Counted from the first letter of the stretch, positions 1-64,000 are shown. The stretch: 64,000 bases of DNA from Pseudohongiella sp. (GCA_030651695.1 JAUSCD010000005.1:122915-186914), one strand, 5' to 3'. Notes: generated by a model not told the origin, from the sequence alone. Numbers and translations are program-made.

Positions 1-255
1 AAACACGACGAGACTGTAGCCTTCCTGGTGGAAGTTCAACAGGCCGGCATCTTCACCTGTGAAGGTTTTGCTGATGCAGATCTGGAACGTGTGCTGGCAA
101 CTGTTTGCCCGAACATTCTGTTCCCGTACGCACGTGAAACCATCGATGCATTGGTTGTTCGCGGCAGCTTCCCGGCCGTGATGCTGGCGCCGGTGAATTT
201 TGATGCGGTTTACGCGCAATCCAAAGCGCAGGCTGAGCAGCAAGCAACTGCCTGA
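1..255 (+). CDS. secB: Protein-export chaperone SecB, C-terminal part (5'-partial)
   Basis: Frame open from base 1 ([18 protein letters not shown]...); [14 protein letters not shown]...[18 protein letters not shown] matches the SecB C-terminus. Confidence 0.95.
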
Positions 256-284
256 TTCTTATCTCAAGAGATAAAAATTGTGGC

Positions 285-321
285 AAAAAGCCGCGCCTTT
301 TATTCGGGTGCGGCTTTTTTT
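285..321. terminator. Bidirectional intrinsic terminator between convergent secB and trmL
   Basis: AAAAAGCCGCGCC-TTTTATTC-GGGTGCGGCTTTTTTT; GC stem with A and T tracts. Confidence 0.85.
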
Positions 322-328
322 ATTCCTG

Positions 329-793
329 TTATTTCAGGTTGTTGAAGTTGCCCTGTCGAAGCGCTTCGTAAAGCGCGATTGCAACTGTGTTAGATAGATT
401 CAGGCTGCGGCTGTTTTCCTGCATCGGCAGCCTCAGTTTTTGATGCGCCGGGAGCGAATCCAGAATATTTGGCGGCAATCCGCGGGTCTCTGGTCCGAAC
501 AAAAGGCCGTCGCCATCGCTAAAAGAGGCTTGATCATAACGGGTGCGGGCTTTAGTGGTGAAGGCAAAAAGTCGTTGCGCAGGACAATTTGCCACAAATG
601 TCTCCCAATCCGGCCATCTGAACACCTGACTCATTTCGTGGTAGTCGAGACCTGCACGTTTCACGCGTTTTTCGTCCAGCTCAAACCCCAGAGGTTCGAT
701 CAGATGAAGACTTGCGCCCGTGTTTGCTGCCAGACGTATAACGTTTCCCGTGTTAGGGGGTATCTCTGGTTGAAATAGAACTATATGTATCAA
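329..793 (-). CDS. trmL: tRNA (cytidine(34)-2'-O)-methyltransferase TrmL, SPOUT family
   Basis: IVLFQPEIPPNTGNVIRL, HLIEPLGF, LLFGPETRGLP, RSLNLSNTVAI motifs; TTG start. Confidence 0.95.
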   Translation of the reverse strand: MIHIVLFQPEIPPNTGNVIRLAANTGASLHLIEPLGFELDEKRVKRAGLDYHEMSQVFRWPDWETFVANCPAQRLFAFTTKARTRYDQASFSDGDGLLFGPETRGLPPNILDSLPAHQKLRLPMQENSRSLNLSNTVAIALYEALRQGNFNNLK

Positions 794-892
794 AGGAGTA
801 GATTCGTGATTTAAAGTAAGTATTAATTCAATTTGACCCCAAATATACCCCTGAAGTCAGGGCCTTGCTATAGATTACAGCGGGTTAACCTT

Positions 893-898
893 TATAAT
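893..898 (+). promoter_or_regulatory. Candidate sigma70 -10 element for the msh operon
   Basis: Perfect TATAAT 34 nt before the mshI GTG; no convincing -35; GGAG RBS near 920. Confidence 0.35.
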
Positions 899-931
899 TT
901 GCGCATACTTTGAAACGCCGGAGATTGTTGA

Positions 932-1876
932 GTGCTGGAATTGTTTGGACGAAAAAAACGGGTAGAAGGCCTGATCGGTTTGTCCATCAATGATTCCCGC
1001 ATTTCGCTTGCGCACATAACCCGCGGGCGAGATGAACTGATGCTGGAGAAATGTCTTCGGCAGCCGATCGAAAAGCCGGGCGAGGCGCGTGAAACGTTGG
1101 CCCGCCTGGTTGATGAGCATGGTCTGGTCAAGGCAGCATGCTCGTGCATACTCTCTCCGGGTGATTACAATATCTATCTGGTTGAAGCTCCGCAGGTTGA
1201 GGATGACGAAGTCAGCTCCGCAGTTCGCTGGAAGATCAAGGATCTTCTGGATATGCCGGTTGATGACGCTGTGATTGATGTATTTCCTGCTCCGGAACAT
1301 GCCTTTCAGGGGCGCAGCAAAATGCTGTATGCCGTGGCGGCTTCGCGGCCCCAGATCGAACAACTGATTTCGACTGTGGATCGCGCAGGTTTGGCACTGC
1401 ACTCGATTGATATACCGGAAATGGCCATGCGCAATATTACAAGCCAGTTTATGGACGATCGCAACGGACTGGCCTTCATTTCGCTTAAACAAAGCGGGAG
1501 CACGCTGAACATCACCCGCAATGGTCAGCTTTTTCTGACGCGGCGCATTAATACACCTATCGGTCCTGACGCGCTCATGCAGAACGACTGGGATATGTTG
1601 CGAGACCGTCTGGCGCTGGAGATTCAACGGTCGCTGGATTATTTCGAAAGCCAGATGGGCCAGAGTCCGGTGTCGCAAATCATGATTGCACCACGTGAGC
1701 GGGATACTGAGTCGATGATGAATGCATTGGCAGACGCGCTGGCGTCACCGGTTGGTGTGGTTGATTTTGTTCATGACTTGCCCGCTCGGGACGATATTAC
1801 ATTAGAGACAAAAGGCGCCTGCATGATGAGTATTGGCGCCGCACTGCGTACTGATCTGGAAGGGGTATCCCTGTGA
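932..1876 (+). CDS. mshI: MSHA biogenesis protein MshI (PilM-like actin-fold part)
   Basis: CSCILSPGDYNIYLVEAPQV...AVRWKIKDLLD, IDIPEMAMRN, LALEIQRSLDYFESQMGQ; first gene of msh cluster. Confidence 0.85.
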   Translation: MLELFGRKKRVEGLIGLSINDSRISLAHITRGRDELMLEKCLRQPIEKPGEARETLARLVDEHGLVKAACSCILSPGDYNIYLVEAPQVEDDEVSSAVRWKIKDLLDMPVDDAVIDVFPAPEHAFQGRSKMLYAVAASRPQIEQLISTVDRAGLALHSIDIPEMAMRNITSQFMDDRNGLAFISLKQSGSTLNITRNGQLFLTRRINTPIGPDALMQNDWDMLRDRLALEIQRSLDYFESQMGQSPVSQIMIAPRERDTESMMNALADALASPVGVVDFVHDLPARDDITLETKGACMMSIGAALRTDLEGVSL

Positions 1877-2481
1877 TGCAGAGTGGTGTTCAGCAAATAA
1901 ATCTGTACTTGCCCGAGTTGCGTCCGAGGCGTGATCTGGTTACGGCTGCGAGGTTTGTGCAGGTTATTGCTGTGATGATTGCTGTCATGATGTTGTTTGG
2001 AACATTTAACCTCTGGCAACGGTCGGCAGTGCGCTCAGACCTGGCAGAAGTGCAGGCGTTGGTCGCAGTGCAGACGGCTCGCACGGAGCAGGTCGAGAGG
2101 GATGTTGCTGCACGAGCAACCGATCAGATATTGGTAAGCGAAATGAATGCGCGCGAGCAGAGAATTGCTCAGTCGCGAGAGCTGTATGACTTCATGAATA
2201 CGTCAAATCTTGGCAATCTGAATGGGTTTTCAGCGCATTTGATGGATTTTTCCCGGGCGTCGTTCCCGGGTTTGTGGATTACCGCGCTCACTATCAGCGG
2301 CAATGCTCACGCCGTTTCTCTTCGGGGTAATGCGCAAGAGGCTGCTATGTTGCCTGACTATGTCAGTCGACTGGCTGCGGGCCAGAGTGAAATTCGGAAC
2401 AAGCGATTCGGGAGGCTGTCGACTACTTTGGCGTCTGCGGAATCCGGAACTTTATACCAATTTGTGCTGGAGACTAACTAG
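1873..2481 (+). CDS. PilN-like MSHA alignment protein (second half of a split MshI)
   Basis: QQINLYLPELRP N-terminus, one TM helix, coiled coil, GLWITALTISG; overlaps mshI stop. Confidence 0.8.
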   Translation: MMQSGVQQINLYLPELRPRRDLVTAARFVQVIAVMIAVMMLFGTFNLWQRSAVRSDLAEVQALVAVQTARTEQVERDVAARATDQILVSEMNAREQRIAQSRELYDFMNTSNLGNLNGFSAHLMDFSRASFPGLWITALTISGNAHAVSLRGNAQEAAMLPDYVSRLAAGQSEIRNKRFGRLSTTLASAESGTLYQFVLETN

Positions 2482-3158
2482 TGAGTCTTCAATACAAGTT
2501 ACGGGAATTAGGGGATCAGTTTGACGCCAGGCCGGCGTTGGAAAAAGCGCTTGTGGCTGGTCTTGTGCTGATTGGTATGGTCTGGCTGTTTTTTGCATTG
2601 CTGGCAACTCCTGTCCAGTCGGAAATTACAGCAATTGCAAATCAGTTAACGCAGGCACAAAACCAGTTGAGTGCGCTTGAACAGCGAGAGCAGGCGGCAA
2701 TCTCCGCAAGTGCAACAGATCCAAATGAGCCTGTCCGTGTTCGCATAGCGCTCGCGATTGAGGCTCAGCGTAATCTGGATGGCGAGATTCAGCAGCTTGC
2801 CGGCAATCTGGTAACACCTCAGTCGATGACCCGGGTGCTGACCTCCATTCTGGAGCGCCAGTCTGGTTTGACGCTGATCAGCATCGATAACAGCGCTCCA
2901 CAATTGGTGCAAAGCTCAGATGCTACGGCAGGTACGGGAAATTCCAGTCAGGCCCGTCAGCGAATCTTCAAGCACAGTCTTAATGTGCAGCTGGAGGGTG
3001 ACTATCTCAGCTTGATTGGATATTTGCGACGAATCGAAGGATTCCCGGAACGCTTCTTCTGGGATCAGTTGAGCTTTACACAAACCGAATGGCCTAGAGC
3101 CCGCATCAGTATCCAGTTGCATACGCTCAGTACCGAGGAGGGTTTTGTAGGTGTTTAG
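2481..3158 (+). CDS. mshJ: MSHA biogenesis protein MshJ (PilO/GspM-like)
   Basis: TM helix, LVTPQSMTRVL..L, FKHSLNVQLEGDYLSLIGYLRRIE, FFWDQL, LHTLS motifs. Confidence 0.9.
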   Translation: MSLQYKLRELGDQFDARPALEKALVAGLVLIGMVWLFFALLATPVQSEITAIANQLTQAQNQLSALEQREQAAISASATDPNEPVRVRIALAIEAQRNLDGEIQQLAGNLVTPQSMTRVLTSILERQSGLTLISIDNSAPQLVQSSDATAGTGNSSQARQRIFKHSLNVQLEGDYLSLIGYLRRIEGFPERFFWDQLSFTQTEWPRARISIQLHTLSTEEGFVGV

Positions 3159-3540
3159 ATGCCAGAAGCCAGCCGCAACGTTGATAGCAGTGCTTATTGT
3201 GATGGTGGGCTATAACGCCGCTCGCGCTCAAATGATCGAAATTAACGGCGAGATTTTCAGAGACCCTACTCAGCCGCCAAATATTGTGTATCAGGAGGTT
3301 GCTGCGGCCAGTATCAGCGATGCGCCGAGGATTAATCTGAGCAATTTCAGTCTCAGTTTTGTGCGTAGTGGCGGTTTGAACCCAGTAGCGGTCATCAATG
3401 ATCGCACGGTGACTGAGGGTGATGTAATTGACGGTGTTGTCATTGCCGCTATCAGGCCGGGCGCTGTGGTATTGATGATAGAAGGTGAAGAGCAGGTATT
3501 GAATTTGTTTGGCAGGCCTGTCAGGCAAGCCGTTGAGTAA
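3151..3540 (+). CDS. mshK: MSHA biogenesis protein MshK
   Basis: Signal/TM then RDPTQPP and AVINDRTVTEGDVIDG; position between mshJ and secretin. Confidence 0.85.
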   Translation: MFRCQKPAATLIAVLIVMVGYNAARAQMIEINGEIFRDPTQPPNIVYQEVAAASISDAPRINLSNFSLSFVRSGGLNPVAVINDRTVTEGDVIDGVVIAAIRPGAVVLMIEGEEQVLNLFGRPVRQAVE

Positions 3541-3586
3541 ATAAAGGTCAAATTCGTTGCGGCGAATCTGATCTGATGGAGAGTCA

Positions 3587-5359
3587 ATGTTATTTAGTGG
3601 AAATACATATGAGCAAGTACTGCGTCCAGGCAAGGCCCTTGTGGCCCTGATTCTGGTGTTCCCGTTGTACGCCTGTTCTATGAGTGGTGGCCGCCCAACG
3701 CCTGATACTGCATTGCTTGACACGATGCAGGATGTGTTGAGAGACGCGGCTGCGGCTTATGAGCCACAAAGTGTTGTGCCCGATGAACTGGCATTGCGTG
3801 AGCTTATTCCCGGACTGTCCTTGAGTGACGAGCTGCTGGCACCTGTTGCTGAGCGTTTTAATGTTGTTGCTGTTCAGGAATCTGCGCGCGACTTTTTCAA
3901 CAATCTGGTCGCAGGCACTGACTACGGCGTGATAACAAGCCCCAATGTGGCAGGTGAGATCAGTATTAACCTGCCCAACGTTACCATTGACGAGGTTATG
4001 CAGACCGTTCAACAGATTTATGGTTTCCAAATAGAACGTCGTGGAATGATTTATCAGATTCAGCCGCGCACCATGCAGACACGTATTTTTAGCATTGATT
4101 ATCTGAATGTTTCCCGCCAGGGCAGTTCAAGCGCCAGCGTCCGAAGTCAGGCGAGTGGCGGATCTGGTAGTGGGTCGGGCGGCGGTTCCGTCGGCGGCGG
4201 GGTCGGGGGCTCAGGTGGTGGCTCATCCGGCGGTGATGGCGGTAGCGGTGGAGCAGTTGGTGGATCCGGCGGTGGCGGGCAAGTCACAACCAGTACCGAA
4301 ACCGATTTCTGGATGGATATTCAGGAGACGCTTGAGAGCATGCTGAAGATAGATGCGGGCAGGACTTCGCCGGGCAGTGGACTGCTGACAGGCCTTGGCG
4401 CGGGCGCATCATCAGTGGCGGAGCAGATTACCAGAGTAGTTGTTCAGCCGCAGGTCGGTTTGGTGATGGTCACGGCTTTCCCGGACCAGTTGGCCCAGGT
4501 GGAAGAATACATCAACACAGCTCAGGAGATTCTTTCAAGAGAAGTCACCATTCAGGTCCAATTCCTGGAAGTAGTTCTGAACAAAGGCTTCCAGTCAGCA
4601 ATCGATTTCGATACGTTTGGACCGGAAGGCTCCAGTGTAAATTCAATTACTGGCGAATTTGGAAGCGGTAGCAACGGGATTGGAATTGACGGCATTTCGA
4701 ATCCATTGGCAATTGCGACCAATTTCACAGACTTCAATGCTGTGTTCCGCGTGCTTGAGTCACGCGGAACAACACAGGTTTTGTCCAGCCCCAGTCTGAA
4801 AGTCCTGAACAATCAAAAGGCACTGTTTCAGGATGGTGACCAAGAGTATTTTCAGACCAGTGTGGGTTCTAACACGATCAGCACTGGCAGTTCGACCACA
4901 CAGTCGTCTGCCAGCGGTTTGCAGCAGTTTTTCTCCGGCATTTCAATGGACATTACACCGCAGATCAGTGCAGACGGAACAATCACTCTGCACGTGCATC
5001 CGACCATCACCACCGTGTCAGAGCAGACCAAACCGATTTCAGGCGAACAGGTTCCCTTGGCCCGGACTTCGGTCAGGGAGTTGGACAGTATCATTCGCGC
5101 GCAGGATGGCCGTATAGTGGTGCTCGGTGGTTTGGCATATGAGCGTAGTGTAGACGATGCTGCGGGAATTCCTTTAGCAAACGACCTGCCAGTCATTGGC
5201 GCAGCATTTGATCAGCGTCGCCGCAGTACAGTAAAGAGTGAATTTATCATTCTGCTCCGCCCTGTGATCGCAAGCGCACAATCCGAGCAGCAATTGCTTC
5301 GTGAACGAGACAATCGAATGCGTGAAATCAATCAGTCAATTAATCCGTTTTCCAACTAA
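3587..5359 (+). CDS. mshL: MSHA secretin MshL (lipoprotein secretin)
   Basis: Lipobox LYAC; MQTRIFSIDYL, VLSSPSLKVLNNQKA, GISMDITPQIS, VLGGL, KSEFIILLRP secretin motifs. Confidence 0.95.
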   Translation: MLFSGNTYEQVLRPGKALVALILVFPLYACSMSGGRPTPDTALLDTMQDVLRDAAAAYEPQSVVPDELALRELIPGLSLSDELLAPVAERFNVVAVQESARDFFNNLVAGTDYGVITSPNVAGEISINLPNVTIDEVMQTVQQIYGFQIERRGMIYQIQPRTMQTRIFSIDYLNVSRQGSSSASVRSQASGGSGSGSGGGSVGGGVGGSGGGSSGGDGGSGGAVGGSGGGGQVTTSTETDFWMDIQETLESMLKIDAGRTSPGSGLLTGLGAGASSVAEQITRVVVQPQVGLVMVTAFPDQLAQVEEYINTAQEILSREVTIQVQFLEVVLNKGFQSAIDFDTFGPEGSSVNSITGEFGSGSNGIGIDGISNPLAIATNFTDFNAVFRVLESRGTTQVLSSPSLKVLNNQKALFQDGDQEYFQTSVGSNTISTGSSTTQSSASGLQQFFSGISMDITPQISADGTITLHVHPTITTVSEQTKPISGEQVPLARTSVRELDSIIRAQDGRIVVLGGLAYERSVDDAAGIPLANDLPVIGAAFDQRRRSTVKSEFIILLRPVIASAQSEQQLLRERDNRMREINQSINPFSN

Positions 5360-5382
5360 GCAGGCAGGGTAGTAAAGAGCTC

Positions 5383-6306
5383 ATGTACCTGGAACATTTT
5401 GGAATAAAGGAACTCCCGTTTTCGTTAACTCCGAACACGGAATTTTTCCTCAACATGGCCAGTTATCACAAAGCCTACAATATGTTGATGGTATCCATTG
5501 CCAACAAGGAAGGATTCATCAAAGTGGTAGGTGAAGTGGGCACCGGCAAAACCATGCTATGCCGTAAAGTGCTCAATTCTCTTGAGGAAACACCGGGTGC
5601 ATTTGTAACTGCTTATATCGCAAATCCAGTGTTGAGCCCAAAAGGATTATTTCTGGCGTTTGCCGAAGAGTTGGGTATAGATGCGGACACCGATGTTGGC
5701 CACCACAGTCTGCTCAAGCGCATCACCAAGGTGTTGATGCAGCATGCTACTGACGGGCGCCAGGTCATTTTATTCATTGACGAAGCTCACGCCATGCCAG
5801 AGAAGACGCTGGAAGCTCTGCGCCTGCTGACAAATCTTGAAACCGAGCAGGCAAAATTGTTTCAGGTGGTCATGTTCGCACAGCCTGAGCTGGATGAAAT
5901 GTTGCGCATGAAGTCGCTGCGACAGTTGCTTCAGCGCATCACGTTCTCCTACAAGCTTGAGACATTGGACAGAGAAGGGTTGGAGCGTTATGTCAGCCAC
6001 CGTATGGCTACGGCCGGATACAACGGGGGCTCGGTATTCAGTTCTTCAGCTTTGGACGATCTATTCAAGGCCTCAGGCGGCATTCCGCGAGTCGTCAATA
6101 TTTTATGCCACAAAGCTCTCATGGTTGCATTCGGGCGCGGAGAACGCATGGTAGAACGTGAGCACATGCGAAAGGCGATAGAGGACACAGAAGGTGTAGT
6201 GTTGCCAGGCCGCCGCAACATACGTCAACTGGCTGCTGCCAGTGTGTTGATGGGCGCAGCAGGTGTGGCGCTATTGGTTTATTTACTGACCTTTTATCTG
6301 AATTAA
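5383..6306 (+). CDS. mshM: ExeA-family AAA ATPase MshM
   Basis: MYLEHFGIKELPFSLTPN, Walker A GEVGTGKT, Walker B LFIDEAH, GGIPRVVNILC. Confidence 0.93.
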   Translation: MYLEHFGIKELPFSLTPNTEFFLNMASYHKAYNMLMVSIANKEGFIKVVGEVGTGKTMLCRKVLNSLEETPGAFVTAYIANPVLSPKGLFLAFAEELGIDADTDVGHHSLLKRITKVLMQHATDGRQVILFIDEAHAMPEKTLEALRLLTNLETEQAKLFQVVMFAQPELDEMLRMKSLRQLLQRITFSYKLETLDREGLERYVSHRMATAGYNGGSVFSSSALDDLFKASGGIPRVVNILCHKALMVAFGRGERMVEREHMRKAIEDTEGVVLPGRRNIRQLAAASVLMGAAGVALLVYLLTFYLN

Positions 6307-6349
6307 TATCTGACATCAGTACCTTAATTGGCACAGGAACAAACGACCC

Positions 6350-7570
6350 ATGAGTCTTGTTAATGACATGTTGCGTGATCTTGATGCACGAAGGCGCGAT
6401 GCGCCTTCACACGCTGTTGGTGCTGAAAAACTGGTGCCGGCAGCGGAGCGTGCAGCAAAAGAGGAGCGTAGCCGACTTGGTGTTTTTGCCGTGCTGATGG
6501 CTTTGGTGCTCGCAGGATTGTTAGTGATTTATCTGGCGTTGACAAATGCTGGCTCTACCCGGATACCGCCACCAGGACAGATTGTCCAGGTGGCTGAAAC
6601 GCCAGTATCAGACAGTGTGGCGATGGCAGAACCCGAGCTTGTTGCACAATCAGAGATACAGGCCGTATCCCAGGTAACCCCGGATGCCTTATCTCAGTTG
6701 GAACTCAGGTTGCAGCAACTCGAAGCACAGAACCAGTCCCTGCTTGCTGCACAGCAGCGAGAGCAGGCTCAGGCTTACAATCCCCCCACTCCTGCCCCAG
6801 AGCAAACAGCAGAGTCCCTTCTGCAAAATAGTAGTGTAGCCAGTAGTCCGGCGATTTCCCAATCGTTCAGTCAGGAATGGGCGGACGCCCCCGCGCAATC
6901 GACCGACCCGGCCCCTGTACAGCAAAATACCTCTCAAATGAATGTTGCTGCCAGCACAACCCGGAGTCCGCGGGCACTTGATTTTCAAGACAGAGACCGA
7001 CAGCAGGTTCAACTCGCCTTACAGCAATGGGCCAGTGGCCAGCAGTTGACGGCTTTACAGACACTGGATTCGTTTGCGCATCAGAACCCGGATGCACATC
7101 AAAGCCGTGAGACGCTGGCAAAGTTGTTGTTGCAGCAGGGTGAGTCGGAGCGCGCCATGCATGTTGTTGAGCTTGGTTTGGCATTGTCCCCGAATAACAA
7201 CGCTTACCGTAAAATTAAGGCCAGACTGTTAGTGGCAGACGGCCGTGCTTCAGACGCTGTAGCATTGTTAACAAATCTTGCTCCTTCGGTCAGCACCGAT
7301 TCCGAGTATCACGACCTGATGGCAAGCAGTTATATGGCAAATCAACAATACGACTTTGCTGCTCAGACCTACCGAACGCTTTTGCAGCAGAACGCCGGAG
7401 AGGGCCGCTGGTGGTATGGTCTTGCTGCGGCACTGGATGCGCAGGGTTTAGCCCAGGATGCGGCCTTGTCCTACGAGCGCGCGCTGCAACAGGCGAACCT
7501 GACAGCCGGTTTGAGACAAGCCAGTCAGCAACGTTTGCAGTTGATTCGCCAAAGCTCGGCAGCGAGATGA
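6350..7570 (+). CDS. mshN: TPR protein MshN
   Basis: MSLVNDMLRDLDARR start, TM helix, low-complexity linker, C-terminal TPRs (GRWWYGLAAALD). Confidence 0.88.
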   Translation: MSLVNDMLRDLDARRRDAPSHAVGAEKLVPAAERAAKEERSRLGVFAVLMALVLAGLLVIYLALTNAGSTRIPPPGQIVQVAETPVSDSVAMAEPELVAQSEIQAVSQVTPDALSQLELRLQQLEAQNQSLLAAQQREQAQAYNPPTPAPEQTAESLLQNSSVASSPAISQSFSQEWADAPAQSTDPAPVQQNTSQMNVAASTTRSPRALDFQDRDRQQVQLALQQWASGQQLTALQTLDSFAHQNPDAHQSRETLAKLLLQQGESERAMHVVELGLALSPNNNAYRKIKARLLVADGRASDAVALLTNLAPSVSTDSEYHDLMASSYMANQQYDFAAQTYRTLLQQNAGEGRWWYGLAAALDAQGLAQDAALSYERALQQANLTAGLRQASQQRLQLIRQSSAAR

Positions 7571-9345
7571 CGGGGCTAAGTATGGCCATCAAACAAAAAA
7601 TCAGGATCGGCGATCTGCTCGTCCAAAATGGCGTGATCTCAGAAACGCAACTGCAACAAGCACTGGCCAAACAGAAATCAACAGGTCAGCGCCTTGGCCG
7701 AACCCTGATCAATCTCGGGTTTGTGCAGGAAGACAAATTTCTTGGTTTCCTTTCCGAGCAACTCAAGCTGCCGTTTGTTGATATGCGGCGCTTCAAGTTC
7801 GAGAATGCGGTTGTGCAGCGCCTGTCTGAAACTCATGCACGACGATTTCGAGCAATCGCCCTGTCTGAGAAAAACGGCATGCTGCTGGTCGGTATGGTCG
7901 ATCCAACTGACATCTACGCTGTGGATGCTCTCGAACGTATTCTGCAACAACCAATACAACAAGCAGTTGTGCGCGAAAGCGAGTTACTGGCAACGCTGGA
8001 CCTGGTCTACCGCCGGACTGACGAAATTGCAGGTTTTGCCGAGCAACTTGATGAGGAGTTGACAGAAGGGCAATTTGATCTTGCTGCGTTGACGCCGGCC
8101 GATGACGATAGCGATGCGCCTGTTGTTAAACTTCTGCAATCTTTGTTTCAGGATGCAGTGCAGATCCGAGCTTCTGATATTCATATTGAGCCGGATGAGC
8201 ATGTGTTGCGCATACGCCAACGTATCGACGGTGTGCTGCAGGAGCAGATTGTTAAAGAACGTCGGATCACGCCAGCACTTGTTCTACGTTTGAAACTGAT
8301 GTCCGGCCTTGATATTTCTGAAAAACGCCTGCCGCAAGACGGACGTTTCAGCCTCAAAGTCAAAGACAAAAAAATCGATGTGCGTCTGTCCACCATGCCA
8401 GTGGAATTTGGCGAATCAGTGGTGATGCGTCTTTTGGATCAGTCCGATGGTGCTGCAGATCTGGACCAGGTTGGTATGTCAGAGCAGATGCTGGCACAGT
8501 TCCGGCGTTTGATTCATATGCCTCATGGTTTGATCCTGGTTACCGGGCCGACGGGATCAGGTAAGACAACAACGTTGTACGGTGCACTTCAGGAATTGAA
8601 CGATGTTGGTAAAAAGATCATCACTGTTGAAGACCCGGTGGAGTATCGCCTCAGTCGTATCAATCAGGTGCAGATTAACACCAAAATCGGCCTGACTTTC
8701 GGACGTATATTACGGGCCGCTCTGCGTCAGGACCCTGATATTTTGCTGGTGGGTGAGATACGGGACCAGGAAACTGCCGAGATAGCGCTGCGTGCGGCAA
8801 TGACAGGCCATCTGGTGTTATCAACCTTGCATACCAACGATGCAGTATCCAGTGCGATGCGATTGGTTGATATGGGAGCAGAAGGGTTTCTTGCTGCCAC
8901 AGCCATACGCGCAGTGTTGGCGCAACGACTGATACGCCGGTTGTGTGATAACTGTTTTACAGATTATCAGCCTGACCAACGGGAAGCTGCTTGGGTCAAG
9001 CATGTTATGGGAGCAGAAGCCCCGCTGAATTATGCGCTTAAACAGGCCAGTGGGTGCCATCGCTGCAACAATACCGGATATCGCGGACGAATTGGTGTTT
9101 TTGAGTTGTTGGTGCTCAATGATGAAATGGCGGATGCTTTACGTCGTTCGAGCTCAGCAGACTTTGTTTCAGCGGCCCGTCGAAGCAAAGGCTACCGGCC
9201 TCTGGTTGTCTGCGCCATGATTGAAGCTTTGAAAGGAATAACCAGTCTGGAAGAGGTATACCGCGTCGCCGAGCAGGTAGATGAAGACGGCGACTGGGTC
9301 CTGGAAGAAGAATTATCCGTTCATGATCACGAACCGGTGAGCTGA
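7567..9345 (+). CDS. mshE: MSHA assembly ATPase MshE with N-terminal MshEN c-di-GMP-binding domain
   Basis: Start at 7567 (ATGA overlap with mshN stop) or 7582, not the track's 7411; RIGDLLVQNGVI..QLQQALAKQ..RLGRTLINLG, GPTGSGKT, LRQDPD, CDNC/CHRC. Confidence 0.95.
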   Translation: MTGLSMAIKQKIRIGDLLVQNGVISETQLQQALAKQKSTGQRLGRTLINLGFVQEDKFLGFLSEQLKLPFVDMRRFKFENAVVQRLSETHARRFRAIALSEKNGMLLVGMVDPTDIYAVDALERILQQPIQQAVVRESELLATLDLVYRRTDEIAGFAEQLDEELTEGQFDLAALTPADDDSDAPVVKLLQSLFQDAVQIRASDIHIEPDEHVLRIRQRIDGVLQEQIVKERRITPALVLRLKLMSGLDISEKRLPQDGRFSLKVKDKKIDVRLSTMPVEFGESVVMRLLDQSDGAADLDQVGMSEQMLAQFRRLIHMPHGLILVTGPTGSGKTTTLYGALQELNDVGKKIITVEDPVEYRLSRINQVQINTKIGLTFGRILRAALRQDPDILLVGEIRDQETAEIALRAAMTGHLVLSTLHTNDAVSSAMRLVDMGAEGFLAATAIRAVLAQRLIRRLCDNCFTDYQPDQREAAWVKHVMGAEAPLNYALKQASGCHRCNNTGYRGRIGVFELLVLNDEMADALRRSSSADFVSAARRSKGYRPLVVCAMIEALKGITSLEEVYRVAEQVDEDGDWVLEEELSVHDHEPVS

Positions 9346-9347
9346 CG

Positions 9348-10649
9348 ATGCCTGTCTATCAATATAGAGCCCGCAATGCCACCGGTGGTCTTATTTCCGG
9401 CGCTGTGGAAGCTGCGACATTGGATGCGGCAGCAGGGCAACTGCTGAGTCAGGGAGTTACGCCGATTGATATAAAACGCGGCGAAGAAAAATCAGGCCGC
9501 CGGAGCAGTGGCGCAGATCTCTCGCCGGCTGCCCGCAGAGCTGCCGCCGCACGCAGCCGTAATAAAGAACAAAGTCCGATGGAGAATCTGAATGATCTTT
9601 TGCAGCGAAAAAAGATCGATATAAATGAACTGATTATTTTCTCCCGGCAAATGCAAAGTCTGACACGTGCCGGCATGCCGCTGGATCGTGCTTTGGCAGG
9701 CTTGCAGGCGTCAGTCAAAAATCCGAAGTTTAAGGAGTTGCTGCATAACGTGCAGCGGGGGCTGGAATCGGGTCAGAATCTGTCCACGTCACTCGGGCAA
9801 TACCCAAAAGTATTCTCTCCACTGTTTCTGTCGTTGGTGGATGTTGGTGAGAATACGGGACGTCTTGATCTCGCATTTGAGCAGATCCGACGATATCTTG
9901 AGCTTGAGAAAAACACTCGCAAGCAGGTCAAGAGCGCCACGCGATACCCGGCGTTTGTGTTAGCCACCATGGCAGTTGCATTGGCAATCATTACCTATTT
10001 TGTAATTCCTGCTTTCTCAGAGACCTTCACCCGCTTAGGAGCAGAGTTACCGCTGGAGACCCGGATTCTTATCGGCATTTCTGACTTCGTAGTCCGGTGG
10101 TGGCAGTTTCTCATAGGCGGCACAATCGCTTTGTTTGTTGCATTTCGGACGTGGGTAGGGTCTCGCGCAGGACGCCTTGCCTGGGATGAGATCAAGATGC
10201 GCCTGCCTTTGGCCGGCGGTATTTATGAGCGAATTGCGTTGTCGCGGTTTGCGAGGACGTTTGCCATGGTCATGAAGGCTGGCGTGCCGATTGTTCACGG
10301 TATGGGCGTGGTAGCCGGGGCAGTAGGCAACAAATTTGTTGCCCGCCGGGTTTTAAGGATGCGTGAAGGTATATCCCGCGGTGAATCTCTGTATAACACG
10401 GCGGTTGCAGCTGACATGTTTTCGCCACTGGTGCTGCAGATGATTGCTGTTGGTGAGGAGAGCGGTATGGTCGATCAATTGCTGGAGGAGGTCGCAGAAT
10501 TCTATGACGCCGAGGTTGAATACGATCTGAAGCGCTTGGGTGAGGTAATTGAACCGATATTGATCATGTTTATTGCTGGTATGGTTCTGGTGTTGGCACT
10601 GGGCGTATTCCTGCCAATCTGGGATCTCAGCAGTGCTGTCAACAATTAA
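9348..10649 (+). CDS. mshG: Inner-membrane platform protein MshG (PilC/GspF family)
   Basis: MPVYQYRAR, VGENTGRL, RYP.FV, VGEESG, EPILIMFIAGMVLVLALGVFLPIW. Confidence 0.95.
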   Translation: MPVYQYRARNATGGLISGAVEAATLDAAAGQLLSQGVTPIDIKRGEEKSGRRSSGADLSPAARRAAAARSRNKEQSPMENLNDLLQRKKIDINELIIFSRQMQSLTRAGMPLDRALAGLQASVKNPKFKELLHNVQRGLESGQNLSTSLGQYPKVFSPLFLSLVDVGENTGRLDLAFEQIRRYLELEKNTRKQVKSATRYPAFVLATMAVALAIITYFVIPAFSETFTRLGAELPLETRILIGISDFVVRWWQFLIGGTIALFVAFRTWVGSRAGRLAWDEIKMRLPLAGGIYERIALSRFARTFAMVMKAGVPIVHGMGVVAGAVGNKFVARRVLRMREGISRGESLYNTAVAADMFSPLVLQMIAVGEESGMVDQLLEEVAEFYDAEVEYDLKRLGEVIEPILIMFIAGMVLVLALGVFLPIWDLSSAVNN

Positions 10650-10684
10650 TGTCTTCGTGCAGTGCAAAGAAGATGGTGTAAACA

Positions 10685-11269
10685 ATGAACATACAGATGC
10701 GAAATAGAGGTCGAATGTTGCCAGCCGGACAGCGGGGTTTTTCCCTGTTCGAGTTGCTGGTTTATATCTTGATTGCTTCGATTTTGTTCTCTGCGGCAGT
10801 TAATCGCTATCGTGAATACCCGGCGGAGGCAGAGCGCGCAAATTTTGTAGCTGTGCTGTCGCAACTGAAGGCGGGAGTCAATTTACAGATGATGCGGATG
10901 ATTGCTGGCGCAAGCTGGACGCAGAGCGCTGAACTGGACGGTTCCAACCCTATGGATCTGATGCTGGAGCGTCCATCCAACTATCTTGGCGAATTCAGTC
11001 TGGTAGACGCAGCGCTGATGCCCGGGCGGGTCTGGTATTTCGATAGTGGTACTGGTGAGTTGGTGTACATCGCCAGCAACAGCAATAATCTCTATCTTCT
11101 TCAAAATGGCCAACCGATGTCTGGAAATCAGCTGAGGTTCCGCATTACCAGTGTTTACTCCAGTGTGGAGGAGCCACAGGCGCCCAGATGGCAGGGTTTG
11201 ATTCTGGAGGCCAAGACGCCCTATGAGTGGCGTTCTGCGCCCATAGAGGCGATAGCAAATAGTCCCTGA
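10685..11269 (+). CDS. Prepilin-like protein at the MshF position
   Basis: Type IV prepilin motif QRG|FSLFELLVYILI; directly after mshG. Confidence 0.75.
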   Translation: MNIQMRNRGRMLPAGQRGFSLFELLVYILIASILFSAAVNRYREYPAEAERANFVAVLSQLKAGVNLQMMRMIAGASWTQSAELDGSNPMDLMLERPSNYLGEFSLVDAALMPGRVWYFDSGTGELVYIASNSNNLYLLQNGQPMSGNQLRFRITSVYSSVEEPQAPRWQGLILEAKTPYEWRSAPIEAIANSP

Positions 11270-11612
11270 TCGAATGGGTAAAAATCGGGAAGAAAGCGGT
11301 TTATCATATTGATATTTAATAAATAAAAATGTTCTTACAAGCAGCGCCAGGGCTTTTAAGACGAAAAATGGGCAGAAACGGGGAAAATGGGCCAAATTGG
11401 GGATGATTAAGCCTCCATCCCATAGTAAGCGCGTTGATGCGGCTGTAGTATGCCTCCCAACGCTGCGGGTGAAGGCGCAAGCACTCCCTGCAACAAGTTG
11501 ATTCAGCGAACATCGGATTAACTGGATCGGGTCAAAAACAGAATGTAAGCGGTGATCGGCAAACTGTTCAGCAGAGCGTCGGATCAAAAAATTTGAGTCA
11601 GGAGTAATAAAG

Positions 11613-12428
11613 ATGCAAGTACAAACACGTAAAGGCCAGCAGGGTTTTACAATCATTGAATTGGTGGTTGTGATTCTGTTGCTGGGCATTCTGGCAGCCA
11701 CGGCGCTTCCACGCTTTATTGATGTCACTGAGCAGGCGCACGATGCCGTATTCTCCGGCGTAGGCGGTTCAGTTGTTACAGGCACGGCGCTGTATCGTGC
11801 TGAGTGGGTTGCCCGTGGTCAGCCGGCGTCGAATACCGAGCTGCAATCTTACGGCAATCTGCGTGTGGCCCCTGGCTTCTCAGTGGGTGCATACACGGCA
11901 GAAGATGGTGTTGCCACCAGTTCATATACTGCAGCTACCGCATTCGACGGCCGGGCCAGCGGCTACCCTTACGCTGTAGGTGTTGCACCTGCAAACAATG
12001 CTGCGTTTTCAGCCACTAACTGCAAACAAGTGTTTGATAATCTGCTTCAGATAGGAGCGCCGGTTGCTGTTGCGACCTCTGGTGCGCCCGCTACAGATTT
12101 CGGATCAGCGGCGACAGCAGCGGCAATCCGTTCTGCCGTAGCTGCAGCACAGACAGCTTCTGCTGGCGACTTCCAGGTATTTGTCCGCAATGTCCAGGTA
12201 GATACCGGATTTGCAGATAATGCTGCTGCCGGCGGCCCACGACTTGGAGCTGGCTTGGCACGAAACCACCAGCAAGAAGCACCGGCATGCGTCTATGCCT
12301 ACTCTGCTGAAGCAGAAAATAACAACCGCTTCATCCTGTATGTCCCTTGGAATGGCCGCACCCAGATCTTCACAAGTGCCGCCGATCTTCTGACTGCACT
12401 GACTACTTTTGACGGCCCTGCCGTGTAA
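11613..12428 (+). CDS. MSHA-type pilin (MshA/MshB-like), probably the major pilin
   Basis: QQG|FTIIELVVVILLLGILAATALPRF; GGAG RBS; 343-bp upstream intergenic region and strong terminator downstream. Confidence 0.88.
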   Translation: MQVQTRKGQQGFTIIELVVVILLLGILAATALPRFIDVTEQAHDAVFSGVGGSVVTGTALYRAEWVARGQPASNTELQSYGNLRVAPGFSVGAYTAEDGVATSSYTAATAFDGRASGYPYAVGVAPANNAAFSATNCKQVFDNLLQIGAPVAVATSGAPATDFGSAATAAAIRSAVAAAQTASAGDFQVFVRNVQVDTGFADNAAAGGPRLGAGLARNHQQEAPACVYAYSAEAENNNRFILYVPWNGRTQIFTSAADLLTALTTFDGPAV

Positions 12429-12438
12429 TAACTGCGGG

Positions 12439-12468
12439 TATCAAGGCTGGTCCGGACCAGCCTTGATA
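12439..12468. repeat. Perfect 30-bp palindrome after the pilin gene
   Basis: TATCAAGGCTGGTCCGGACCAGCCTTGATA equals its own reverse complement. Confidence 0.95.
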
Positions 12469-12473
12469 ATTGC

Positions 12474-12515
12474 AAAAAGAAAGGCGGGTGGCTATGTGCA
12501 CCCGCCTTTTTTTTT
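12474..12515 (+). terminator. Intrinsic terminator of the pilin gene
   Basis: AAAGGCGGGTG-GCTATGTG-CACCCGCCTTT continuing as a 9-nt T run. Confidence 0.9.
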
Positions 12516-12579
12516 ATTAGTGGCTTTTTGATATAGACTCATCAGGCATTGTTTCAGACTAATTCCTGAGTGGAGCAGA

Positions 12580-13122
12580 TTGATGCCGGCACATAAAACA
12601 TCAGATGGATTTTCAGTGATCGAGCTGGTCATTGTCATCGTTGTGATTGGCATTATTACCGGTGTAGCGATGGCGCGTGCATTACGCAGTGACACCTATA
12701 ACCCGGCACTTGCGCGTGACCAGATTATTGCCATGTCGCGTTCAGCGCAGCAAAAATCGATTGGGCGCTCCGACGTTGTACTTCAGTTACAGCCGACGGG
12801 AAGTGCCCTTGCGATTAACATTCTGGACAGCACAGGGTTGGTGCAATCGGCCAGTCCGGCGCTTGCCAATGTCGGATTGCGCGGGGATATAAATGTCCTG
12901 GGCAGTTGTTCAGTTGTAGCTGGGGGGGCAGATATCACGCAAGGCAATCCATTTATCTTGCGTTACGACTCATTAGGTGACCTGCTTGAGGGCGGCCCTG
13001 CGAATGCTGTGGCCGCTGTCAGCAAAGGCGCGAGGGCATGTATTAACGGCGATCCTGCACTATCAGTGTGTTGGTCGGCAGCAGGTTTCGCTTATGCCGG
13101 AGATTGTGTCGATGTCGATTAG
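12580..13122 (+). CDS. mshC: MSHA minor pilin MshC
   Basis: DG|FSVIELVIVIVVIGII, ARDQIIAMSRSAQQ, Cys-containing C-terminus; gene order. Confidence 0.8.
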   Translation: MMPAHKTSDGFSVIELVIVIVVIGIITGVAMARALRSDTYNPALARDQIIAMSRSAQQKSIGRSDVVLQLQPTGSALAINILDSTGLVQSASPALANVGLRGDINVLGSCSVVAGGADITQGNPFILRYDSLGDLLEGGPANAVAAVSKGARACINGDPALSVCWSAAGFAYAGDCVDVD

Positions 13123-13741
13123 GTCAAAGCAGCACGGCGTCACACTTATTGAAATGGTTGCTGTAATTGTGATTCTTGCTATTGCACTGACTGCAGTCAC
13201 CCAGGTTATTTCAGTTTCCATAAGTCGAAGTTCCGACACTTTGCTCGAAACACGCGCGGTGGCGTTGGCTCAAAGTTATCTGGACGAGATACTGAGCAAA
13301 CGATTTGATGAGAAATCGGCACCGAGGGGAATCCCCCCGTGCCATAACACGCATAATCCCTGCACCTCTGAGCTATTGTTTGGAGTTGATGGTGGAGAAG
13401 TACGCGCGCTGTTTGATGACGTTGACGACTATCATCAGCTTCAGGAAGGTGACGGTTATGCAGACCCGTTGCGTGACTCGGAAGGGCAGACGAGGCAGGG
13501 ATATGAGAATTTCATGATCTCGGTGGAGGTGCGCTATTTACGTCCCTGTAACGAAGAGGCGGCCTGGTTTCAGTTTCCGCCTGAAATCTGCAGCCCGGAT
13601 CAGGGTGATCCTGTAGCAGTAGCAGAATCTGCGGACACTTTGCTGGATGCAGGGCAGTCAGCAAAGTTGGTGCGCATTACTGTCAGTCATCGAGAGCAGT
13701 TGAATGGATGGCATTTTAGCGTGTACAAGGCCAATTTCTGA
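13112..13741 (+). CDS. mshD: MSHA minor pilin MshD
   Basis: Start trimmed to ATG 13112; HG|VTLIEMVAVIVI, LAQSYLDEILSKRFDE, FDDVDDY. Confidence 0.85.
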   Translation: MSIRSKQHGVTLIEMVAVIVILAIALTAVTQVISVSISRSSDTLLETRAVALAQSYLDEILSKRFDEKSAPRGIPPCHNTHNPCTSELLFGVDGGEVRALFDDVDDYHQLQEGDGYADPLRDSEGQTRQGYENFMISVEVRYLRPCNEEAAWFQFPPEICSPDQGDPVAVAESADTLLDAGQSAKLVRITVSHREQLNGWHFSVYKANF

Positions 13742-13757
13742 TGAGCAAGGGTGCCAG

Positions 13758-14645
13758 ATGAAATCTATCGTCCAGCAAGGGTTTACCCTGGTCGAGATGG
13801 TGATCACCATTCTGATCGCAGCAATTTTGTCGGTTGGAATTGTGAATTATATTGGTGATTCAGTAGAAGGTTTTTCCAGTAGCGCTAATCGCAACCGTCT
13901 TGCCAGCAGCGGCCGCACGGTGCTGGACAGGCTCGCGATGGAGCTGCATAACGCAGTACCTAACAGTGTCAGGACAAGATCTGTTGCTAATCAGCAATGC
14001 ATTGAGTATGTGCCGTTTATCAGGGCAACGTCCTACGTTGACCCGGCTTTTAATGGCCCGCCATCCGATGTCTTTGACATGGTGGTATTAAATCCATCAT
14101 TAACATTTCCGCCGCATGACCCGCTGACAGATCCGCCGCGTAAGCCGCTTTACGCAGTGATTTATCCAATCAGTGTTGCTGATCTGTATCTGGACGCGGC
14201 GCAGGCGAGCAGTCCGGGGATTATCGCCGGCATCAGTTCGATTCAGGAAAATATAGATCATCAGGGGCGTCTGAGCGTGGCGTTGGAAAATCCTCATCTA
14301 TTCCGATTGCGGTCGCCGGTTAACCGAATTTACATTGCTGAATCCCCGGTAAGTTTTTGCATGGTAGATAGCAGGATATTCCGCTACAGCGACTATGGTT
14401 TCCATGCACAACAACCCACGCCTTTGTCGGAATGCCCGCCCAGCTCAGGAACGTTATGCCTGCCAGAAACATCACCCAGTCGTCGACTTATTACCGACAG
14501 GGTGGTGAATACAGGCGTTGGTGCGTTTGAAGTGATTGCTGCTACGTTGCGGCGTAACGCCATTGTGTCCATTACGCTGGCTTTTGAAGATCAAGGGGAT
14601 GTGGTGAATCTGAAACACGAGGTGCTGTTACGTAATGTGCCCTGA
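13758..14645 (+). CDS. mshO: MSHA minor pilin MshO
   Basis: Start trimmed to ATG 13758; QG|FTLVEMVITI, RLAMELHNAVPNSVR, CIEYVP, HEVLLRNVP. Confidence 0.88.
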   Translation: MKSIVQQGFTLVEMVITILIAAILSVGIVNYIGDSVEGFSSSANRNRLASSGRTVLDRLAMELHNAVPNSVRTRSVANQQCIEYVPFIRATSYVDPAFNGPPSDVFDMVVLNPSLTFPPHDPLTDPPRKPLYAVIYPISVADLYLDAAQASSPGIIAGISSIQENIDHQGRLSVALENPHLFRLRSPVNRIYIAESPVSFCMVDSRIFRYSDYGFHAQQPTPLSECPPSSGTLCLPETSPSRRLITDRVVNTGVGAFEVIAATLRRNAIVSITLAFEDQGDVVNLKHEVLLRNVP

Positions 14646-15096
14646 GTCCAATGTCAGTCTAAATAATCCAGGCAAACGAGAGTTTCGCATTGGGCTGCAG
14701 AAAGGTGTGGGCCTGCCTGCTGCAATTTTTGTCATCACCTTGCTTTCTGCTATCGCAGGAGGGATCAGCTTGCTTGTGTCGCAGAATGCGGAAACTTTTG
14801 AAGAGGAAGTAATGTTGACGCGCGCATTTTATGCGGCGGAGTCAGGAGCTGGGCTTGCATTGGGGGTACTGTTCCCTACCGGTAGTTTTCCGGAATATCA
14901 GGCGCGCGACGCTTGCTCGACTCAGCCTTGGCAGTATGAATTCTCAGTAGATGGGCTGGCCCAATGTAAAGCAGAGGTCAGTTGTGCGCTCGATGCCACG
15001 GTGGATGAGTCTGACTACTTTACGCTGACCAGCGTGGGCCGCTGTGACAATATCAGTCGCACAGTTCAGGTGAGAACGGCTTACAGGGAGCCATAA
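14635..15096 (+). CDS. mshP: MSHA minor pilin MshP (PilX-like)
   Basis: QKG|VGLPAAIFVITLL, RAFYAAESGA, LTSVGRC..RTVQV. Confidence 0.85.
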   Translation: MCPESNVSLNNPGKREFRIGLQKGVGLPAAIFVITLLSAIAGGISLLVSQNAETFEEEVMLTRAFYAAESGAGLALGVLFPTGSFPEYQARDACSTQPWQYEFSVDGLAQCKAEVSCALDATVDESDYFTLTSVGRCDNISRTVQVRTAYREP

Positions 15097-15157
15097 CCAC
15101 CTGAGCCTGCGATAACGTGCGCTGTGCGAAACCTGATAGCGGCTCAGCGATTGCGTG

Positions 15158-15451
15158 TTAAACGGTGCCCACTATTCTGAAAATGAAATACACCACTAGT
15201 AACGTTAGTAATGTAGCGGCTCCGTATGTCAGGAAGTTACTGACCCCGACTTGCACACGGTAAGGGTCAATACGGCGATCCTTGTCGCCAGTGCGATGGG
15301 TGATATCGCGCTGAAGTCTGATTTTGTAGTTGTCGAACTTCTCAACCAGCACCCACCCGGCCTGCGCTTCCTCAGCCAGTACGCTGTTGAGGTTGTCCTG
15401 TTTGGCAAAGTGTGGCGTTGTTGATTGTATTATTTTGTATTCCATTTCCAT
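15158..15451 (-). CDS. Small DUF4177-like membrane protein
   Basis: MEMEYKII...LNSVLAEEAQAGWVLVEK resembles the DUF4177 YEYK...N..G.EGWELV pattern; C-terminal TM helix; GAGG RBS upstream of ATG 15451. Confidence 0.7.
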   Translation of the reverse strand: MEMEYKIIQSTTPHFAKQDNLNSVLAEEAQAGWVLVEKFDNYKIRLQRDITHRTGDKDRRIDPYRVQVGVSNFLTYGAATLLTLLVVYFIFRIVGTV

Positions 15452-15664
15452 GATTGGCCTCAATGGGTTGTGGTGCCGTGCCGAAGTATTCTGTGACTGG
15501 CAGCAGTATTTTGCAATCGATTAACTGTCTTCGCCGGGTCAATTTAGGGCACAAATAGACGTACATCCCCCCTTAATTCTGAACTCGTCAATGGCTATCC
15601 GTTACAATGCTCAAGTATATAAAAATAAAACAATTATCAACCCATGGCTCGCTGTTGACGCTGA

Positions 15665-18600
15665 ATGAAAATACGCACTAATCCAACCCGCTCAAGCCCA
15701 ACGCCAGGCAATTCATTTGCCGGGCGGCTGCTGCGCGGGTTTTGGCATAGCGCGATCCTTGCTGTCTCTGTGCTCGGAGCAGCGACAATGGTGTCCGGCC
15801 AGATACCAGGGCCGGTGGCTCTGCAAGGGAGCGGTGGCACGATTACAACGCCCGGTGCAGGACCTGCCGCAGGTTTTGTTGTCCACACATTTACCGGTGA
15901 CGGTACGTTCAGGGCGCCAACCGGTGTGACCGAAGTGGAAGTTCTGGTAGTTGGCGGAGGCGGCGGCGGCGGTAGCGGTGCCGCGAACTCTCTGGGCGCT
16001 GGTGGCGGTGGCGGTGGCGGTTTGATGATCGAACGATCAGTGGCCGTAACGCCCGGGCAGGATATTGACGTCACTATCGGAACCGGCGGCAATGGTGGTA
16101 ACGCCGGTGGCAGGGGCGCTGCCGGCAATCCGTCCATTTTTGTTGCGAACCAGACGGTAACCGCGCCCGGCGGCGGTGGTGGCGGCGGGTCATTGAACAT
16201 CACCGTTGATGGCTCGAACGTCCGCAACGCTCTGTCTATGGTGGGTGGTGGCAGCGGTGGTGGCGGCGGTTCCCGGGACGATGGTAACAATGGCGGCTCG
16301 GGTGGCACGGCAAGCAGTCTGCCTGCCAATTCATTTGCCAATAACGGAGCAAATGGTCGCGGTGCAAGTAATGCCAACACCGCACAACGTGCTGGTGGTG
16401 GTGGTGGCGGCGCCAATGCCAATGGCAGCACTTCTCCTTCGAATGGCAATGGCGGTGCCGGTGGTGGTGCGCGCACCAGCGCCCTGTTTGGCGGCAGTTA
16501 CGCGGGTGGTGGCGGTGGTGGTGGTGGCAGTAGTGGCGGCAGTGGCGGCACCAACGCCGGCAACGGTGCGACAGGAGTCAATGTGCCGGCAGCTCCTGCC
16601 AACAATTTTGGTGGTGGTGGCGGCGGTGCGCGTAATGCCACCGGTGGCCAGGGTGGTTCCGGGGTGGTGATTGTCCGGTATCGCGCTCCCGCTCTGGAGA
16701 TCAGTCAGCAGGATGTAGCACCCGTCGCTAACAGTGGCACAGCATTCAGTACGCCGTTTCAGGTTCGTCTGGTCAATGGTGTAGGCAACGGAATCAGTGG
16801 CATAAATGTCTCGGCTACATTGGAAGCAGGTGCCGGCTCGCTCACCAATGCGACGGTGGCAACCGATGCATCCGGTTTCGCCACCTTTACCAATCTGACG
16901 ATAACAGGGACCGCAGGTACCTATGCTCTTCGTTTCACTGTTGCAGGTGCAAACGACAGTTATGTTGTCTCCAATAATATTCAACTATTGCCTGCCTGCG
17001 AAAATACAGGGCAAAGTGATTGCCAATACACCATCACCGAAGGAGGCATTGACTATGTTGTCGAGGTTTACACCACAACAGGCACATCAAATTTTACGCC
17101 TCCGCTGGGCGTAGACAGCGTTGAGTATCTGGTTGTTGCGGGTGGCGGTGGTGGTGGTGCATGGCGTGGTGGTGGCGGCGGTGCCGGCGGATTCAGAACC
17201 GGCACCTTATCAGTAACACCGGCATCTTCGCTGACTGTAACCGTTGGCAGCGGAGGCGCAGGCGCGCCAGCCGGAACGAACAACAGTCGTGGCAGCAATG
17301 GTGCAAATTCTGTGTTTGCAACCATCATCTCGAATGGTGGTGGTGGCGGCGGTATTGGCGAGAACTCCAATAATGCGGGCGGAGCCGGTGGTTCTGGTGG
17401 CGGCCGTGGTGGTGCTGCAGCTACCGGTACCCAGACTGCTGGCGCAGGCACTGGCGGACAAGGCAACAATGGCGGTGTGTCCTTTGATGATGCTAGCGCA
17501 GCCCCCAGATCGGGAGGTGGGGGTGGTGGTGCCGGAGCCGCTGGCGGCGCGGCCTCCAGCGCGCAAGGTGGAAATGGTGGCGCAGGTACGACTTCCGCTA
17601 TCAGCGGCTCATCCAAACCGTATGCTGGCGGCGGCGGCGGCAGCTCTGATGGAGGCGGTTCCGGAACCGGTGGCAGTGGCGGCGGTGGCTCGGGTAATAC
17701 TTCAGGGAATGCGCAGGCTGGTCAGGTGAACACGGGCGGCGGTGGTGGCGGCGCCGGCGGCGGATTCCAGAGTACAAACCAGGGTGGCGCAGGCGGCTCC
17801 GGTATCGTTATTGTCCGTTATGAAGTGCCGGATATCTGTCTGATTGCAGGGCAAGGCGATTGTACGTACATGATCACCGAGGGCGGTGTCGATTACATTG
17901 TTGAAGTCTACACCACCACCAACACCTCCAGCTTTACAGCACCTGTCGGCGTGGAACGTATTGAGTATCTCATTGTCGGCGGCGGCGGCCCCGGTGGCAC
18001 CGGTACTGACCGTACTTCGGGCGGTGGTGGTGCTGGCGGATTGCTGACGGGCAACGTCAACGTGGCGTCAAATGTTCCACTGACAGTCACGGTAGGCGCA
18101 GGTGGCACTAACAATACCAATGGCGGCAATTCTGTATTCAATACACTGACCGCCATTGGTGGTGGCGTCGGCGGGCGTGGCAGTGCACCCTATGTCAATG
18201 GTCAGGCGGGCGGTTCCGGAGGCGGCGGACAGCACAACGGAGCGTCAGCAGCCGGCGCCGGAACTGGCGGACAGGGTAACGCCGGCGGCAACGGTTATGA
18301 CCCCGGATCGGTTACGTTTGCAGCTGGGGGCGGTGGCGGCGCCAGCAGCGCAGGCGGCACGGCAACAGCAAACCAGAACAATGGCAACGCTGGCGCTGGT
18401 GGCGCCGGTCTGTCTTCCACAATAGCGGGTTATCTGCAGTACTTTGCCGGTGGTGGTGGCGGAGCAGCGCAGACGGACGCTCCCGGTTATTCGGCGGGCG
18501 TTGGTGGCATTGGCGGCGGCGGCGCCGGCGGCCGGGCCGCGGTTACTGGTTCCCAGAACAGTCCTGGCGCGGCAGGTACGGCAAACACGGGCGGTGGGGG

Positions 18601-21600
18601 CGGCGGTGGCTCTGCCAGTGGCACCGGCGCACTGACGGGAGGAAACGGCGGCTCGGGTATCGTAGTGTTGCGCTATACACTGCCGCAGTTTGAGATTGTG
18701 CATTCCACCAGTTATGGACTCTGCACATCGTCACAACCTCTGCAGATCACAATCCGCGACGGGCTTGGCAATCTGGTTCAGAATTACACTGGCACAGTAA
18801 CTGTCTCTAATAGCGGTAATCAGGGAAGCTACAGCATAGGCACCGGGCTGGGCACGCTGACGCCTGTCAGCGCTGGCGTGGCAACCTATACCTTCCATGA
18901 CAATGACAACGGTCAGGTCATACTGAATTTTGCCACCACTACGCCCGGCACAATCAGCTTTGACGTTAATGATAGCGTCAATGACATTGTGACCGATCCG
19001 GACTACAACCTGAGCATGCAGATCGGAAGCTGTGCTTTCCGGATTATTCACGACGAGGCGGGCAGTGTTTGTAGCCCTGAAGCAATTACCATTCAGGTTA
19101 TGGGTCCTGGCAATGTTCTGGTAACAAATTATCAAGGCACCATCAGTCTGAGTACGGCAGGTATTACCGGAGGCAACTGGAGTAAAACATCCACTCCCGC
19201 AAATGCCAACGGTACTCTCACGCAGGGAGCTCCCAATACAGGTGCCGCTACGTACGGATTTACCTTGGCCGATGGCGGAGATATCGTTCTGAATTTCAGA
19301 GGAACCCAGGCTGAGACCGTCAATTTTAATATCGTAGCCGCCAACGTTGCTCAGCCAGCGGGCATATACGACCCGGATCTGGTAATCGGCAATTGCCTGT
19401 TCCGGGTAACGCATAGCGGCAGTTCTGATGTCTGCTCAATAGAGCAGGTGACGATTACACTGGTTGATGCCAGCGGCAATACCGTCACCAACTATGAAGG
19501 AACTATCAACCTCAGCACTACCACCGGCTTTGGTACCTGGCAGGCAATAGGGCAGTCGGATGGTGTTTTGACTGATCCGGTAAGCGAGGACGGCAACGCC
19601 ACCTATGCTTTCCAAAGCAGTGATCTCGGAACAATCACGCTGGGATTCCGGCATATATCCAATACCGGGCCCGTCAATATCAATGTCAGCGATGGTCTTA
19701 CGTTGGATGCGCGTGATTCCGGCAGTATATATGACCAGAATATTGTTATTGCACTGTGTTCCTTTGAAATCAGCCACGGGCTGAACAGCAATGCCTGTTC
19801 AGCGACCGAAGTGACTTTCCGTGTACGCAACAGCGCCGGTGGTATTGCGGAAGACTACATTGGCACCATGCGAATATCCAACAACACCGGGCGCGGAGAT
19901 TGGCTGCTGACCGGCTCCGCGGCAGGTGTTCTGACTGAGCCCTCAGGCGTTGATACCGGTATAGCCGACTATGTGTTTTCGCCCGATGATGAAGGCGTTG
20001 TTGTGTTGCGTTTCTATAGTACTTTCCCGGCTGTAATCAACTTCGATACTGTTGACGGGCTCATCACCGAAAATGGGCTATTTGACCCTAATCTGTTCTA
20101 CAGCGGTTGTTTCCCGCAGATTAATGCTGGCCCTGTTTGTACGAATCCCGGCACATCAACCAGTATTGTAATACCCACCGAAAACGTGATTCCTGAGTTA
20201 CGCTCCCGTGTGGTGTTGATGGCGACCATGCAGATTGGTAACTCTGTTGATACCACAACTGCAACATTTAACGGGGTCAACATGACTCGTGTTGTGCGCA
20301 TGGAGAATGATGACCAGAGCCCGATAGTGACGACTGAAATATGGGCCATTCTGGACGACGCTCTGCCGAATGCCGGTGGTTCCTACACTGGTCAGTTCAA
20401 CGGCGGAGTAGGCTCGCCAGCGATATGCCTGCTGTCAGTAGACGGCGTCGAGCAAGCGATTCCGGTACCCACAGCTAACCCGCAGCTGGGTCCTGTAAAC
20501 AGTTCCAAATATACTGGCCCGGCAGTGGGAGGTTTTCATGAGGCCACGACTGTAGTCAGCACAGATAATAACAATGCTTTTATTTTTAGTGTTGTTGCCA
20601 ATGATCGGGGTTCGGATTTCAGTCTTGACCAGTACTACTGGCGTCAGCCGCAGCCCGCATCAACCATGATAGGTCTGTGGGGCGGGCGGGTGCCGGGGAG
20701 TCAGACTGAGCCCCCGTATCGCGAAGCGGTAACCCAGGCTAACGCTACCGGATCAAAGACTGCGGGTTCGGCCGGCGTGCTCAGTTCCGCCGGGATTCTG
20801 GAGGTTGTCGAGCCATTCCGTGTCGCAGGAATTATATTGCCGCCGACTATGAACGCCCATGTCGTGGCAGCGTTTAATCCTTTGGTAACCGGGCAGCCTC
20901 TGGCTGAGGACTATGTGCCTGTGTTGTTGTATGAGACATTCTCGGGCGCTCTGAGCTACAGGGCAATTGGCAATACCTTGCGCACACTGCCATCCCAGAC
21001 CAATCTGTCAGTGGATCCGTCAGTAGACTGCGCAATGGTCAACTTTGCCACCGGCACCACTTCCGCGCTGTCTATCCCGGCGGGTTCAACCATCACAGCT
21101 GCCTATCTCTATTGGTCGGGCTCAGGCACGCCCGCGCAGGCAGACTCCCAGGTTTCGTTCGGGCTGGACGGGAGTGAGGTCGCGGTAGTTGCTGACGAAG
21201 TTTTTCTGGCAACAGGCGTGACTGCAGTCAGCGCCGATTTTTTTGCGGCTTATGCGGAGGTGACTGAGCTTGTATCAGGTAACGGCACTTACAGACTCAA
21301 AGATCTGACTGTGCAGACCGGCAACCCGTGGAACACCAATGGCACTTGTGCCGGTGGCTGGTCGCTGATTGTTGTTTATGAGAATCAGGATGAACATCTG
21401 CGAGTCATCAATTTGTTCCATGGATTCCAGCCTTTCCAGTACTCGGCGTTTACTTTGGTGCCACGTAACTTTCGTATGGCAACCTTCGATCCAAATCTTT
21501 TGTTGCCTAACGGTCAAGTGACCCACGTGACCCTTGAGGGTGACGAACAGCTGGCGACAGGGAATGAGTCACTTGCGATTCAGCTGGAACCGGACTCGTT

Positions 21601-24600
21601 TCTTTTTGAGCCGCTGTATACCAGTTTTAACCCTGAGAACGGCGAATTCAACTCAACTATCACACGTCCGCTTTATTGGCTTGGTCCGTCAGGATACATC
21701 GAGTTTGTAGGTGAGTGGGACACTCCGCGTGATCCGCCGTGGACGGTGCCGCCGGTAGCGCCTGGTCAGGGTCTTAACGGCGACGGTTACGAGATCACAT
21801 TGCCCGGAGTCAATGCTGTGCAGGCAGGGCGAAACGGCAATCGCATTGGTGAGAGCTGGGGCTTTGACATTGATACACACTATCTGAGCCACACCCTGCT
21901 CGAGAGTTTTGCTCAGGAAGGCCAGGAAGCCGAACGCATAACAACACGTTACAGATCCGGGCAGGACATGGTTATTCTGCTGTCGGAAGTCATCAGTATT
22001 ACCAACTTTCCGATTGCTGATCTGGAAGTATTTATCTCCCAGAGTGGTACGTTTAAAGTCAACGGTACGGGTTCATATATTATTGATGTCAAAAACAACG
22101 GTAACGGCACATCAATTGGCGGTCAGGCGACCGGGATAGTGACGGTTGCAATGCGATTGCCATCGGGCATGACGTTTCTCAATGCTGCTGATGTCAGCGG
22201 AACCGGATGGGTTTGTAACGTAGAACTTGATCCGGGCGCACTCACGTGTGAGTACAATATTGCGGCGACACATGCAGGTGCTCAGTTGCAGCCGGGGAAC
22301 AATCTGCCACCTATTACTGCCAATGTAAAAATAGCATCTCCGATAATATTTACTCAGCAGTCAAATACCAGAAAGGCCAGTGTCCGTATGCTGCACAACG
22401 GCGGCAGTTGCGAAGTGACTCCGATCGGTTTTATACCGGACCCCAGGGAGTGCAACCGTTCCCCTCAGTTTGACAACGTTAATGATACACAAGGGGATAC
22501 TATTGATATTGACTCGCTGGTAGACAAGAGCAGCAGTAACAACAATGTTCATAGTATTACAACAACGGTCACCGGCATCACAACCAATCTGCGCATGCAG
22601 AAAGCCGTTTCCGGGTCGCTTGAAACCGGGCAGACCGGCCAGTATTTGCTGACAGTGACCAATCTTGGGCCGGACGCAACTACCGCGCCGTTTACTATTT
22701 CAGATAGTCAGCCGCCCGGTGTCGAGTTTACTGGTGCCGCCGGAACAAACTGGTCGTGCAGCACGATTACGCCCGTTCTCAACTGTACATTTAATGGCAC
22801 ATTAGCGTTAAACGCTTCTGCAGTTTTGACTCTGGGTGTTGATGTTGTGGGCAATGCCGGATTCAACGTCACCAACACTGTTCAGGTGACTGTCGGCACG
22901 GGTAACTTTGATCTGGTGCCTGCCAACAATGCGGCAACAGATATTACGACAATTATTGGCCCTCCGGTTGCCTCGCAGGAACGTTTCCTGTTGTCTGTTT
23001 CAACGCCCGGAAATGCAACAACAATCGGCGGATTGGGGCCTTTCCAGAATAACGACCTGGTTATCTATGATCCTTCAACGGACGAGGCTGTTATGTTCTT
23101 TGATGACAGCGCTACCAATGGCGGCAGAATAGACGACATTAATGCTGTGCATTTGCTAAAGAACGGACATCTGGTGATGTCGGCAAATGGCCCAAGTGTT
23201 ATCGGAACAAATAATCTGGCATTTGATCGCTGGGATCTTGTGCGACATGACCCTATTCTGGGGACAGCCAGTCTGTTCCTCGATGGTGAGGCAGTGTTCC
23301 AGAATTTTGAAGACATCAATATCAATGGTGTTTATGTTATGGATGATTGTCCGGCCAACAATAATAACGTCACCTGCAGTGTTGTTTTCACAACCACAAC
23401 GGGCGGAGTTGCCGGCAGTAATAATCTCTCGTTCACAGCGTCTGATCTTGTGATCTATTACCGTAGCGGACCCAATGCCGGTCAGGCAGCCATCTATCTG
23501 GACGGTAGCGACGAAGACGTATTCGGGGCTGTTGAAGGGTCAGGTAATGTAAATGTCGATGCCTTCTACCTGCGCGTCGATCCGGACGACCCCAAAGCTG
23601 TGCTGGACGTGTTTGTGCTGTCTGTGGATAACGACACTGCCATCATTGGTGAGGGTCTCGATCCTGATCCGTTCACAGGTACCATCTTCACGCGTGACGA
23701 CGTAACCGAATTGAATCTGGAAGACAGCACTGCCGGCAATCTTTTCCTTGGCGACGAAGAGCTCGGCGTATTCGAGCCCGGTGCTGCACAGCGCCGTATT
23801 GATGCTCTGCATCTTGTGGAAGACGGTTATATCGGTCATTTCAGCATCAGACAGGAGCAGGGCGGCAGCGTTTGCGAGGCAGGTGTAATCCGCATCAGTA
23901 AACACGACGGTCTGACACACAATCGGGATCTGGATTACTATGGCTCTGTGCGTATCAATACCAGCACAAACTATGGCACCTGGCAGTTGCAGTCGGGCAG
24001 TGGAGTGGTCACCAATAATGGCAATGGTGAAGCTGTATATACCTATGATTCTAGTGATCAGGGCACGGTTGTACTACGTTTGGTGCACGATCAGGTAGCC
24101 ACCGTCAATATCAGTGTGACGAATGGTATTGCCAGAGAGATTGGCAGCGAAGATCCGAATTTCAGTTACGACCCCTCGCTCACACAAATCACCTGGGGTG
24201 ATGCCTTCAGTACGTCATCGTTCTCCAACAATGACGGTAGCAGAAACTTTAGTGCCAATTGGGTTGAGTTGGATGCTGTGGATGGTACGGATAGCGGCGG
24301 CCTTGGCGCCGGGACCGGGAATATCCAGATTATCAGCGGCCGGTTGCGCATGTCTTCGAGTGTCGCGGCTGCCAACGCAAACAAGCAACCTTCTCTGTCG
24401 CGCGTATTTAATATCGCATCTGTACCGTTCTCACAGGATGTCATACTGAAACTGCGATACGGACACAGTGCCTTGGCTCCGACAGACTCTATGGTGGTCG
24501 AGGCGCGCGGCTCATCGGTTGACAACGATAGCTGGGTGCAGGTGTTCAATTTCACCGGTGCCAGTTACACGGCTGACCTGACAAATTCTTCCATTCCTGT

Positions 24601-27235
24601 TGAGTACAATCTGTCCACGATTCTGGCAGCGGCATCCCAGAGTTTTTCAGAGTCTTCTGAGATTCGATTCCGTGTCAACAGTGGTTACCAGCTCAGCAAT
24701 CGATTCTTTTTCATTGACGAAGTTTATATCGCGACCGCGACCGATCAGTGTGGTTTCGGTGGCGCCGGCTCACTGGATCACTATGCAATCTTCCATAGCG
24801 GATTCGGAATTTCCTGCGTGGGTTCGGCGATCACCATTGCTGCCCATGATGTCAACAATGGTCTGATTGATGCAGGTAGTGAAACTATCAACATCAGTAC
24901 CTCTCCCGCCAAGGGAACCTGGGCCCGGGTGCTTAGCGGTAGTGGCACTCTGACGCCAATTGGCAGCCAGTCAGACAATGGTTTGGCGCAATACGTATTT
25001 GCTCCGGGGGAGGAAGAAGTAACACTCTTGCTGAATTACACGGTGCCGGCGGGTGAATCTCTGCCTGTAAATATCAATGTACAGGGCGCTGTCAGTAATG
25101 CAGTTGAACTGGCTGGCGAAGACCCGGACCTTGTGATTGCCGAGGCCGGCCTGGTGTTTTTTAACGAAACGACACTGAACACCACCTACCCTGTCCAGAT
25201 CGCCGGAAAACCATCCAGCGTGGCACCGTTGAATAACCTGCTCACAATCCAGGGGGTGCGCAGCTCTGATAGTGATCCGCTGCAATGTGTGCCGTTGTTT
25301 GCTGATGGCCAGACCTTACAGATCGAGTTGGCGGCAGAGTGTATTGATGCTAACGAATGTGTAAACGGCGAAGCATTTTCAGTAACAACAAGCGCAAACA
25401 ATACACCGGTAAGCACGGATATTGCGCTGGTGGACAGCAATGGTGGCGTGGGCGCTTCTGCATATACACCGGTGACGATGGATTTTGTTACTCAGCCAAG
25501 CGGCGCGCCGGGTGCTACTGTGGTGCTCAACTATTCGGATGTGGGTCAGATGCAGTTGCATGGCCGGTACAATATCCCGTTTGGATTTTTTGGCGGCTCA
25601 TCCCCGGATGATCCATTGGCTGCGCCCGGGTACTCAGGCGATTTTATGATGGGCAGCAGCAATACTTTTGTAGTGCGGCCTTTTGGTTTCGCCATTGATT
25701 TCCCCGGAGACGTGGGGCTGGATCGTGCTGATAATTTCCCGCCTGCCAATTTTGAAGCTGGTGATTCATTTGCGGAAGATAGTGCTGGCACGATCTGGAA
25801 GATGGCGGGTGACGACTTTGACACCGTTGTCACGGCCATGGCGTGGCAGGCTGAGGATGATGCCAATAATGATGGCATGCCGGATGCAAACGCCAATCTG
25901 CACGATAACCGGCGTACGCCTAACTTTTTCTACGACTCTGCCGGCCAGGCAAACAATTACCGGGTAGAACTCAGTGTTGTGCAAAACCAGGCTGAATCGA
26001 TTTTTATCAGTGAAGCCGATCCGGAGTTTGGTGTGCGTGGAAATCTGACTGACTATATGCTCGATTTTGCTGACTTTGATAATTACGCTGTAGCCGGCAC
26101 CGGCTTTACCAATATGAGTTACAACGAAGTTGGCATCATCGACATCAGGGCGCAGATTCTCGATACCAACAACAATCCGACAACGTATCTGGGTACACAG
26201 GCTGTCACCGGCCGTGTCAATAATGTCGGGCGTTTTTATCCGGCCGTATTCACAGTTGATGGTGCCGTCACGCTGCTGCCCAGAGTTCAATCAAGCTGCA
26301 CCCCGCCCTCGTCGTTCACATATATGGGTGAGCCATTTGGTATTGCTCTGCAGTTAACCGCACGGAATCTTCAGGGTTCTCCGACGGTCAATTATCGCGG
26401 CGACTTCGCCAGGTTGGCGGCATACTCCGGGTTAAATATGCGTGCAATCGAGGAGATTGCAGCCGCCGACAATGTGGATCGCAGCAGCCGTCTGGAAAAT
26501 ATCTCGGTCCCGGTCAACCTGCAGTCGGTGTGGTCTGCATCTGACGGTGGTTTGTTGCAGGTTACCGGTTACCTTGCTTTTAACCGGGCAGATCCTGCTG
26601 ACCCTGACGGACCGTTTGATGAGCTGATTATTGCGTTCGACCCGACCGACAGTGATGGTGTGACTCTGAATCCCGCAGTGCTAAATGTGGAAATTGTTGA
26701 AGACACGCCGGAATTTTTTGAGCTTGCGCGCGAGACATTCCGTTATGGCCGTATCCTGATAAACAATGCCTATGGGCCGGAAACAGAAGACCTGGCAATC
26801 ACATTCCGTGTTCAGTACTTTGACGGTGAGCGTTTTGTGGTCAATACGGACGATTCCTGTACGGTGATCAATTCGAATGAGTTGAGCCTGTTGCCGGGCA
26901 CGGAAACAGGCTTACTCCAGCCGGCAGATACCGATATAGTGGCAGCCCAGACCAGCACCTTCCACAATGGCCAGATTCAAGGGGTGCAGGCAGCGATCAA
27001 CCCGACGGATGCTACGTTTACTGCAGAAGCTGCTGGCCTGGACAATGCCGGCACAATAGACATAGAACTGGATCTGAGCCCGGGCGGGCTGAATCTGCCA
27101 TGGCTGCAGTTCCGCTGGCCACATGAAGATCAGGATTACGACGAAAATCCAAGAGCGACCATAGAATTTGGTCAGTTCCGCAGCCATGATCGTGTGATCA
27201 ACTGGCAAGAGATTTATAACGGACCAACGCCCTGA
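15665..27235 (+). CDS. mshQ: Giant (3856 aa) MshQ-like pilus-associated adhesin
   Basis: Single open frame; Sec-type signal; C-terminus FRYGRILINNAYGPE..QYFDGERFVVNTDDSCT and PWLQFRW..DENPRATIEFGQFRSHDRVINWQE match the MshQ (DUF6701) C-terminus; last gene of the msh cluster. Confidence 0.88.
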   Translation: MKIRTNPTRSSPTPGNSFAGRLLRGFWHSAILAVSVLGAATMVSGQIPGPVALQGSGGTITTPGAGPAAGFVVHTFTGDGTFRAPTGVTEVEVLVVGGGGGGGSGAANSLGAGGGGGGGLMIERSVAVTPGQDIDVTIGTGGNGGNAGGRGAAGNPSIFVANQTVTAPGGGGGGGSLNITVDGSNVRNALSMVGGGSGGGGGSRDDGNNGGSGGTASSLPANSFANNGANGRGASNANTAQRAGGGGGGANANGSTSPSNGNGGAGGGARTSALFGGSYAGGGGGGGGSSGGSGGTNAGNGATGVNVPAAPANNFGGGGGGARNATGGQGGSGVVIVRYRAPALEISQQDVAPVANSGTAFSTPFQVRLVNGVGNGISGINVSATLEAGAGSLTNATVATDASGFATFTNLTITGTAGTYALRFTVAGANDSYVVSNNIQLLPACENTGQSDCQYTITEGGIDYVVEVYTTTGTSNFTPPLGVDSVEYLVVAGGGGGGAWRGGGGGAGGFRTGTLSVTPASSLTVTVGSGGAGAPAGTNNSRGSNGANSVFATIISNGGGGGGIGENSNNAGGAGGSGGGRGGAAATGTQTAGAGTGGQGNNGGVSFDDASAAPRSGGGGGGAGAAGGAASSAQGGNGGAGTTSAISGSSKPYAGGGGGSSDGGGSGTGGSGGGGSGNTSGNAQAGQVNTGGGGGGAGGGFQSTNQGGAGGSGIVIVRYEVPDICLIAGQGDCTYMITEGGVDYIVEVYTTTNTSSFTAPVGVERIEYLIVGGGGPGGTGTDRTSGGGGAGGLLTGNVNVASNVPLTVTVGAGGTNNTNGGNSVFNTLTAIGGGVGGRGSAPYVNGQAGGSGGGGQHNGASAAGAGTGGQGNAGGNGYDPGSVTFAAGGGGGASSAGGTATANQNNGNAGAGGAGLSSTIAGYLQYFAGGGGGAAQTDAPGYSAGVGGIGGGGAGGRAAVTGSQNSPGAAGTANTGGGGGGGSASGTGALTGGNGGSGIVVLRYTLPQFEIVHSTSYGLCTSSQPLQITIRDGLGNLVQNYTGTVTVSNSGNQGSYSIGTGLGTLTPVSAGVATYTFHDNDNGQVILNFATTTPGTISFDVNDSVNDIVTDPDYNLSMQIGSCAFRIIHDEAGSVCSPEAITIQVMGPGNVLVTNYQGTISLSTAGITGGNWSKTSTPANANGTLTQGAPNTGAATYGFTLADGGDIVLNFRGTQAETVNFNIVAANVAQPAGIYDPDLVIGNCLFRVTHSGSSDVCSIEQVTITLVDASGNTVTNYEGTINLSTTTGFGTWQAIGQSDGVLTDPVSEDGNATYAFQSSDLGTITLGFRHISNTGPVNINVSDGLTLDARDSGSIYDQNIVIALCSFEISHGLNSNACSATEVTFRVRNSAGGIAEDYIGTMRISNNTGRGDWLLTGSAAGVLTEPSGVDTGIADYVFSPDDEGVVVLRFYSTFPAVINFDTVDGLITENGLFDPNLFYSGCFPQINAGPVCTNPGTSTSIVIPTENVIPELRSRVVLMATMQIGNSVDTTTATFNGVNMTRVVRMENDDQSPIVTTEIWAILDDALPNAGGSYTGQFNGGVGSPAICLLSVDGVEQAIPVPTANPQLGPVNSSKYTGPAVGGFHEATTVVSTDNNNAFIFSVVANDRGSDFSLDQYYWRQPQPASTMIGLWGGRVPGSQTEPPYREAVTQANATGSKTAGSAGVLSSAGILEVVEPFRVAGIILPPTMNAHVVAAFNPLVTGQPLAEDYVPVLLYETFSGALSYRAIGNTLRTLPSQTNLSVDPSVDCAMVNFATGTTSALSIPAGSTITAAYLYWSGSGTPAQADSQVSFGLDGSEVAVVADEVFLATGVTAVSADFFAAYAEVTELVSGNGTYRLKDLTVQTGNPWNTNGTCAGGWSLIVVYENQDEHLRVINLFHGFQPFQYSAFTLVPRNFRMATFDPNLLLPNGQVTHVTLEGDEQLATGNESLAIQLEPDSFLFEPLYTSFNPENGEFNSTITRPLYWLGPSGYIEFVGEWDTPRDPPWTVPPVAPGQGLNGDGYEITLPGVNAVQAGRNGNRIGESWGFDIDTHYLSHTLLESFAQEGQEAERITTRYRSGQDMVILLSEVISITNFPIADLEVFISQSGTFKVNGTGSYIIDVKNNGNGTSIGGQATGIVTVAMRLPSGMTFLNAADVSGTGWVCNVELDPGALTCEYNIAATHAGAQLQPGNNLPPITANVKIASPIIFTQQSNTRKASVRMLHNGGSCEVTPIGFIPDPRECNRSPQFDNVNDTQGDTIDIDSLVDKSSSNNNVHSITTTVTGITTNLRMQKAVSGSLETGQTGQYLLTVTNLGPDATTAPFTISDSQPPGVEFTGAAGTNWSCSTITPVLNCTFNGTLALNASAVLTLGVDVVGNAGFNVTNTVQVTVGTGNFDLVPANNAATDITTIIGPPVASQERFLLSVSTPGNATTIGGLGPFQNNDLVIYDPSTDEAVMFFDDSATNGGRIDDINAVHLLKNGHLVMSANGPSVIGTNNLAFDRWDLVRHDPILGTASLFLDGEAVFQNFEDININGVYVMDDCPANNNNVTCSVVFTTTTGGVAGSNNLSFTASDLVIYYRSGPNAGQAAIYLDGSDEDVFGAVEGSGNVNVDAFYLRVDPDDPKAVLDVFVLSVDNDTAIIGEGLDPDPFTGTIFTRDDVTELNLEDSTAGNLFLGDEELGVFEPGAAQRRIDALHLVEDGYIGHFSIRQEQGGSVCEAGVIRISKHDGLTHNRDLDYYGSVRINTSTNYGTWQLQSGSGVVTNNGNGEAVYTYDSSDQGTVVLRLVHDQVATVNISVTNGIAREIGSEDPNFSYDPSLTQITWGDAFSTSSFSNNDGSRNFSANWVELDAVDGTDSGGLGAGTGNIQIISGRLRMSSSVAAANANKQPSLSRVFNIASVPFSQDVILKLRYGHSALAPTDSMVVEARGSSVDNDSWVQVFNFTGASYTADLTNSSIPVEYNLSTILAAASQSFSESSEIRFRVNSGYQLSNRFFFIDEVYIATATDQCGFGGAGSLDHYAIFHSGFGISCVGSAITIAAHDVNNGLIDAGSETINISTSPAKGTWARVLSGSGTLTPIGSQSDNGLAQYVFAPGEEEVTLLLNYTVPAGESLPVNINVQGAVSNAVELAGEDPDLVIAEAGLVFFNETTLNTTYPVQIAGKPSSVAPLNNLLTIQGVRSSDSDPLQCVPLFADGQTLQIELAAECIDANECVNGEAFSVTTSANNTPVSTDIALVDSNGGVGASAYTPVTMDFVTQPSGAPGATVVLNYSDVGQMQLHGRYNIPFGFFGGSSPDDPLAAPGYSGDFMMGSSNTFVVRPFGFAIDFPGDVGLDRADNFPPANFEAGDSFAEDSAGTIWKMAGDDFDTVVTAMAWQAEDDANNDGMPDANANLHDNRRTPNFFYDSAGQANNYRVELSVVQNQAESIFISEADPEFGVRGNLTDYMLDFADFDNYAVAGTGFTNMSYNEVGIIDIRAQILDTNNNPTTYLGTQAVTGRVNNVGRFYPAVFTVDGAVTLLPRVQSSCTPPSSFTYMGEPFGIALQLTARNLQGSPTVNYRGDFARLAAYSGLNMRAIEEIAAADNVDRSSRLENISVPVNLQSVWSASDGGLLQVTGYLAFNRADPADPDGPFDELIIAFDPTDSDGVTLNPAVLNVEIVEDTPEFFELARETFRYGRILINNAYGPETEDLAITFRVQYFDGERFVVNTDDSCTVINSNELSLLPGTETGLLQPADTDIVAAQTSTFHNGQIQGVQAAINPTDATFTAEAAGLDNAGTIDIELDLSPGGLNLPWLQFRWPHEDQDYDENPRATIEFGQFRSHDRVINWQEIYNGPTP

Positions 27236-27334
27236 GTTTGCAGTCCGGGGCGGTGAGCCGGACTTGAAATCCCTGTCACAGCACACCACTATTAACCCAC
27301 ACGGTTTGTAGTAAGGAACTGATCAGGAGTGACC

Positions 27335-28450
27335 ATGGCTCTCAAAACTGATTTTATTCTCCCGTCGATCATAAAACACACTGCCGCGATTGCCGGGCTC
27401 ATTCTGGCATTTCTGCTTGCCGGGATTGTGCCTGCGCATGCGCAGGCGCCGGGCTACCAGAGTTTTCGCACCAACGACGAAGCCAACAATATCGACGTGT
27501 TCAAACGGGCCAGTCCTGCTGTTGTCTATATCACCAACTCGCGCCGAGTCAGGCAGTCGTTTTTTAACCTCAATCCACAGGAAGTGCCACAGGGCACGGG
27601 TTCCGGTTTTGTGTGGGACAACCGTGGTTATATTGTTACCAATTTTCATGTGATCCAGAATGCGTCACGCGTGACAGTAACCCTGCAGGACGGCAGCGCG
27701 TGGGACGCGCGTCTTGTTGGCGTGGAGCCTGACAAGGATCTCGCGGTTTTGCAGATCGACGCACCCGAGACGCAATTGAATCCGCTTGAGCTCGGCGATT
27801 CGTCACTGCTGGAAGTGGGGCGCAAGGTCATTGCCATAGGCAATCCTTTTGGGCTGGACACCACGCTCACGGTAGGTGTGGTAAGCGCACTGGGGCGGGA
27901 AATAAATTCGGTAACCCGCCGTCAGATACGTGACGTTATTCAAACCGACGCTGCCATCAATCCCGGAAACTCTGGAGGCCCGCTGTTGAACTCATTGGGT
28001 CAGTTAATAGGGGTGAACACGGCAATCTACAGCCCCAGCGGCGCCAGCTCGGGTATCGGTTTTGCCATCCCGGTGAATACCGTGAAAAAAATAGTACCGG
28101 AACTGATTCAATATGGTCGGGTGCAAACCCCCACGCTGGGTGTCAGTCTGTTTCCGCCACAGTATGCTGACTATTATCGTCAGCGGTGGGGTATCCAGGG
28201 TGTGGTTGTACTGGATGTCATTGAAGGTGCCAGTCCGCAACGTGAGGGTATGCGTGGACTGACTGAAACCGGTCGGGGTATTGTGCTGGGGGATGTTATT
28301 ATCGAAATTGACGGTGTTGCGGTGCGCAATGAAGATGATTTGCTGACAGTGCTGGAGAATCGTGAGGCAGGTGATGTTGTTGATGTTGTCACTCAGCGTG
28401 ACAACAGACGCCAGCGTTACCGCATAGAGCTGCAGGCAACGCAGCGATGA
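27335..28450 (+). CDS. HtrA/Deg-family serine protease, single PDZ (Deg1/HhoA-like)
   Basis: Signal peptide; GSGFVWD, TNFHV (His), DKDLAV (Asp), GNPFGL, QTDAAINPGNSGGP (Ser); one PDZ (GDVIIEIDG). Confidence 0.92.
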   Translation: MALKTDFILPSIIKHTAAIAGLILAFLLAGIVPAHAQAPGYQSFRTNDEANNIDVFKRASPAVVYITNSRRVRQSFFNLNPQEVPQGTGSGFVWDNRGYIVTNFHVIQNASRVTVTLQDGSAWDARLVGVEPDKDLAVLQIDAPETQLNPLELGDSSLLEVGRKVIAIGNPFGLDTTLTVGVVSALGREINSVTRRQIRDVIQTDAAINPGNSGGPLLNSLGQLIGVNTAIYSPSGASSGIGFAIPVNTVKKIVPELIQYGRVQTPTLGVSLFPPQYADYYRQRWGIQGVVVLDVIEGASPQREGMRGLTETGRGIVLGDVIIEIDGVAVRNEDDLLTVLENREAGDVVDVVTQRDNRRQRYRIELQATQR

Positions 28451-28454
28451 GCCG

Positions 28455-30380
28455 TCATTCTGACAACTCTTCCAGCTCGGTGCTTTTTTCAAGCCAACTT
28501 TCTTCTGCCTGGCCGAGTTCAGCTTTACAGTAACCTTGCTGGCGTAACAGTTCGGTAAGCTCATTACGACGCGGCTCTTCGTAAATGGTCGCGTCGCCCA
28601 GTTTCTCTTCAATGCCGGCCAGTTCTTTACTCAGTTTCTCTATTTTCTGCTCCAGTGTGCGAATCTCGCGCCGTAGAGGGGCCAGTTGTTCGCGCGCAGC
28701 GGCAGCCAGTTTGCGCTGATCTTTTTTATCAATGACAGCAATGGCGGCCGGAGGCTTCTGGCTGCGACTGTCTTTGTTGTCACGATTGCCGCTTGATAAT
28801 GCGGCTTTGGTGCCATCAGGGTCCTGCAGCCAGCGTGCGTAGTCGTCCAGATCTCCATCAAACTCTGTCAATGCGCCACGGTGCACGGTATAAAACTCAT
28901 CCACTGCGTTTGCCATCAGGTGGCGATCGTGTGATACCAGCACCATGGCACCTTCAAAACCTTGCAGTGCTACAGTCAATGCATGACGCATCTCAAGATC
29001 AAGGTGGTTCGTTGGTTCGTCCAACAGCAACAGATTGGGTTTCTGCCAGACAATCAATGCCAGCGCCAGTCGTGATTTTTCACCGCCAGAGAAATTGTGT
29101 ATGGGTTCGGCAATGCGATCGCCCCTGAAATCAAATCCGCCCAGAAAATTTCTGACTTCCTGTTCGCGCACATTGGGATCAAGGCGCTGCATCATCAGCA
29201 TCGGACTGGCTTTCATATCCATCACATCAACCTGATGTTGTGCAAAGTAGCCGATCTTCAGGTGCTTGGAGGAGACCACATCTCCGCTCAGAAATTCGAG
29301 TTCGCCGGCGATGGTTTTCAGCAAAGTAGACTTTCCTGCACCGTTAAAACCTAACAGTCCAACGCGACTATCGCCGTGCAGTTTTAGTGAGGCATTTTTT
29401 AGCAGAGGTTCTTTAAAACCTATTTCCGCCTTTTTTATGCTGAGCAGATCATCAGCAGATTTTTCCGGAGTAAAAAATTCAAAACGGAAGGGCGAGTCGA
29501 TATGTGCCGGCGCGATATCCTGCATGCGTTGCAGCTCTTTCAACCGGCTTTGTGCTTGCCTTGCCTTGCTCGCTTTGGCGCGGAAGCGTCGCACAAAATC
29601 TTCAATCTCGGCTTTGCGTCGCTGCTGTTTCTCGAGCGCGGCCTGTTGTTGCGCCATGCGTTCAGCTCGCTGAATTTCATAGGAAGTGAAATTGCCGCGA
29701 TACATAAACAGATTTTTGTATTCAAAGCTGATGACATGGTCGATCACTTTGTCCAGAAAGCTGCGGTCGTGCGATATCAGCAGGAGAGTGCCGGGGTATC
29801 GAATCAGCCATTGTTCGAGCCAGATTGTTGCTTCCAGATCAAGGTGGTTGGTGGGCTCGTCCAGCAATAGCAGGTCTGAAGGCGCCATCAGGGCGGCGGC
29901 CAGGTTCAGACGAACGCGCCAGCCACCCGAAAAAGCGGATACCGGATTAGCAAAACTGTCGGTGCTGAAACCAAGTCCGGCGAGCAGCTGTTCGGCGCGT
30001 ACAGTGACACTGTAACCATCAATTTTATCGAGTTCGGCATGTAACACAGCAATGGCGTGACCATCATGATCATCCTCAGCTTTTTGTAGTTGCGCCTCGA
30101 TCTTGCGATATCGCTCGTCGCCGTCTATCACATAGTTGAGAGCTGAGCGCTCAGAGCCTGCGGTTTCCTGTTTCATCCAGGCGCAGCGCAGGCTCTCAGG
30201 CATCTGCAGATCGCCGGCATCCAGCGCAACCTGTCCTGTCAGGCAGGCAAACAGACTGGATTTGCCACTGCCATTGCGACCGATAATACCTGTCTTCTGG
30301 CCTTTGTGAATGGTCAGGCTGGAGCTTTCAAGTAAAACATGTTCGCCGCGCATCAAACGGGCATTGTTAAGGCTGATCAT
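28455..30380 (-). CDS. yheS: ABC-F family ATPase, YheS-like
   Basis: Two ABC cassettes (GRNGSGKS/FSGGW/LLLLDEPTNHLD; GFNGAGKS/FSGGEK), no TM segments, C-terminal coiled coil. Confidence 0.9.
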   Translation of the reverse strand: MISLNNARLMRGEHVLLESSSLTIHKGQKTGIIGRNGSGKSSLFACLTGQVALDAGDLQMPESLRCAWMKQETAGSERSALNYVIDGDERYRKIEAQLQKAEDDHDGHAIAVLHAELDKIDGYSVTVRAEQLLAGLGFSTDSFANPVSAFSGGWRVRLNLAAALMAPSDLLLLDEPTNHLDLEATIWLEQWLIRYPGTLLLISHDRSFLDKVIDHVISFEYKNLFMYRGNFTSYEIQRAERMAQQQAALEKQQRRKAEIEDFVRRFRAKASKARQAQSRLKELQRMQDIAPAHIDSPFRFEFFTPEKSADDLLSIKKAEIGFKEPLLKNASLKLHGDSRVGLLGFNGAGKSTLLKTIAGELEFLSGDVVSSKHLKIGYFAQHQVDVMDMKASPMLMMQRLDPNVREQEVRNFLGGFDFRGDRIAEPIHNFSGGEKSRLALALIVWQKPNLLLLDEPTNHLDLEMRHALTVALQGFEGAMVLVSHDRHLMANAVDEFYTVHRGALTEFDGDLDDYARWLQDPDGTKAALSSGNRDNKDSRSQKPPAAIAVIDKKDQRKLAAAAREQLAPLRREIRTLEQKIEKLSKELAGIEEKLGDATIYEEPRRNELTELLRQQGYCKAELGQAEESWLEKSTELEELSE

Positions 30381-30480
30381 GTTGCTTCTACAGGTTTAAT
30401 GGTCAATTCAAGGCGGGCATTATACGCCAGTGTCAGGCACCCGATTGATTTATCTCAGGCAAATTCGTAAACTCAGTCGC

Positions 30481-31182
30481 ATGAAACAAATACTAATAAT
30501 TGATGATGACGAGAAACTGGGCCAGCTGCTAACACAGTATCTGGATCGCTATGACATGAAAGTCACCGTAGCTCATACTCCCAGCAAGGGTTTTGAGTTG
30601 CTCAAACGCTCCAAACCTGACCTGCTGATCCTGGATGTTATGTTGCCGGAAAAAGACGGTTTTGAAATTTGCCGTGAGATTCGTGCCAAATCCTCCGTAT
30701 ATGGTCATTTGCCCATCATGATGCTGACTGCACATGGTGAAGTCACTGATCGTATTGTCGGGCTTGAGCTGGGTGCAGACGATTATCTGCCCAAACCTTT
30801 TGAACCGCGCGAGCTGGTGGCGCGCATTACCAATATTCTGCGCCGGGCCGGAGACGACAACCGGATCGTCAGTGATCTGCCACGAATTGAAGGTCTGGAC
30901 GTTGATACCGCGCGTCGTACTGTGCATCTGGACGGACAGCTGATTGAGCTCACCACTATGGAGTACGAGTTATTGGTACTGTTTATTCAGTCGCCAAATA
31001 AAACTTTTACCCGCGATGAGTTGATGAACCGCCTGCGCGGGATTGATGCTGAGCTGTTCTCGCGCGCGGTGGACACCCTGGTCAGTCGCTTGCGTCACAA
31101 ACTGGATGACACCTCCAAAACTCCTCGCTTTATCAAAACTGTCTGGGGGCGCGGCTACACCTTTGTCGGTCAGTTGCAATGA
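30481..31182 (+). CDS. OmpR-family response regulator
   Basis: Start trimmed to ATG 30481; ILIIDDD, DLLILDVMLP, GADDYLPKPF, winged helix IKTVWGRGY. Confidence 0.93.
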   Translation: MKQILIIDDDEKLGQLLTQYLDRYDMKVTVAHTPSKGFELLKRSKPDLLILDVMLPEKDGFEICREIRAKSSVYGHLPIMMLTAHGEVTDRIVGLELGADDYLPKPFEPRELVARITNILRRAGDDNRIVSDLPRIEGLDVDTARRTVHLDGQLIELTTMEYELLVLFIQSPNKTFTRDELMNRLRGIDAELFSRAVDTLVSRLRHKLDDTSKTPRFIKTVWGRGYTFVGQLQ

Positions 31183-32501
31183 GTGGCCGGTTACAAAGCC
31201 CGTTGCCCAAAGTAGCGGGCTCTTTGTATCTGCGGCTTTTTCTGATCTTCAGCGCTACCGTTATATTGTTTCTGGTTGTTATCTCACTGTCATTGCGACA
31301 GCTTGACCAGAACTGGCGTCGTGAACGTTTAAATCCTCTGCCTGTTTTCTATCTGGATAATGTCAGACTTCTGGTGGACGCAATTGGCATTCCGCCAGAC
31401 CTGCAGCGAGCCGAACAGCTGGCGCGTGATCTGTCTCTCACCATTATTATCCGCAGCCCGCATATCAACTGGCAATCTGATGATCAGTCCGATCTGGATA
31501 TTTCCCAGACTGTTTTTGTGCGCACGCTATCGGATGAGTCACAAATGCTGGCTGCTGGTAATGAGCAGGTGATTCGTGTGGCGCGTGGTGGTTATGAATA
31601 TTACCTTAATCGCAAAGCGCCATCGCTGAGCGACTACGACTACGCCGTTGTGTATATCGGGCTCGGATTTGCGTTTTTTATTCTGTTCTCCAACTATTGG
31701 CTTGTACGCAGGTTGATGGACCCTGTGCGCCGGTTGCGACAAGGCGCTGAAATAATCTGTGCCGGTGACCTGAGTTATCGCGTGGAGGTCACCCGCAATG
31801 ATGAACTGGGAGAATTGACTGAAAGTATCAATCACATGGCTGATTCACTTCAGTCGATGCTGGAAGCCAAGCGCCAGTTGTTACTCGCAATCAGCCATGA
31901 ACTACGTACGCCGGTGACCCGTGCAAAACTGCAACTGGAGTTTATGGAAGACAGCGCGTTGCGCGAGACACTGCGCGACGATATTAATGAAATTGATCTG
32001 CTGATTTCAGATTTGATTGAGGCCGAGCGCCTGAGCACACGCCATGCCTCGCTGATACCGGACGATGTGGATTTTGCGGACTATATCGGCATGTTGTCAG
32101 AGCAGTACCAGAATTATGAAGGCGGATTGATTCTGGAGATGCCGGAAGAAGACCGTGCAATGCAGATTGATAAGCTGCGTATTCGTTTATTACTCGCCAA
32201 TATCGTTAACAATGCCATGAGGCACGGTCACAATAAACCAGTGACAGTGGCAGTGCGTTTTGAGACTGACGAGGCAGTGCTTAGTATTCAGGACCAGGGT
32301 GAAGGTATTACAGAAGAGCATCTGAAACATGTGCGCGAGCCATTCTATCGGGTAGACAGTGCGCGAACACGTCATACAGGTGGTTTTGGTCTGGGCTTGT
32401 ATCTATGCAATCTGATTGCCGAGGCCCATGGCGGCCGAATGGAAATCGGCAGCAAACCCGGGCAAGGTACCCGGGTCAGCGTCTATCTGCCAATCAAATA
32501 A
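31179..32501 (+). CDS. HAMP sensor histidine kinase
   Basis: Two TM helices, HAMP, ISHELRTP, NAMRHG, DQGEGI, GGFGLGL; overlaps the regulator stop. Confidence 0.93.
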   Translation: MSGRLQSPLPKVAGSLYLRLFLIFSATVILFLVVISLSLRQLDQNWRRERLNPLPVFYLDNVRLLVDAIGIPPDLQRAEQLARDLSLTIIIRSPHINWQSDDQSDLDISQTVFVRTLSDESQMLAAGNEQVIRVARGGYEYYLNRKAPSLSDYDYAVVYIGLGFAFFILFSNYWLVRRLMDPVRRLRQGAEIICAGDLSYRVEVTRNDELGELTESINHMADSLQSMLEAKRQLLLAISHELRTPVTRAKLQLEFMEDSALRETLRDDINEIDLLISDLIEAERLSTRHASLIPDDVDFADYIGMLSEQYQNYEGGLILEMPEEDRAMQIDKLRIRLLLANIVNNAMRHGHNKPVTVAVRFETDEAVLSIQDQGEGITEEHLKHVREPFYRVDSARTRHTGGFGLGLYLCNLIAEAHGGRMEIGSKPGQGTRVSVYLPIK

Positions 32502-32521
32502 ATCCCCGTCCGGATCTTTTT

Positions 32522-34480
32522 CTAGCGCACCGCCAGCTTGCGCCGGCGACTTCGTACCCATGCCAGAGTCAGTGCAGCAATAACCAGCAGCGCGGGTATC
32601 AGCGCTGTATTGATGAACTTGAGTCGGGTGCCAAGGCTGTCAATTTCAGCGTTAAGCTGGAACTGGACATTACGTAATGCGCGCCTGGTCTCCAGCTGTT
32701 GTTGCAGGAAACGTTCAATCTCGGCTTCCTGCGCTGCGCTGATAGTCCCGCCATTGTTCTGGTTCAGGGCAGTGAGTTGCTGTTCTGTTTCAGACAATTG
32801 TTGCAGAAGGTTGGTCTCTTCCTGGCGCAGACGTTCGTCAGCAGCACGTTGTAATTCAATAACACGAGTAAATGGTTTGGCATAACGACCGCGGCTGCGG
32901 ATGTTGATCAGCGCAGTGCTGCCGCTCAGGTTGTCCATGGCGTTAATAACAAAGTCGCCATTGCTGGCGAAAGCGTTGATAACGCGTTGACCCATGACTT
33001 GCTGAGACTGGGCCCACATACGATCGGCCAGTACATCGGAGTCGGCAACAATAATCACGCCAATATCGCCAACAGACTCACGCAGATGGTTGTCAGGAAT
33101 AGTCAGCGTCACTTCCGGTTCCGGTGCCGGCGCGAGTTCCACTGCGCCATTGGCAGCATCAGACAGATTTATGACGGGCGCTGCCGCTGGGGCAACAACA
33201 GGCAGTCCATCAGCAAACGCTGATCGTGAACGTCCTGACACCCGTGCAGCCAGAAAGCGACGTTGTTCTTCGGACACAAATTCATCCAATAACAGTGTCG
33301 GGTCACCCATTTCGCTGAAAAACCCTTTGCCCATCAACATGGTTGATGTGCTGGTCTGAATCAGAGGCTCAAAAGTAGTGCTTGCGCCTGAGGCCTGTTG
33401 CAGTACCCCGGCCGAAGACAGGTTCATTACTTCCAGTTGGCCGCTGACAATATCATTGGCAAAGCCATCGCGCGGCACGCCCATCATGCCAATGTGTGCG
33501 ATGGGGCGCTGACCAGGTTGCAATGTTACATACAGAGCGCGCTCCTGATCGGTCACCACCTGTGATGGATCGTAGCTGATGCCCCAGGCTTCAAGTAATC
33601 CCGGCAGGTCAGAGCTCATGTTGTCGCGGAAACCACCACCGCTGACTGCAATCTGAGTCTGAGTGTCAGAGTTGGGATCAACAAAAATCAGGGCGCGACC
33701 CCCACGCATGACAAACTGATCGATGGCATACAGAGTCTGGGTAGGAAGATCCTGTGGATGCACTATCATCAGAATGTCTATGTCTTCATCAATGACTTCA
33801 GCGGTAGTCTGTACCCGTCGTACATCGTACATGTAGCGCACAGTATCCATCACCGCCCAGGCGCGCGTGGGCTGGTTGGTAGCCGGGTTAAAGCCGCCAT
33901 CAATGTCGAGCGAGCTCATCACACCGACAATAGCCGGGTCGGGATCAAGTGTGCGTGTGATCAGGCGAGCGAACTCGTATTCCAGAAACTCTTCCTGATC
34001 CGGGCGCACAAGCGGAATGGTCTGATAAACACCGGCATCGTCTTCCGTGCGCGTAGATGGATCAGAGGCGACCACACCAAAATAGACTGCTTCCCGGCCC
34101 GCAGCCAAAGGCACGGCCTGTATGCCGTACCCGGTTGCCAGATCTTCTTCGTCGGAGAAAGGTGCCGGGTCAACAATCTTCAGACTGAGATTGCCATCGC
34201 TGGCAATCACCATCTCGCGCAGCATTTCCTGCACGCGCAGGCCATAAGCTCGCACCTGAGGCACGCTGGCAACCGAGGCCTCTGAGTAAAAGAAGGTCAT
34301 CTCAACCGGTCGCTCGAGCGAGCTGACGATATCGCGCGTCGCGCCACTGAGTGTATACAGTTTGTCTTGTGTCAGGTCGATGCGCAAACGCGGCATCAGG
34401 CTGATCACAAGCACAACAACCAACAGGCCAACCGCGGTGATGGCGAGGCCGGCATTCGAAAATAATGCTTTGTTGTTCAT
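32522..34480 (-). CDS. GldG-family ABC-associated periplasmic/membrane protein
   Basis: RIDLTQDKLYTLS, EFLEYEFARLI, LYAIDQFVMRGGRAL, NGDFVINAMDNL; N- and C-terminal TM helices. Confidence 0.88.
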   Translation of the reverse strand: MNNKALFSNAGLAITAVGLLVVVLVISLMPRLRIDLTQDKLYTLSGATRDIVSSLERPVEMTFFYSEASVASVPQVRAYGLRVQEMLREMVIASDGNLSLKIVDPAPFSDEEDLATGYGIQAVPLAAGREAVYFGVVASDPSTRTEDDAGVYQTIPLVRPDQEEFLEYEFARLITRTLDPDPAIVGVMSSLDIDGGFNPATNQPTRAWAVMDTVRYMYDVRRVQTTAEVIDEDIDILMIVHPQDLPTQTLYAIDQFVMRGGRALIFVDPNSDTQTQIAVSGGGFRDNMSSDLPGLLEAWGISYDPSQVVTDQERALYVTLQPGQRPIAHIGMMGVPRDGFANDIVSGQLEVMNLSSAGVLQQASGASTTFEPLIQTSTSTMLMGKGFFSEMGDPTLLLDEFVSEEQRRFLAARVSGRSRSAFADGLPVVAPAAAPVINLSDAANGAVELAPAPEPEVTLTIPDNHLRESVGDIGVIIVADSDVLADRMWAQSQQVMGQRVINAFASNGDFVINAMDNLSGSTALINIRSRGRYAKPFTRVIELQRAADERLRQEETNLLQQLSETEQQLTALNQNNGGTISAAQEAEIERFLQQQLETRRALRNVQFQLNAEIDSLGTRLKFINTALIPALLVIAALTLAWVRSRRRKLAVR

Positions 34481-34489
34481 GGCCAGCTC

Positions 34490-35236
34490 CTAGTTCGCTT
34501 TCTTGATTTCAATGACGATGGCAGATGCCAGCAGCCAGGCGGAAATAACGGCGGCAAAAAACAACATGTCGCGGATATCGAGTACACCTTTGCTGATGGC
34601 ATCAAAGTGCGTGAGGAAACTCAGCGCAGCAATCGCATCTGAAAGAATCTGTGGAGCCCAACCGGAAAACGCGTTGAGTACAATCGGAGAGCCTGAGGCA
34701 ACAAACATAAAACAAATTGCCACGGTCAGAATAAACGCGACCACTGCATTTCGGGTGAGCGCCGACATGCATGAACCGATAGCCAGAAAACCACCGGCCA
34801 TCAACCAGCTGCCAATGTATCCGGCCAGAATTACACCGTTATCCGGGCTGCCAAGATAATTCACGGTAAGCCAGATCGGGAAAGTCAGAAGCAGAGCAAT
34901 GCCGCTTAATACCCAGGCCGCGAGGAATTTACCGATCACGGCGTCGCGCAGGCGAATGGGTAGGGTCATCAACAACTCGATGGTGCCGGACTTGCGTTCA
35001 TCCGCCCATAGACCCATCGCCAGTGCGGGAATCATAAAAAGGTAAAGCCAGGGGTGGAAGTTGAAAAACGGCTGCAGATCAGCCTGGCCGCGGATAAAAA
35101 AACCGCCCAGATCAAAAGTAAAAATGCCGTTCATCACCAGAAAAATAACAATAAACACGTAGGCCAGTGGCGTGCTGAAATAAGCTGCCAGTTCGCGGCG
35201 GAAAATAATGGCCGTACTTCCCATAATAGTGCCCAT
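34490..35236 (-). CDS. GldF-like ABC-2 permease
   Basis: RRELAAYFSTPLAYVFI, WADERKSGTIELLMTLP, six TM helices. Confidence 0.9.
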   Translation of the reverse strand: MGTIMGSTAIIFRRELAAYFSTPLAYVFIVIFLVMNGIFTFDLGGFFIRGQADLQPFFNFHPWLYLFMIPALAMGLWADERKSGTIELLMTLPIRLRDAVIGKFLAAWVLSGIALLLTFPIWLTVNYLGSPDNGVILAGYIGSWLMAGGFLAIGSCMSALTRNAVVAFILTVAICFMFVASGSPIVLNAFSGWAPQILSDAIAALSFLTHFDAISKGVLDIRDMLFFAAVISAWLLASAIVIEIKKAN

Positions 35237-35238
35237 GA

Positions 35239-35991
35239 TTACACTGCTCCCTGTTCTGTCACGCTGCGGAAGAAAGCTTCCAGCCGGCCCGGCGCAATCT
35301 GCTGCTCGGTCTGGAAGTCAGCCGGTGCCCGTGCTTCGAGTTCTGCCGGTGTGCCGTCAGCCACAATTTTGCCGCGCGCAATAATGATGGCACGGCTGCA
35401 GACGGCGCTGACTTCTTCCAGAATATGGGTGGAGACAATTACGATTTTGTCTTTCGCCAGATTACGGATGAGTTGTCGTACCTGATGTTTCTGGTTGGGA
35501 TCCAGGCCGTCAGTGGGTTCATCCAGAATCAACACTTTGGGATCGTGCAGAATGGCTTGTGCCAGTCCAACGCGGCGCTTGAAACCTTTGGACAGTGTTT
35601 CGATTGTTTGCAGACTGACGTCATCCAGCCCTACATCGCTGATAACTTTGTTTACCCGATGTTGTTTTTCGTTTCCGCTGAACCCACGTATCTCTGCAAT
35701 GAACTCCAGGAAGTCCCTGACTGTCATATCCGGGTAGCTGGGAGCGCCTTCAGGCAGGTATCCGATGAGAGATTTAGCTGCAATGGGGTCGTGGGCAATG
35801 TCGTGCCCGTCTATGGTCACGCGCCCTGACGTCGGTGCCAGAAAACCGGTGATGATTTTCATGGTGGTCGACTTGCCTGCGCCATTTGGACCAAGGAAGC
35901 CTAATACCTCGCCCTCTGCGACAGTAAAACTCAGGTCGTCGACGGCAGTAAAATGCTCGAATTTACGGGTGATGTGGCTGATTTCAATCAT
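35239..35991 (-). CDS. GldA-like ABC ATP-binding protein
   Basis: GPNGAGKS, LSKGFKRR, LILDEPTDGLDP, VSTH. Confidence 0.92.
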   Translation of the reverse strand: MIEISHITRKFEHFTAVDDLSFTVAEGEVLGFLGPNGAGKSTTMKIITGFLAPTSGRVTIDGHDIAHDPIAAKSLIGYLPEGAPSYPDMTVRDFLEFIAEIRGFSGNEKQHRVNKVISDVGLDDVSLQTIETLSKGFKRRVGLAQAILHDPKVLILDEPTDGLDPNQKHQVRQLIRNLAKDKIVIVSTHILEEVSAVCSRAIIIARGKIVADGTPAELEARAPADFQTEQQIAPGRLEAFFRSVTEQGAV

Positions 35992-36050
35992 ATTCTTGTA
36001 TGCCCTTCTTATGATTCCAGGGTGGAATCAGGGGATTAAGTCGAGGGGCA

Positions 36051-36079
36051 AATATAGGTTGCGCCCGGGTATTTTTCAA
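36051..36079 (-). promoter_or_regulatory. Candidate sigma70 promoter for the GldAFG-like operon
   Basis: Minus strand TTGAAA-N17-TATATT (5/6 and 5/6 of consensus). Confidence 0.55.
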
Positions 36080-36109
36080 CCCGGGCTTTGTCATGATCTG
36101 TAGCAGGAA

Positions 36110-37543
36110 TCAGTCGTCGCTGTCATCCATGTCAGTTTCACCGCCATCGATGTCCAACTCTTTGATCTTTCTTGTTAAAGTGTTGCGCCCCCAGCCCAGC
36201 AGCAAAGCGGCATCACGGCGCCGGCCCAGCGTGTGTTTCAGTGCGACCTGAATCATGGTGCGCTCGAAGTCAGGGGTGGCTTGCTCGAGAATGCCTTTAT
36301 GACCCAGATTCAGTTCCTGATCAGCCCATTCTTCCAGCAGTTGTGTCCAGTCGCGCGCGCTGCTGTTCTGTGCCTGATGCTCCATCAGTTCGGGCGGCAG
36401 ATCATCTACACGCACCTCACGGCTGGAAGCCATGACGGTAATCCAGCGGCAGAAGTTCTCCAGTTGACGCACGTTACCCGGCCAGTTCAGACCAGTAATA
36501 TATTTCTCTGTCTCCGAGCGCAGCACTTTGCACTCAACGTCCAGCTCTTCCGATGCCTTGGCCAGAAAATGACGCGCCAGTCTGGGAATATCTTCGCGGC
36601 GATCACGCAGGCGCGGAATGTGGATACGTATTACGTTCAGACGGTGGAACAGGTCCTCACGAAACAGGTGCTGTGCTACCAGTTTTTCCAGATTCTGGTG
36701 GGTTGCCGCAATAATGCGCACATCAACCTTGATTGGTGTGGTGCCGCCCACGCGATAAAATTCACCGTCCGATAGAACCCGCAACAGCCGGGTCTGAGTG
36801 TCAGCAGGCATATCACCAATTTCATCCAGAAACAGGGTGCCGCCATTGGCCTGTTCAAAGCGCCCTGTGCGGTGCGCAGTGGCGCCGGTGAATGAGCCTT
36901 TTTCGTGACCAAACAGTTCGGATTCGATCAGGTCTTTTGGAATGGCGGCGACGTTCAGCGCAATAAACTGTTTTTCGCGGCGCGGGCTGTGTTTGTGCAG
37001 CGCGTGTGCCACCAGTTCTTTACCGGTACCGGATTCACCATTGATCAGAACCGTGATATTGGACTGGGACAAGCGACCGATGGCCCGGAAAACTTCCTGC
37101 ATGGCCGGGGCTTCACCAATAATTTCTTTGCCGTTTTCCATCACCGGTGAGGGCAGTTCCACATCCTGCTCGCGTGCATGTTCGAGCGCACGTTGCGTCA
37201 TGGCTACCGCTTCATCAATGTCGAACGGTTTTGGCAGATATTCAAATGCGCCACGGCTGTAGGATGAGACCGCGCTGTCCAGATCGGAATGCGCGGTCAT
37301 GATAATGACCGGCAATTGCGGGAAGCGTTCGTGCACAGTAGACAGCAGGTCAAGGCCATTTATGCCAGGCATGCGTATATCACTGATGATGGCGTCAGGT
37401 CGTTCTTTTTCAAGGCGATGTAACAAGTCATCACCATTATCGAAACTTTGTGTATGTAGACCGGAGCGGCTCAGCGATTTTTCGAGCACCCAGCGAATGG
37501 ACTTGTCGTCATCAAGAACCCAGACAGTGTTGTGTTTGTTCAT
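36110..37543 (-). CDS. ntrC: Nitrogen regulation response regulator NtrC
   Basis: [52 protein letters not shown]. Confidence 0.97.
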
Positions 37544-37563
37544 GGTAGCTATCCTTGTTAAAC

Positions 37564-38688
37564 CTATTTGCCAAATTGTGAGGCAGTAAACAAATTGGAT
37601 GCGGGCGCTTCAGCGAGTACCGGCAGGTAAACTAAAAAACGTGTGCAACCGGGCTCGCTTTTGCATTCGATAATTCCCTTGTGCTGATTCACAATCGAGT
37701 GAGCGATGGAAAGTCCCAAGCCGGTACCTTCGGCGCGGCCACTGATCATGGGAAAAAAGATATTGTCGATCAATTCCGGTGGCACCCCGGGGCCGTTATC
37801 AACTACTTCAACCCGAATCACCAGTTTGTGGAAAACTGTGCCGATAGTGATGTTGCGCATGATGCGGGTTTTCAGTTCGATTAAACCTGAGCGGTGTTTG
37901 ACGTGAGGGCTTTCCAGCGCCTGCACTGCATTACGGACAATATTGAGCACAGCCTGAATCAGCTGTTCCGAGTCACCGTGCAATTCGGGAATGCTGGGGT
38001 CATAGTCGCGCACGACGGTGATATCGCGGTCACGCACTTCAGCTTCAATCAGATTACGAACGCGCTCCAGCACTTCGTGAACATTGAGCTTGCGGAACTC
38101 CATGGGCTTGCGCGAGCCAACCAGCCGGTCGACCAGTTTATGCAGGCGATCAGCTTCTTCAATAATGACATTGGTATAGTCAGTCAGTTCTGAATTTGGC
38201 AGCTCTGCAGCCAACAACTGGGCTGCTCCACGAATACCCCCAAGCGGATTTTTAATCTCATGGGCAAGGCCGCGTACAAGTTCGCGTGTGGTTTCGTGCG
38301 TGGAAATCAGGTTCTCGTCGCGCGAAATACGTTCAGCGTAGTTGGTCCCCTGGATCTCTATAAGAACTGCCGCATCGGTAATTTCCAGCAATGGTGTGAC
38401 GGTGTAGTCCACCTGCATGGTTTTGCCGTGTAGCAGCTGTAACTGCGCTTTGCGCTTGGTAAAGCTGTGGTGTTCAGCCAACGCTTGTCTGACTTCCAGC
38501 ACATCCTGTTCTGCGTGGATGAAGATGTCACCGATAAATGCCTGATGTAGCTGCCGGCCACTGATCGCCAGCAGGCTTTCGGCAGCCAGATTGATGTACT
38601 GCAATCGCAAGTCCTTGTCCAAAACAAGCACGGAGGTTGTCAGGCTATCCAGAAGCCGCTTGAAGAGTTTGGGATTGCCGGCAAACAT
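37564..38688 (-). CDS. ntrB: Nitrogen regulation sensor kinase NtrB
   Basis: Start probably ATG 38688; PAS domain, GLAHEIKNPLGGIRGAAQLL, DNGPGVP, GTGLGL. Confidence 0.95.
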   Translation of the reverse strand: MFAGNPKLFKRLLDSLTTSVLVLDKDLRLQYINLAAESLLAISGRQLHQAFIGDIFIHAEQDVLEVRQALAEHHSFTKRKAQLQLLHGKTMQVDYTVTPLLEITDAAVLIEIQGTNYAERISRDENLISTHETTRELVRGLAHEIKNPLGGIRGAAQLLAAELPNSELTDYTNVIIEEADRLHKLVDRLVGSRKPMEFRKLNVHEVLERVRNLIEAEVRDRDITVVRDYDPSIPELHGDSEQLIQAVLNIVRNAVQALESPHVKHRSGLIELKTRIMRNITIGTVFHKLVIRVEVVDNGPGVPPELIDNIFFPMISGRAEGTGLGLSIAHSIVNQHKGIIECKSEPGCTRFLVYLPVLAEAPASNLFTASQFGK

Positions 38689-38865
38689 AATATTGGTCGA
38701 ATTCCTGTTGAGTGCACTTAACCTGAAGGTGTATGCAAGTTCCAAACCATCATGGTGCATGCTCATCAAAATTGATGGTGAGGGTGCAAGATCATGTTTT
38801 AAGGAGATTTATCCACGACGTTGGCTATCTGTCATGCACCGCTGACTATCATAGTTAAAATACAT

Positions 38866-38882
38866 TGCACCAAAATGGTGCT
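38866..38882. promoter_or_regulatory. NtrC binding site at the ntrB promoter
   Basis: TGCACCAAAATGGTGCT versus consensus TGCAC-N7-GTGCA; minus-strand TATGAT -10 candidate nearby. Confidence 0.8.
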
Positions 38883-38908
38883 GCGCGCCAGAGATGTTTC
38901 AGCCGGGC

Positions 38909-38952
38909 AAAAAAAATCGCCTGCGGGATTGCTCCGGCAGGCGATTTTTTTT
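38909..38952 (-). terminator. glnA intrinsic terminator
   Basis: AAAAAAAATCGCCTGC-loop-GCAGGCGATTTTTTTT. Confidence 0.9.
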
Positions 38953-38980
38953 GAGCCGCTTTAACGGCTGCTGCAGCTGA

Positions 38981-40387
38981 TTACAGGCTGTAGTACATAT
39001 CAAACTCAACAGGGTGAGTAGACATGTTCAGGCGAGTGCAGTCCTGACGTTTCAGTTCGATGTAGGCATCGATCAGGTCGTCACAGAACACGCCGCCTTT
39101 TTTCAGGAAGTCACGGTCTGCATCCAGGCTGTCCAGTGCTTCGTCCAGAGAGTAACAAACCTTTGGAATCAGCGCTTCTTCTTCTGGCTCCAGGTCGTAC
39201 AGGTCTTTGGAAGCCGGGTCGCCGGGGTGAATCTTGTTCTGGATACCGTCTACGCCAGCCATCATCAGGGCAGCAAAGTACAGGTATGGGTTGGCGGTGT
39301 TGTCACCAAAACGTACTTCAATACGGATTGCTTTCGGGTTGCCGCCCAGAATGTAAGGGATGCGGATCGAGGCAGAGCGGTTGCGGGAAGAATAAGCCAG
39401 CAACGTGGGTGCTTCAAAACCTTTTACCAGGCGCTTGTATGAGTTGGTAGAAGCATTACCAAATGCATTCAGTGCCTTGGCATGCTTGATGATGCCGCCG
39501 ATGTAGTACAGAGCGGTTTCAGACAGACCGGCATAACCGTCGCCTGCGAAGGTATTTTTGCCATCTTTCCAGATTGACATGTGTACGTGCATGCCAGAGC
39601 CGTTATCGCCTACCAGTGGCTTGGGCATGAATGTCGCTGTTTTGCCGTAAGCATGAGCAGTGTTCCAGATGCAGTATTTCAGAGTCTGGGTTTCGTCCGC
39701 TTTTGCTACCAGCGAGTTGAAACGTGTGCCAATTTCGCACTGACCAGCGTTAGCGACTTCGTGGTGGTGCAGCTCAACATCCAGGCCCATAGAGGCCATG
39801 GTGTCGCACATTGCGCCCCGCAGGTCATGCAGAGAGTCAACTGGCGGGACCGGGAAGTAGCCGCCTTTAACGCGGTTACGGTGGCCCATGTTGCCACCTT
39901 CGATTTTTTTGTCGCTTGACCAGGCAGCTTCATCGCTGCCGATCTGGAAGTAGGAGCGATCCATGCCGACGTGCCACTTGATGTCGTCAAATACAAAGAA
40001 TTCGTTTTCAGGACCAAAAAATGCCTTGTCGCCGATACCGGTGGATTTCAGGAATTCTTCAGCGCGACGTGCCACAGAGCGCGGGTCGCGGTTATAACCT
40101 TGCATGGTGCGTGGTTCGATGATGTCGCAACGCAGGTTGATCTGAATCTCGTCAGCAAACGGATCCAGCACAGCGGTGCTGTCGTCCGGACGCAGGATCA
40201 TGTCTGATTCGTTGATGCCTTTCCAGCCAGCTACTGAGGAGCCGTCGAACATCATGCCTTCGAGGAATGATTCGTCCACTTTGGAAACAGGGAAAGTCAC
40301 GTGTTGCTCTTTACCTTTGGTGTCCGTAAAACGGAGGTCAACCCACTTTGCATTGTGTTCTTTGATCATTTCTAAAGTTTTAGACAT
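38981..40387 (-). CDS. glnA: Glutamine synthetase type I
   Basis: [59 protein letters not shown]. Confidence 0.98.
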
Positions 40388-40567
40388 TCCTGATCCTCCG
40401 TGTGATCTCGAAATTTGTGGTTCGGCCGGACTTCAGCGGACGGCTCAAACCACGGGTTAATATTCTTGCAGTAATCTGCGCTCAGCTGTTTAAGTACAAC
40501 TTAAGTTCAATAAGCCGGGTATTCGGCACTATAATGCGCCACGCAGCACCCGAGTCCTCAGTGATGA

Positions 40568-40582
40568 GCAAAATATGTGCCA
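40568..40582 (-). promoter_or_regulatory. sigma54 -24/-12 promoter of glnA
   Basis: Minus strand TGGCACATATTTTGC, matching TGGCAC-N5-TTGC. Confidence 0.9.
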
Positions 40583-40643
40583 TCAAGTTTACAAACCTGA
40601 GGCCTTGAAAATCAGGCGCTTGTTAAAATTCCGTTTTTTACAT

Positions 40644-40690
40644 TGCACCAAAGAAGTGCGATAAATCACTCGTTGCACCATATTGGCTCT
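40644..40690. promoter_or_regulatory. Tandem NtrC enhancer sites upstream of the glnA sigma54 promoter
   Basis: TGCACCAAAGAAGTGCG (40644-40660) and partial TGCACCATATTGGCTCT (40674-40690), 30 bp apart. Confidence 0.8.
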
Positions 40691-40739
40691 TTCTGCCCCG
40701 TTTTGATGCGTGGCATCAGCAGGGCATTCAGAGGCCATA

Positions 40740-42194
40740 ATGCTTTACCTGATCAGATTCCATCCTGAAATCATCATCAAAACACGCCCCGTCAGACACC
40801 GCCTGATACAAGGCCTGCGCAGAAACCTGAGAATTATACTTAAACGTCTTGATGCGGCGGTGAGTGTAACCGGTGACTGGGACATTCTGGAAGTGCAAAC
40901 ACCTGACGGTAATAAAATTCTCGAGCAGCAGGTGGAGGATGTTTTGCTGCGTACGCCGGGCATCAGCCTGGTTATGCCAGTAAAGAAGTTGCCATTTGTG
41001 GATCTGGAGCAGGCGGCTGCTGAAACTTTGAAGCTCTGGGCCGGGCCTCTGCGCGGGCGCACTTTTGCTGTGCGTTGCAAACGGCAGGGAGATCACGCGT
41101 TTACGTCCACCCAGGTTGAGCGCCAAATTGGTGCAGTGCTTTTGCATAACAGCGAGGCTGCCGGGGTGAACCTGAACGAACCCGATGTAACCGTGCGGGT
41201 CGAGATCCGCTTCAGGGATTTATACATCGTGGAGCGCCAGTTACGTGGGTTGGGCGGCTATCCCATGGGCACTCAGGAGCCGGTGTTGTCGCTGATCTCC
41301 GGAGGCTTTGACTCTGCTGTTGCCAGCTACCTGTGTATGAAGCGCGGTATCCGGACGCACTTCCTGTTTTTTAACCTGGGGGGGCGCGAGCATGAAATCG
41401 CTGTAAAAGAAGTGGCGCTGTATCTGTGGATGAAGTTCGGTTCCTCTCATCGGGTGAAGTTTATCAGCGTGCCGTTTGAGTCGGTGCTGCAGAATATACT
41501 GCAGCAGGTTGATACCGGCCACATGGGCGTGGTGCTCAAGCGTGCCATGATGCGCGCGGCCGAAAGGATAGCTGCCGATATGCGTGTGGGGGCTCTGGTG
41601 ACAGGTGAGAGCGTAGGGCAGGTGGCCAGTCAGACGCTACCCAATCTGGCATTGATTGATGCGGCAACCACACGACTGGTGCTGCGACCCCTGATTGTGT
41701 CAGACAAGCAGGACATCATTAATATCGCGCGCCAGATCGGCACTGAGGTGTTTAATGCCTGCGTGCCAGAGTACTGTGGTGCGATCTCGGTTAAACCAAC
41801 AACCAATGCCAGGCTCGCTCGGGTGGAGGAAGAGGAGGCGAAACTCAGCTTCGCGCTGATGGATGAGGCCTTGGCGCATACTGAAGTGCAGATGATTGAT
41901 CGCGTGGTGGATGTGGTGGATCATAAAGATGTCACACCGCTGGTCTACAGTGAGGTCCCGGCCGGCGCGATTGTAATTGATGTGAGACACCCGGATGAGC
42001 AGACTTTGCTGCCTTTTGAGCTGGCGGGGGTCGAGGTGCGTGCGGTACCGTTTTTCCAGATATCCAGCCAGTTTGCCGCGCTCGACCGCCAGTTTACCTA
42101 TCTGTTGTACTGCGAAAAAGGCATGATGAGTCGCCTGCATGCCTCCCATCTCAAAGAGGCAGGGTATACCAACGTGGCGGTGTATAGACCGTGA
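40740..42194 (+). CDS. thiI: tRNA 4-thiouridine synthase ThiI with rhodanese domain
   Basis: Start ATG 40740; THUMP domain, LISGGFDS, PEYCG, C-terminal LLYCEKGMMSRLHA. Confidence 0.96.
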   Translation: MLYLIRFHPEIIIKTRPVRHRLIQGLRRNLRIILKRLDAAVSVTGDWDILEVQTPDGNKILEQQVEDVLLRTPGISLVMPVKKLPFVDLEQAAAETLKLWAGPLRGRTFAVRCKRQGDHAFTSTQVERQIGAVLLHNSEAAGVNLNEPDVTVRVEIRFRDLYIVERQLRGLGGYPMGTQEPVLSLISGGFDSAVASYLCMKRGIRTHFLFFNLGGREHEIAVKEVALYLWMKFGSSHRVKFISVPFESVLQNILQQVDTGHMGVVLKRAMMRAAERIAADMRVGALVTGESVGQVASQTLPNLALIDAATTRLVLRPLIVSDKQDIINIARQIGTEVFNACVPEYCGAISVKPTTNARLARVEEEEAKLSFALMDEALAHTEVQMIDRVVDVVDHKDVTPLVYSEVPAGAIVIDVRHPDEQTLLPFELAGVEVRAVPFFQISSQFAALDRQFTYLLYCEKGMMSRLHASHLKEAGYTNVAVYRP

Positions 42195-42229
42195 CACGCT
42201 TGTCACAATACTGATCTTAAAATAGTTGA

Positions 42230-42259
42230 CTGACAAGCGCCATGCTGCCGGTGTATACT
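42230..42259 (+). promoter_or_regulatory. Candidate sigma70 promoter of typA
   Basis: CTGACA-N18-TATACT. Confidence 0.45.
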
Positions 42260-42353
42260 TCGCGGCCATTTTTGTTCGTGATCTGCATGATCCATCTGCT
42301 TCCGCGCGTAGCAGCAATATTCTTAGTTAATTCTTACCTACAGGTTCTTTTCC

Positions 42354-44177
42354 GTGATTGAAAAAATCCGCAACATCGCCATTATCGCCCACGTTGACCA
42401 TGGCAAGACCACGCTGGTTGATAAACTTTTGCAACAGTCAGGTACCCTGAACACCCGTGGTGGCAACGTTGAACGGGTAATGGACTCCAACGATCAGGAA
42501 AAAGAACGTGGCATCACCATTCTGGCGAAAAACACCGCCATCAACTGGAATGGTTACCACATCAATATCGTTGACACCCCCGGCCACGCTGATTTTGGTG
42601 GTGAAGTAGAGCGTGTAATGTCGATGGTGGACAGCGTGTTGCTGCTGGTTGATGCGGTAGATGGCCCCATGCCGCAAACCCGCTTTGTGACCCAGAAAGC
42701 CTTTGCTCAGGGACTGCACCCGATTGTAGTCATCAACAAAGTTGACCGTCCCGGTGCACGTCCTGACTGGGTGCTGGGAGAGGTATTTGACCTGTTTGAC
42801 CGCCTTGGTGCAACTGACGAGCAACTGGATTTCCCGGTTGTGTACGCCTCCGCATTGAATGGTATCGCCGGCCTTGAAGTCGACGCTATGTCAGACAACA
42901 TGGACCCCTTGTTCGAAACCGTTATCAAACACGTACCACCGCCCCCCGTTGATATCGATGCGCCGTTCCGTATGCAGATCAGTGCGCTCGACTACAACAG
43001 CTATGTGGGCGTCATTGGTATCGGCCGTGTCACCGGTGGTATTGCCAAACCTAATATGCAAGTGGTGATTATCGGCGCTGACGGCGAAACCCGTAAAGGC
43101 AAAATTCTGCAGGTGAAAAGCCATCTGGGCCTGGATCGTATCGATGTGACAGAAGCCACCGCAGGCGAGATCATCTGTATTACCGGTATTGATAAATTGC
43201 ACATCTCTGACACCATCTGCGATCCGGATCATGTGGTAGCCATGCCGCCTCTGACTGTTGATCAGCCCACCATCAGCATGACCTTCCAGGTAAATGATTC
43301 GCCATTTGCCGGCCGTGAAGGCAAATACGTGACCACACGTAACCTGAAAGACCGTCTTGAGCGCGAGTTGATCCACAATGTGGCGCTGCGCGTTGAGCCG
43401 GGCGAATCTGCAGACAAATATAAAGTGTCAGGCCGTGGCGAATTGCATTTGTCTGTATTGATCGAATCCATGCGTCGTGAAGGTTTTGAGCTGGCGGTTT
43501 CCCGTCCTGAAGTGATCATGAAGGATGTCGACGGCGTAACTCACGAGCCGTATGAGAATCTGGTGATCGACTGCAACGATGAGCACCAGGGTTCAGTTAT
43601 CGAAGAGCTGGGTCTGCGCCGTGCAGAAATGCAGGACATGTTGCCGGATGGCAAAGGTCGTGTGCGTCTGACGTTCGAAATCCCCACGCGTGGCCTGATC
43701 GGTTTCCGGTCGATGTTCATGAGCATGACGTCGGGTACCGGCATGATGAACCACGTGTTTGACCATTACGGCCCGACAAAACCGGGTGAGCTGGCAGCAC
43801 GCAAAAACGGTGTGCTGGTTTCAATGGTAACGGGGAAGGCGCTGGGCTATTCGCTGTGGATGTTACAAGAGCGCGGCCGTCTGTTTATCGATCCGAACGT
43901 AGAAGTTTACGAAGGCATGATCATTGGTCTGCACAGCCGTGACAACGATCTGGTAGTCAACCCGATCAAAGGCAAGCAGCTGACAAACGTACGCGCTTCA
44001 GGCACAGATGAAAATATCGTACTGACGCCCCCGACCAAACACACGCTTGAACAGGCGATGGAGTTTATCGACGAAGACGAGCTGGTGGAGATCACGCCAT
44101 TGAGCATCCGTATTCGTAAGAAGAACCTGACTGAGAGTGACCGCAAGCGCGCCAGCCGTGGTTCTGCGGCGCGTTAA
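42354..44177 (+). CDS. typA: Translational GTPase TypA/BipA
   Basis: [58 protein letters not shown]. Confidence 0.98.
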
Positions 44178-44320
44178 GTCGCCTGGGATGTGCTGAAGGT
44201 CGGTAGACTGCACCTGCTTGCGCCAGAAAAATATCTCTGCGGATCGAAAGATCCGCACCCTATTTTTTCTGCCACGTCAGGTGCGTGCACTGTCAGGAGT
44301 ACTACTTTCCGGTAATCATC

Positions 44321-44758
44321 ATGATCGCTCTGATTCAGCGGGTTAATCACGCCAGTCTTCGTATCAATGGAGAGCAACACTGCGCCATTGATAAGGGGCT
44401 GGTGGTGTTACTAGGCATTGAAAAGAGTGATACCCGCGTTCAGGGCGAAAAGCTGCTGCAGAAGGTGCTGGATTATCGTGTCTTCGGCGATGCCGAAGGG
44501 CGCATGAATCTGAGTGTCAGCGCCATTGGCGGGCAGGTGATGCTGGTGTCGCAGTTTACGCTGGCAGCGGATACCGGCCGTGGTCTGCGTCCCAGCTTTA
44601 CATCAGCCATGCCACCCGCCGATGCAGAGCAACTTTATAATGAGCTGGTTGCATGGATGCAGCTTCAGTACGCGCGTGTGGTCACCGGCAGTTTTGGTGC
44701 AGATATGAAAGTGCTGCTTGAAAATGATGGCCCGGTGACGTTCAGTCTCCGGGCCTGA
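44321..44758 (+). CDS. dtd: D-aminoacyl-tRNA deacylase
   Basis: Start ATG 44321; MIALIQRV, SQFTL, GLRPSF, FGADMKVLLENDGPVTF. Confidence 0.95.
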   Translation: MIALIQRVNHASLRINGEQHCAIDKGLVVLLGIEKSDTRVQGEKLLQKVLDYRVFGDAEGRMNLSVSAIGGQVMLVSQFTLAADTGRGLRPSFTSAMPPADAEQLYNELVAWMQLQYARVVTGSFGADMKVLLENDGPVTFSLRA

Positions 44759-44771
44759 CCGGGCCCTGGTT

Positions 44772-46919
44772 TCAGAAGTACCACATCATGCGGCCGTAAA
44801 TATTGCGCCCCAAACCCGGCAGTCTCTGATCCAAAGCAATATCCGGATTCATGGCGCGGTTGTAGCCAGCCAGATGATCCTCATAGTCTTTATCCAACAG
44901 ATTGTTGATGCCTATCCCAAACTCCAGATTAGTTCTCGCACGGATACTGCTCGACAGATTCAGTAGACTGTAGCCGGCTGTCTCAGCTTCCAGATTGGTA
45001 GCGGAAACTCTGTCCTGACGCGCGTAGGTGACTGACTCCAGTGAGCCACTCCAGCCATCGCCCTGATAATCCAGTGCCAGGATCATATTGTCAGGTGAAA
45101 TCCGGTAAAGATTATCATTGATGTCTTTGCGTTTGGCGCGAACCATACTCATCACGGCGCGCAGAGCAAACTGCGAATTGATTTCATAGCGGGCATCCAT
45201 GTCAAAACCATAATACTCAGCATCTACGTTGCTGAACTGCAACGGATTTGGTGTGCCCATCCCCATGTTGGCAAGCATCTGCGCAAAGCTGTTGGCGACT
45301 GCATTGGTGGAGGGGATGCCCTGAATAAAGTCACTGACGTCCTTGTAGAAGATTCTTGGATATGCGCTGAAAGCACCCCGATCCAGATCGAAACCCAGTT
45401 CAGCTTCGTGAGCAATTTCCGGCTTCAGTGCAGGATTGCCGATGTAGTTTTTGCCATCAGCCAAGCCGCCTGTTGACGACGCAGGAGACCACAGATAACG
45501 CTCCTGATACGACGGTGATCGCGTTTTGCGTGCGGCTCCGGCATACCAGATCACGTCATAACCAGGGTCGATACTGAAACGCGCAAACCAGTCTGTATTG
45601 TGGTCAGTCTGGGAGCGATCCATGGCGTTAAACTGATTGGCCAGCGTGCGTGCCATATTATTGATCATGAATGGGCCGCCGGCTGGCAAGTTGGACGGGT
45701 TGTAGTTGGCTGCCACTGCTGCCGAATTCATGCGTACCTGATTGTGGCGGATACCAAGATCCAGGCCGGTGATCTCACTCAGTGCAATATTACGTTCGAT
45801 GAAGACGCCGGTCAGATTCTTTTCGGCGTCTTTGAAGTTGTCGACAAAAAAGAAACGGTTGTTTGGATTCTGAATCAAAGCGATGTGATTTGAGTAGTGC
45901 CCATCCACCCCAAAGCGCCAGTAGCCATTACCAACTGAGCGTTCTGCTTTTACGATGAAACCGGAGTTGTCGCTGGCGGTGTAGGTGTTACGGTAGCGGT
46001 TGGTGCCAGGTCCGGCCGCATTGTCCTGAGGTGGAGTGCGCAGGTGGTAATTGCTCATCCAGTGGCCTATATCATTCAGCGACACTTCGGCAGTCAGTTT
46101 CCACTGCACACTTTCCCACTCGTAACGACTGCGCACCAGATCACTTTCTACCACCATGATATCCATGGGCAAGGCTGCAGTGCCGGCGTCGCCGGTGTCA
46201 TTGCGCGCAAAGTCGATGCTGAATTGATGATCTCCGCGTTGGAAACTGTAACCCAGATCAAAACGATCGCGCTTGTATTCAGAAGGCCTGATGCTGCCGC
46301 GCGCAAAGTCTGAGTCGTCACCCTGCTCGGTCATGACAAAACCCCGGAACAGATGATTGCGATTGGCTACTGAAACAAAGGCGCTGCCGACTATGCCGCT
46401 ATTGACCGATTGTGCGCCAAGGTAGGTGCGCCCGGCCCACTGGAACAGTGAGCTGTCACCAAAATCGCCGCTGTAAGTGACAGCTTCAACATTGCCCCCC
46501 AGCGTTTCCTGTCCCGCACTCACGGGAGCAATGCCGCGGCTGATGGTCAGCGATTCCAGAATGGCGACCGGGGCATAATGTAAGGGGGCATCCATAGCGT
46601 TGGGGCCGCCGGAACTGACGTGAGCGCCATTGATTGACACATTCACGCGGTCACCATGCATGCCACGGTACTGCGCAATACCCGTCAGCTCACCGTTTTT
46701 ATTGACGTTTGCCCCGGGCATTTTTCTTAATAATTCTGTGGTATCAGGGGGTGCCACCATGGTGTCATCTGTGCGTACGGTATGGGAGTCACGTGCACCA
46801 ATGATCACCATCTCTTCAATGATTTGAGTTTGCGCATTTCCCACGCTACCAAGCAAGGCTGAGTAGCTGGCCAGTACAAACAAACCGCTGCGTCGGGTGA
46901 TCATCAAGAAATTTTTCAT
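44772..46919 (-). CDS. TonB-dependent receptor, OprC/NosA-like plug but without the Cys ligand
   Basis: Signal peptide, plug LLRKMPGANV..YRGM..DR, GNPALKPE, PGLGRN, C-terminal WYF. Confidence 0.9.
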   Translation of the reverse strand: MKNFLMITRRSGLFVLASYSALLGSVGNAQTQIIEEMVIIGARDSHTVRTDDTMVAPPDTTELLRKMPGANVNKNGELTGIAQYRGMHGDRVNVSINGAHVSSGGPNAMDAPLHYAPVAILESLTISRGIAPVSAGQETLGGNVEAVTYSGDFGDSSLFQWAGRTYLGAQSVNSGIVGSAFVSVANRNHLFRGFVMTEQGDDSDFARGSIRPSEYKRDRFDLGYSFQRGDHQFSIDFARNDTGDAGTAALPMDIMVVESDLVRSRYEWESVQWKLTAEVSLNDIGHWMSNYHLRTPPQDNAAGPGTNRYRNTYTASDNSGFIVKAERSVGNGYWRFGVDGHYSNHIALIQNPNNRFFFVDNFKDAEKNLTGVFIERNIALSEITGLDLGIRHNQVRMNSAAVAANYNPSNLPAGGPFMINNMARTLANQFNAMDRSQTDHNTDWFARFSIDPGYDVIWYAGAARKTRSPSYQERYLWSPASSTGGLADGKNYIGNPALKPEIAHEAELGFDLDRGAFSAYPRIFYKDVSDFIQGIPSTNAVANSFAQMLANMGMGTPNPLQFSNVDAEYYGFDMDARYEINSQFALRAVMSMVRAKRKDINDNLYRISPDNMILALDYQGDGWSGSLESVTYARQDRVSATNLEAETAGYSLLNLSSSIRARTNLEFGIGINNLLDKDYEDHLAGYNRAMNPDIALDQRLPGLGRNIYGRMMWYF

Positions 46920-47073
46920 GCGGCCGGGAACCTGTGCGGAATTGTAAAACTCCGGATTTTAGGCTCTGAAGGAACTGGCGTCACTGCGTCAAATTGTCAC
47001 AGAAGGGTCGCGGATAGGCGTGGGATGGCCGGCAAGGGCGTGACCATAAAACAAACGGTCATGATGGGTGTCC

Positions 47074-47847
47074 TTATTCTTGCTCTTGCTCTTGCTCTTG
47101 CTCGTGCTTTTTTCTCATATAGACTTTGCCGCAGAAAACGCCTGTTTCAAACAGCATCCACATCGGCAGGGCCATGATGATCTGGCTGAATGGATCCGGT
47201 GGCGTCAAAAACATCCCCACGACAAAACAACCCACAATAATGTAAGGGCGTTTTCCTTCCAGAGATTTGATGTCAACTATACCCGCCCAGATCATAAGAA
47301 ATACAGCGATGGGTATTTCGAACGCAAAACCGAACGCAAAAAATATTTTGAGCACAAAGTTCAGATAGCTGGCGATATCGGGCGCGACCGCGATGCCTTC
47401 GGGCGCAACGGAAACAAAAAAACTGAACACAACACCAAACAATACGTAGTACGCAAAAGCCATCCCCGCATAAAACAACAGCACGCTGGAAACAAATAAG
47501 GGAATGGCCAGCGACTTTTCATTGGCATACAAGCCGGGAGCGATAAACGCCCAGACCTGGAACAGAATATACGGCGCGCAAACAAACAGCGCGGCATAAA
47601 ATGTCAGTTTGAACGGTGTGAAAAACGGCGACGTGGGATCAATAGCGATCATGCTGGTATCGGGCGGCAACACCGATGTCAGCGGATAAGCCACAAAGGC
47701 ATAGATGTCGTTGGCAAAATAAATGAGGCTCAAAAACACCAGCAGTAGTGCCGCGGCACATCGGAGAATACGGTCACGCAGTTCAACAAGATGGCCAACA
47801 ATGGTCAGTTCCGGTCTTGCTTCAGGTTCAATCGGGTTGGTTGTCAC
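47074..47847 (-). CDS. tatC: Tat translocase subunit TatC
   Basis: HLVELRDR, PTSPFFTPFK, FIAPGLY.NE, FEIP, TPPDPFSQ. Confidence 0.97.
   Translation of the reverse strand: MTTNPIEPEARPELTIVGHLVELRDRILRCAAALLLVFLSLIYFANDIYAFVAYPLTSVLPPDTSMIAIDPTSPFFTPFKLTFYAALFVCAPYILFQVWAFIAPGLYANEKSLAIPLFVSSVLLFYAGMAFAYYVLFGVVFSFFVSVAPEGIAVAPDIASYLNFVLKIFFAFGFAFEIPIAVFLMIWAGIVDIKSLEGKRPYIIVGCFVVGMFLTPPDPFSQIIMALPMWMLFETGVFCGKVYMRKKHEQEQEQEQE
47079..47102. repeat. (CTTGCT)4 microsatellite encoding the EQEQEQEQE tail of TatC
   Basis: Four exact hexamer copies just before the tatC stop. Confidence 0.9.
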
Positions 47848-47853
47848 GTGGAA

Positions 47854-48513
47854 TCAGTCCTTCTGCCCGGATGGCTCTTTTGGCGGAGCAGTTTCGACTG
47901 CGACCAGCTTCTTGCCTGTAACAGTGACCCGACCAGTAGGAGGGCTGTTGTAAACATCCTGAACGGGTGCTTTTGCTGGTTCTGCAGACTGTTCTGAGTC
48001 CGGCTCTGTGGCAGGGGGCTCTTCGGTAGCGAGTTCTTCGGGTGGTCCGTCAGTTGCTGTTTCCGGAACAAAAAAGGTGTTGGCATTTGCAGTGGGTTGC
48101 GGCGCTGCAGGGCGGTCGGGAGTACTGTCCGGCCAGTTGTCGGCGCCGGTCGGCACACCTTCATCGGCGCTTGAAATTACAACGGGCGCTGCTGAGGGTG
48201 TGGTAGAACTGATTGCGCGTGCAATACCATCCTGGGTTTTATCCAGTTCCTTTTTAGTGTCCTTTACCAGCTTGTCAGCGCTTTTGCGGGCCTTATCGAT
48301 GTCAGCCAGAATGGATTCGTTGTGCAGTTGGCGACGGATATCATCAGTGTTCAGTTGCTGCTCAATCTCGGATTTGACGTTGTTGAATGTCCGTTTGGCG
48401 CGGCCCAGCCATAAAGCGCCAGTACGCACAGCGCCAGGAAGCTTTTCTGGCCCCAACACTAACAAAGCCACCACAAAGATGACCAAAAGCTCGATGAAAC
48501 TGATACCGAACAT
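47854..48513 (-). CDS. tatB: Tat translocase subunit TatB
   Basis: [26 protein letters not shown], amphipathic helix, long Pro/Ala/Thr tail. Confidence 0.96.
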
Positions 48514-48549
48514 CGTTGCTACCCGCGCCTGAGTAAGGGTGAATCAGGA

Positions 48550-48789
48550 TTATTTATCCTGTGCTTTCTCGGTGCGTGCGCTGACGTTGCCATCGGCTGC
48601 GCTGTCGTCTGCTAACTGATCAGGATCAGACTTGCCGTCTTTTTCGTCATCTTTCACTGCCTGTTTAAAACCTTTCAGAGCTCCGCCAAGATCGCTGCCC
48701 AATGTGCGCAATTTTTTGGTGCCAAACAGAAGCACAATAATCAGTGCGATGATAAGTAACTGCCAGATACTGATGCCGCCGATACCCAT
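48550..48789 (-). CDS. tatA: Tat translocase subunit TatA
   Basis: [38 protein letters not shown]. Confidence 0.97.
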
Positions 48790-48810
48790 ACTTCCTCCGA
48801 GTGCCTGATA

Positions 48811-48846
48811 CTCACATGACTATTCACATGACTACTCAAATGAACC
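48811..48846. repeat. Three tandem 12-bp units between hisE and tatA
   Basis: CTCACATGACTA / TTCACATGACTA / CTCAAATGAACC. Confidence 0.8.
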
Positions 48847-48860
48847 AGGCTGATAAATAG

Positions 48861-49214
48861 TTATTTTGCTGCTCTGGATGCCTTTTCAGCGAGGCCAGAT
48901 ATGTTAAAGCGCTTTCCGAGTTCTTCCAAGACCTGCTCATGGCTGAGGCCAAGATGGCTGAGCATGACCATGCTGTGGAACCACAGGTCGGCTGTTTCGC
49001 CAATCACGGCCTGAGCATCTGCGCCGGCCTGCACATCGCGGGCAGCCAGAATGGTTTCCACCGCTTCCTCGCCCACTTTTTCCAGAATTTTATTCAAACC
49101 TTTTTTATGCAGGCTGGCGACATAAGAGTTGTCTGCGTCGGCCTGTTTGCGCTCCTCCAGCAACTGTGCAAGTTGCTGCAGAACGTGATTGCTGGTTTTT
49201 GTAGTGTCAGACAT
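48861..49214 (-). CDS. hisE: Phosphoribosyl-ATP pyrophosphohydrolase
   Basis: [32 protein letters not shown]. Confidence 0.96.
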
Positions 49215-49650
49215 CGCTTTTTGACTTTACCTTGTACATCTGTGCCGGATCTTTTAGTACCGCGTCGGTAACTTTCCAGTTGATACCGTCATTGCTCTGT
49301 TCAAGTTGCTGATAGAAGCAGCTTTCACGACCAGTGTGGCAGGCTACTCCGCCCACTTGCTCCACCAGATAACACACAGTATCGCCGTCGCAGTCGAGCA
49401 ACACCTGATGGATGCGCTGCACGTTACCGGACTCTTCGCCTTTGCGCCAGATTCTCTGGCGTGAGCGAGACCAATACACGGCACGACCTTCAGCCTGCGT
49501 CAGCGCCAGGGCTTCACGATTGATCCACGCATGGGTCAGTAAACGACGACTGTGTACGTCCTGGGTAACCACCGGCACCAGTCCTTCACTGTTCCATTTG
49601 ACCTGATCAAGCCAGTCAGTGTTGTTCATGTGTTCAGTATGCTCTTTCAT
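49207..49650 (-). CDS. hisI: Phosphoribosyl-AMP cyclohydrolase
   Basis: [42 protein letters not shown]. Confidence 0.96.
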
Positions 49651-51215
49651 GTTCTGAAATACAAAAAGCCGCTTGCCGCCGCCACAACCAGGATAGCTGT
49701 CAGCAAACGTCGCTGGCGCTTGCGCCGCCGCCTGTCGCGCAGGTGCTGTTGTAGTAGCGCTGCCTGCAATGTCTCGTTAATGTTTTGAAGTTTCTGGTGT
49801 TGGTTCAAGCTGTTAAGCACGAGCTGGGGCAAATGGGGAAACTGCTCAATCCAGTCCGGTGCGTTGTCTTTCAGGGACCGCCACAAATACGAAGGCTTCA
49901 TTCTGCGCCGATTCCAGTTCTCCAGAAACGGCAGGGCAGTCTGCCACAGATCCAGATCAGGGTATAGCTGGCGCCCCAGCCCTTCGACGTTGAGCAGGGT
50001 CTTCTGCAACAGCACCAGAGAGGGTTGAACTTCCATATTAAAACGACCAGCGGTGCGGAATAGCTGCACCAGCAGATAACCAAAGGAGATGTCTTTTAAG
50101 GGTTTTTCGAAAATTGGCTCGCACACGGTACGCATGGCTGCTTCAAATTCCACCACTTTGGTGTTTTTAGGAACCCAGCCGCTTTCCACATGCAGTTCCG
50201 CAACCTTGCGGTAGTCCCGTTTGAAGATGGCCAGCAGGTTGCGCGCCAGATACTGCTGATCCTCGCGGCTTAGCGAGCCGATGATGGCGCAGTCAATGGC
50301 GATATAGCGCGGGTATTCCGGATTGGATGGATCAACAAAAATATTGCCGGGGTGCATATCTGCATGGAAAAAGCTGTGTTCAAACACCTGTGTGAAAAAG
50401 ATGTTAACGCCTGTCTCCGCCAATTGTTTGAGATTTACGCCCTGTGCATTCAGTGCCGCAATATCTGAAACAGGAATGCCCCGGATGCGCTCGGTAACCA
50501 GCATGGTGTCGCGAGTGACGTCCCAGTACACCTTGGGTACATACAATTTGGGGGAGTTCTCGAAGTTACGGCGCAACAGGGTGGTGTTGGCACCTTCAGA
50601 CAAGAGGTTGAGTTCACCCAGGATAATGTGTTCGTAGTCGTTGATAACTTCACGCGGCTTGAGCCGGCGACCATCAGGCAGGTAGCGCTCCACGAGACGT
50701 GCCGCCCATTTGAGAACTTTTATGTCTTCCCGGATGGTTTTCTCAATTCCCGGGCGCAGGATCTTGATGACAACTTCTTCTCCGGTGATCAGGTGCGCTT
50801 CATGGACCTGCGCAATCGACGCAGAAGCAAGGGATTCTGCCTTGATGTCCGCAAAATAGTCCTGCCACCGGGCGCCTAGGGCTTTTTCGACAACTTCAAA
50901 CACGGTGGGCGAGGTAAACCCGGGTACGCGGTCCTGCAGGTTTTGCAATTCATCACTGATATCCAGTGGCAGGAAATCACGCCGTGTGGATAACAATTGG
51001 CCAAACTTGATATAGATGGGTCCCAGCTCCTGCAACGCTTCCTTAAGACGCTGGGCAGACGTGAGATCGCGGGTTTTGTTGCCGGCAAAGATACCAACAG
51101 AATACATGGCAAGACGCAGTGGCCAGGCTCTGGCGGTTAACGGGCTGATCTGGTCAAGCCGGTATTTGGCGCAGACCGAGACTATACGCAGCAGTCGGGG
51201 AAGGTGGGACACCAA
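49647..51215 (-). CDS. ubiB: Ubiquinone biosynthesis kinase-like protein UbiB
   Basis: [43 protein letters not shown]. Confidence 0.96.
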
Positions 51216-51221
51216 TGTTCC

Positions 51222-51878
51222 TCAGACCCGCTTGGTCAGGGTTTTCATCACCCCTGCCATCAGTTTCATGCCGGCAGTAACGGGCAGAGGCAGTTCAGCG
51301 CCGCCTGCAGCCATGGCGCTGTCGCCATGTTTTTGTTCATCAACAATCATCTGCTGGATGACCGCACGGCTTTTGTGATCGTGTGGGGGCAGAAGTTCCA
51401 GATGTTCTTCCAGATGTTCACACACCTGTTTTTCTGTTTCACCAACAAACCCCAGACTCCATTTGTCGCCGATCATGCCGGCAACTGCGCCGAGTCCGAA
51501 GGACATGGCGTAAAAAGCAGGATTAAGCAGGCTGGGGCGGCTGTCGAGTTCCTTCAGCCTGGTTTCACACCAGGCCAGATGATCTACCTCTTCGGCCGCG
51601 GCGTGGTTCATGGTGTCACGCACATCAGGCAGGCGTGCCGTCAGCGACTGACCCTGATACAGCGCTTGCGCGCAGACCTCGCCGGTGTGGTTGATACGCA
51701 TCAGTCCGGCGGCGAGCCTGCGCTCCTCGTCCGAGAGCTCGCTGCCATCCGCTTTGCCAGCGGGTGAAACACGTTGCGCGTGGCTGCTGCCCGGTACCAG
51801 CGTATGCAGAGCCTGATCCAGTTGAAGAATCAAACGATCTGCCAGGCTGTAATGATCCCGATTGTCAGTTGCGCGCAT
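51222..51878 (-). CDS. coq7: Demethoxyubiquinone hydroxylase Coq7 (di-iron)
   Basis: [42 protein letters not shown]. Confidence 0.95.
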
Positions 51879-51892
51879 AAACCGTATTCCTG

Positions 51893-53191
51893 TTATTTGG
51901 CAGCAGAGGTTTCGCGGGCTATTGCCCGGTGGCCGATGTCGGTGCGGAAGTAGATTCTATCCCAGTGAATATTTTCTGCCAGCTGATAAGCCGCTTTTTG
52001 TGCGGCAGTTACAGTATCACCCAGAGCAACGGCGCACAGCACGCGGCCGCCGTTGGTTACAATCTGCCCGTCTTTCAGCGTTGTGCCGGCATGGAACACT
52101 TTGCCGTAGCCAGACTGTGCGGCTGTATCCAGGCCACTTATAACGGCGCCTTTGCCATAGGCATCCGGATAACCTCCGGCCGCCAGCACTACGCCGATAC
52201 TGGCGCGGCTATCCCAGTTGGCTTGTTTCTGATCCAGCTTGCCGTCGATGGCAGCCTGGCACAGTTCAGCCAGATCGGACTGCAAACGCATCATCACCGG
52301 TTGTGCTTCCGGGTCACCAAATCGGCAGTTGAACTCGATCACAAACGGGTCGCCGTTGTCGTCAATCATCAGGCCTGCATACAGGAAGCCGGTATAAGGG
52401 TTGCCTTCAGCCGCCATGCCGCGCACGGTGGGCATAATCACCCGGTGCATGACTTTGTCGTGAATCTCTTGTGTAACTACCGGTGCGGGGGAGTATGCGC
52501 CCATGCCGCCAGTGTTGGGGCCTTTGTCGCCATTATCCCGCGCCTTGTGGTCCTGTGAGGTCGCAAACGGAAGTACATGCTCACCATCGACCATCACAAT
52601 AAAGCTGGCTTCTTCACCCAACAGGAACTGCTCAATCACCACGCGGCTGCCGGCATCACCAAACTTGTTGCCTGACAACATATCGCGAATGGTGGATTCA
52701 GCCTCTTCCTGCGTCTGCGGGATGATAACGCCTTTGCCGGCGGCGAGGCCGTCGGCTTTTATCACGATGGGAGTGCCTTTCTCGCGCACATAGGCAATAG
52801 CGGCATCAACATCGGTGAAGTTCTGATAGGCCGCCGTCGGGATTTTATGGCGAGCCAGAAAATCTTTGGTGAATGCCTTGGAGCCTTCCAGCTGGGCTGC
52901 GCCCTTGCGCGGACCAAAACAACGAAGGCCGTGCGCAGTAAAGAAGTCCACGACACCGGCAACAAGCGGTGCTTCGGGACCAACCACGGTCAGACCAACA
53001 TTATTGTTTTTGGCAAACTCTGCCAGAGCAGGAAAATCCAGCGGGTCGATGGCAACATTGACAACACCGGCTTCGGTAGCTGTACCGGCATTGCCCGGAG
53101 CCACAAATACTTTTTCTACGCCAGCAGACTGGGCAAGTTTCCATGCCAGCGCGTGCTCACGGCCGCCGTTGCCAAGTATCAGAATATTCAT
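51893..53191 (-). CDS. purD: Phosphoribosylamine-glycine ligase
   Basis: [45 protein letters not shown]. Confidence 0.98.
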
Positions 53192-53248
53192 AAGCAATCT
53201 GTCCAGAATTAAAAAATATCAGTTTCAGCGTTGGCGTACCGGTCGGTC

Positions 53249-53372
53249 GGAAGCGTCAGCGAGGCCGCTCAGGCGAGGCGAAGGCTACCGGGACCAGCGC
53301 AGTTTACATCAGGTAAATGAGCATGGGACCGGTAGCCTTCAACGAAGCATGAGTCGTTTCGCTGGCGCTTCC
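53249..53372. mobile_element. 124-bp nested inverted-repeat element, ERIC/IRU-like miniature element, between purH and purD
   Basis: Outer GGAAGCGTCAGCGA / TCGCTGGCGCTTCC; perfect GAAGGCTACCGG / CCGGTAGCCTTC; core GCGCAGTTTAC-ATCAG-GTAAATGAGC. Confidence 0.65.
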
Positions 53373-53378
53373 TTCCCC

Positions 53379-54950
53379 TTAATGGCGGAAATGGCGGATC
53401 CCGGTAAACACCATCGCCATCCCGGCCTCATCAGCCGCTGCAATGACTTCGGCGTCACGCATCGAGCCACCAGGCTGGATAACTGCGCTGACGCCGGCTT
53501 TGGCCGCTGCATCAATGCCATCACGGAACGGGAAGAACGCATCCGATGCCATTACTGAGCCTTCCACCACCAGGTTTTCGTCGGCCGCTTTGATGCCGGC
53601 AATTTTTGCGCTGTATACACGGCTCATCTGGCCGGCACCAATACCAATTGTTTGCTGGTTCTTGCAGTAAACAATGGCATTGGATTTCACAAACTGAGCC
53701 ACAGTCCAGGCGAACATCAAGTCCGCAAGTTCCTGTTCACTGGGCTGGCGCTTGCTGACTACAGTGAGGTCGTTGCGGCTGATCTGGTGAATATCTCTGT
53801 CCTGCACCAGCAGTCCGCCATTAATACGTTTGTAGTCCCAGGCGGTCTGCGGTTTTGCCGGCCACTGACCACAGGCCATTACCCGAACATTGGGCTTCCC
53901 GGCAAAAACCTCGAGCGCTTCTGTGGAGACTGTCGGGGCGATAATAACTTCGCTGAACTGTTGATCAACAATCTTCTGCGCAGTGGCGGCGTCCAGTTCA
54001 CGGTTGAATGCGATGATACCTCCGAACGCTGATGTCGGATCAGTCTGAAATGCCAGTTGGTAGGCTTCGGCAATGGAGCCGGCAATGGCGACACCACAGG
54101 GGTTGGCATGTTTGACGATAACACAGGCAGGTTCGCTGAAACTCTTCACACATTCCAGTGCGGCGTCAGTGTCGGCAATATTGTTGTACGACAACTCTTT
54201 GCCCTGCAACTGTTCTGCTGTGCTGACGCTGGATTCCTGAGGCTGTTTCTCAACGTAAAACGCAGCTTTCTGATGCGGATTCTCGCCGTAACGCAGGTCC
54301 TGCTTTTTCTGAAACTGGCTGGAGAAAGTACGCGGGAATTCACTGCCTGAAACAATCCTGCCAAGATAGTTGGCAATGGCACCGTCATACGCAGCGGTAT
54401 GCTCGTAGGTACGAACAGCAAGATCAAAACGGGTCGCCTGAGTCAGGCCGCCTCCGTTGATTTTGATTTCAGCAAGAATGCGCGGGTAGTCTGACGGATT
54501 TACAACCACCGCCACCCAGGCATTATTCTTGGCCGCAGCGCGCAACATGGTCGGGCCACCGATATCGATATTTTCGATTGCAGTGGGCAGATCACAGTCC
54601 GGTTTGGCAACAGTTGCTTCAAATGGATACAGATTCACCACCACCAGATCGATTGGTGGAATATTATGAGTTTGCATCACTTCCGCATCGATTTCGCGGC
54701 GCGCCAGAATGCCCCCGTGCACTTTCGGGTGCAAGGTTTTGACGCGACCGTCCATCATTTCCGGAAAGCCGGTGTAGTCAGCAATTTCGATGGCCGCAAC
54801 GTTGTTGTCCTGCAGCAAGCGATATGTGCCGCCTGTGGACAAAATTTCAACGCCTGCCTGTTGCAGTGCGCGAGCAAAATCAACAATACCGGTTTTGTCC
54901 GACACACTGAGTAACGCGCGGCGGATAACAGCAATTTTATCTGTAGACAT
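53379..54950 (-). CDS. purH: Bifunctional AICAR transformylase/IMP cyclohydrolase
   Basis: [51 protein letters not shown]. Confidence 0.98.
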
Positions 54951-55011
54951 AGTAGTAATCAGGTGCAGTTTAAAGGGTGGGAATGGCGTCGGGGCCTGAT
55001 GTAGTAGAGAA

Positions 55012-55326
55012 TTAATCTAACAGCCCGTACTGTTTCATCTTTTTGCGTAGGGTACCACGGTTCAAACCCAGCATGGTAGAGGCCTTGCTCTGGTTGCCGG
55101 CGGTGTTTTTCAGTACGGCCTGCAGTAGCGGTGCTTCAACTTCGCTTAATACAACATCATAAAGATTACGCACCAGATCTTCGTTGCCGAGATCTTCAAA
55201 ATATTTTTCCATTGCTCTTTCTACAGCCTGGCGCAAGCTGCCGTTGTTATCTTCAGGGGCATTGTGATGTTCGCCCGCAATAACAAGTGGGTAATTTCTG
55301 TCATTATTCTGAGAGTCTTTTTTCAT
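55012..55326 (-). CDS. fis: DNA-binding protein Fis
   Basis: [40 protein letters not shown]; follows dusB. Confidence 0.93.
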
Positions 55327-56378
55327 GCCACTGCCAGCTTTGTCAGATATTCTGTATGCCAGTTTTCAAGCAAGGCCTGCTGCGATGCCATGTTTTCCTC
55401 CATCATAAATCTGGTCTTCAGATCATCACCGCCCGGAAGAGCTTTACTGTACCAGTCAATATGTTTGCGGGCAAAGAGCGCGCCACAGGATTCACCATAA
55501 AACGCATGCAAAGCACGGATGTGGTCTTGCATCAGATGGCTGATATCCAGGGCTGTCGGTAGTACAGCGTGTTCGCCATGTTGCAGATATTGGCGGATTT
55601 CACGGAATATCCATGGCCGGCCCTGCGCGGCACGGCCAATCATCAATCCGTCGGCTCCCGTGTGATAAAGCACCCAGGCAGCTTTTTCCGGAGAAGTGAT
55701 ATCGCCATTGGCGATTACCGGGATGCTGATGCTGTGTTTGATCTCAGCTATGGTGTCGTACTCGGCATCCCCCAGAAAGCGACACTCGCGGGTTCTGCCG
55801 TGAACACTGAGCATGCGAATGCCGCAGTCTTCAGCAATGCGCGCTATCTCCATACCGTTTTTTTCCGCCCGACACCAGCCGGTGCGCATCTTCAACGTCA
55901 CCGGAATGTCAACCGCATTCACTACAGCGCTCAGGATTTGCTGCACAAGGTCAGGGTCTCGCATCAAAGCTGAGCCTGCTGCTTTCTTCAGAACTTTTTT
56001 TGCCGGGCAGCCCATGTTGATATCGATGACTTCAGCGCCCATATCTGCATTGATACGCGCAGCCTCCGCCATCATCTGAGGATCGAAACCGGCAATCTGT
56101 ACGATCTCGGGACCGCCCGCAGACGATCGCTTCATGCGCAAGCGATTTTTTTCTGTTTTCCACATGGCGGTATCTGCAGGCAGCATCTCGGCAACCGTCA
56201 ATGTGGCGCCTTGCTGAATACAAACCTCTCTGAATGGCAGATCGCTGACGCCCACCATGGGTGCAAGCAGTATCGGGCATTGCAGTGTGTGCTGGCCAAG
56301 TTTGAAACTGGGCGGCGGTGCCAGGCTCAGCGGATTGACCTTGTAGTCAGGCAGCGGAGTTTGACTAATCGTTTTCAT
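55323..56378 (-). CDS. dusB: tRNA-dihydrouridine synthase B
   Basis: LAPMVGVSD, IDINMGCPAKKV, AGSALM, VHGRTR, NGDI, IGRAAQGRPWIF. Confidence 0.96.
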   Translation of the reverse strand: MKTISQTPLPDYKVNPLSLAPPPSFKLGQHTLQCPILLAPMVGVSDLPFREVCIQQGATLTVAEMLPADTAMWKTEKNRLRMKRSSAGGPEIVQIAGFDPQMMAEAARINADMGAEVIDINMGCPAKKVLKKAAGSALMRDPDLVQQILSAVVNAVDIPVTLKMRTGWCRAEKNGMEIARIAEDCGIRMLSVHGRTRECRFLGDAEYDTIAEIKHSISIPVIANGDITSPEKAAWVLYHTGADGLMIGRAAQGRPWIFREIRQYLQHGEHAVLPTALDISHLMQDHIRALHAFYGESCGALFARKHIDWYSKALPGGDDLKTRFMMEENMASQQALLENWHTEYLTKLAVA

Positions 56379-56946
56379 AAACAAACTCAAGAGTGTAGTT
56401 CACTGCATTCGGCCCCGGATCGCGCACTGCCAGCGCTCCATCCAATTGCGCGCCCTGCGCGATTGCACCTGCCGGCAGCAGTTCCAGTGGCAGGTAGTGG
56501 CCCGGATAAAAGCGCCTCGCCGCAACTATTTCCTGCTCAGTATTACTGAATGACAGTTGCACAGCGGGGAATGCCTGTGGATACATGGCGGTGTTGTGTA
56601 CCCGGAATCTGACCAATAACATATCCTGATAATCAGGGTGTGGATCTACAGATAAATACACACTGCGCAGCGCTGAAGAGTTTTTCACGACCGGCAACTC
56701 ACAAGCCAGTTGTTCACAAGCTCTGGCAAGAAGCGGGCGCCATAGTGAATGACGTAAAAAGTAATCCTGGTAGTGATAAAAAACCTGTACCAACAGACAT
56801 ATGGACAGAATCACACAGCCTGCAAGGTAACCCATCATTGCGCGCCATCTCGCTGGCGTGCGCGGTTCTTCGCCAAGTATCAGCGGATCATCAAACTCAG
56901 GCAGATGTGCTGTTTTATCAGCACTGGATTCCACGATGGTCCACAT
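56365..56946 (-). CDS. DUF3426-like membrane protein lacking an N-terminal zinc ribbon
   Basis: One TM helix, RPLLARACEQLACELP, QAFPAVQLSFSN..VAARRFYP..YL; between prmA and dusB. Confidence 0.8.
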   Translation of the reverse strand: MWTIVESSADKTAHLPEFDDPLILGEEPRTPARWRAMMGYLAGCVILSICLLVQVFYHYQDYFLRHSLWRPLLARACEQLACELPVVKNSSALRSVYLSVDPHPDYQDMLLVRFRVHNTAMYPQAFPAVQLSFSNTEQEIVAARRFYPGHYLPLELLPAGAIAQGAQLDGALAVRDPGPNAVNYTLEFVYEND

Positions 56947-56949
56947 ATT

Positions 56950-57828
56950 TTATGCGCGGCGTGTTCCTGTAATTCTGACCCACTGATCACGGATAACAGG
57001 CGGCTCAAGATCAAACCAGGGCTGATAGGAGCGAATCAGGGATTCAGTCTGTTCTGACAATACGCCGGACAGTACCAGTTTGCCACCCGGTCTGGTCAGG
57101 CCGGTAAGCACAGGTGTCAACTCTTCCAGCGGTCCTGACAGAATGTTGGCCAGCACTATGTCAGCAGCTGCATGCCCGACACCGGGCAAATAAACCGTCA
57201 GCTTTTCAGCGGGCACACCATTCATGTCGCGGTTACTTTTTGTGGCAATAATTGCCTGCGGATCATTGTCGACCCCAACCACGTGATCTGCGCCCAGCAA
57301 AATTGCGGCAATCGCAAGAATTCCTGAGCCGCAGCCGTAGTCGATCACCGCCTTGCCCTCAACATCGCAGCCGTCCAGCCACTCCAGACATAGTGCTGTT
57401 GTTGGATGTGTGCCGGAGCCAAACGCCAGGCCGGGATCCAGCATCAGATTGACGGCGTCAGGCTCAGGTGGTTGCAGCCAGCTGGGCACCACCCACAACC
57501 GCCGGCCAAAACAGATGGGTTTGAAATCATCCATCCAGGCGCGCTCCCAGTCCTGATCCGCGATTTCTTCGATTTCGAGATCCTGCTCTGAGAGCCGCGA
57601 CGTACCGCTGATGCGTTTAATCAGCGATTTAACACAAGCTTTTGCTTCGAACAACGCGCTCAGTTTCATGTTCTGCCAAAGCGGAGTGGTCCCCGGGTCC
57701 AGTTGGAAAACCGGGACGTCTTCGGCATCAATCAGCGTCACTGACACAGCCCCCAGGGACTGGAACAATTGTTCCATCTCTGCGGCTTCTGTGTCAGTGA
57801 TGCGGGCATTAATCTGTAACCACGGCAT
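56950..57828 (-). CDS. prmA: Ribosomal protein L11 methyltransferase
   Basis: DQDWERAW, LDPGLAFGSGTHPTT, DYGCGSGILAI, VLANIL. Confidence 0.97.
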   Translation of the reverse strand: MPWLQINARITDTEAAEMEQLFQSLGAVSVTLIDAEDVPVFQLDPGTTPLWQNMKLSALFEAKACVKSLIKRISGTSRLSEQDLEIEEIADQDWERAWMDDFKPICFGRRLWVVPSWLQPPEPDAVNLMLDPGLAFGSGTHPTTALCLEWLDGCDVEGKAVIDYGCGSGILAIAAILLGADHVVGVDNDPQAIIATKSNRDMNGVPAEKLTVYLPGVGHAAADIVLANILSGPLEELTPVLTGLTRPGGKLVLSGVLSEQTESLIRSYQPWFDLEPPVIRDQWVRITGTRRA

Positions 57829-57853
57829 GCGTTTGCTCTCTTGGCTGTGCTTG

Positions 57854-59212
57854 TCAGCTGTTTTTGCCGTGAGCGCCGTTCAGCATGTGCTCCAGATAAT
57901 GGATGTTGGTTCCACCTTTGCGGAAGTTAGGATCCCTCAAAATATCCTTGTGCAATGGTGTATTGGTGCGTATGCCATCAATCAGCAATTCGTCCAGTGC
58001 GTTCTGCATACGAACCAGCGCTTCTTCTCTGCTGCTGCCGTAAGTGATCAGTTTGGCAATCAGTGAGTCATAAAACGGTGGTACGGTGTAACCACTATAA
58101 ATGTGCGAGTCGACCCTTACGCCATTACCGCCCGGGGCATGAAACAAATTGATCTTGCCGGGGCATGGCATGAAGGTTGCCGGGTCTTCCGCATTAATAC
58201 GGCATTCCAGAGCGTGGCCTTTGATGTGCACGTCTTCCTGTCTGATCGTCAGTGGCATACCGCTGGCAATTTTCAGCTGCTCTTTTACGATGTCGATGCC
58301 GGTAACCATTTCGGTGACCGGGTGTTCGACCTGAACACGTGTGTTCATCTCGATAAAGTAGAACTGCTCGTCCTGATACAGGAATTCCAGAGTGCCGGCG
58401 CCGCGGTATTTCATCTGCTTGCAGGCTTTGATACAGGTTTCTGCAACACTCTGGCGTATTGCATCAGGAATGCCAGGTGCGGGTGCTTCTTCCAGTACTT
58501 TCTGATGACGTCGCTGCATGGAACAGTCGCGGTCGCCCAGATAGAGCGCGCCGCCAAGTCCGTCGCCCAACACCTGGATTTCCACGTGACGCGGATTCTC
58601 CAGGAATTTTTCCAGATAGACAGTATCATTGCCAAATGCTGCTTTGGCTTCAGACTGAGTGACGTAAATTGCTTTTAACAAGGCTGCTTCGCTATGCACG
58701 ACGCGCATGCCGCGACCACCACCGCCTGCTGCAGCTTTAATAATGACCGGATAACCGATTCGTTTGGCAATTGACAGGGTGCGCTCGGCGTTGTCATCAA
58801 GCGGTCCATCAGAGCCGGGAACAGTCGGAACACCGGCCGCTATCATGGCTTTAATAGCCGAAACTTTGTCGCCCATCAGACGGATGGTTTCTGCGCGCGG
58901 ACCAATAAAAATAAAACCGCTGCGCTCAACCTGATCGGCAAAATCTGCGTTTTCTGACAGGAAACCGTAACCGGGATGGATGGCCACGGCGTCGGTGACT
59001 TCAGTCGCCGCAATAATGGCAGGTACATTCAGATAACTTTTGGCCGGGCTCGCCGGACCTATACAAACTGACTCATCAGCCAGTCGCACATGCATCAGAT
59101 CCCGGTCCGCACTGGAGTGCACGGCAACAGTTTTGATGCCGAGCTCTTTACAGGCGCGCAGAATACGCAAAGCGATTTCGCCGCGGTTGGCAATAAGGAC
59201 TTTTTCCAGCAT
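57854..59212 (-). CDS. accC: Biotin carboxylase
   Basis: [52 protein letters not shown]. Confidence 0.98.
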
Positions 59213-59224
59213 GAGCGTGATCCC

Positions 59225-59683
59225 TTAAACGATGGTGACCAGAGCCTGGTCAAATTCAACGGGCTCGCCGTCCTGAGCCAGGATGGCTTCAACCACACCG
59301 GCATGATCAGCTTCGATCTGGTTCATCATTTTCATGGCTTCGATAATGCCGATGACGTCACCCACTTTGACATGCTGACCCACTTCAACAAATGAAGGAG
59401 AGGAGGGGGATGGTGCGCGGTAGAAAGTGCCGACCATCGGTGATTTCACCACATTGCCACGAATCTTTTTGGCTGCATCGGGCTCAGTTGCCGGTGCTGA
59501 AGCAACCGGGGCGGCAACCGGAGCTGGTGCGGCGATGGGAGCGCTGTGGTACTGAACAGGTGCCGGCGCAACTTTGCTCGCACGGCTGATTCTTACAGAT
59601 TCCTCACCCTCTTTTATTTCAATCTCCGCAACATCGGAGGACTCTAGCAGCTCGATGAGTTTTTTGACTTTTCTGATATCCAT
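59225..59683 (-). CDS. accB: Biotin carboxyl carrier protein
   Basis: [21 protein letters not shown], biotinylation motif EAMKMMN. Confidence 0.98.
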
Positions 59684-59729
59684 ACTGTGGTCTCTTTTTA
59701 TCGGGGTTTTAATCTTGATAATGCGTTAA

Positions 59730-60176
59730 TTAGTGTCTGTCTGTGATCCGGTTCAGCGCGGCCTGCAACGCCAGGTCGTAACCTTGCGACCCAAGCCCGG
59801 TAATAGTGCCCGCTGCAATATCGGAAAAATATGAATGGTGTCGGAACGCTTCACGTTTATAGACATTGGACAGGTGAACTTCAATGAACGGAATGTCCAC
59901 AGCAAGCAGTGCATCGCGCAGCGCAACGCTGGTGTGAGTGAAAGCGCCGGGATTGAATACGATGAAGTTGATGCCTTCAAGACGCGCATCATGGATGCGA
60001 TCTATCAGTTCGTATTCTGCATTGCTTTGTAGATGTAGCAAATGATGGCCGGCATCGACGCAGGTGCTGCTGAGGCGTCGATTGATGTCATCCAGGGTTT
60101 CTGTGCCGTAAACCTGAGGCTCGCGGGTGCCCAGCAAGTTGAGATTGGGGCCGTGCAAGACAAGAATGGTAGCCAT
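59730..60176 (-). CDS. aroQ: Type II 3-dehydroquinate dehydratase
   Basis: [43 protein letters not shown]. Confidence 0.97.
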
Positions 60177-60315
60177 GGTTTTGATCCGGTGAGCGGATGG
60201 TCTGCTTCTGAAGACGGCATTTTCTCAGATTTTTCTCTGATTATCACCACTGAATTGTGGCTTTTCTCTGATGTTTCGGTGAGTAGTATGACGCAGATGC
60301 CATAACTATGGCGCT

Positions 60316-60816
60316 TTATTGAGTGATTTCAACGTGGCGCACGGCTGGTGGGTAGCATAAGCCGGCTTCAGCGCAACCTTGAAAGCCGATTTCCAACAAA
60401 AATCGCTCAGGGCTGTCTATGGGAAGTCTGAGCGTGGAACGGGTTTGTTGATAATAAACGCTGGTTTTGCCAAAAAACTCGTCTTCGTGCGGCGTGCCCG
60501 CGGGCATCACAGGAATCAGCGTGCCACTGACCTCATCAGGTTCTGTTATTTTGAAGCTGAATTTATCGGCATAAAGGTAATAACCCGGAGCAATGGTCCA
60601 GTGTACGGTAACGTTTTCACTGCTATCCAGGCTGATGTAGAACGAAAATGCCTGATCAACATCCAGAAAGGCGGGGGTGGTGTCGAATGGGCTTTGGGCC
60701 ATCGCTGGCAGTTGCGACAAATTTACCGCAAACAACAACAGCACTCCGCAGAATAGCCCCGGAATGCCGTGTTTGTTGTATTTAAGCCTGATAGCGCTCA
60801 AAAACCAGTGTTGCAT
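60316..60816 (-). CDS. Stand-alone DsbD N-terminal (alpha) domain protein
   Basis: Signal peptide then [37 protein letters not shown], then stop; start uncertain (60816 overlaps the fabB end). Confidence 0.8.
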
Positions 60817-62002
60817 TGGTACCGCCGAATCCGAAGCTGTTTGACATGATGCAATCAATCTTGACGTCATCAAGGCGTTTGGTAGCGATATTAAGACCTT
60901 CTGCTTCAGGAACAAGTTCCGTGATGTTGGCAGAAGCGCTGACGAAGCTGTGCTCCATCATCAGCAGGCTGTAGATAGCCTCCTGAGCTCCGGTGGCGCC
61001 CAGCGAGTGGCCAGTCAGAGACTTGGTTGAGGTAATAATCGGCGACTTGCCATCAAATATCTGTTTGATCGCGCCCAGTTCGGTGACGTCGCCCACTGGT
61101 GTGCTGGTGCCATGCGTATTAAGGTAGTCAACCGGCCGGCCAGAAGTGGTAGCCAGTGCCATCTTCATACAGCGTACGGCACCCTCTCCGGATGGCGCGA
61201 CCATGTCGTAACCATCTGATGTGGCGCCATATCCGGTAATCTCGCCATAGATCTTTGCGCCGCGTGCCAAGGCATGATCGAGAGCCTCGATAACCAGCAC
61301 AGCACCACCACCGGCTATCACGAAGCCGTCACGGGTGACGTCGTAGGGCCGCGAAGCCACAGTGGGTTCGTGATTGTGCGAGGTGGTCAGCGCACCCATA
61401 GCATCAAACAAATTGGTCAGTGTCCAGTGTTCAGACTCGCCGCCGCCGGCAAATACCACGTCCTGTTTGCCTAACTGAATCAGTTCCACCGCATTGCCGA
61501 TGCAATGTGCGCTGGTGGCGCAGGCCGAAGAAATTGAGTAATTCACGCCGCGGATTTTAAAGGGGGTGGCGAGACATGCTGATACTGTGCTGCCCATTGT
61601 GCGCGGAACACGATACGGCCCGATTTTGCGCAGGCCCTTGGTGCGCAGAATATCTGCCGCTTCCACCTGGTCTGCCGAGGATGAGCCGCCGGCGCCCATG
61701 ATGATACCGGTGCGATCATTCGAAACTTCCGACTCGCTCAGGCCGGCATCTTTTATAGCCTGATCCATCGCGATATAACCATACGCGGCCGCGTCACCCA
61801 TAAACCGCAGGTGTTTACGGTCAATATGGTCCTCAAAACTGATATTGACCCTGCCGGAAATATGAGCGCGCAGGCCCATTTCTTCATAGACGGGATTATA
61901 GCTGATGCCGCTGCGGCCTTCTTTGAGGGACTCCAGCACGGTCTGCTTGTCATTACCAATGCAGGACACAATACCAATACCGGTGACAACAACGCGTCTC
62001 AT
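60782..62002 (-). CDS. fabB: Beta-ketoacyl-ACP synthase I
   Basis: [51 protein letters not shown]. Confidence 0.96.
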
Positions 62003-62022
62003 AGTTACCTCGATCAATTCTT

Positions 62023-62550
62023 TCAGAATCTGCTTTCAGGTGTAAACAGGCCTACTTTCAGGCCTTTTGTGGTGTAAATCACTTTGCCGTCAACGGCGAC
62101 TGTGCCGTCCGCGATGCCCATCACCAGCTTACGCTCAATGATGCGGCTGAGCGAAATTTCGTAGGTGACCAATTTGGCGGTCGGCAGTATCTCGCCGCTG
62201 AATTTGACCTCGCCAGCTCCCAGCGCACGGCCTTTGCCCAAGTTTCCACGCCAGCCAAGATAAAAGCCAACCAGCTGCCACATGGCATCCAGGCCCAGGC
62301 AGCCCGGCATAACCGGATCTTCGGGAAAGTGGCAATCAAAAAACCACAGGTCAGGGTGAATATCGAGCTCGGCAATAATCTGACCTTTTCCGTGCTCACC
62401 ACCGTGGTCGTTGATATTGACGATTCTGTCCAGCATCAGCATATTGCCAATTGGCAGCTTTGCATTGCCCGGACCAAACATGCGGCCGTGACCGCAGTCC
62501 AGCAACTCGTCACGGTTATAGGAACTTTTAGGTGTAAATCCTGTATTCAT
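62023..62550 (-). CDS. fabA: 3-hydroxydecanoyl-ACP dehydratase/isomerase
   Basis: Start ATG 62550; LFG-like [46 protein letters not shown]. Confidence 0.96.
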
Positions 62551-62736
62551 AAGTGGTGAAAGGCACCTTGTTTTACTTGGCAGTTTTTCGAAGCGTGCAA
62601 GTTTATCGCGGCGAACCAAAATAATCGAACTATTTTGCCCTTACAGGTGTGACAGGACTATGGCCAAGGGGTCTGACGGCTGTTTGAAACACGTTTTACA
62701 AGGTAGACTTGGTTTTCTGATTAACAAGGATCTGAC

Positions 62737-64000
62737 ATGATTATCCCCGTCATTTTGGCCGGCGGCACTGGATCGCGCTTATGGCCACTTTCCCGACAGT
62801 TAAATCCCAAACAGTTTATGGCAGTGGCCGATTCCTCAGAGGGCAGCGGTGCTGCCACCGGTGTACGGCAGACTTTGTTCCAGGAGACCTTGCAGCGCCT
62901 GCAGGGTTTGCAGCAATTGACTTCACCTGTGGTCATCTGTCACGAGGATCACCGCTTTCTGGTAGCTGAGCAGTTACGTCAACTTGGCATTGATGACGCA
63001 GTCATTTTGCTTGAGCCCGCAGGGCGCAATACGGCGCCGGCAGTCACGATTGCTGCGCAAGTCATCAGATCGCTGGGTTTTGCTGACAATCTGCCCGCTG
63101 GTGAAAAGGCATTGATGCTGGTACTGCCTGCAGACCACATCATTCGCGCGCCAGAGGTGTTTCATGACTGTGTCCGGCTGGGCATGCAGCAGGCGAATGC
63201 CGGTAACCTGGTGACCTTTGGCATCAAACCCCAGTACGCAGAGACGGGTTACGGTTATATCCAGCGGGGCGAAGAGCTGGAGCGCGGAGCGTTCAAGGTG
63301 CAGCGTTTTGTTGAAAAACCAGACGCTGTCCGTGCACAACAGTATTTTGCTGGTGGTGATTACGACTGGAACAGTGGCATGTTTTTGTTTGAGCTGGACA
63401 GCTGGTTAAACGAGATTCAGCTGCATGCGCCGGCTATCGCTGCAAGTTGTCAGCAGGCGTGCGCGGACAGACGCTTTGATGGTGATTTTACACGTATCGA
63501 TGCATCGCTTTTCAAGGCCTGTCCATCCGATTCCATTGACTATGCCGTGATGGAAAAAACAGCTCATGCTGTAGTAGTGCCTATGGATGCGTCCTGGAAT
63601 GATCTGGGTGCATGGAGTTCACTGTGGGATATCAGTCAGCAAAAAACCGTCGATAACAATGTGCTGCGCGGTGACACGCATGTCATCAATGTGAAGGACA
63701 GTTATATCCGTGCTGATTCGCGTCTTGTGGTGGCAATTGGTATGCAGGATGCGGTGATTGTTGAAACCGCGGATGCTGTATTGGTTGCCAACCGGCATCA
63801 GGTGCAGGATGTCAAAAAAGCAGTGCAGTGGCTTGAGCAGCAACAGCGATCTGAGGCAAGCACACACACGCTGGTGTATCGGCCGTGGGGCTCGTACGAG
63901 TCGCTGGCAACCGGGCCGGGATTTCAGGTCAAACGAATACGGGTCAGGCCGGGTGCTTCACTTTCGCTGCAGATGCATCACAAGAGAGCTGAACACTGGG
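62737..64000 (+). CDS. manC: Mannose-1-phosphate guanylyltransferase / mannose-6-phosphate isomerase (3'-partial; not in the ORF track because it has no stop in the window)
   Basis: My translation from ATG 62737: MIIPVILAGGTGSRLWPLSRQLNPKQF, LLEPAGRNTAPA, LVTFGI..ETGYGYI, FVEKP, SIDYAVME, WNDLGAW, RPWGSY, LQMHHKRAEHW. Confidence 0.95.
   Translation, partial: MIIPVILAGGTGSRLWPLSRQLNPKQFMAVADSSEGSGAATGVRQTLFQETLQRLQGLQQLTSPVVICHEDHRFLVAEQLRQLGIDDAVILLEPAGRNTAPAVTIAAQVIRSLGFADNLPAGEKALMLVLPADHIIRAPEVFHDCVRLGMQQANAGNLVTFGIKPQYAETGYGYIQRGEELERGAFKVQRFVEKPDAVRAQQYFAGGDYDWNSGMFLFELDSWLNEIQLHAPAIAASCQQACADRRFDGDFTRIDASLFKACPSDSIDYAVMEKTAHAVVVPMDASWNDLGAWSSLWDISQQKTVDNNVLRGDTHVINVKDSYIRADSRLVVAIGMQDAVIVETADAVLVANRHQVQDVKKAVQWLEQQQRSEASTHTLVYRPWGSYESLATGPGFQVKRIRVRPGASLSLQMHHKRAEHW

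Follow-up and report, generated by a model that had tools for sequence, protein, structure and literature searches.

Three Gly_rich_2 modules at the N-terminal end of a giant MshQ-like protein encoded behind an MSHA-type pilus operon in Pseudohongiella sp.

Genomic context

The window analysed here is a stretch of 64,000 nucleotides from a marine bacterium, Pseudohongiella sp. (GCA_030651695.1 JAUSCD010000005.1:122915-186914), whose features are collected in Table 1. A single open frame for a giant protein of 3856 aa (about 392 kDa, computed mass) follows the minor pilin genes in an MSHA-type operon, in an order that matches mshDOPQ. This protein is MshQ-like, as it carries a C-terminal DUF6701 domain and is encoded by the last gene of the operon, and DUF6701 is kept whole in the giant form (PF20419, 353.5 bits, E 4e-105). 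The same two traits, the C-terminal domain and the place in an MSHA-type operon, make up its likeness to Vibrio cholerae MshQ, PilY1 and PilC; V. cholerae MshQ, however, counts about 1200 residues, and the excess in the protein described here consists of about 3100 residues of modular domains ahead of DUF6701, starting with three Gly_rich_2 modules. For V. cholerae only, MshQ was proposed to be a functional analogue of PilY1 whose C-terminal beta strand would bind and complete MshP, a PilK-like minor pilin, and docking of MshQ to MshP was modelled (PMC12918778). On the other hand, DUF6701 was described from surface proteins of many kinds (PMC11645318), and a second DUF6701 protein of the genome is an orphan encoded away from pilus operons, so that the domain has no strict tie to such operons. 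NCBIfam and Pfam scans of the locus revealed no prophage genes beside the giant gene and suggested no defence functions.

Table 1. Features of the pilus operon and of the giant MshQ-like gene, with positions in the window.
Feature	Position	Strand	Residues	Evidence
MSHA-type type IV pilus operon, upstream of the giant gene	932-15096	+		NCBIfam, Pfam
PilM-like gene, GspM-like gene, MshM-like ATPase, TPR protein	within 932-15096	+		NCBIfam/Pfam
Secretin MshL	3587-5359	+		NCBIfam/Pfam
MshE ATPase with c-di-GMP motif	7411-9345	+		NCBIfam/Pfam
GspF-like platform	9348-10649	+		NCBIfam/Pfam
Five prepilin-type genes	10685-14645	+		NCBIfam/Pfam
153-aa ORF in MshP position	14635-15096	+		NCBIfam/Pfam
101-aa ORF between the MshP-position gene and the giant gene	15158-15463	-
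MshQ-like giant protein, ~392 kDa, three N-terminal Gly_rich_2 modules	15665-27235	+	1-3856	Open frame, Pfam
N-terminal hydrophobic helix, followed by conserved A-Q-x-P-G-P	15716-15799	+	18-45	AF2, alignment
Gly_rich_2 module 1	15893-16684	+	77-340	PF21722 61.5 bits, E 1.6e-16, profile 3-226
Ig-like spacer domain between modules 1 and 2	16751-16957	+	363-431	Weak Pfam, AF2
Cys-x7-Cys linker C445/C453, directly ahead of module 2	16997-17023	+	445-453	Sequence ACENTGQSDCQY
Gly_rich_2 module 2	17072-17824	+	470-720	PF21722 112.5 bits, E 4e-32, profile 1-226
Second Cys-x7-Cys linker C725/C733, directly ahead of module 3	17837-17863	+	725-733	Sequence ICLIAGQGDCTY
Gly_rich_2 module 3	17912-18676	+	750-1004	PF21722 85.3 bits, E 8e-24, profile 1-225
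DUF6701, MshQ signature, presumed pilus-docking end	25229-27214	+	3189-3850	PF20419

A cluster representative 98% identical to this protein exists, as do relatives of 3300-4100 aa. The segment at 15833-18676, which drew attention to the locus, encodes residues 57-1004. At the N-terminus, the AF2 model places a helix at residues 18-42, followed by Q46, P48 and P50, which are invariant in an alignment of 16 MshQ N-termini; the prepilin motif GFxxxE is absent from the protein sequence, and the hydrophobic helix is probably a Sec signal peptide. The Ig-like spacer was matched weakly by Big_1, SdrD_B and CarboxypepD_reg (E 4e-6 to 4e-4, all below the gathering scores), and AF2 predicts beta strands at residues 365-427 with pLDDT of 65-79. 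Both cysteine linkers recur in the MshQ homologue P0003, C445/C453 being conserved and C725/C733 identical, and the former may hold a disulphide. Elsewhere in the protein, Pfam identified numerous other candidate binding domains, namely DUF3344, DUF11 and Ig-like repeats.

Sequence of the modules

The whole protein matches PF21722 (Gly_rich_2) with an E-value of 3.9e-61 in the Pfam scan; NCBI and UniProt name members of this family "glycine-rich domain-containing protein". The three repeat copies perceived in an earlier note on this DNA, with ends at residues 339, 719 and 1004, correspond to three full-length HMM matches ending at residues 340, 720 and 1004, all of which exceed the gathering score of the family (24.3 bits) and run nearly from end to end of its profile (length 226). 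The motif string given in that note was likewise recovered in the three-copy alignment, as xVHTFT..GTF..P.GV..VE.LVVGGGGGG ... GGSG(I/V)V(I/V).RY, and the framing strands and closing GGSG(I/V)V(I/V)xRY motif are common to the modules and to the PF21722 consensus. Glycine amounts to 35-38% of each module, and the GC content rises no more than glycine codons demand. Module 1, the most divergent copy, shares 49% identity with module 2 and 42% with module 3, and bears long loop insertions such as VDGSNVRNA.

Among the three paralogous pairs, identity reaches 76-90% in glycine-run columns and 40-50% in beta-strand columns, compared with 22-32% in non-glycine loop columns, so that the difference of the loops among copies, called complete in the earlier note, holds roughly. 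Between close orthologues, the contrast is strong for module 1 (29% identity in loop columns versus 58% in strand columns, against P0003), and much smaller for module 2 (57.5 versus 67%) and module 3 (70 versus 72%). As judged from these alignments, hypervariable loops are thus clear for module 1 only. No long DNA repeat joins the module copies, the repeats found being runs of GGY codons only, and the three modules are old duplicates.

Predicted fold and known structures

The AF2 model of module 2, computed from a domain alignment of 37 sequences, reached a pLDDT of 94.9 and a pTM of 0.92, in agreement with a folded rather than a disordered domain. It presents strands at both ends and, between them, a long chain of about 200 residues that DSSP assigns neither to helix nor to strand, at high confidence. 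When the three modules were modelled in one chain of 1032 residues (alignment of 16 sequences), the mean pLDDT was 57.8, with values of 70-93 in strand parts and below 50 in most glycine parts; given this poor run, the fold of modules 1 and 3 is assigned by HMM homology alone. Each module would form a small beta-sandwich whose strands run into about a dozen glycine-run segments, and by analogy with Pam3 gp24 and ALK/LTK, these segments may pack into a lattice of the polyglycine-II type that ends in variable loops.

Foldseek searches of the PDB with module 2 retrieved cyanophage Pam3 (7ypx, E 2e-6), phage Bxb1 (9d93, E 3e-5) and ALK (7lir, E 1e-2), with probabilities of 0.99-1.0 and TM-scores of only 0.29-0.52; even for Pam3 and Bxb1 the resemblance is moderate (TM 0.45-0.52, large rmsd), and a profile search of PDB sequences reached Pam3 at an E-value of 0.06 only. 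According to its model, module 2 is therefore akin to Pam3 gp24 and ALK/LTK by fold class, not closely.

The best solved match (probability 1.0) is the Pam3 tail fibre gp24 (PDB 7YPX, 7YFW), a TNF-like and glycine-rich protein that shares the strand-loop-strand logic and bears a C-terminal GxxGIIIVQY motif. Its 12 glycine-rich motifs form a lattice with a variable distal tip to which receptor recognition was assigned, and it was superposed on ALK 7LIR (PMC9608196). However, it aligns to module 2 with a TM-score of only 0.45-0.48 and 21-23% identity, and it is a trimeric fibre of 280-289 aa with an N-terminal helical shaft that needs the chaperone gp25, whereas the modules of the window are larger (about 13 glycine runs) and stand in tandem in one giant chain. 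The second-best match is to the glycine-rich "brush" domains of the Bxb1 tail tip (chains Qa and Qb; TM 0.45-0.52, 24% identity), which belong to a mycobacteriophage siphovirus and are reported, at second hand, as a presumed antireceptor with glycine-rich fingers (PMC13243795).

The likeness to the ALK/LTK glycine-rich domain announced in the earlier note was supported, as the TG domain (PDB 7LIR, 7NX1, 7LS0; E 1e-2 to 4e-2) is among the best solved fold matches of module 2; it is nevertheless distant (14-17% identity, TM 0.23-0.31) and belongs to the ectodomain of metazoan receptor kinases that bind protein cytokines. The kinship claimed with T-even gp38 appears weak. The receptor-binding tip of Salmonella phage S16 gp38 (PDB 6F45) also combines glycine-rich motifs with variable loops, and the modules match part of the profile of phrog_863 (annotated "tail fiber assembly"; perhaps the gp38-type family) at E-values of 7.5e-16 to 1e-7, but the S16 entry was found neither among the 50 PDB fold matches listed nor in searches of PDB sequences. 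Moreover, gp38 differs by its beta-helix middle domain and by its 10 motifs arranged in three layers (PMC9608196).

Occurrence in viruses and cells

The expectation of an undescribed system did not hold, since PF21722 is a catalogued and very common family with 17,937 representatives of 50%-identity clusters. The majority of its members belong either to phages or to giant surface proteins that also contain LamG, FN3, S74-chaperone or T9SS domains, and Gly_rich_2 fills giant surface proteins in many bacterial phyla. Structurally the copies described here are no different; what differs is their placement on an MshQ/DUF6701 pilus protein. We found no ligand in the literature for any cellular Gly_rich_2 domain.

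It was rightly anticipated that modules of this class occur in tail proteins of aquatic phages. Indeed, PHROG 2295 matches the modules at an E-value of 8e-54, and 272 predicted viral structures of BFVD match module 2 at E<=1e-3 (TM up to 0.87, identity up to 50%), including those of Synechococcus and Pelagibacter phages, prasinoviruses and Halorubrum phage HF2. At least 14 IMG/VR loci were confirmed to carry Gly_rich_2, and in one of these contigs (L009) two-module genes lie among tail-fibre genes.

Origin of the modules

Such viral abundance is what would be expected if a phage receptor-binding module had recently been transferred horizontally and grafted onto the pilus adhesin, as suggested by the notion of co-option from phage in the earlier note. 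The module trees argue otherwise, for each of the three modules has cellular proteins as its closest relatives. Module 1 falls in a clade of MshQ proteins only (support 99), and module 3 forms a clade with the MshQ homologues P0003 and P0006 (support 99-100); with the last module of P0003 it shares 78% identity. Module 2 has P0147 and P0040 as nearest relatives (support 95), which are secreted proteins, a T9SS cargo protein and a protein whose gene adjoins that of a ShlB-type transporter; both genes lie beside housekeeping genes. By contrast, 22 of the 31 viral modules sampled gather in a group of 25 rows (support 89), together with three cellular rows and with none of the modules of the window.

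The combination of Gly_rich_2 with MshQ is common to the genus Pseudohongiella and a sister genus. Fourteen genomes of the genus possess open DUF6701 frames of 3302-4079 aa, and the MshQ N-termini read in the genus carry one or two Gly_rich_2 modules each (one to three in the DUF6701 homologues of the protein search); copy number and type vary between species at this end. Together with the lack of flanking prophage genes and a GC rise that glycine codons explain, this makes recent phage capture very unlikely; the earlier note had opposed it to descent from long-standing cellular proteins, and the cellular neighbours of modules 1-3 agree with the latter in part. The tree does not resolve its deep branches, so that the family could have arisen in viruses long ago. 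We read the modules as a lineage inheritance that the pilus proteins of related bacteria have in common, rather than as a recent acquisition from phages.

Possible role on the pilus

The modules are probably ligand-binding heads, inherited within the lineage, at the outer end of an MshQ-type pilus-tip adhesin. The MshQ-type protein would be a PilY1-like tip subunit of the MSHA-type type IV pilus that docks to the minor pilins by its C-terminal end; since the modules lie at the extreme N-terminus of the mature protein, they would then be the part farthest from the pilus shaft and could make the first contact with a ligand, as heads of a beads-on-a-string adhesin of roughly 390 kDa. The module set may evolve by duplication, loop change and exchange of cassettes with other cellular secreted proteins.

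A different role would be that of a rigid, protease-resistant stalk, with binding left to the DUF3344, DUF11 and Ig-like repeats. Other giant proteins do contain up to about 11 Gly_rich_2 modules in tandem, as is the case for spacer domains, and modules 2 and 3 present no excess of loop variation between close orthologues. We nevertheless consider a stalk unlikely, because the fold is a binding surface where it was studied (the gp24 tip of Pam3; ligand binding by ALK/LTK, from PDB entry titles), the modules are placed at the N-terminal extremity of the protein and not in its middle, their number and type change there between species, and the loops of module 1 diverge much faster than its strands. 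The protein might also be a cell-surface or released adhesin, anchored elsewhere through DUF6701 and merely co-regulated with the adjacent pilus genes. The orphan DUF6701 protein, the breadth of DUF6701 among surface proteins, the minus-strand ORF that breaks the operon just upstream of the giant gene and a size about three times that of V. cholerae MshQ speak for such an arrangement, which seems improbable in view of the mshDOPQ order, the modelled docking of MshQ to MshP and the full retention of DUF6701. Finally, a flat polyglycine-II face could bind ice or minerals, as in the snow-flea antifreeze protein, or the modules could mimic phage proteins as a decoy. Polyglycine-II bundles do include antifreeze proteins (review preprint 10.1101/2023.11.25.568672), and DUF6701 stands at the C-terminus of some ice-binding proteins (PMC11645318), but no antifreeze protein appears among the 50 PDB fold matches listed, the relatives stem from ordinary marine samples, those of Tara included, and the locus gives no hint of defence, so that we regard these roles as scarcely credible.

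Beyond the pilus-tip adhesin with inherited binding heads, a broader and doubtful scenario would have phage-fibre-type heads swapped as cassettes among pilus adhesins, cargo of T9SS or two-partner secretion and phage fibres, with three specificities on each pilus. Bacteria and phages would then share one pool of polyglycine-lattice binders for the same glycans of cell surfaces or particles.

Three glycine-rich modules on a giant MshQ-like protein

The giant MshQ-like protein (computed mass of about 392 kDa) carries at its N-terminus three glycine-rich modules, as the earlier note had described: scanned in pieces, it gave three full-length Pfam matches to Gly_rich_2 (PF21722, gathering score of 24.3 bits). 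The whole protein found no match in NCBIfam. In the module alignment, module 1 has 49% identity with module 2 and 42% with module 3; common to all three are the opening strands (xVHTFT..GTF..P.GV..VE.LVVGGGGGG) and, at the close, the motif GGSG(I/V)V(I/V).RY. Each module consists of glycine to 35-38%, which explains why the GC content climbs to 0.61 at 16-18 kb of the window.

A DNA repeat search across the modules found runs of GGY codons and no long repeat joining the copies, which are therefore old duplicates; a recent internal duplication was dismissed on this ground. Slippage-type phase variation seems unlikely, as Tandem Repeats Finder reported only a single 32-nt array. Cys-x7-Cys linkers (..C.NTGQSDC.Y and ..CLIAGQGDC.Y) precede modules 2 and 3, not module 1, and are kept in P0003, the closest MshQ homologue, and in the homologue P0006.

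Features of the giant protein, its surroundings and related loci (nucleotide positions are those of the window unless a contig or locus is named; residues are those of the giant protein)
Feature	Nucleotides	Strand	Residues	Remarks
101-aa ORF	15158-15463	minus		between the MshP-position and giant genes; weak DUF4177, E 6e-4, below gathering score
Giant protein	15665-27235	+	3856 in all	single open frame
Hydrophobic helix			18-42	N-terminus
A-Q-x-P-G-P motif	15797-15817		45-51	directly after the helix
Gly_rich_2-bearing region	15833-18676	+	57-1004	
Module 1			77-340	PF21722, full length, 61.5 bits, E 1.6e-16
Cys-x7-Cys linker	16997-17023			before module 2
Module 2			470-720	PF21722, full length, 112.5 bits, E 4e-32
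Cys-x7-Cys linker	17837-17863			before module 3
Module 3			750-1004	PF21722, full length, 85.3 bits, E 8e-24
DUF6701			3189-3850	PF20419, E 4e-105; C-terminal
Second DUF6701 protein	G000 contig C23:102826-104457 (L031:7815-10841)	minus		1008 aa; bactofilin-like N-terminal part
Paired viral Gly_rich_2 genes	L009:5848-7560 and 8175-9875			surrounded by collagen-like and long-tail-fibre genes

Predicted fold and viral relatives

The AlphaFold2 model of module 2, built on an alignment of 37 single-module sequences (A2), reached a mean pLDDT of 94.9 and a pTM of 0.92; beta strands occupy both ends, and about 200 confident residues are neither helix nor strand. Compared with the PDB by Foldseek, it matched best the cyanophage Pam3 tail fibre (7ypx, E 2e-6; 7yfw, E 1.5e-3), and also the mycobacteriophage Bxb1 tail tip (9d93, chains Qa and Qb, E 3e-5) and the glycine-rich domains of ALK/LTK (7lir, 7nx1 and 7ls0, E ~1e-2). 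The TM scores are moderate, 0.45-0.52 with the phage proteins and 0.23-0.31 with ALK/LTK, and the predicted structure is thus related to them at the level of the fold class rather than closely similar. The earlier note had thus named the right fold class, that of phage tails and ALK. In sequence searches of the PDB, phmmer with module 2 yielded chance flavoprotein matches only, through a GxGxxG-like run, and a profile search reached Pam3 at E 0.06 only. As modelling the three modules together, over 1032 residues and from a shallow alignment of 16 sequences, gave a poor structure (pLDDT 57.8), it is from profile homology alone that modules 1 and 3 are predicted to adopt the same fold.

In Pam3 gp24, the strands of a TNF-like beta-sandwich continue into a glycine-rich domain of 12 glycine-rich motifs, stacked at an interval of about 5 Å; the stem is conserved, the distal tip, to which receptor recognition is assigned, is variable, and the authors likened the protein to S16 gp38 and ALK (PMC9608196).

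Viral counterparts are numerous. Among the predicted viral structures of BFVD, 272 matched module 2 at E<=1e-3, the best with a TM score of 0.86-0.87 and 36-48% identity; they belong to uncultured Caudovirales, Synechococcus and Pelagibacter phages, prasinoviruses and Halorubrum phage HF2. The modules also match PHROG 2295 (E 8e-54) and, in part, phrog_863 ("tail fiber assembly"). In the IMG/VR loci among the matches listed (L004-L017), the typical protein has about 550 residues, a short N-terminal part being followed by two terminal tandem Gly_rich_2 domains, and four of these viral contigs (L006, L009, L012 and L013) bear two such genes each. A tblastn search of GenBank phages returned one partial match, in Phage DSL-LC04, probably because of the low-complexity filter, and therefore says little on phage distribution. 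Together with the tail-fibre neighbours in L009, the BFVD and PHROG 2295 matches support the connection to phages that had been proposed.

A common module with cellular relatives

In the trees, nevertheless, each of the three modules has cellular sequences as its nearest relatives, so that the idea of their having recently been taken from a phage is not supported. With 230 modules (FastTree), module 1 falls in an 11-row clade made of MshQ proteins only (support 99) and module 3 is placed with P0003 and P0006 (support 100); modules 1 and 3 alike belong to a 60-row clade (support 89) of which all rows but one are apparently MshQ. With 92 modules (IQ-TREE), module 2 joins P0147 and P0040 (support 95). 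The former is a T9SS cargo protein whose gene adjoins that of aspartyl-tRNA synthetase; the latter, of 3641 residues, is encoded just ahead of a ShlB-type transporter gene, with dnaN and the isoleucyl-tRNA synthetase gene alongside. In the same IQ-TREE analysis, whose backbone is unresolved, 22 of the 31 viral modules form one 25-row group (support 89) containing three cellular rows and none of the window modules.

When 1.84 billion cluster representatives were scanned with module 2, 17,937 proteins matched at E<=1e-3 and 7,929 at E<=1e-10. In large proteins, from named sources that include Lentisphaerae, Planctomycetes, Elusimicrobia, Actinobacteria and Bacteroidota, the domain is repeated in tandem, the longest arrays having about 11 copies, and its partners include LamG, FN3, PKD, S74-chaperone and T9SS domains. 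Gly_rich_2 is a catalogued, promiscuous extracellular module. A single scan of genome contigs with the whole giant protein retrieved only two distant Omnitrophota loci, which match its middle region.

Since the domain is already catalogued and very common, no new system is revealed here, contrary to what had been suggested: the family is known and very large, and the architecture is common to the giant MshQ proteins of the lineage. What the observation adds is context, since it puts Gly_rich_2 at the distal extremity of a protein predicted to form the tip of a type IV pilus. We found no description of Gly_rich_2 modules on MshQ-type proteins in the literature, nor any paper on PF21722/Gly_rich_2 or on Pseudohongiella and pili.

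Pilus context and predicted function

Scans with NCBIfam and Pfam identified an MSHA-type type IV pilus operon upstream of the giant gene. It encodes a PilM-like and a GspM-like protein, the secretin MshL, a MshM-like ATPase, a TPR protein, MshE with a c-di-GMP-binding motif and a GspF-like platform protein, and it also holds five genes bearing prepilin N-methylation motifs and, in the MshP position, an ORF of 153 aa. In Vibrio cholerae, MshQ has about 1200 residues, is encoded after mshDOP and was proposed to be functionally analogous to the PilY1/PilC tip adhesins and to lend MshP a beta strand from its extreme C-terminus (PMC12918778). If the C-terminus of the giant protein similarly docks to the pilus, the three modules would be the most distal part of the adhesin. 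Module 1 starts about 30 residues past the A-Q-x-P-G-P motif. Across 16 giant MshQ N-termini, this motif never varies at Q46, P48 or P50 and hardly varies at A45 and G49; it is a possible site of processing or sorting.

The most likely function of the modules is to bind ligands at the outermost end of a pilus-tip adhesin, a prediction in which we place moderate confidence. One main rival gives the modules a spacer role. Loop variation was gauged on profile columns sorted into three classes, namely glycine runs, predicted strands and the remaining loops. Between the paralogues of the window (three pairs), identity is 22-32% in loops, 40-50% in strands and 76-90% in glycine runs. Compared with its orthologue in P0003, module 1 reaches 29, 58 and 83% in these classes, module 2 57.5, 67 and 99%, and module 3 70, 72 and 93.5%. 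Only in the outermost module, therefore, do the loops clearly change fast, which fits a contact role there; the loop identities do not demonstrate three distinct specificities. The other main rival takes the giant protein for a surface adhesin not borne by the pilus. The giant gene follows the pilus operon, from which the 101-aa minus-strand ORF separates it. The second DUF6701 protein of the same genome is surrounded by phosphate transporter, PEP carboxylase and DUF418 genes, with no pilus operon; it may be either a tip subunit of another kind or a surface protein that works without the pilus.

If MshQ is indeed the tip adhesin, these bacteria would offer a simple setting to find the ligands of cellular Gly_rich_2 domains, a question that extends to giant surface proteins by the thousand and to many phage fibres; the attachment range could then be compared between species that have one head, two or three. 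As no paper on Gly_rich_2 in MshQ-type proteins was found, this represents a practical entry point.

Variation among relatives

DUF6701 proteins were found in 16 of the 21 same-genus genomes, 14 of them as open frames of 3302-4079 aa; the forms of same-order relatives mostly have 783-1596 aa. PF21722 was tallied in 11 of the 21 genomes, an undercount, since two genomes scored as negative, G007 (L033) and G013 (L032), each proved to have two clear modules (E ~1e-50 with our own profile). Six-frame family tallies undercount this low-complexity domain, and the idea that some giant MshQ proteins lack modules was dropped.

The DUF6701 homologues bear one, two or three N-terminal copies. P0003 has the same three modules as the window protein, with an additional internal duplication in module 2, of about 70 residues of glycine hairpins (residues about 620-760), that aligns to window positions 17500-17700 and is missing from the window protein; the glycine lattice may thus grow by duplicating hairpins. 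In P0006, two shorter, different glycine-rich domains (residues about 60-500), ending GANGFIRVSYTT and GAAGKITIRYEV, stand in place of modules 1 and 2, which looks like a cassette replacement at the distal end. The modules at locus L018 of the same-genus genome G010 are identical to those of P0058, named Pseudohongiella acticola at NCBI, and another cluster of relatives, named Pseudohongiella sp., includes Tara samples. The same-order genome G032 encodes two adjoining DUF6701 open frames of 8474 and 8548 aa (contig C87:39550-69561), far bigger than the window protein.
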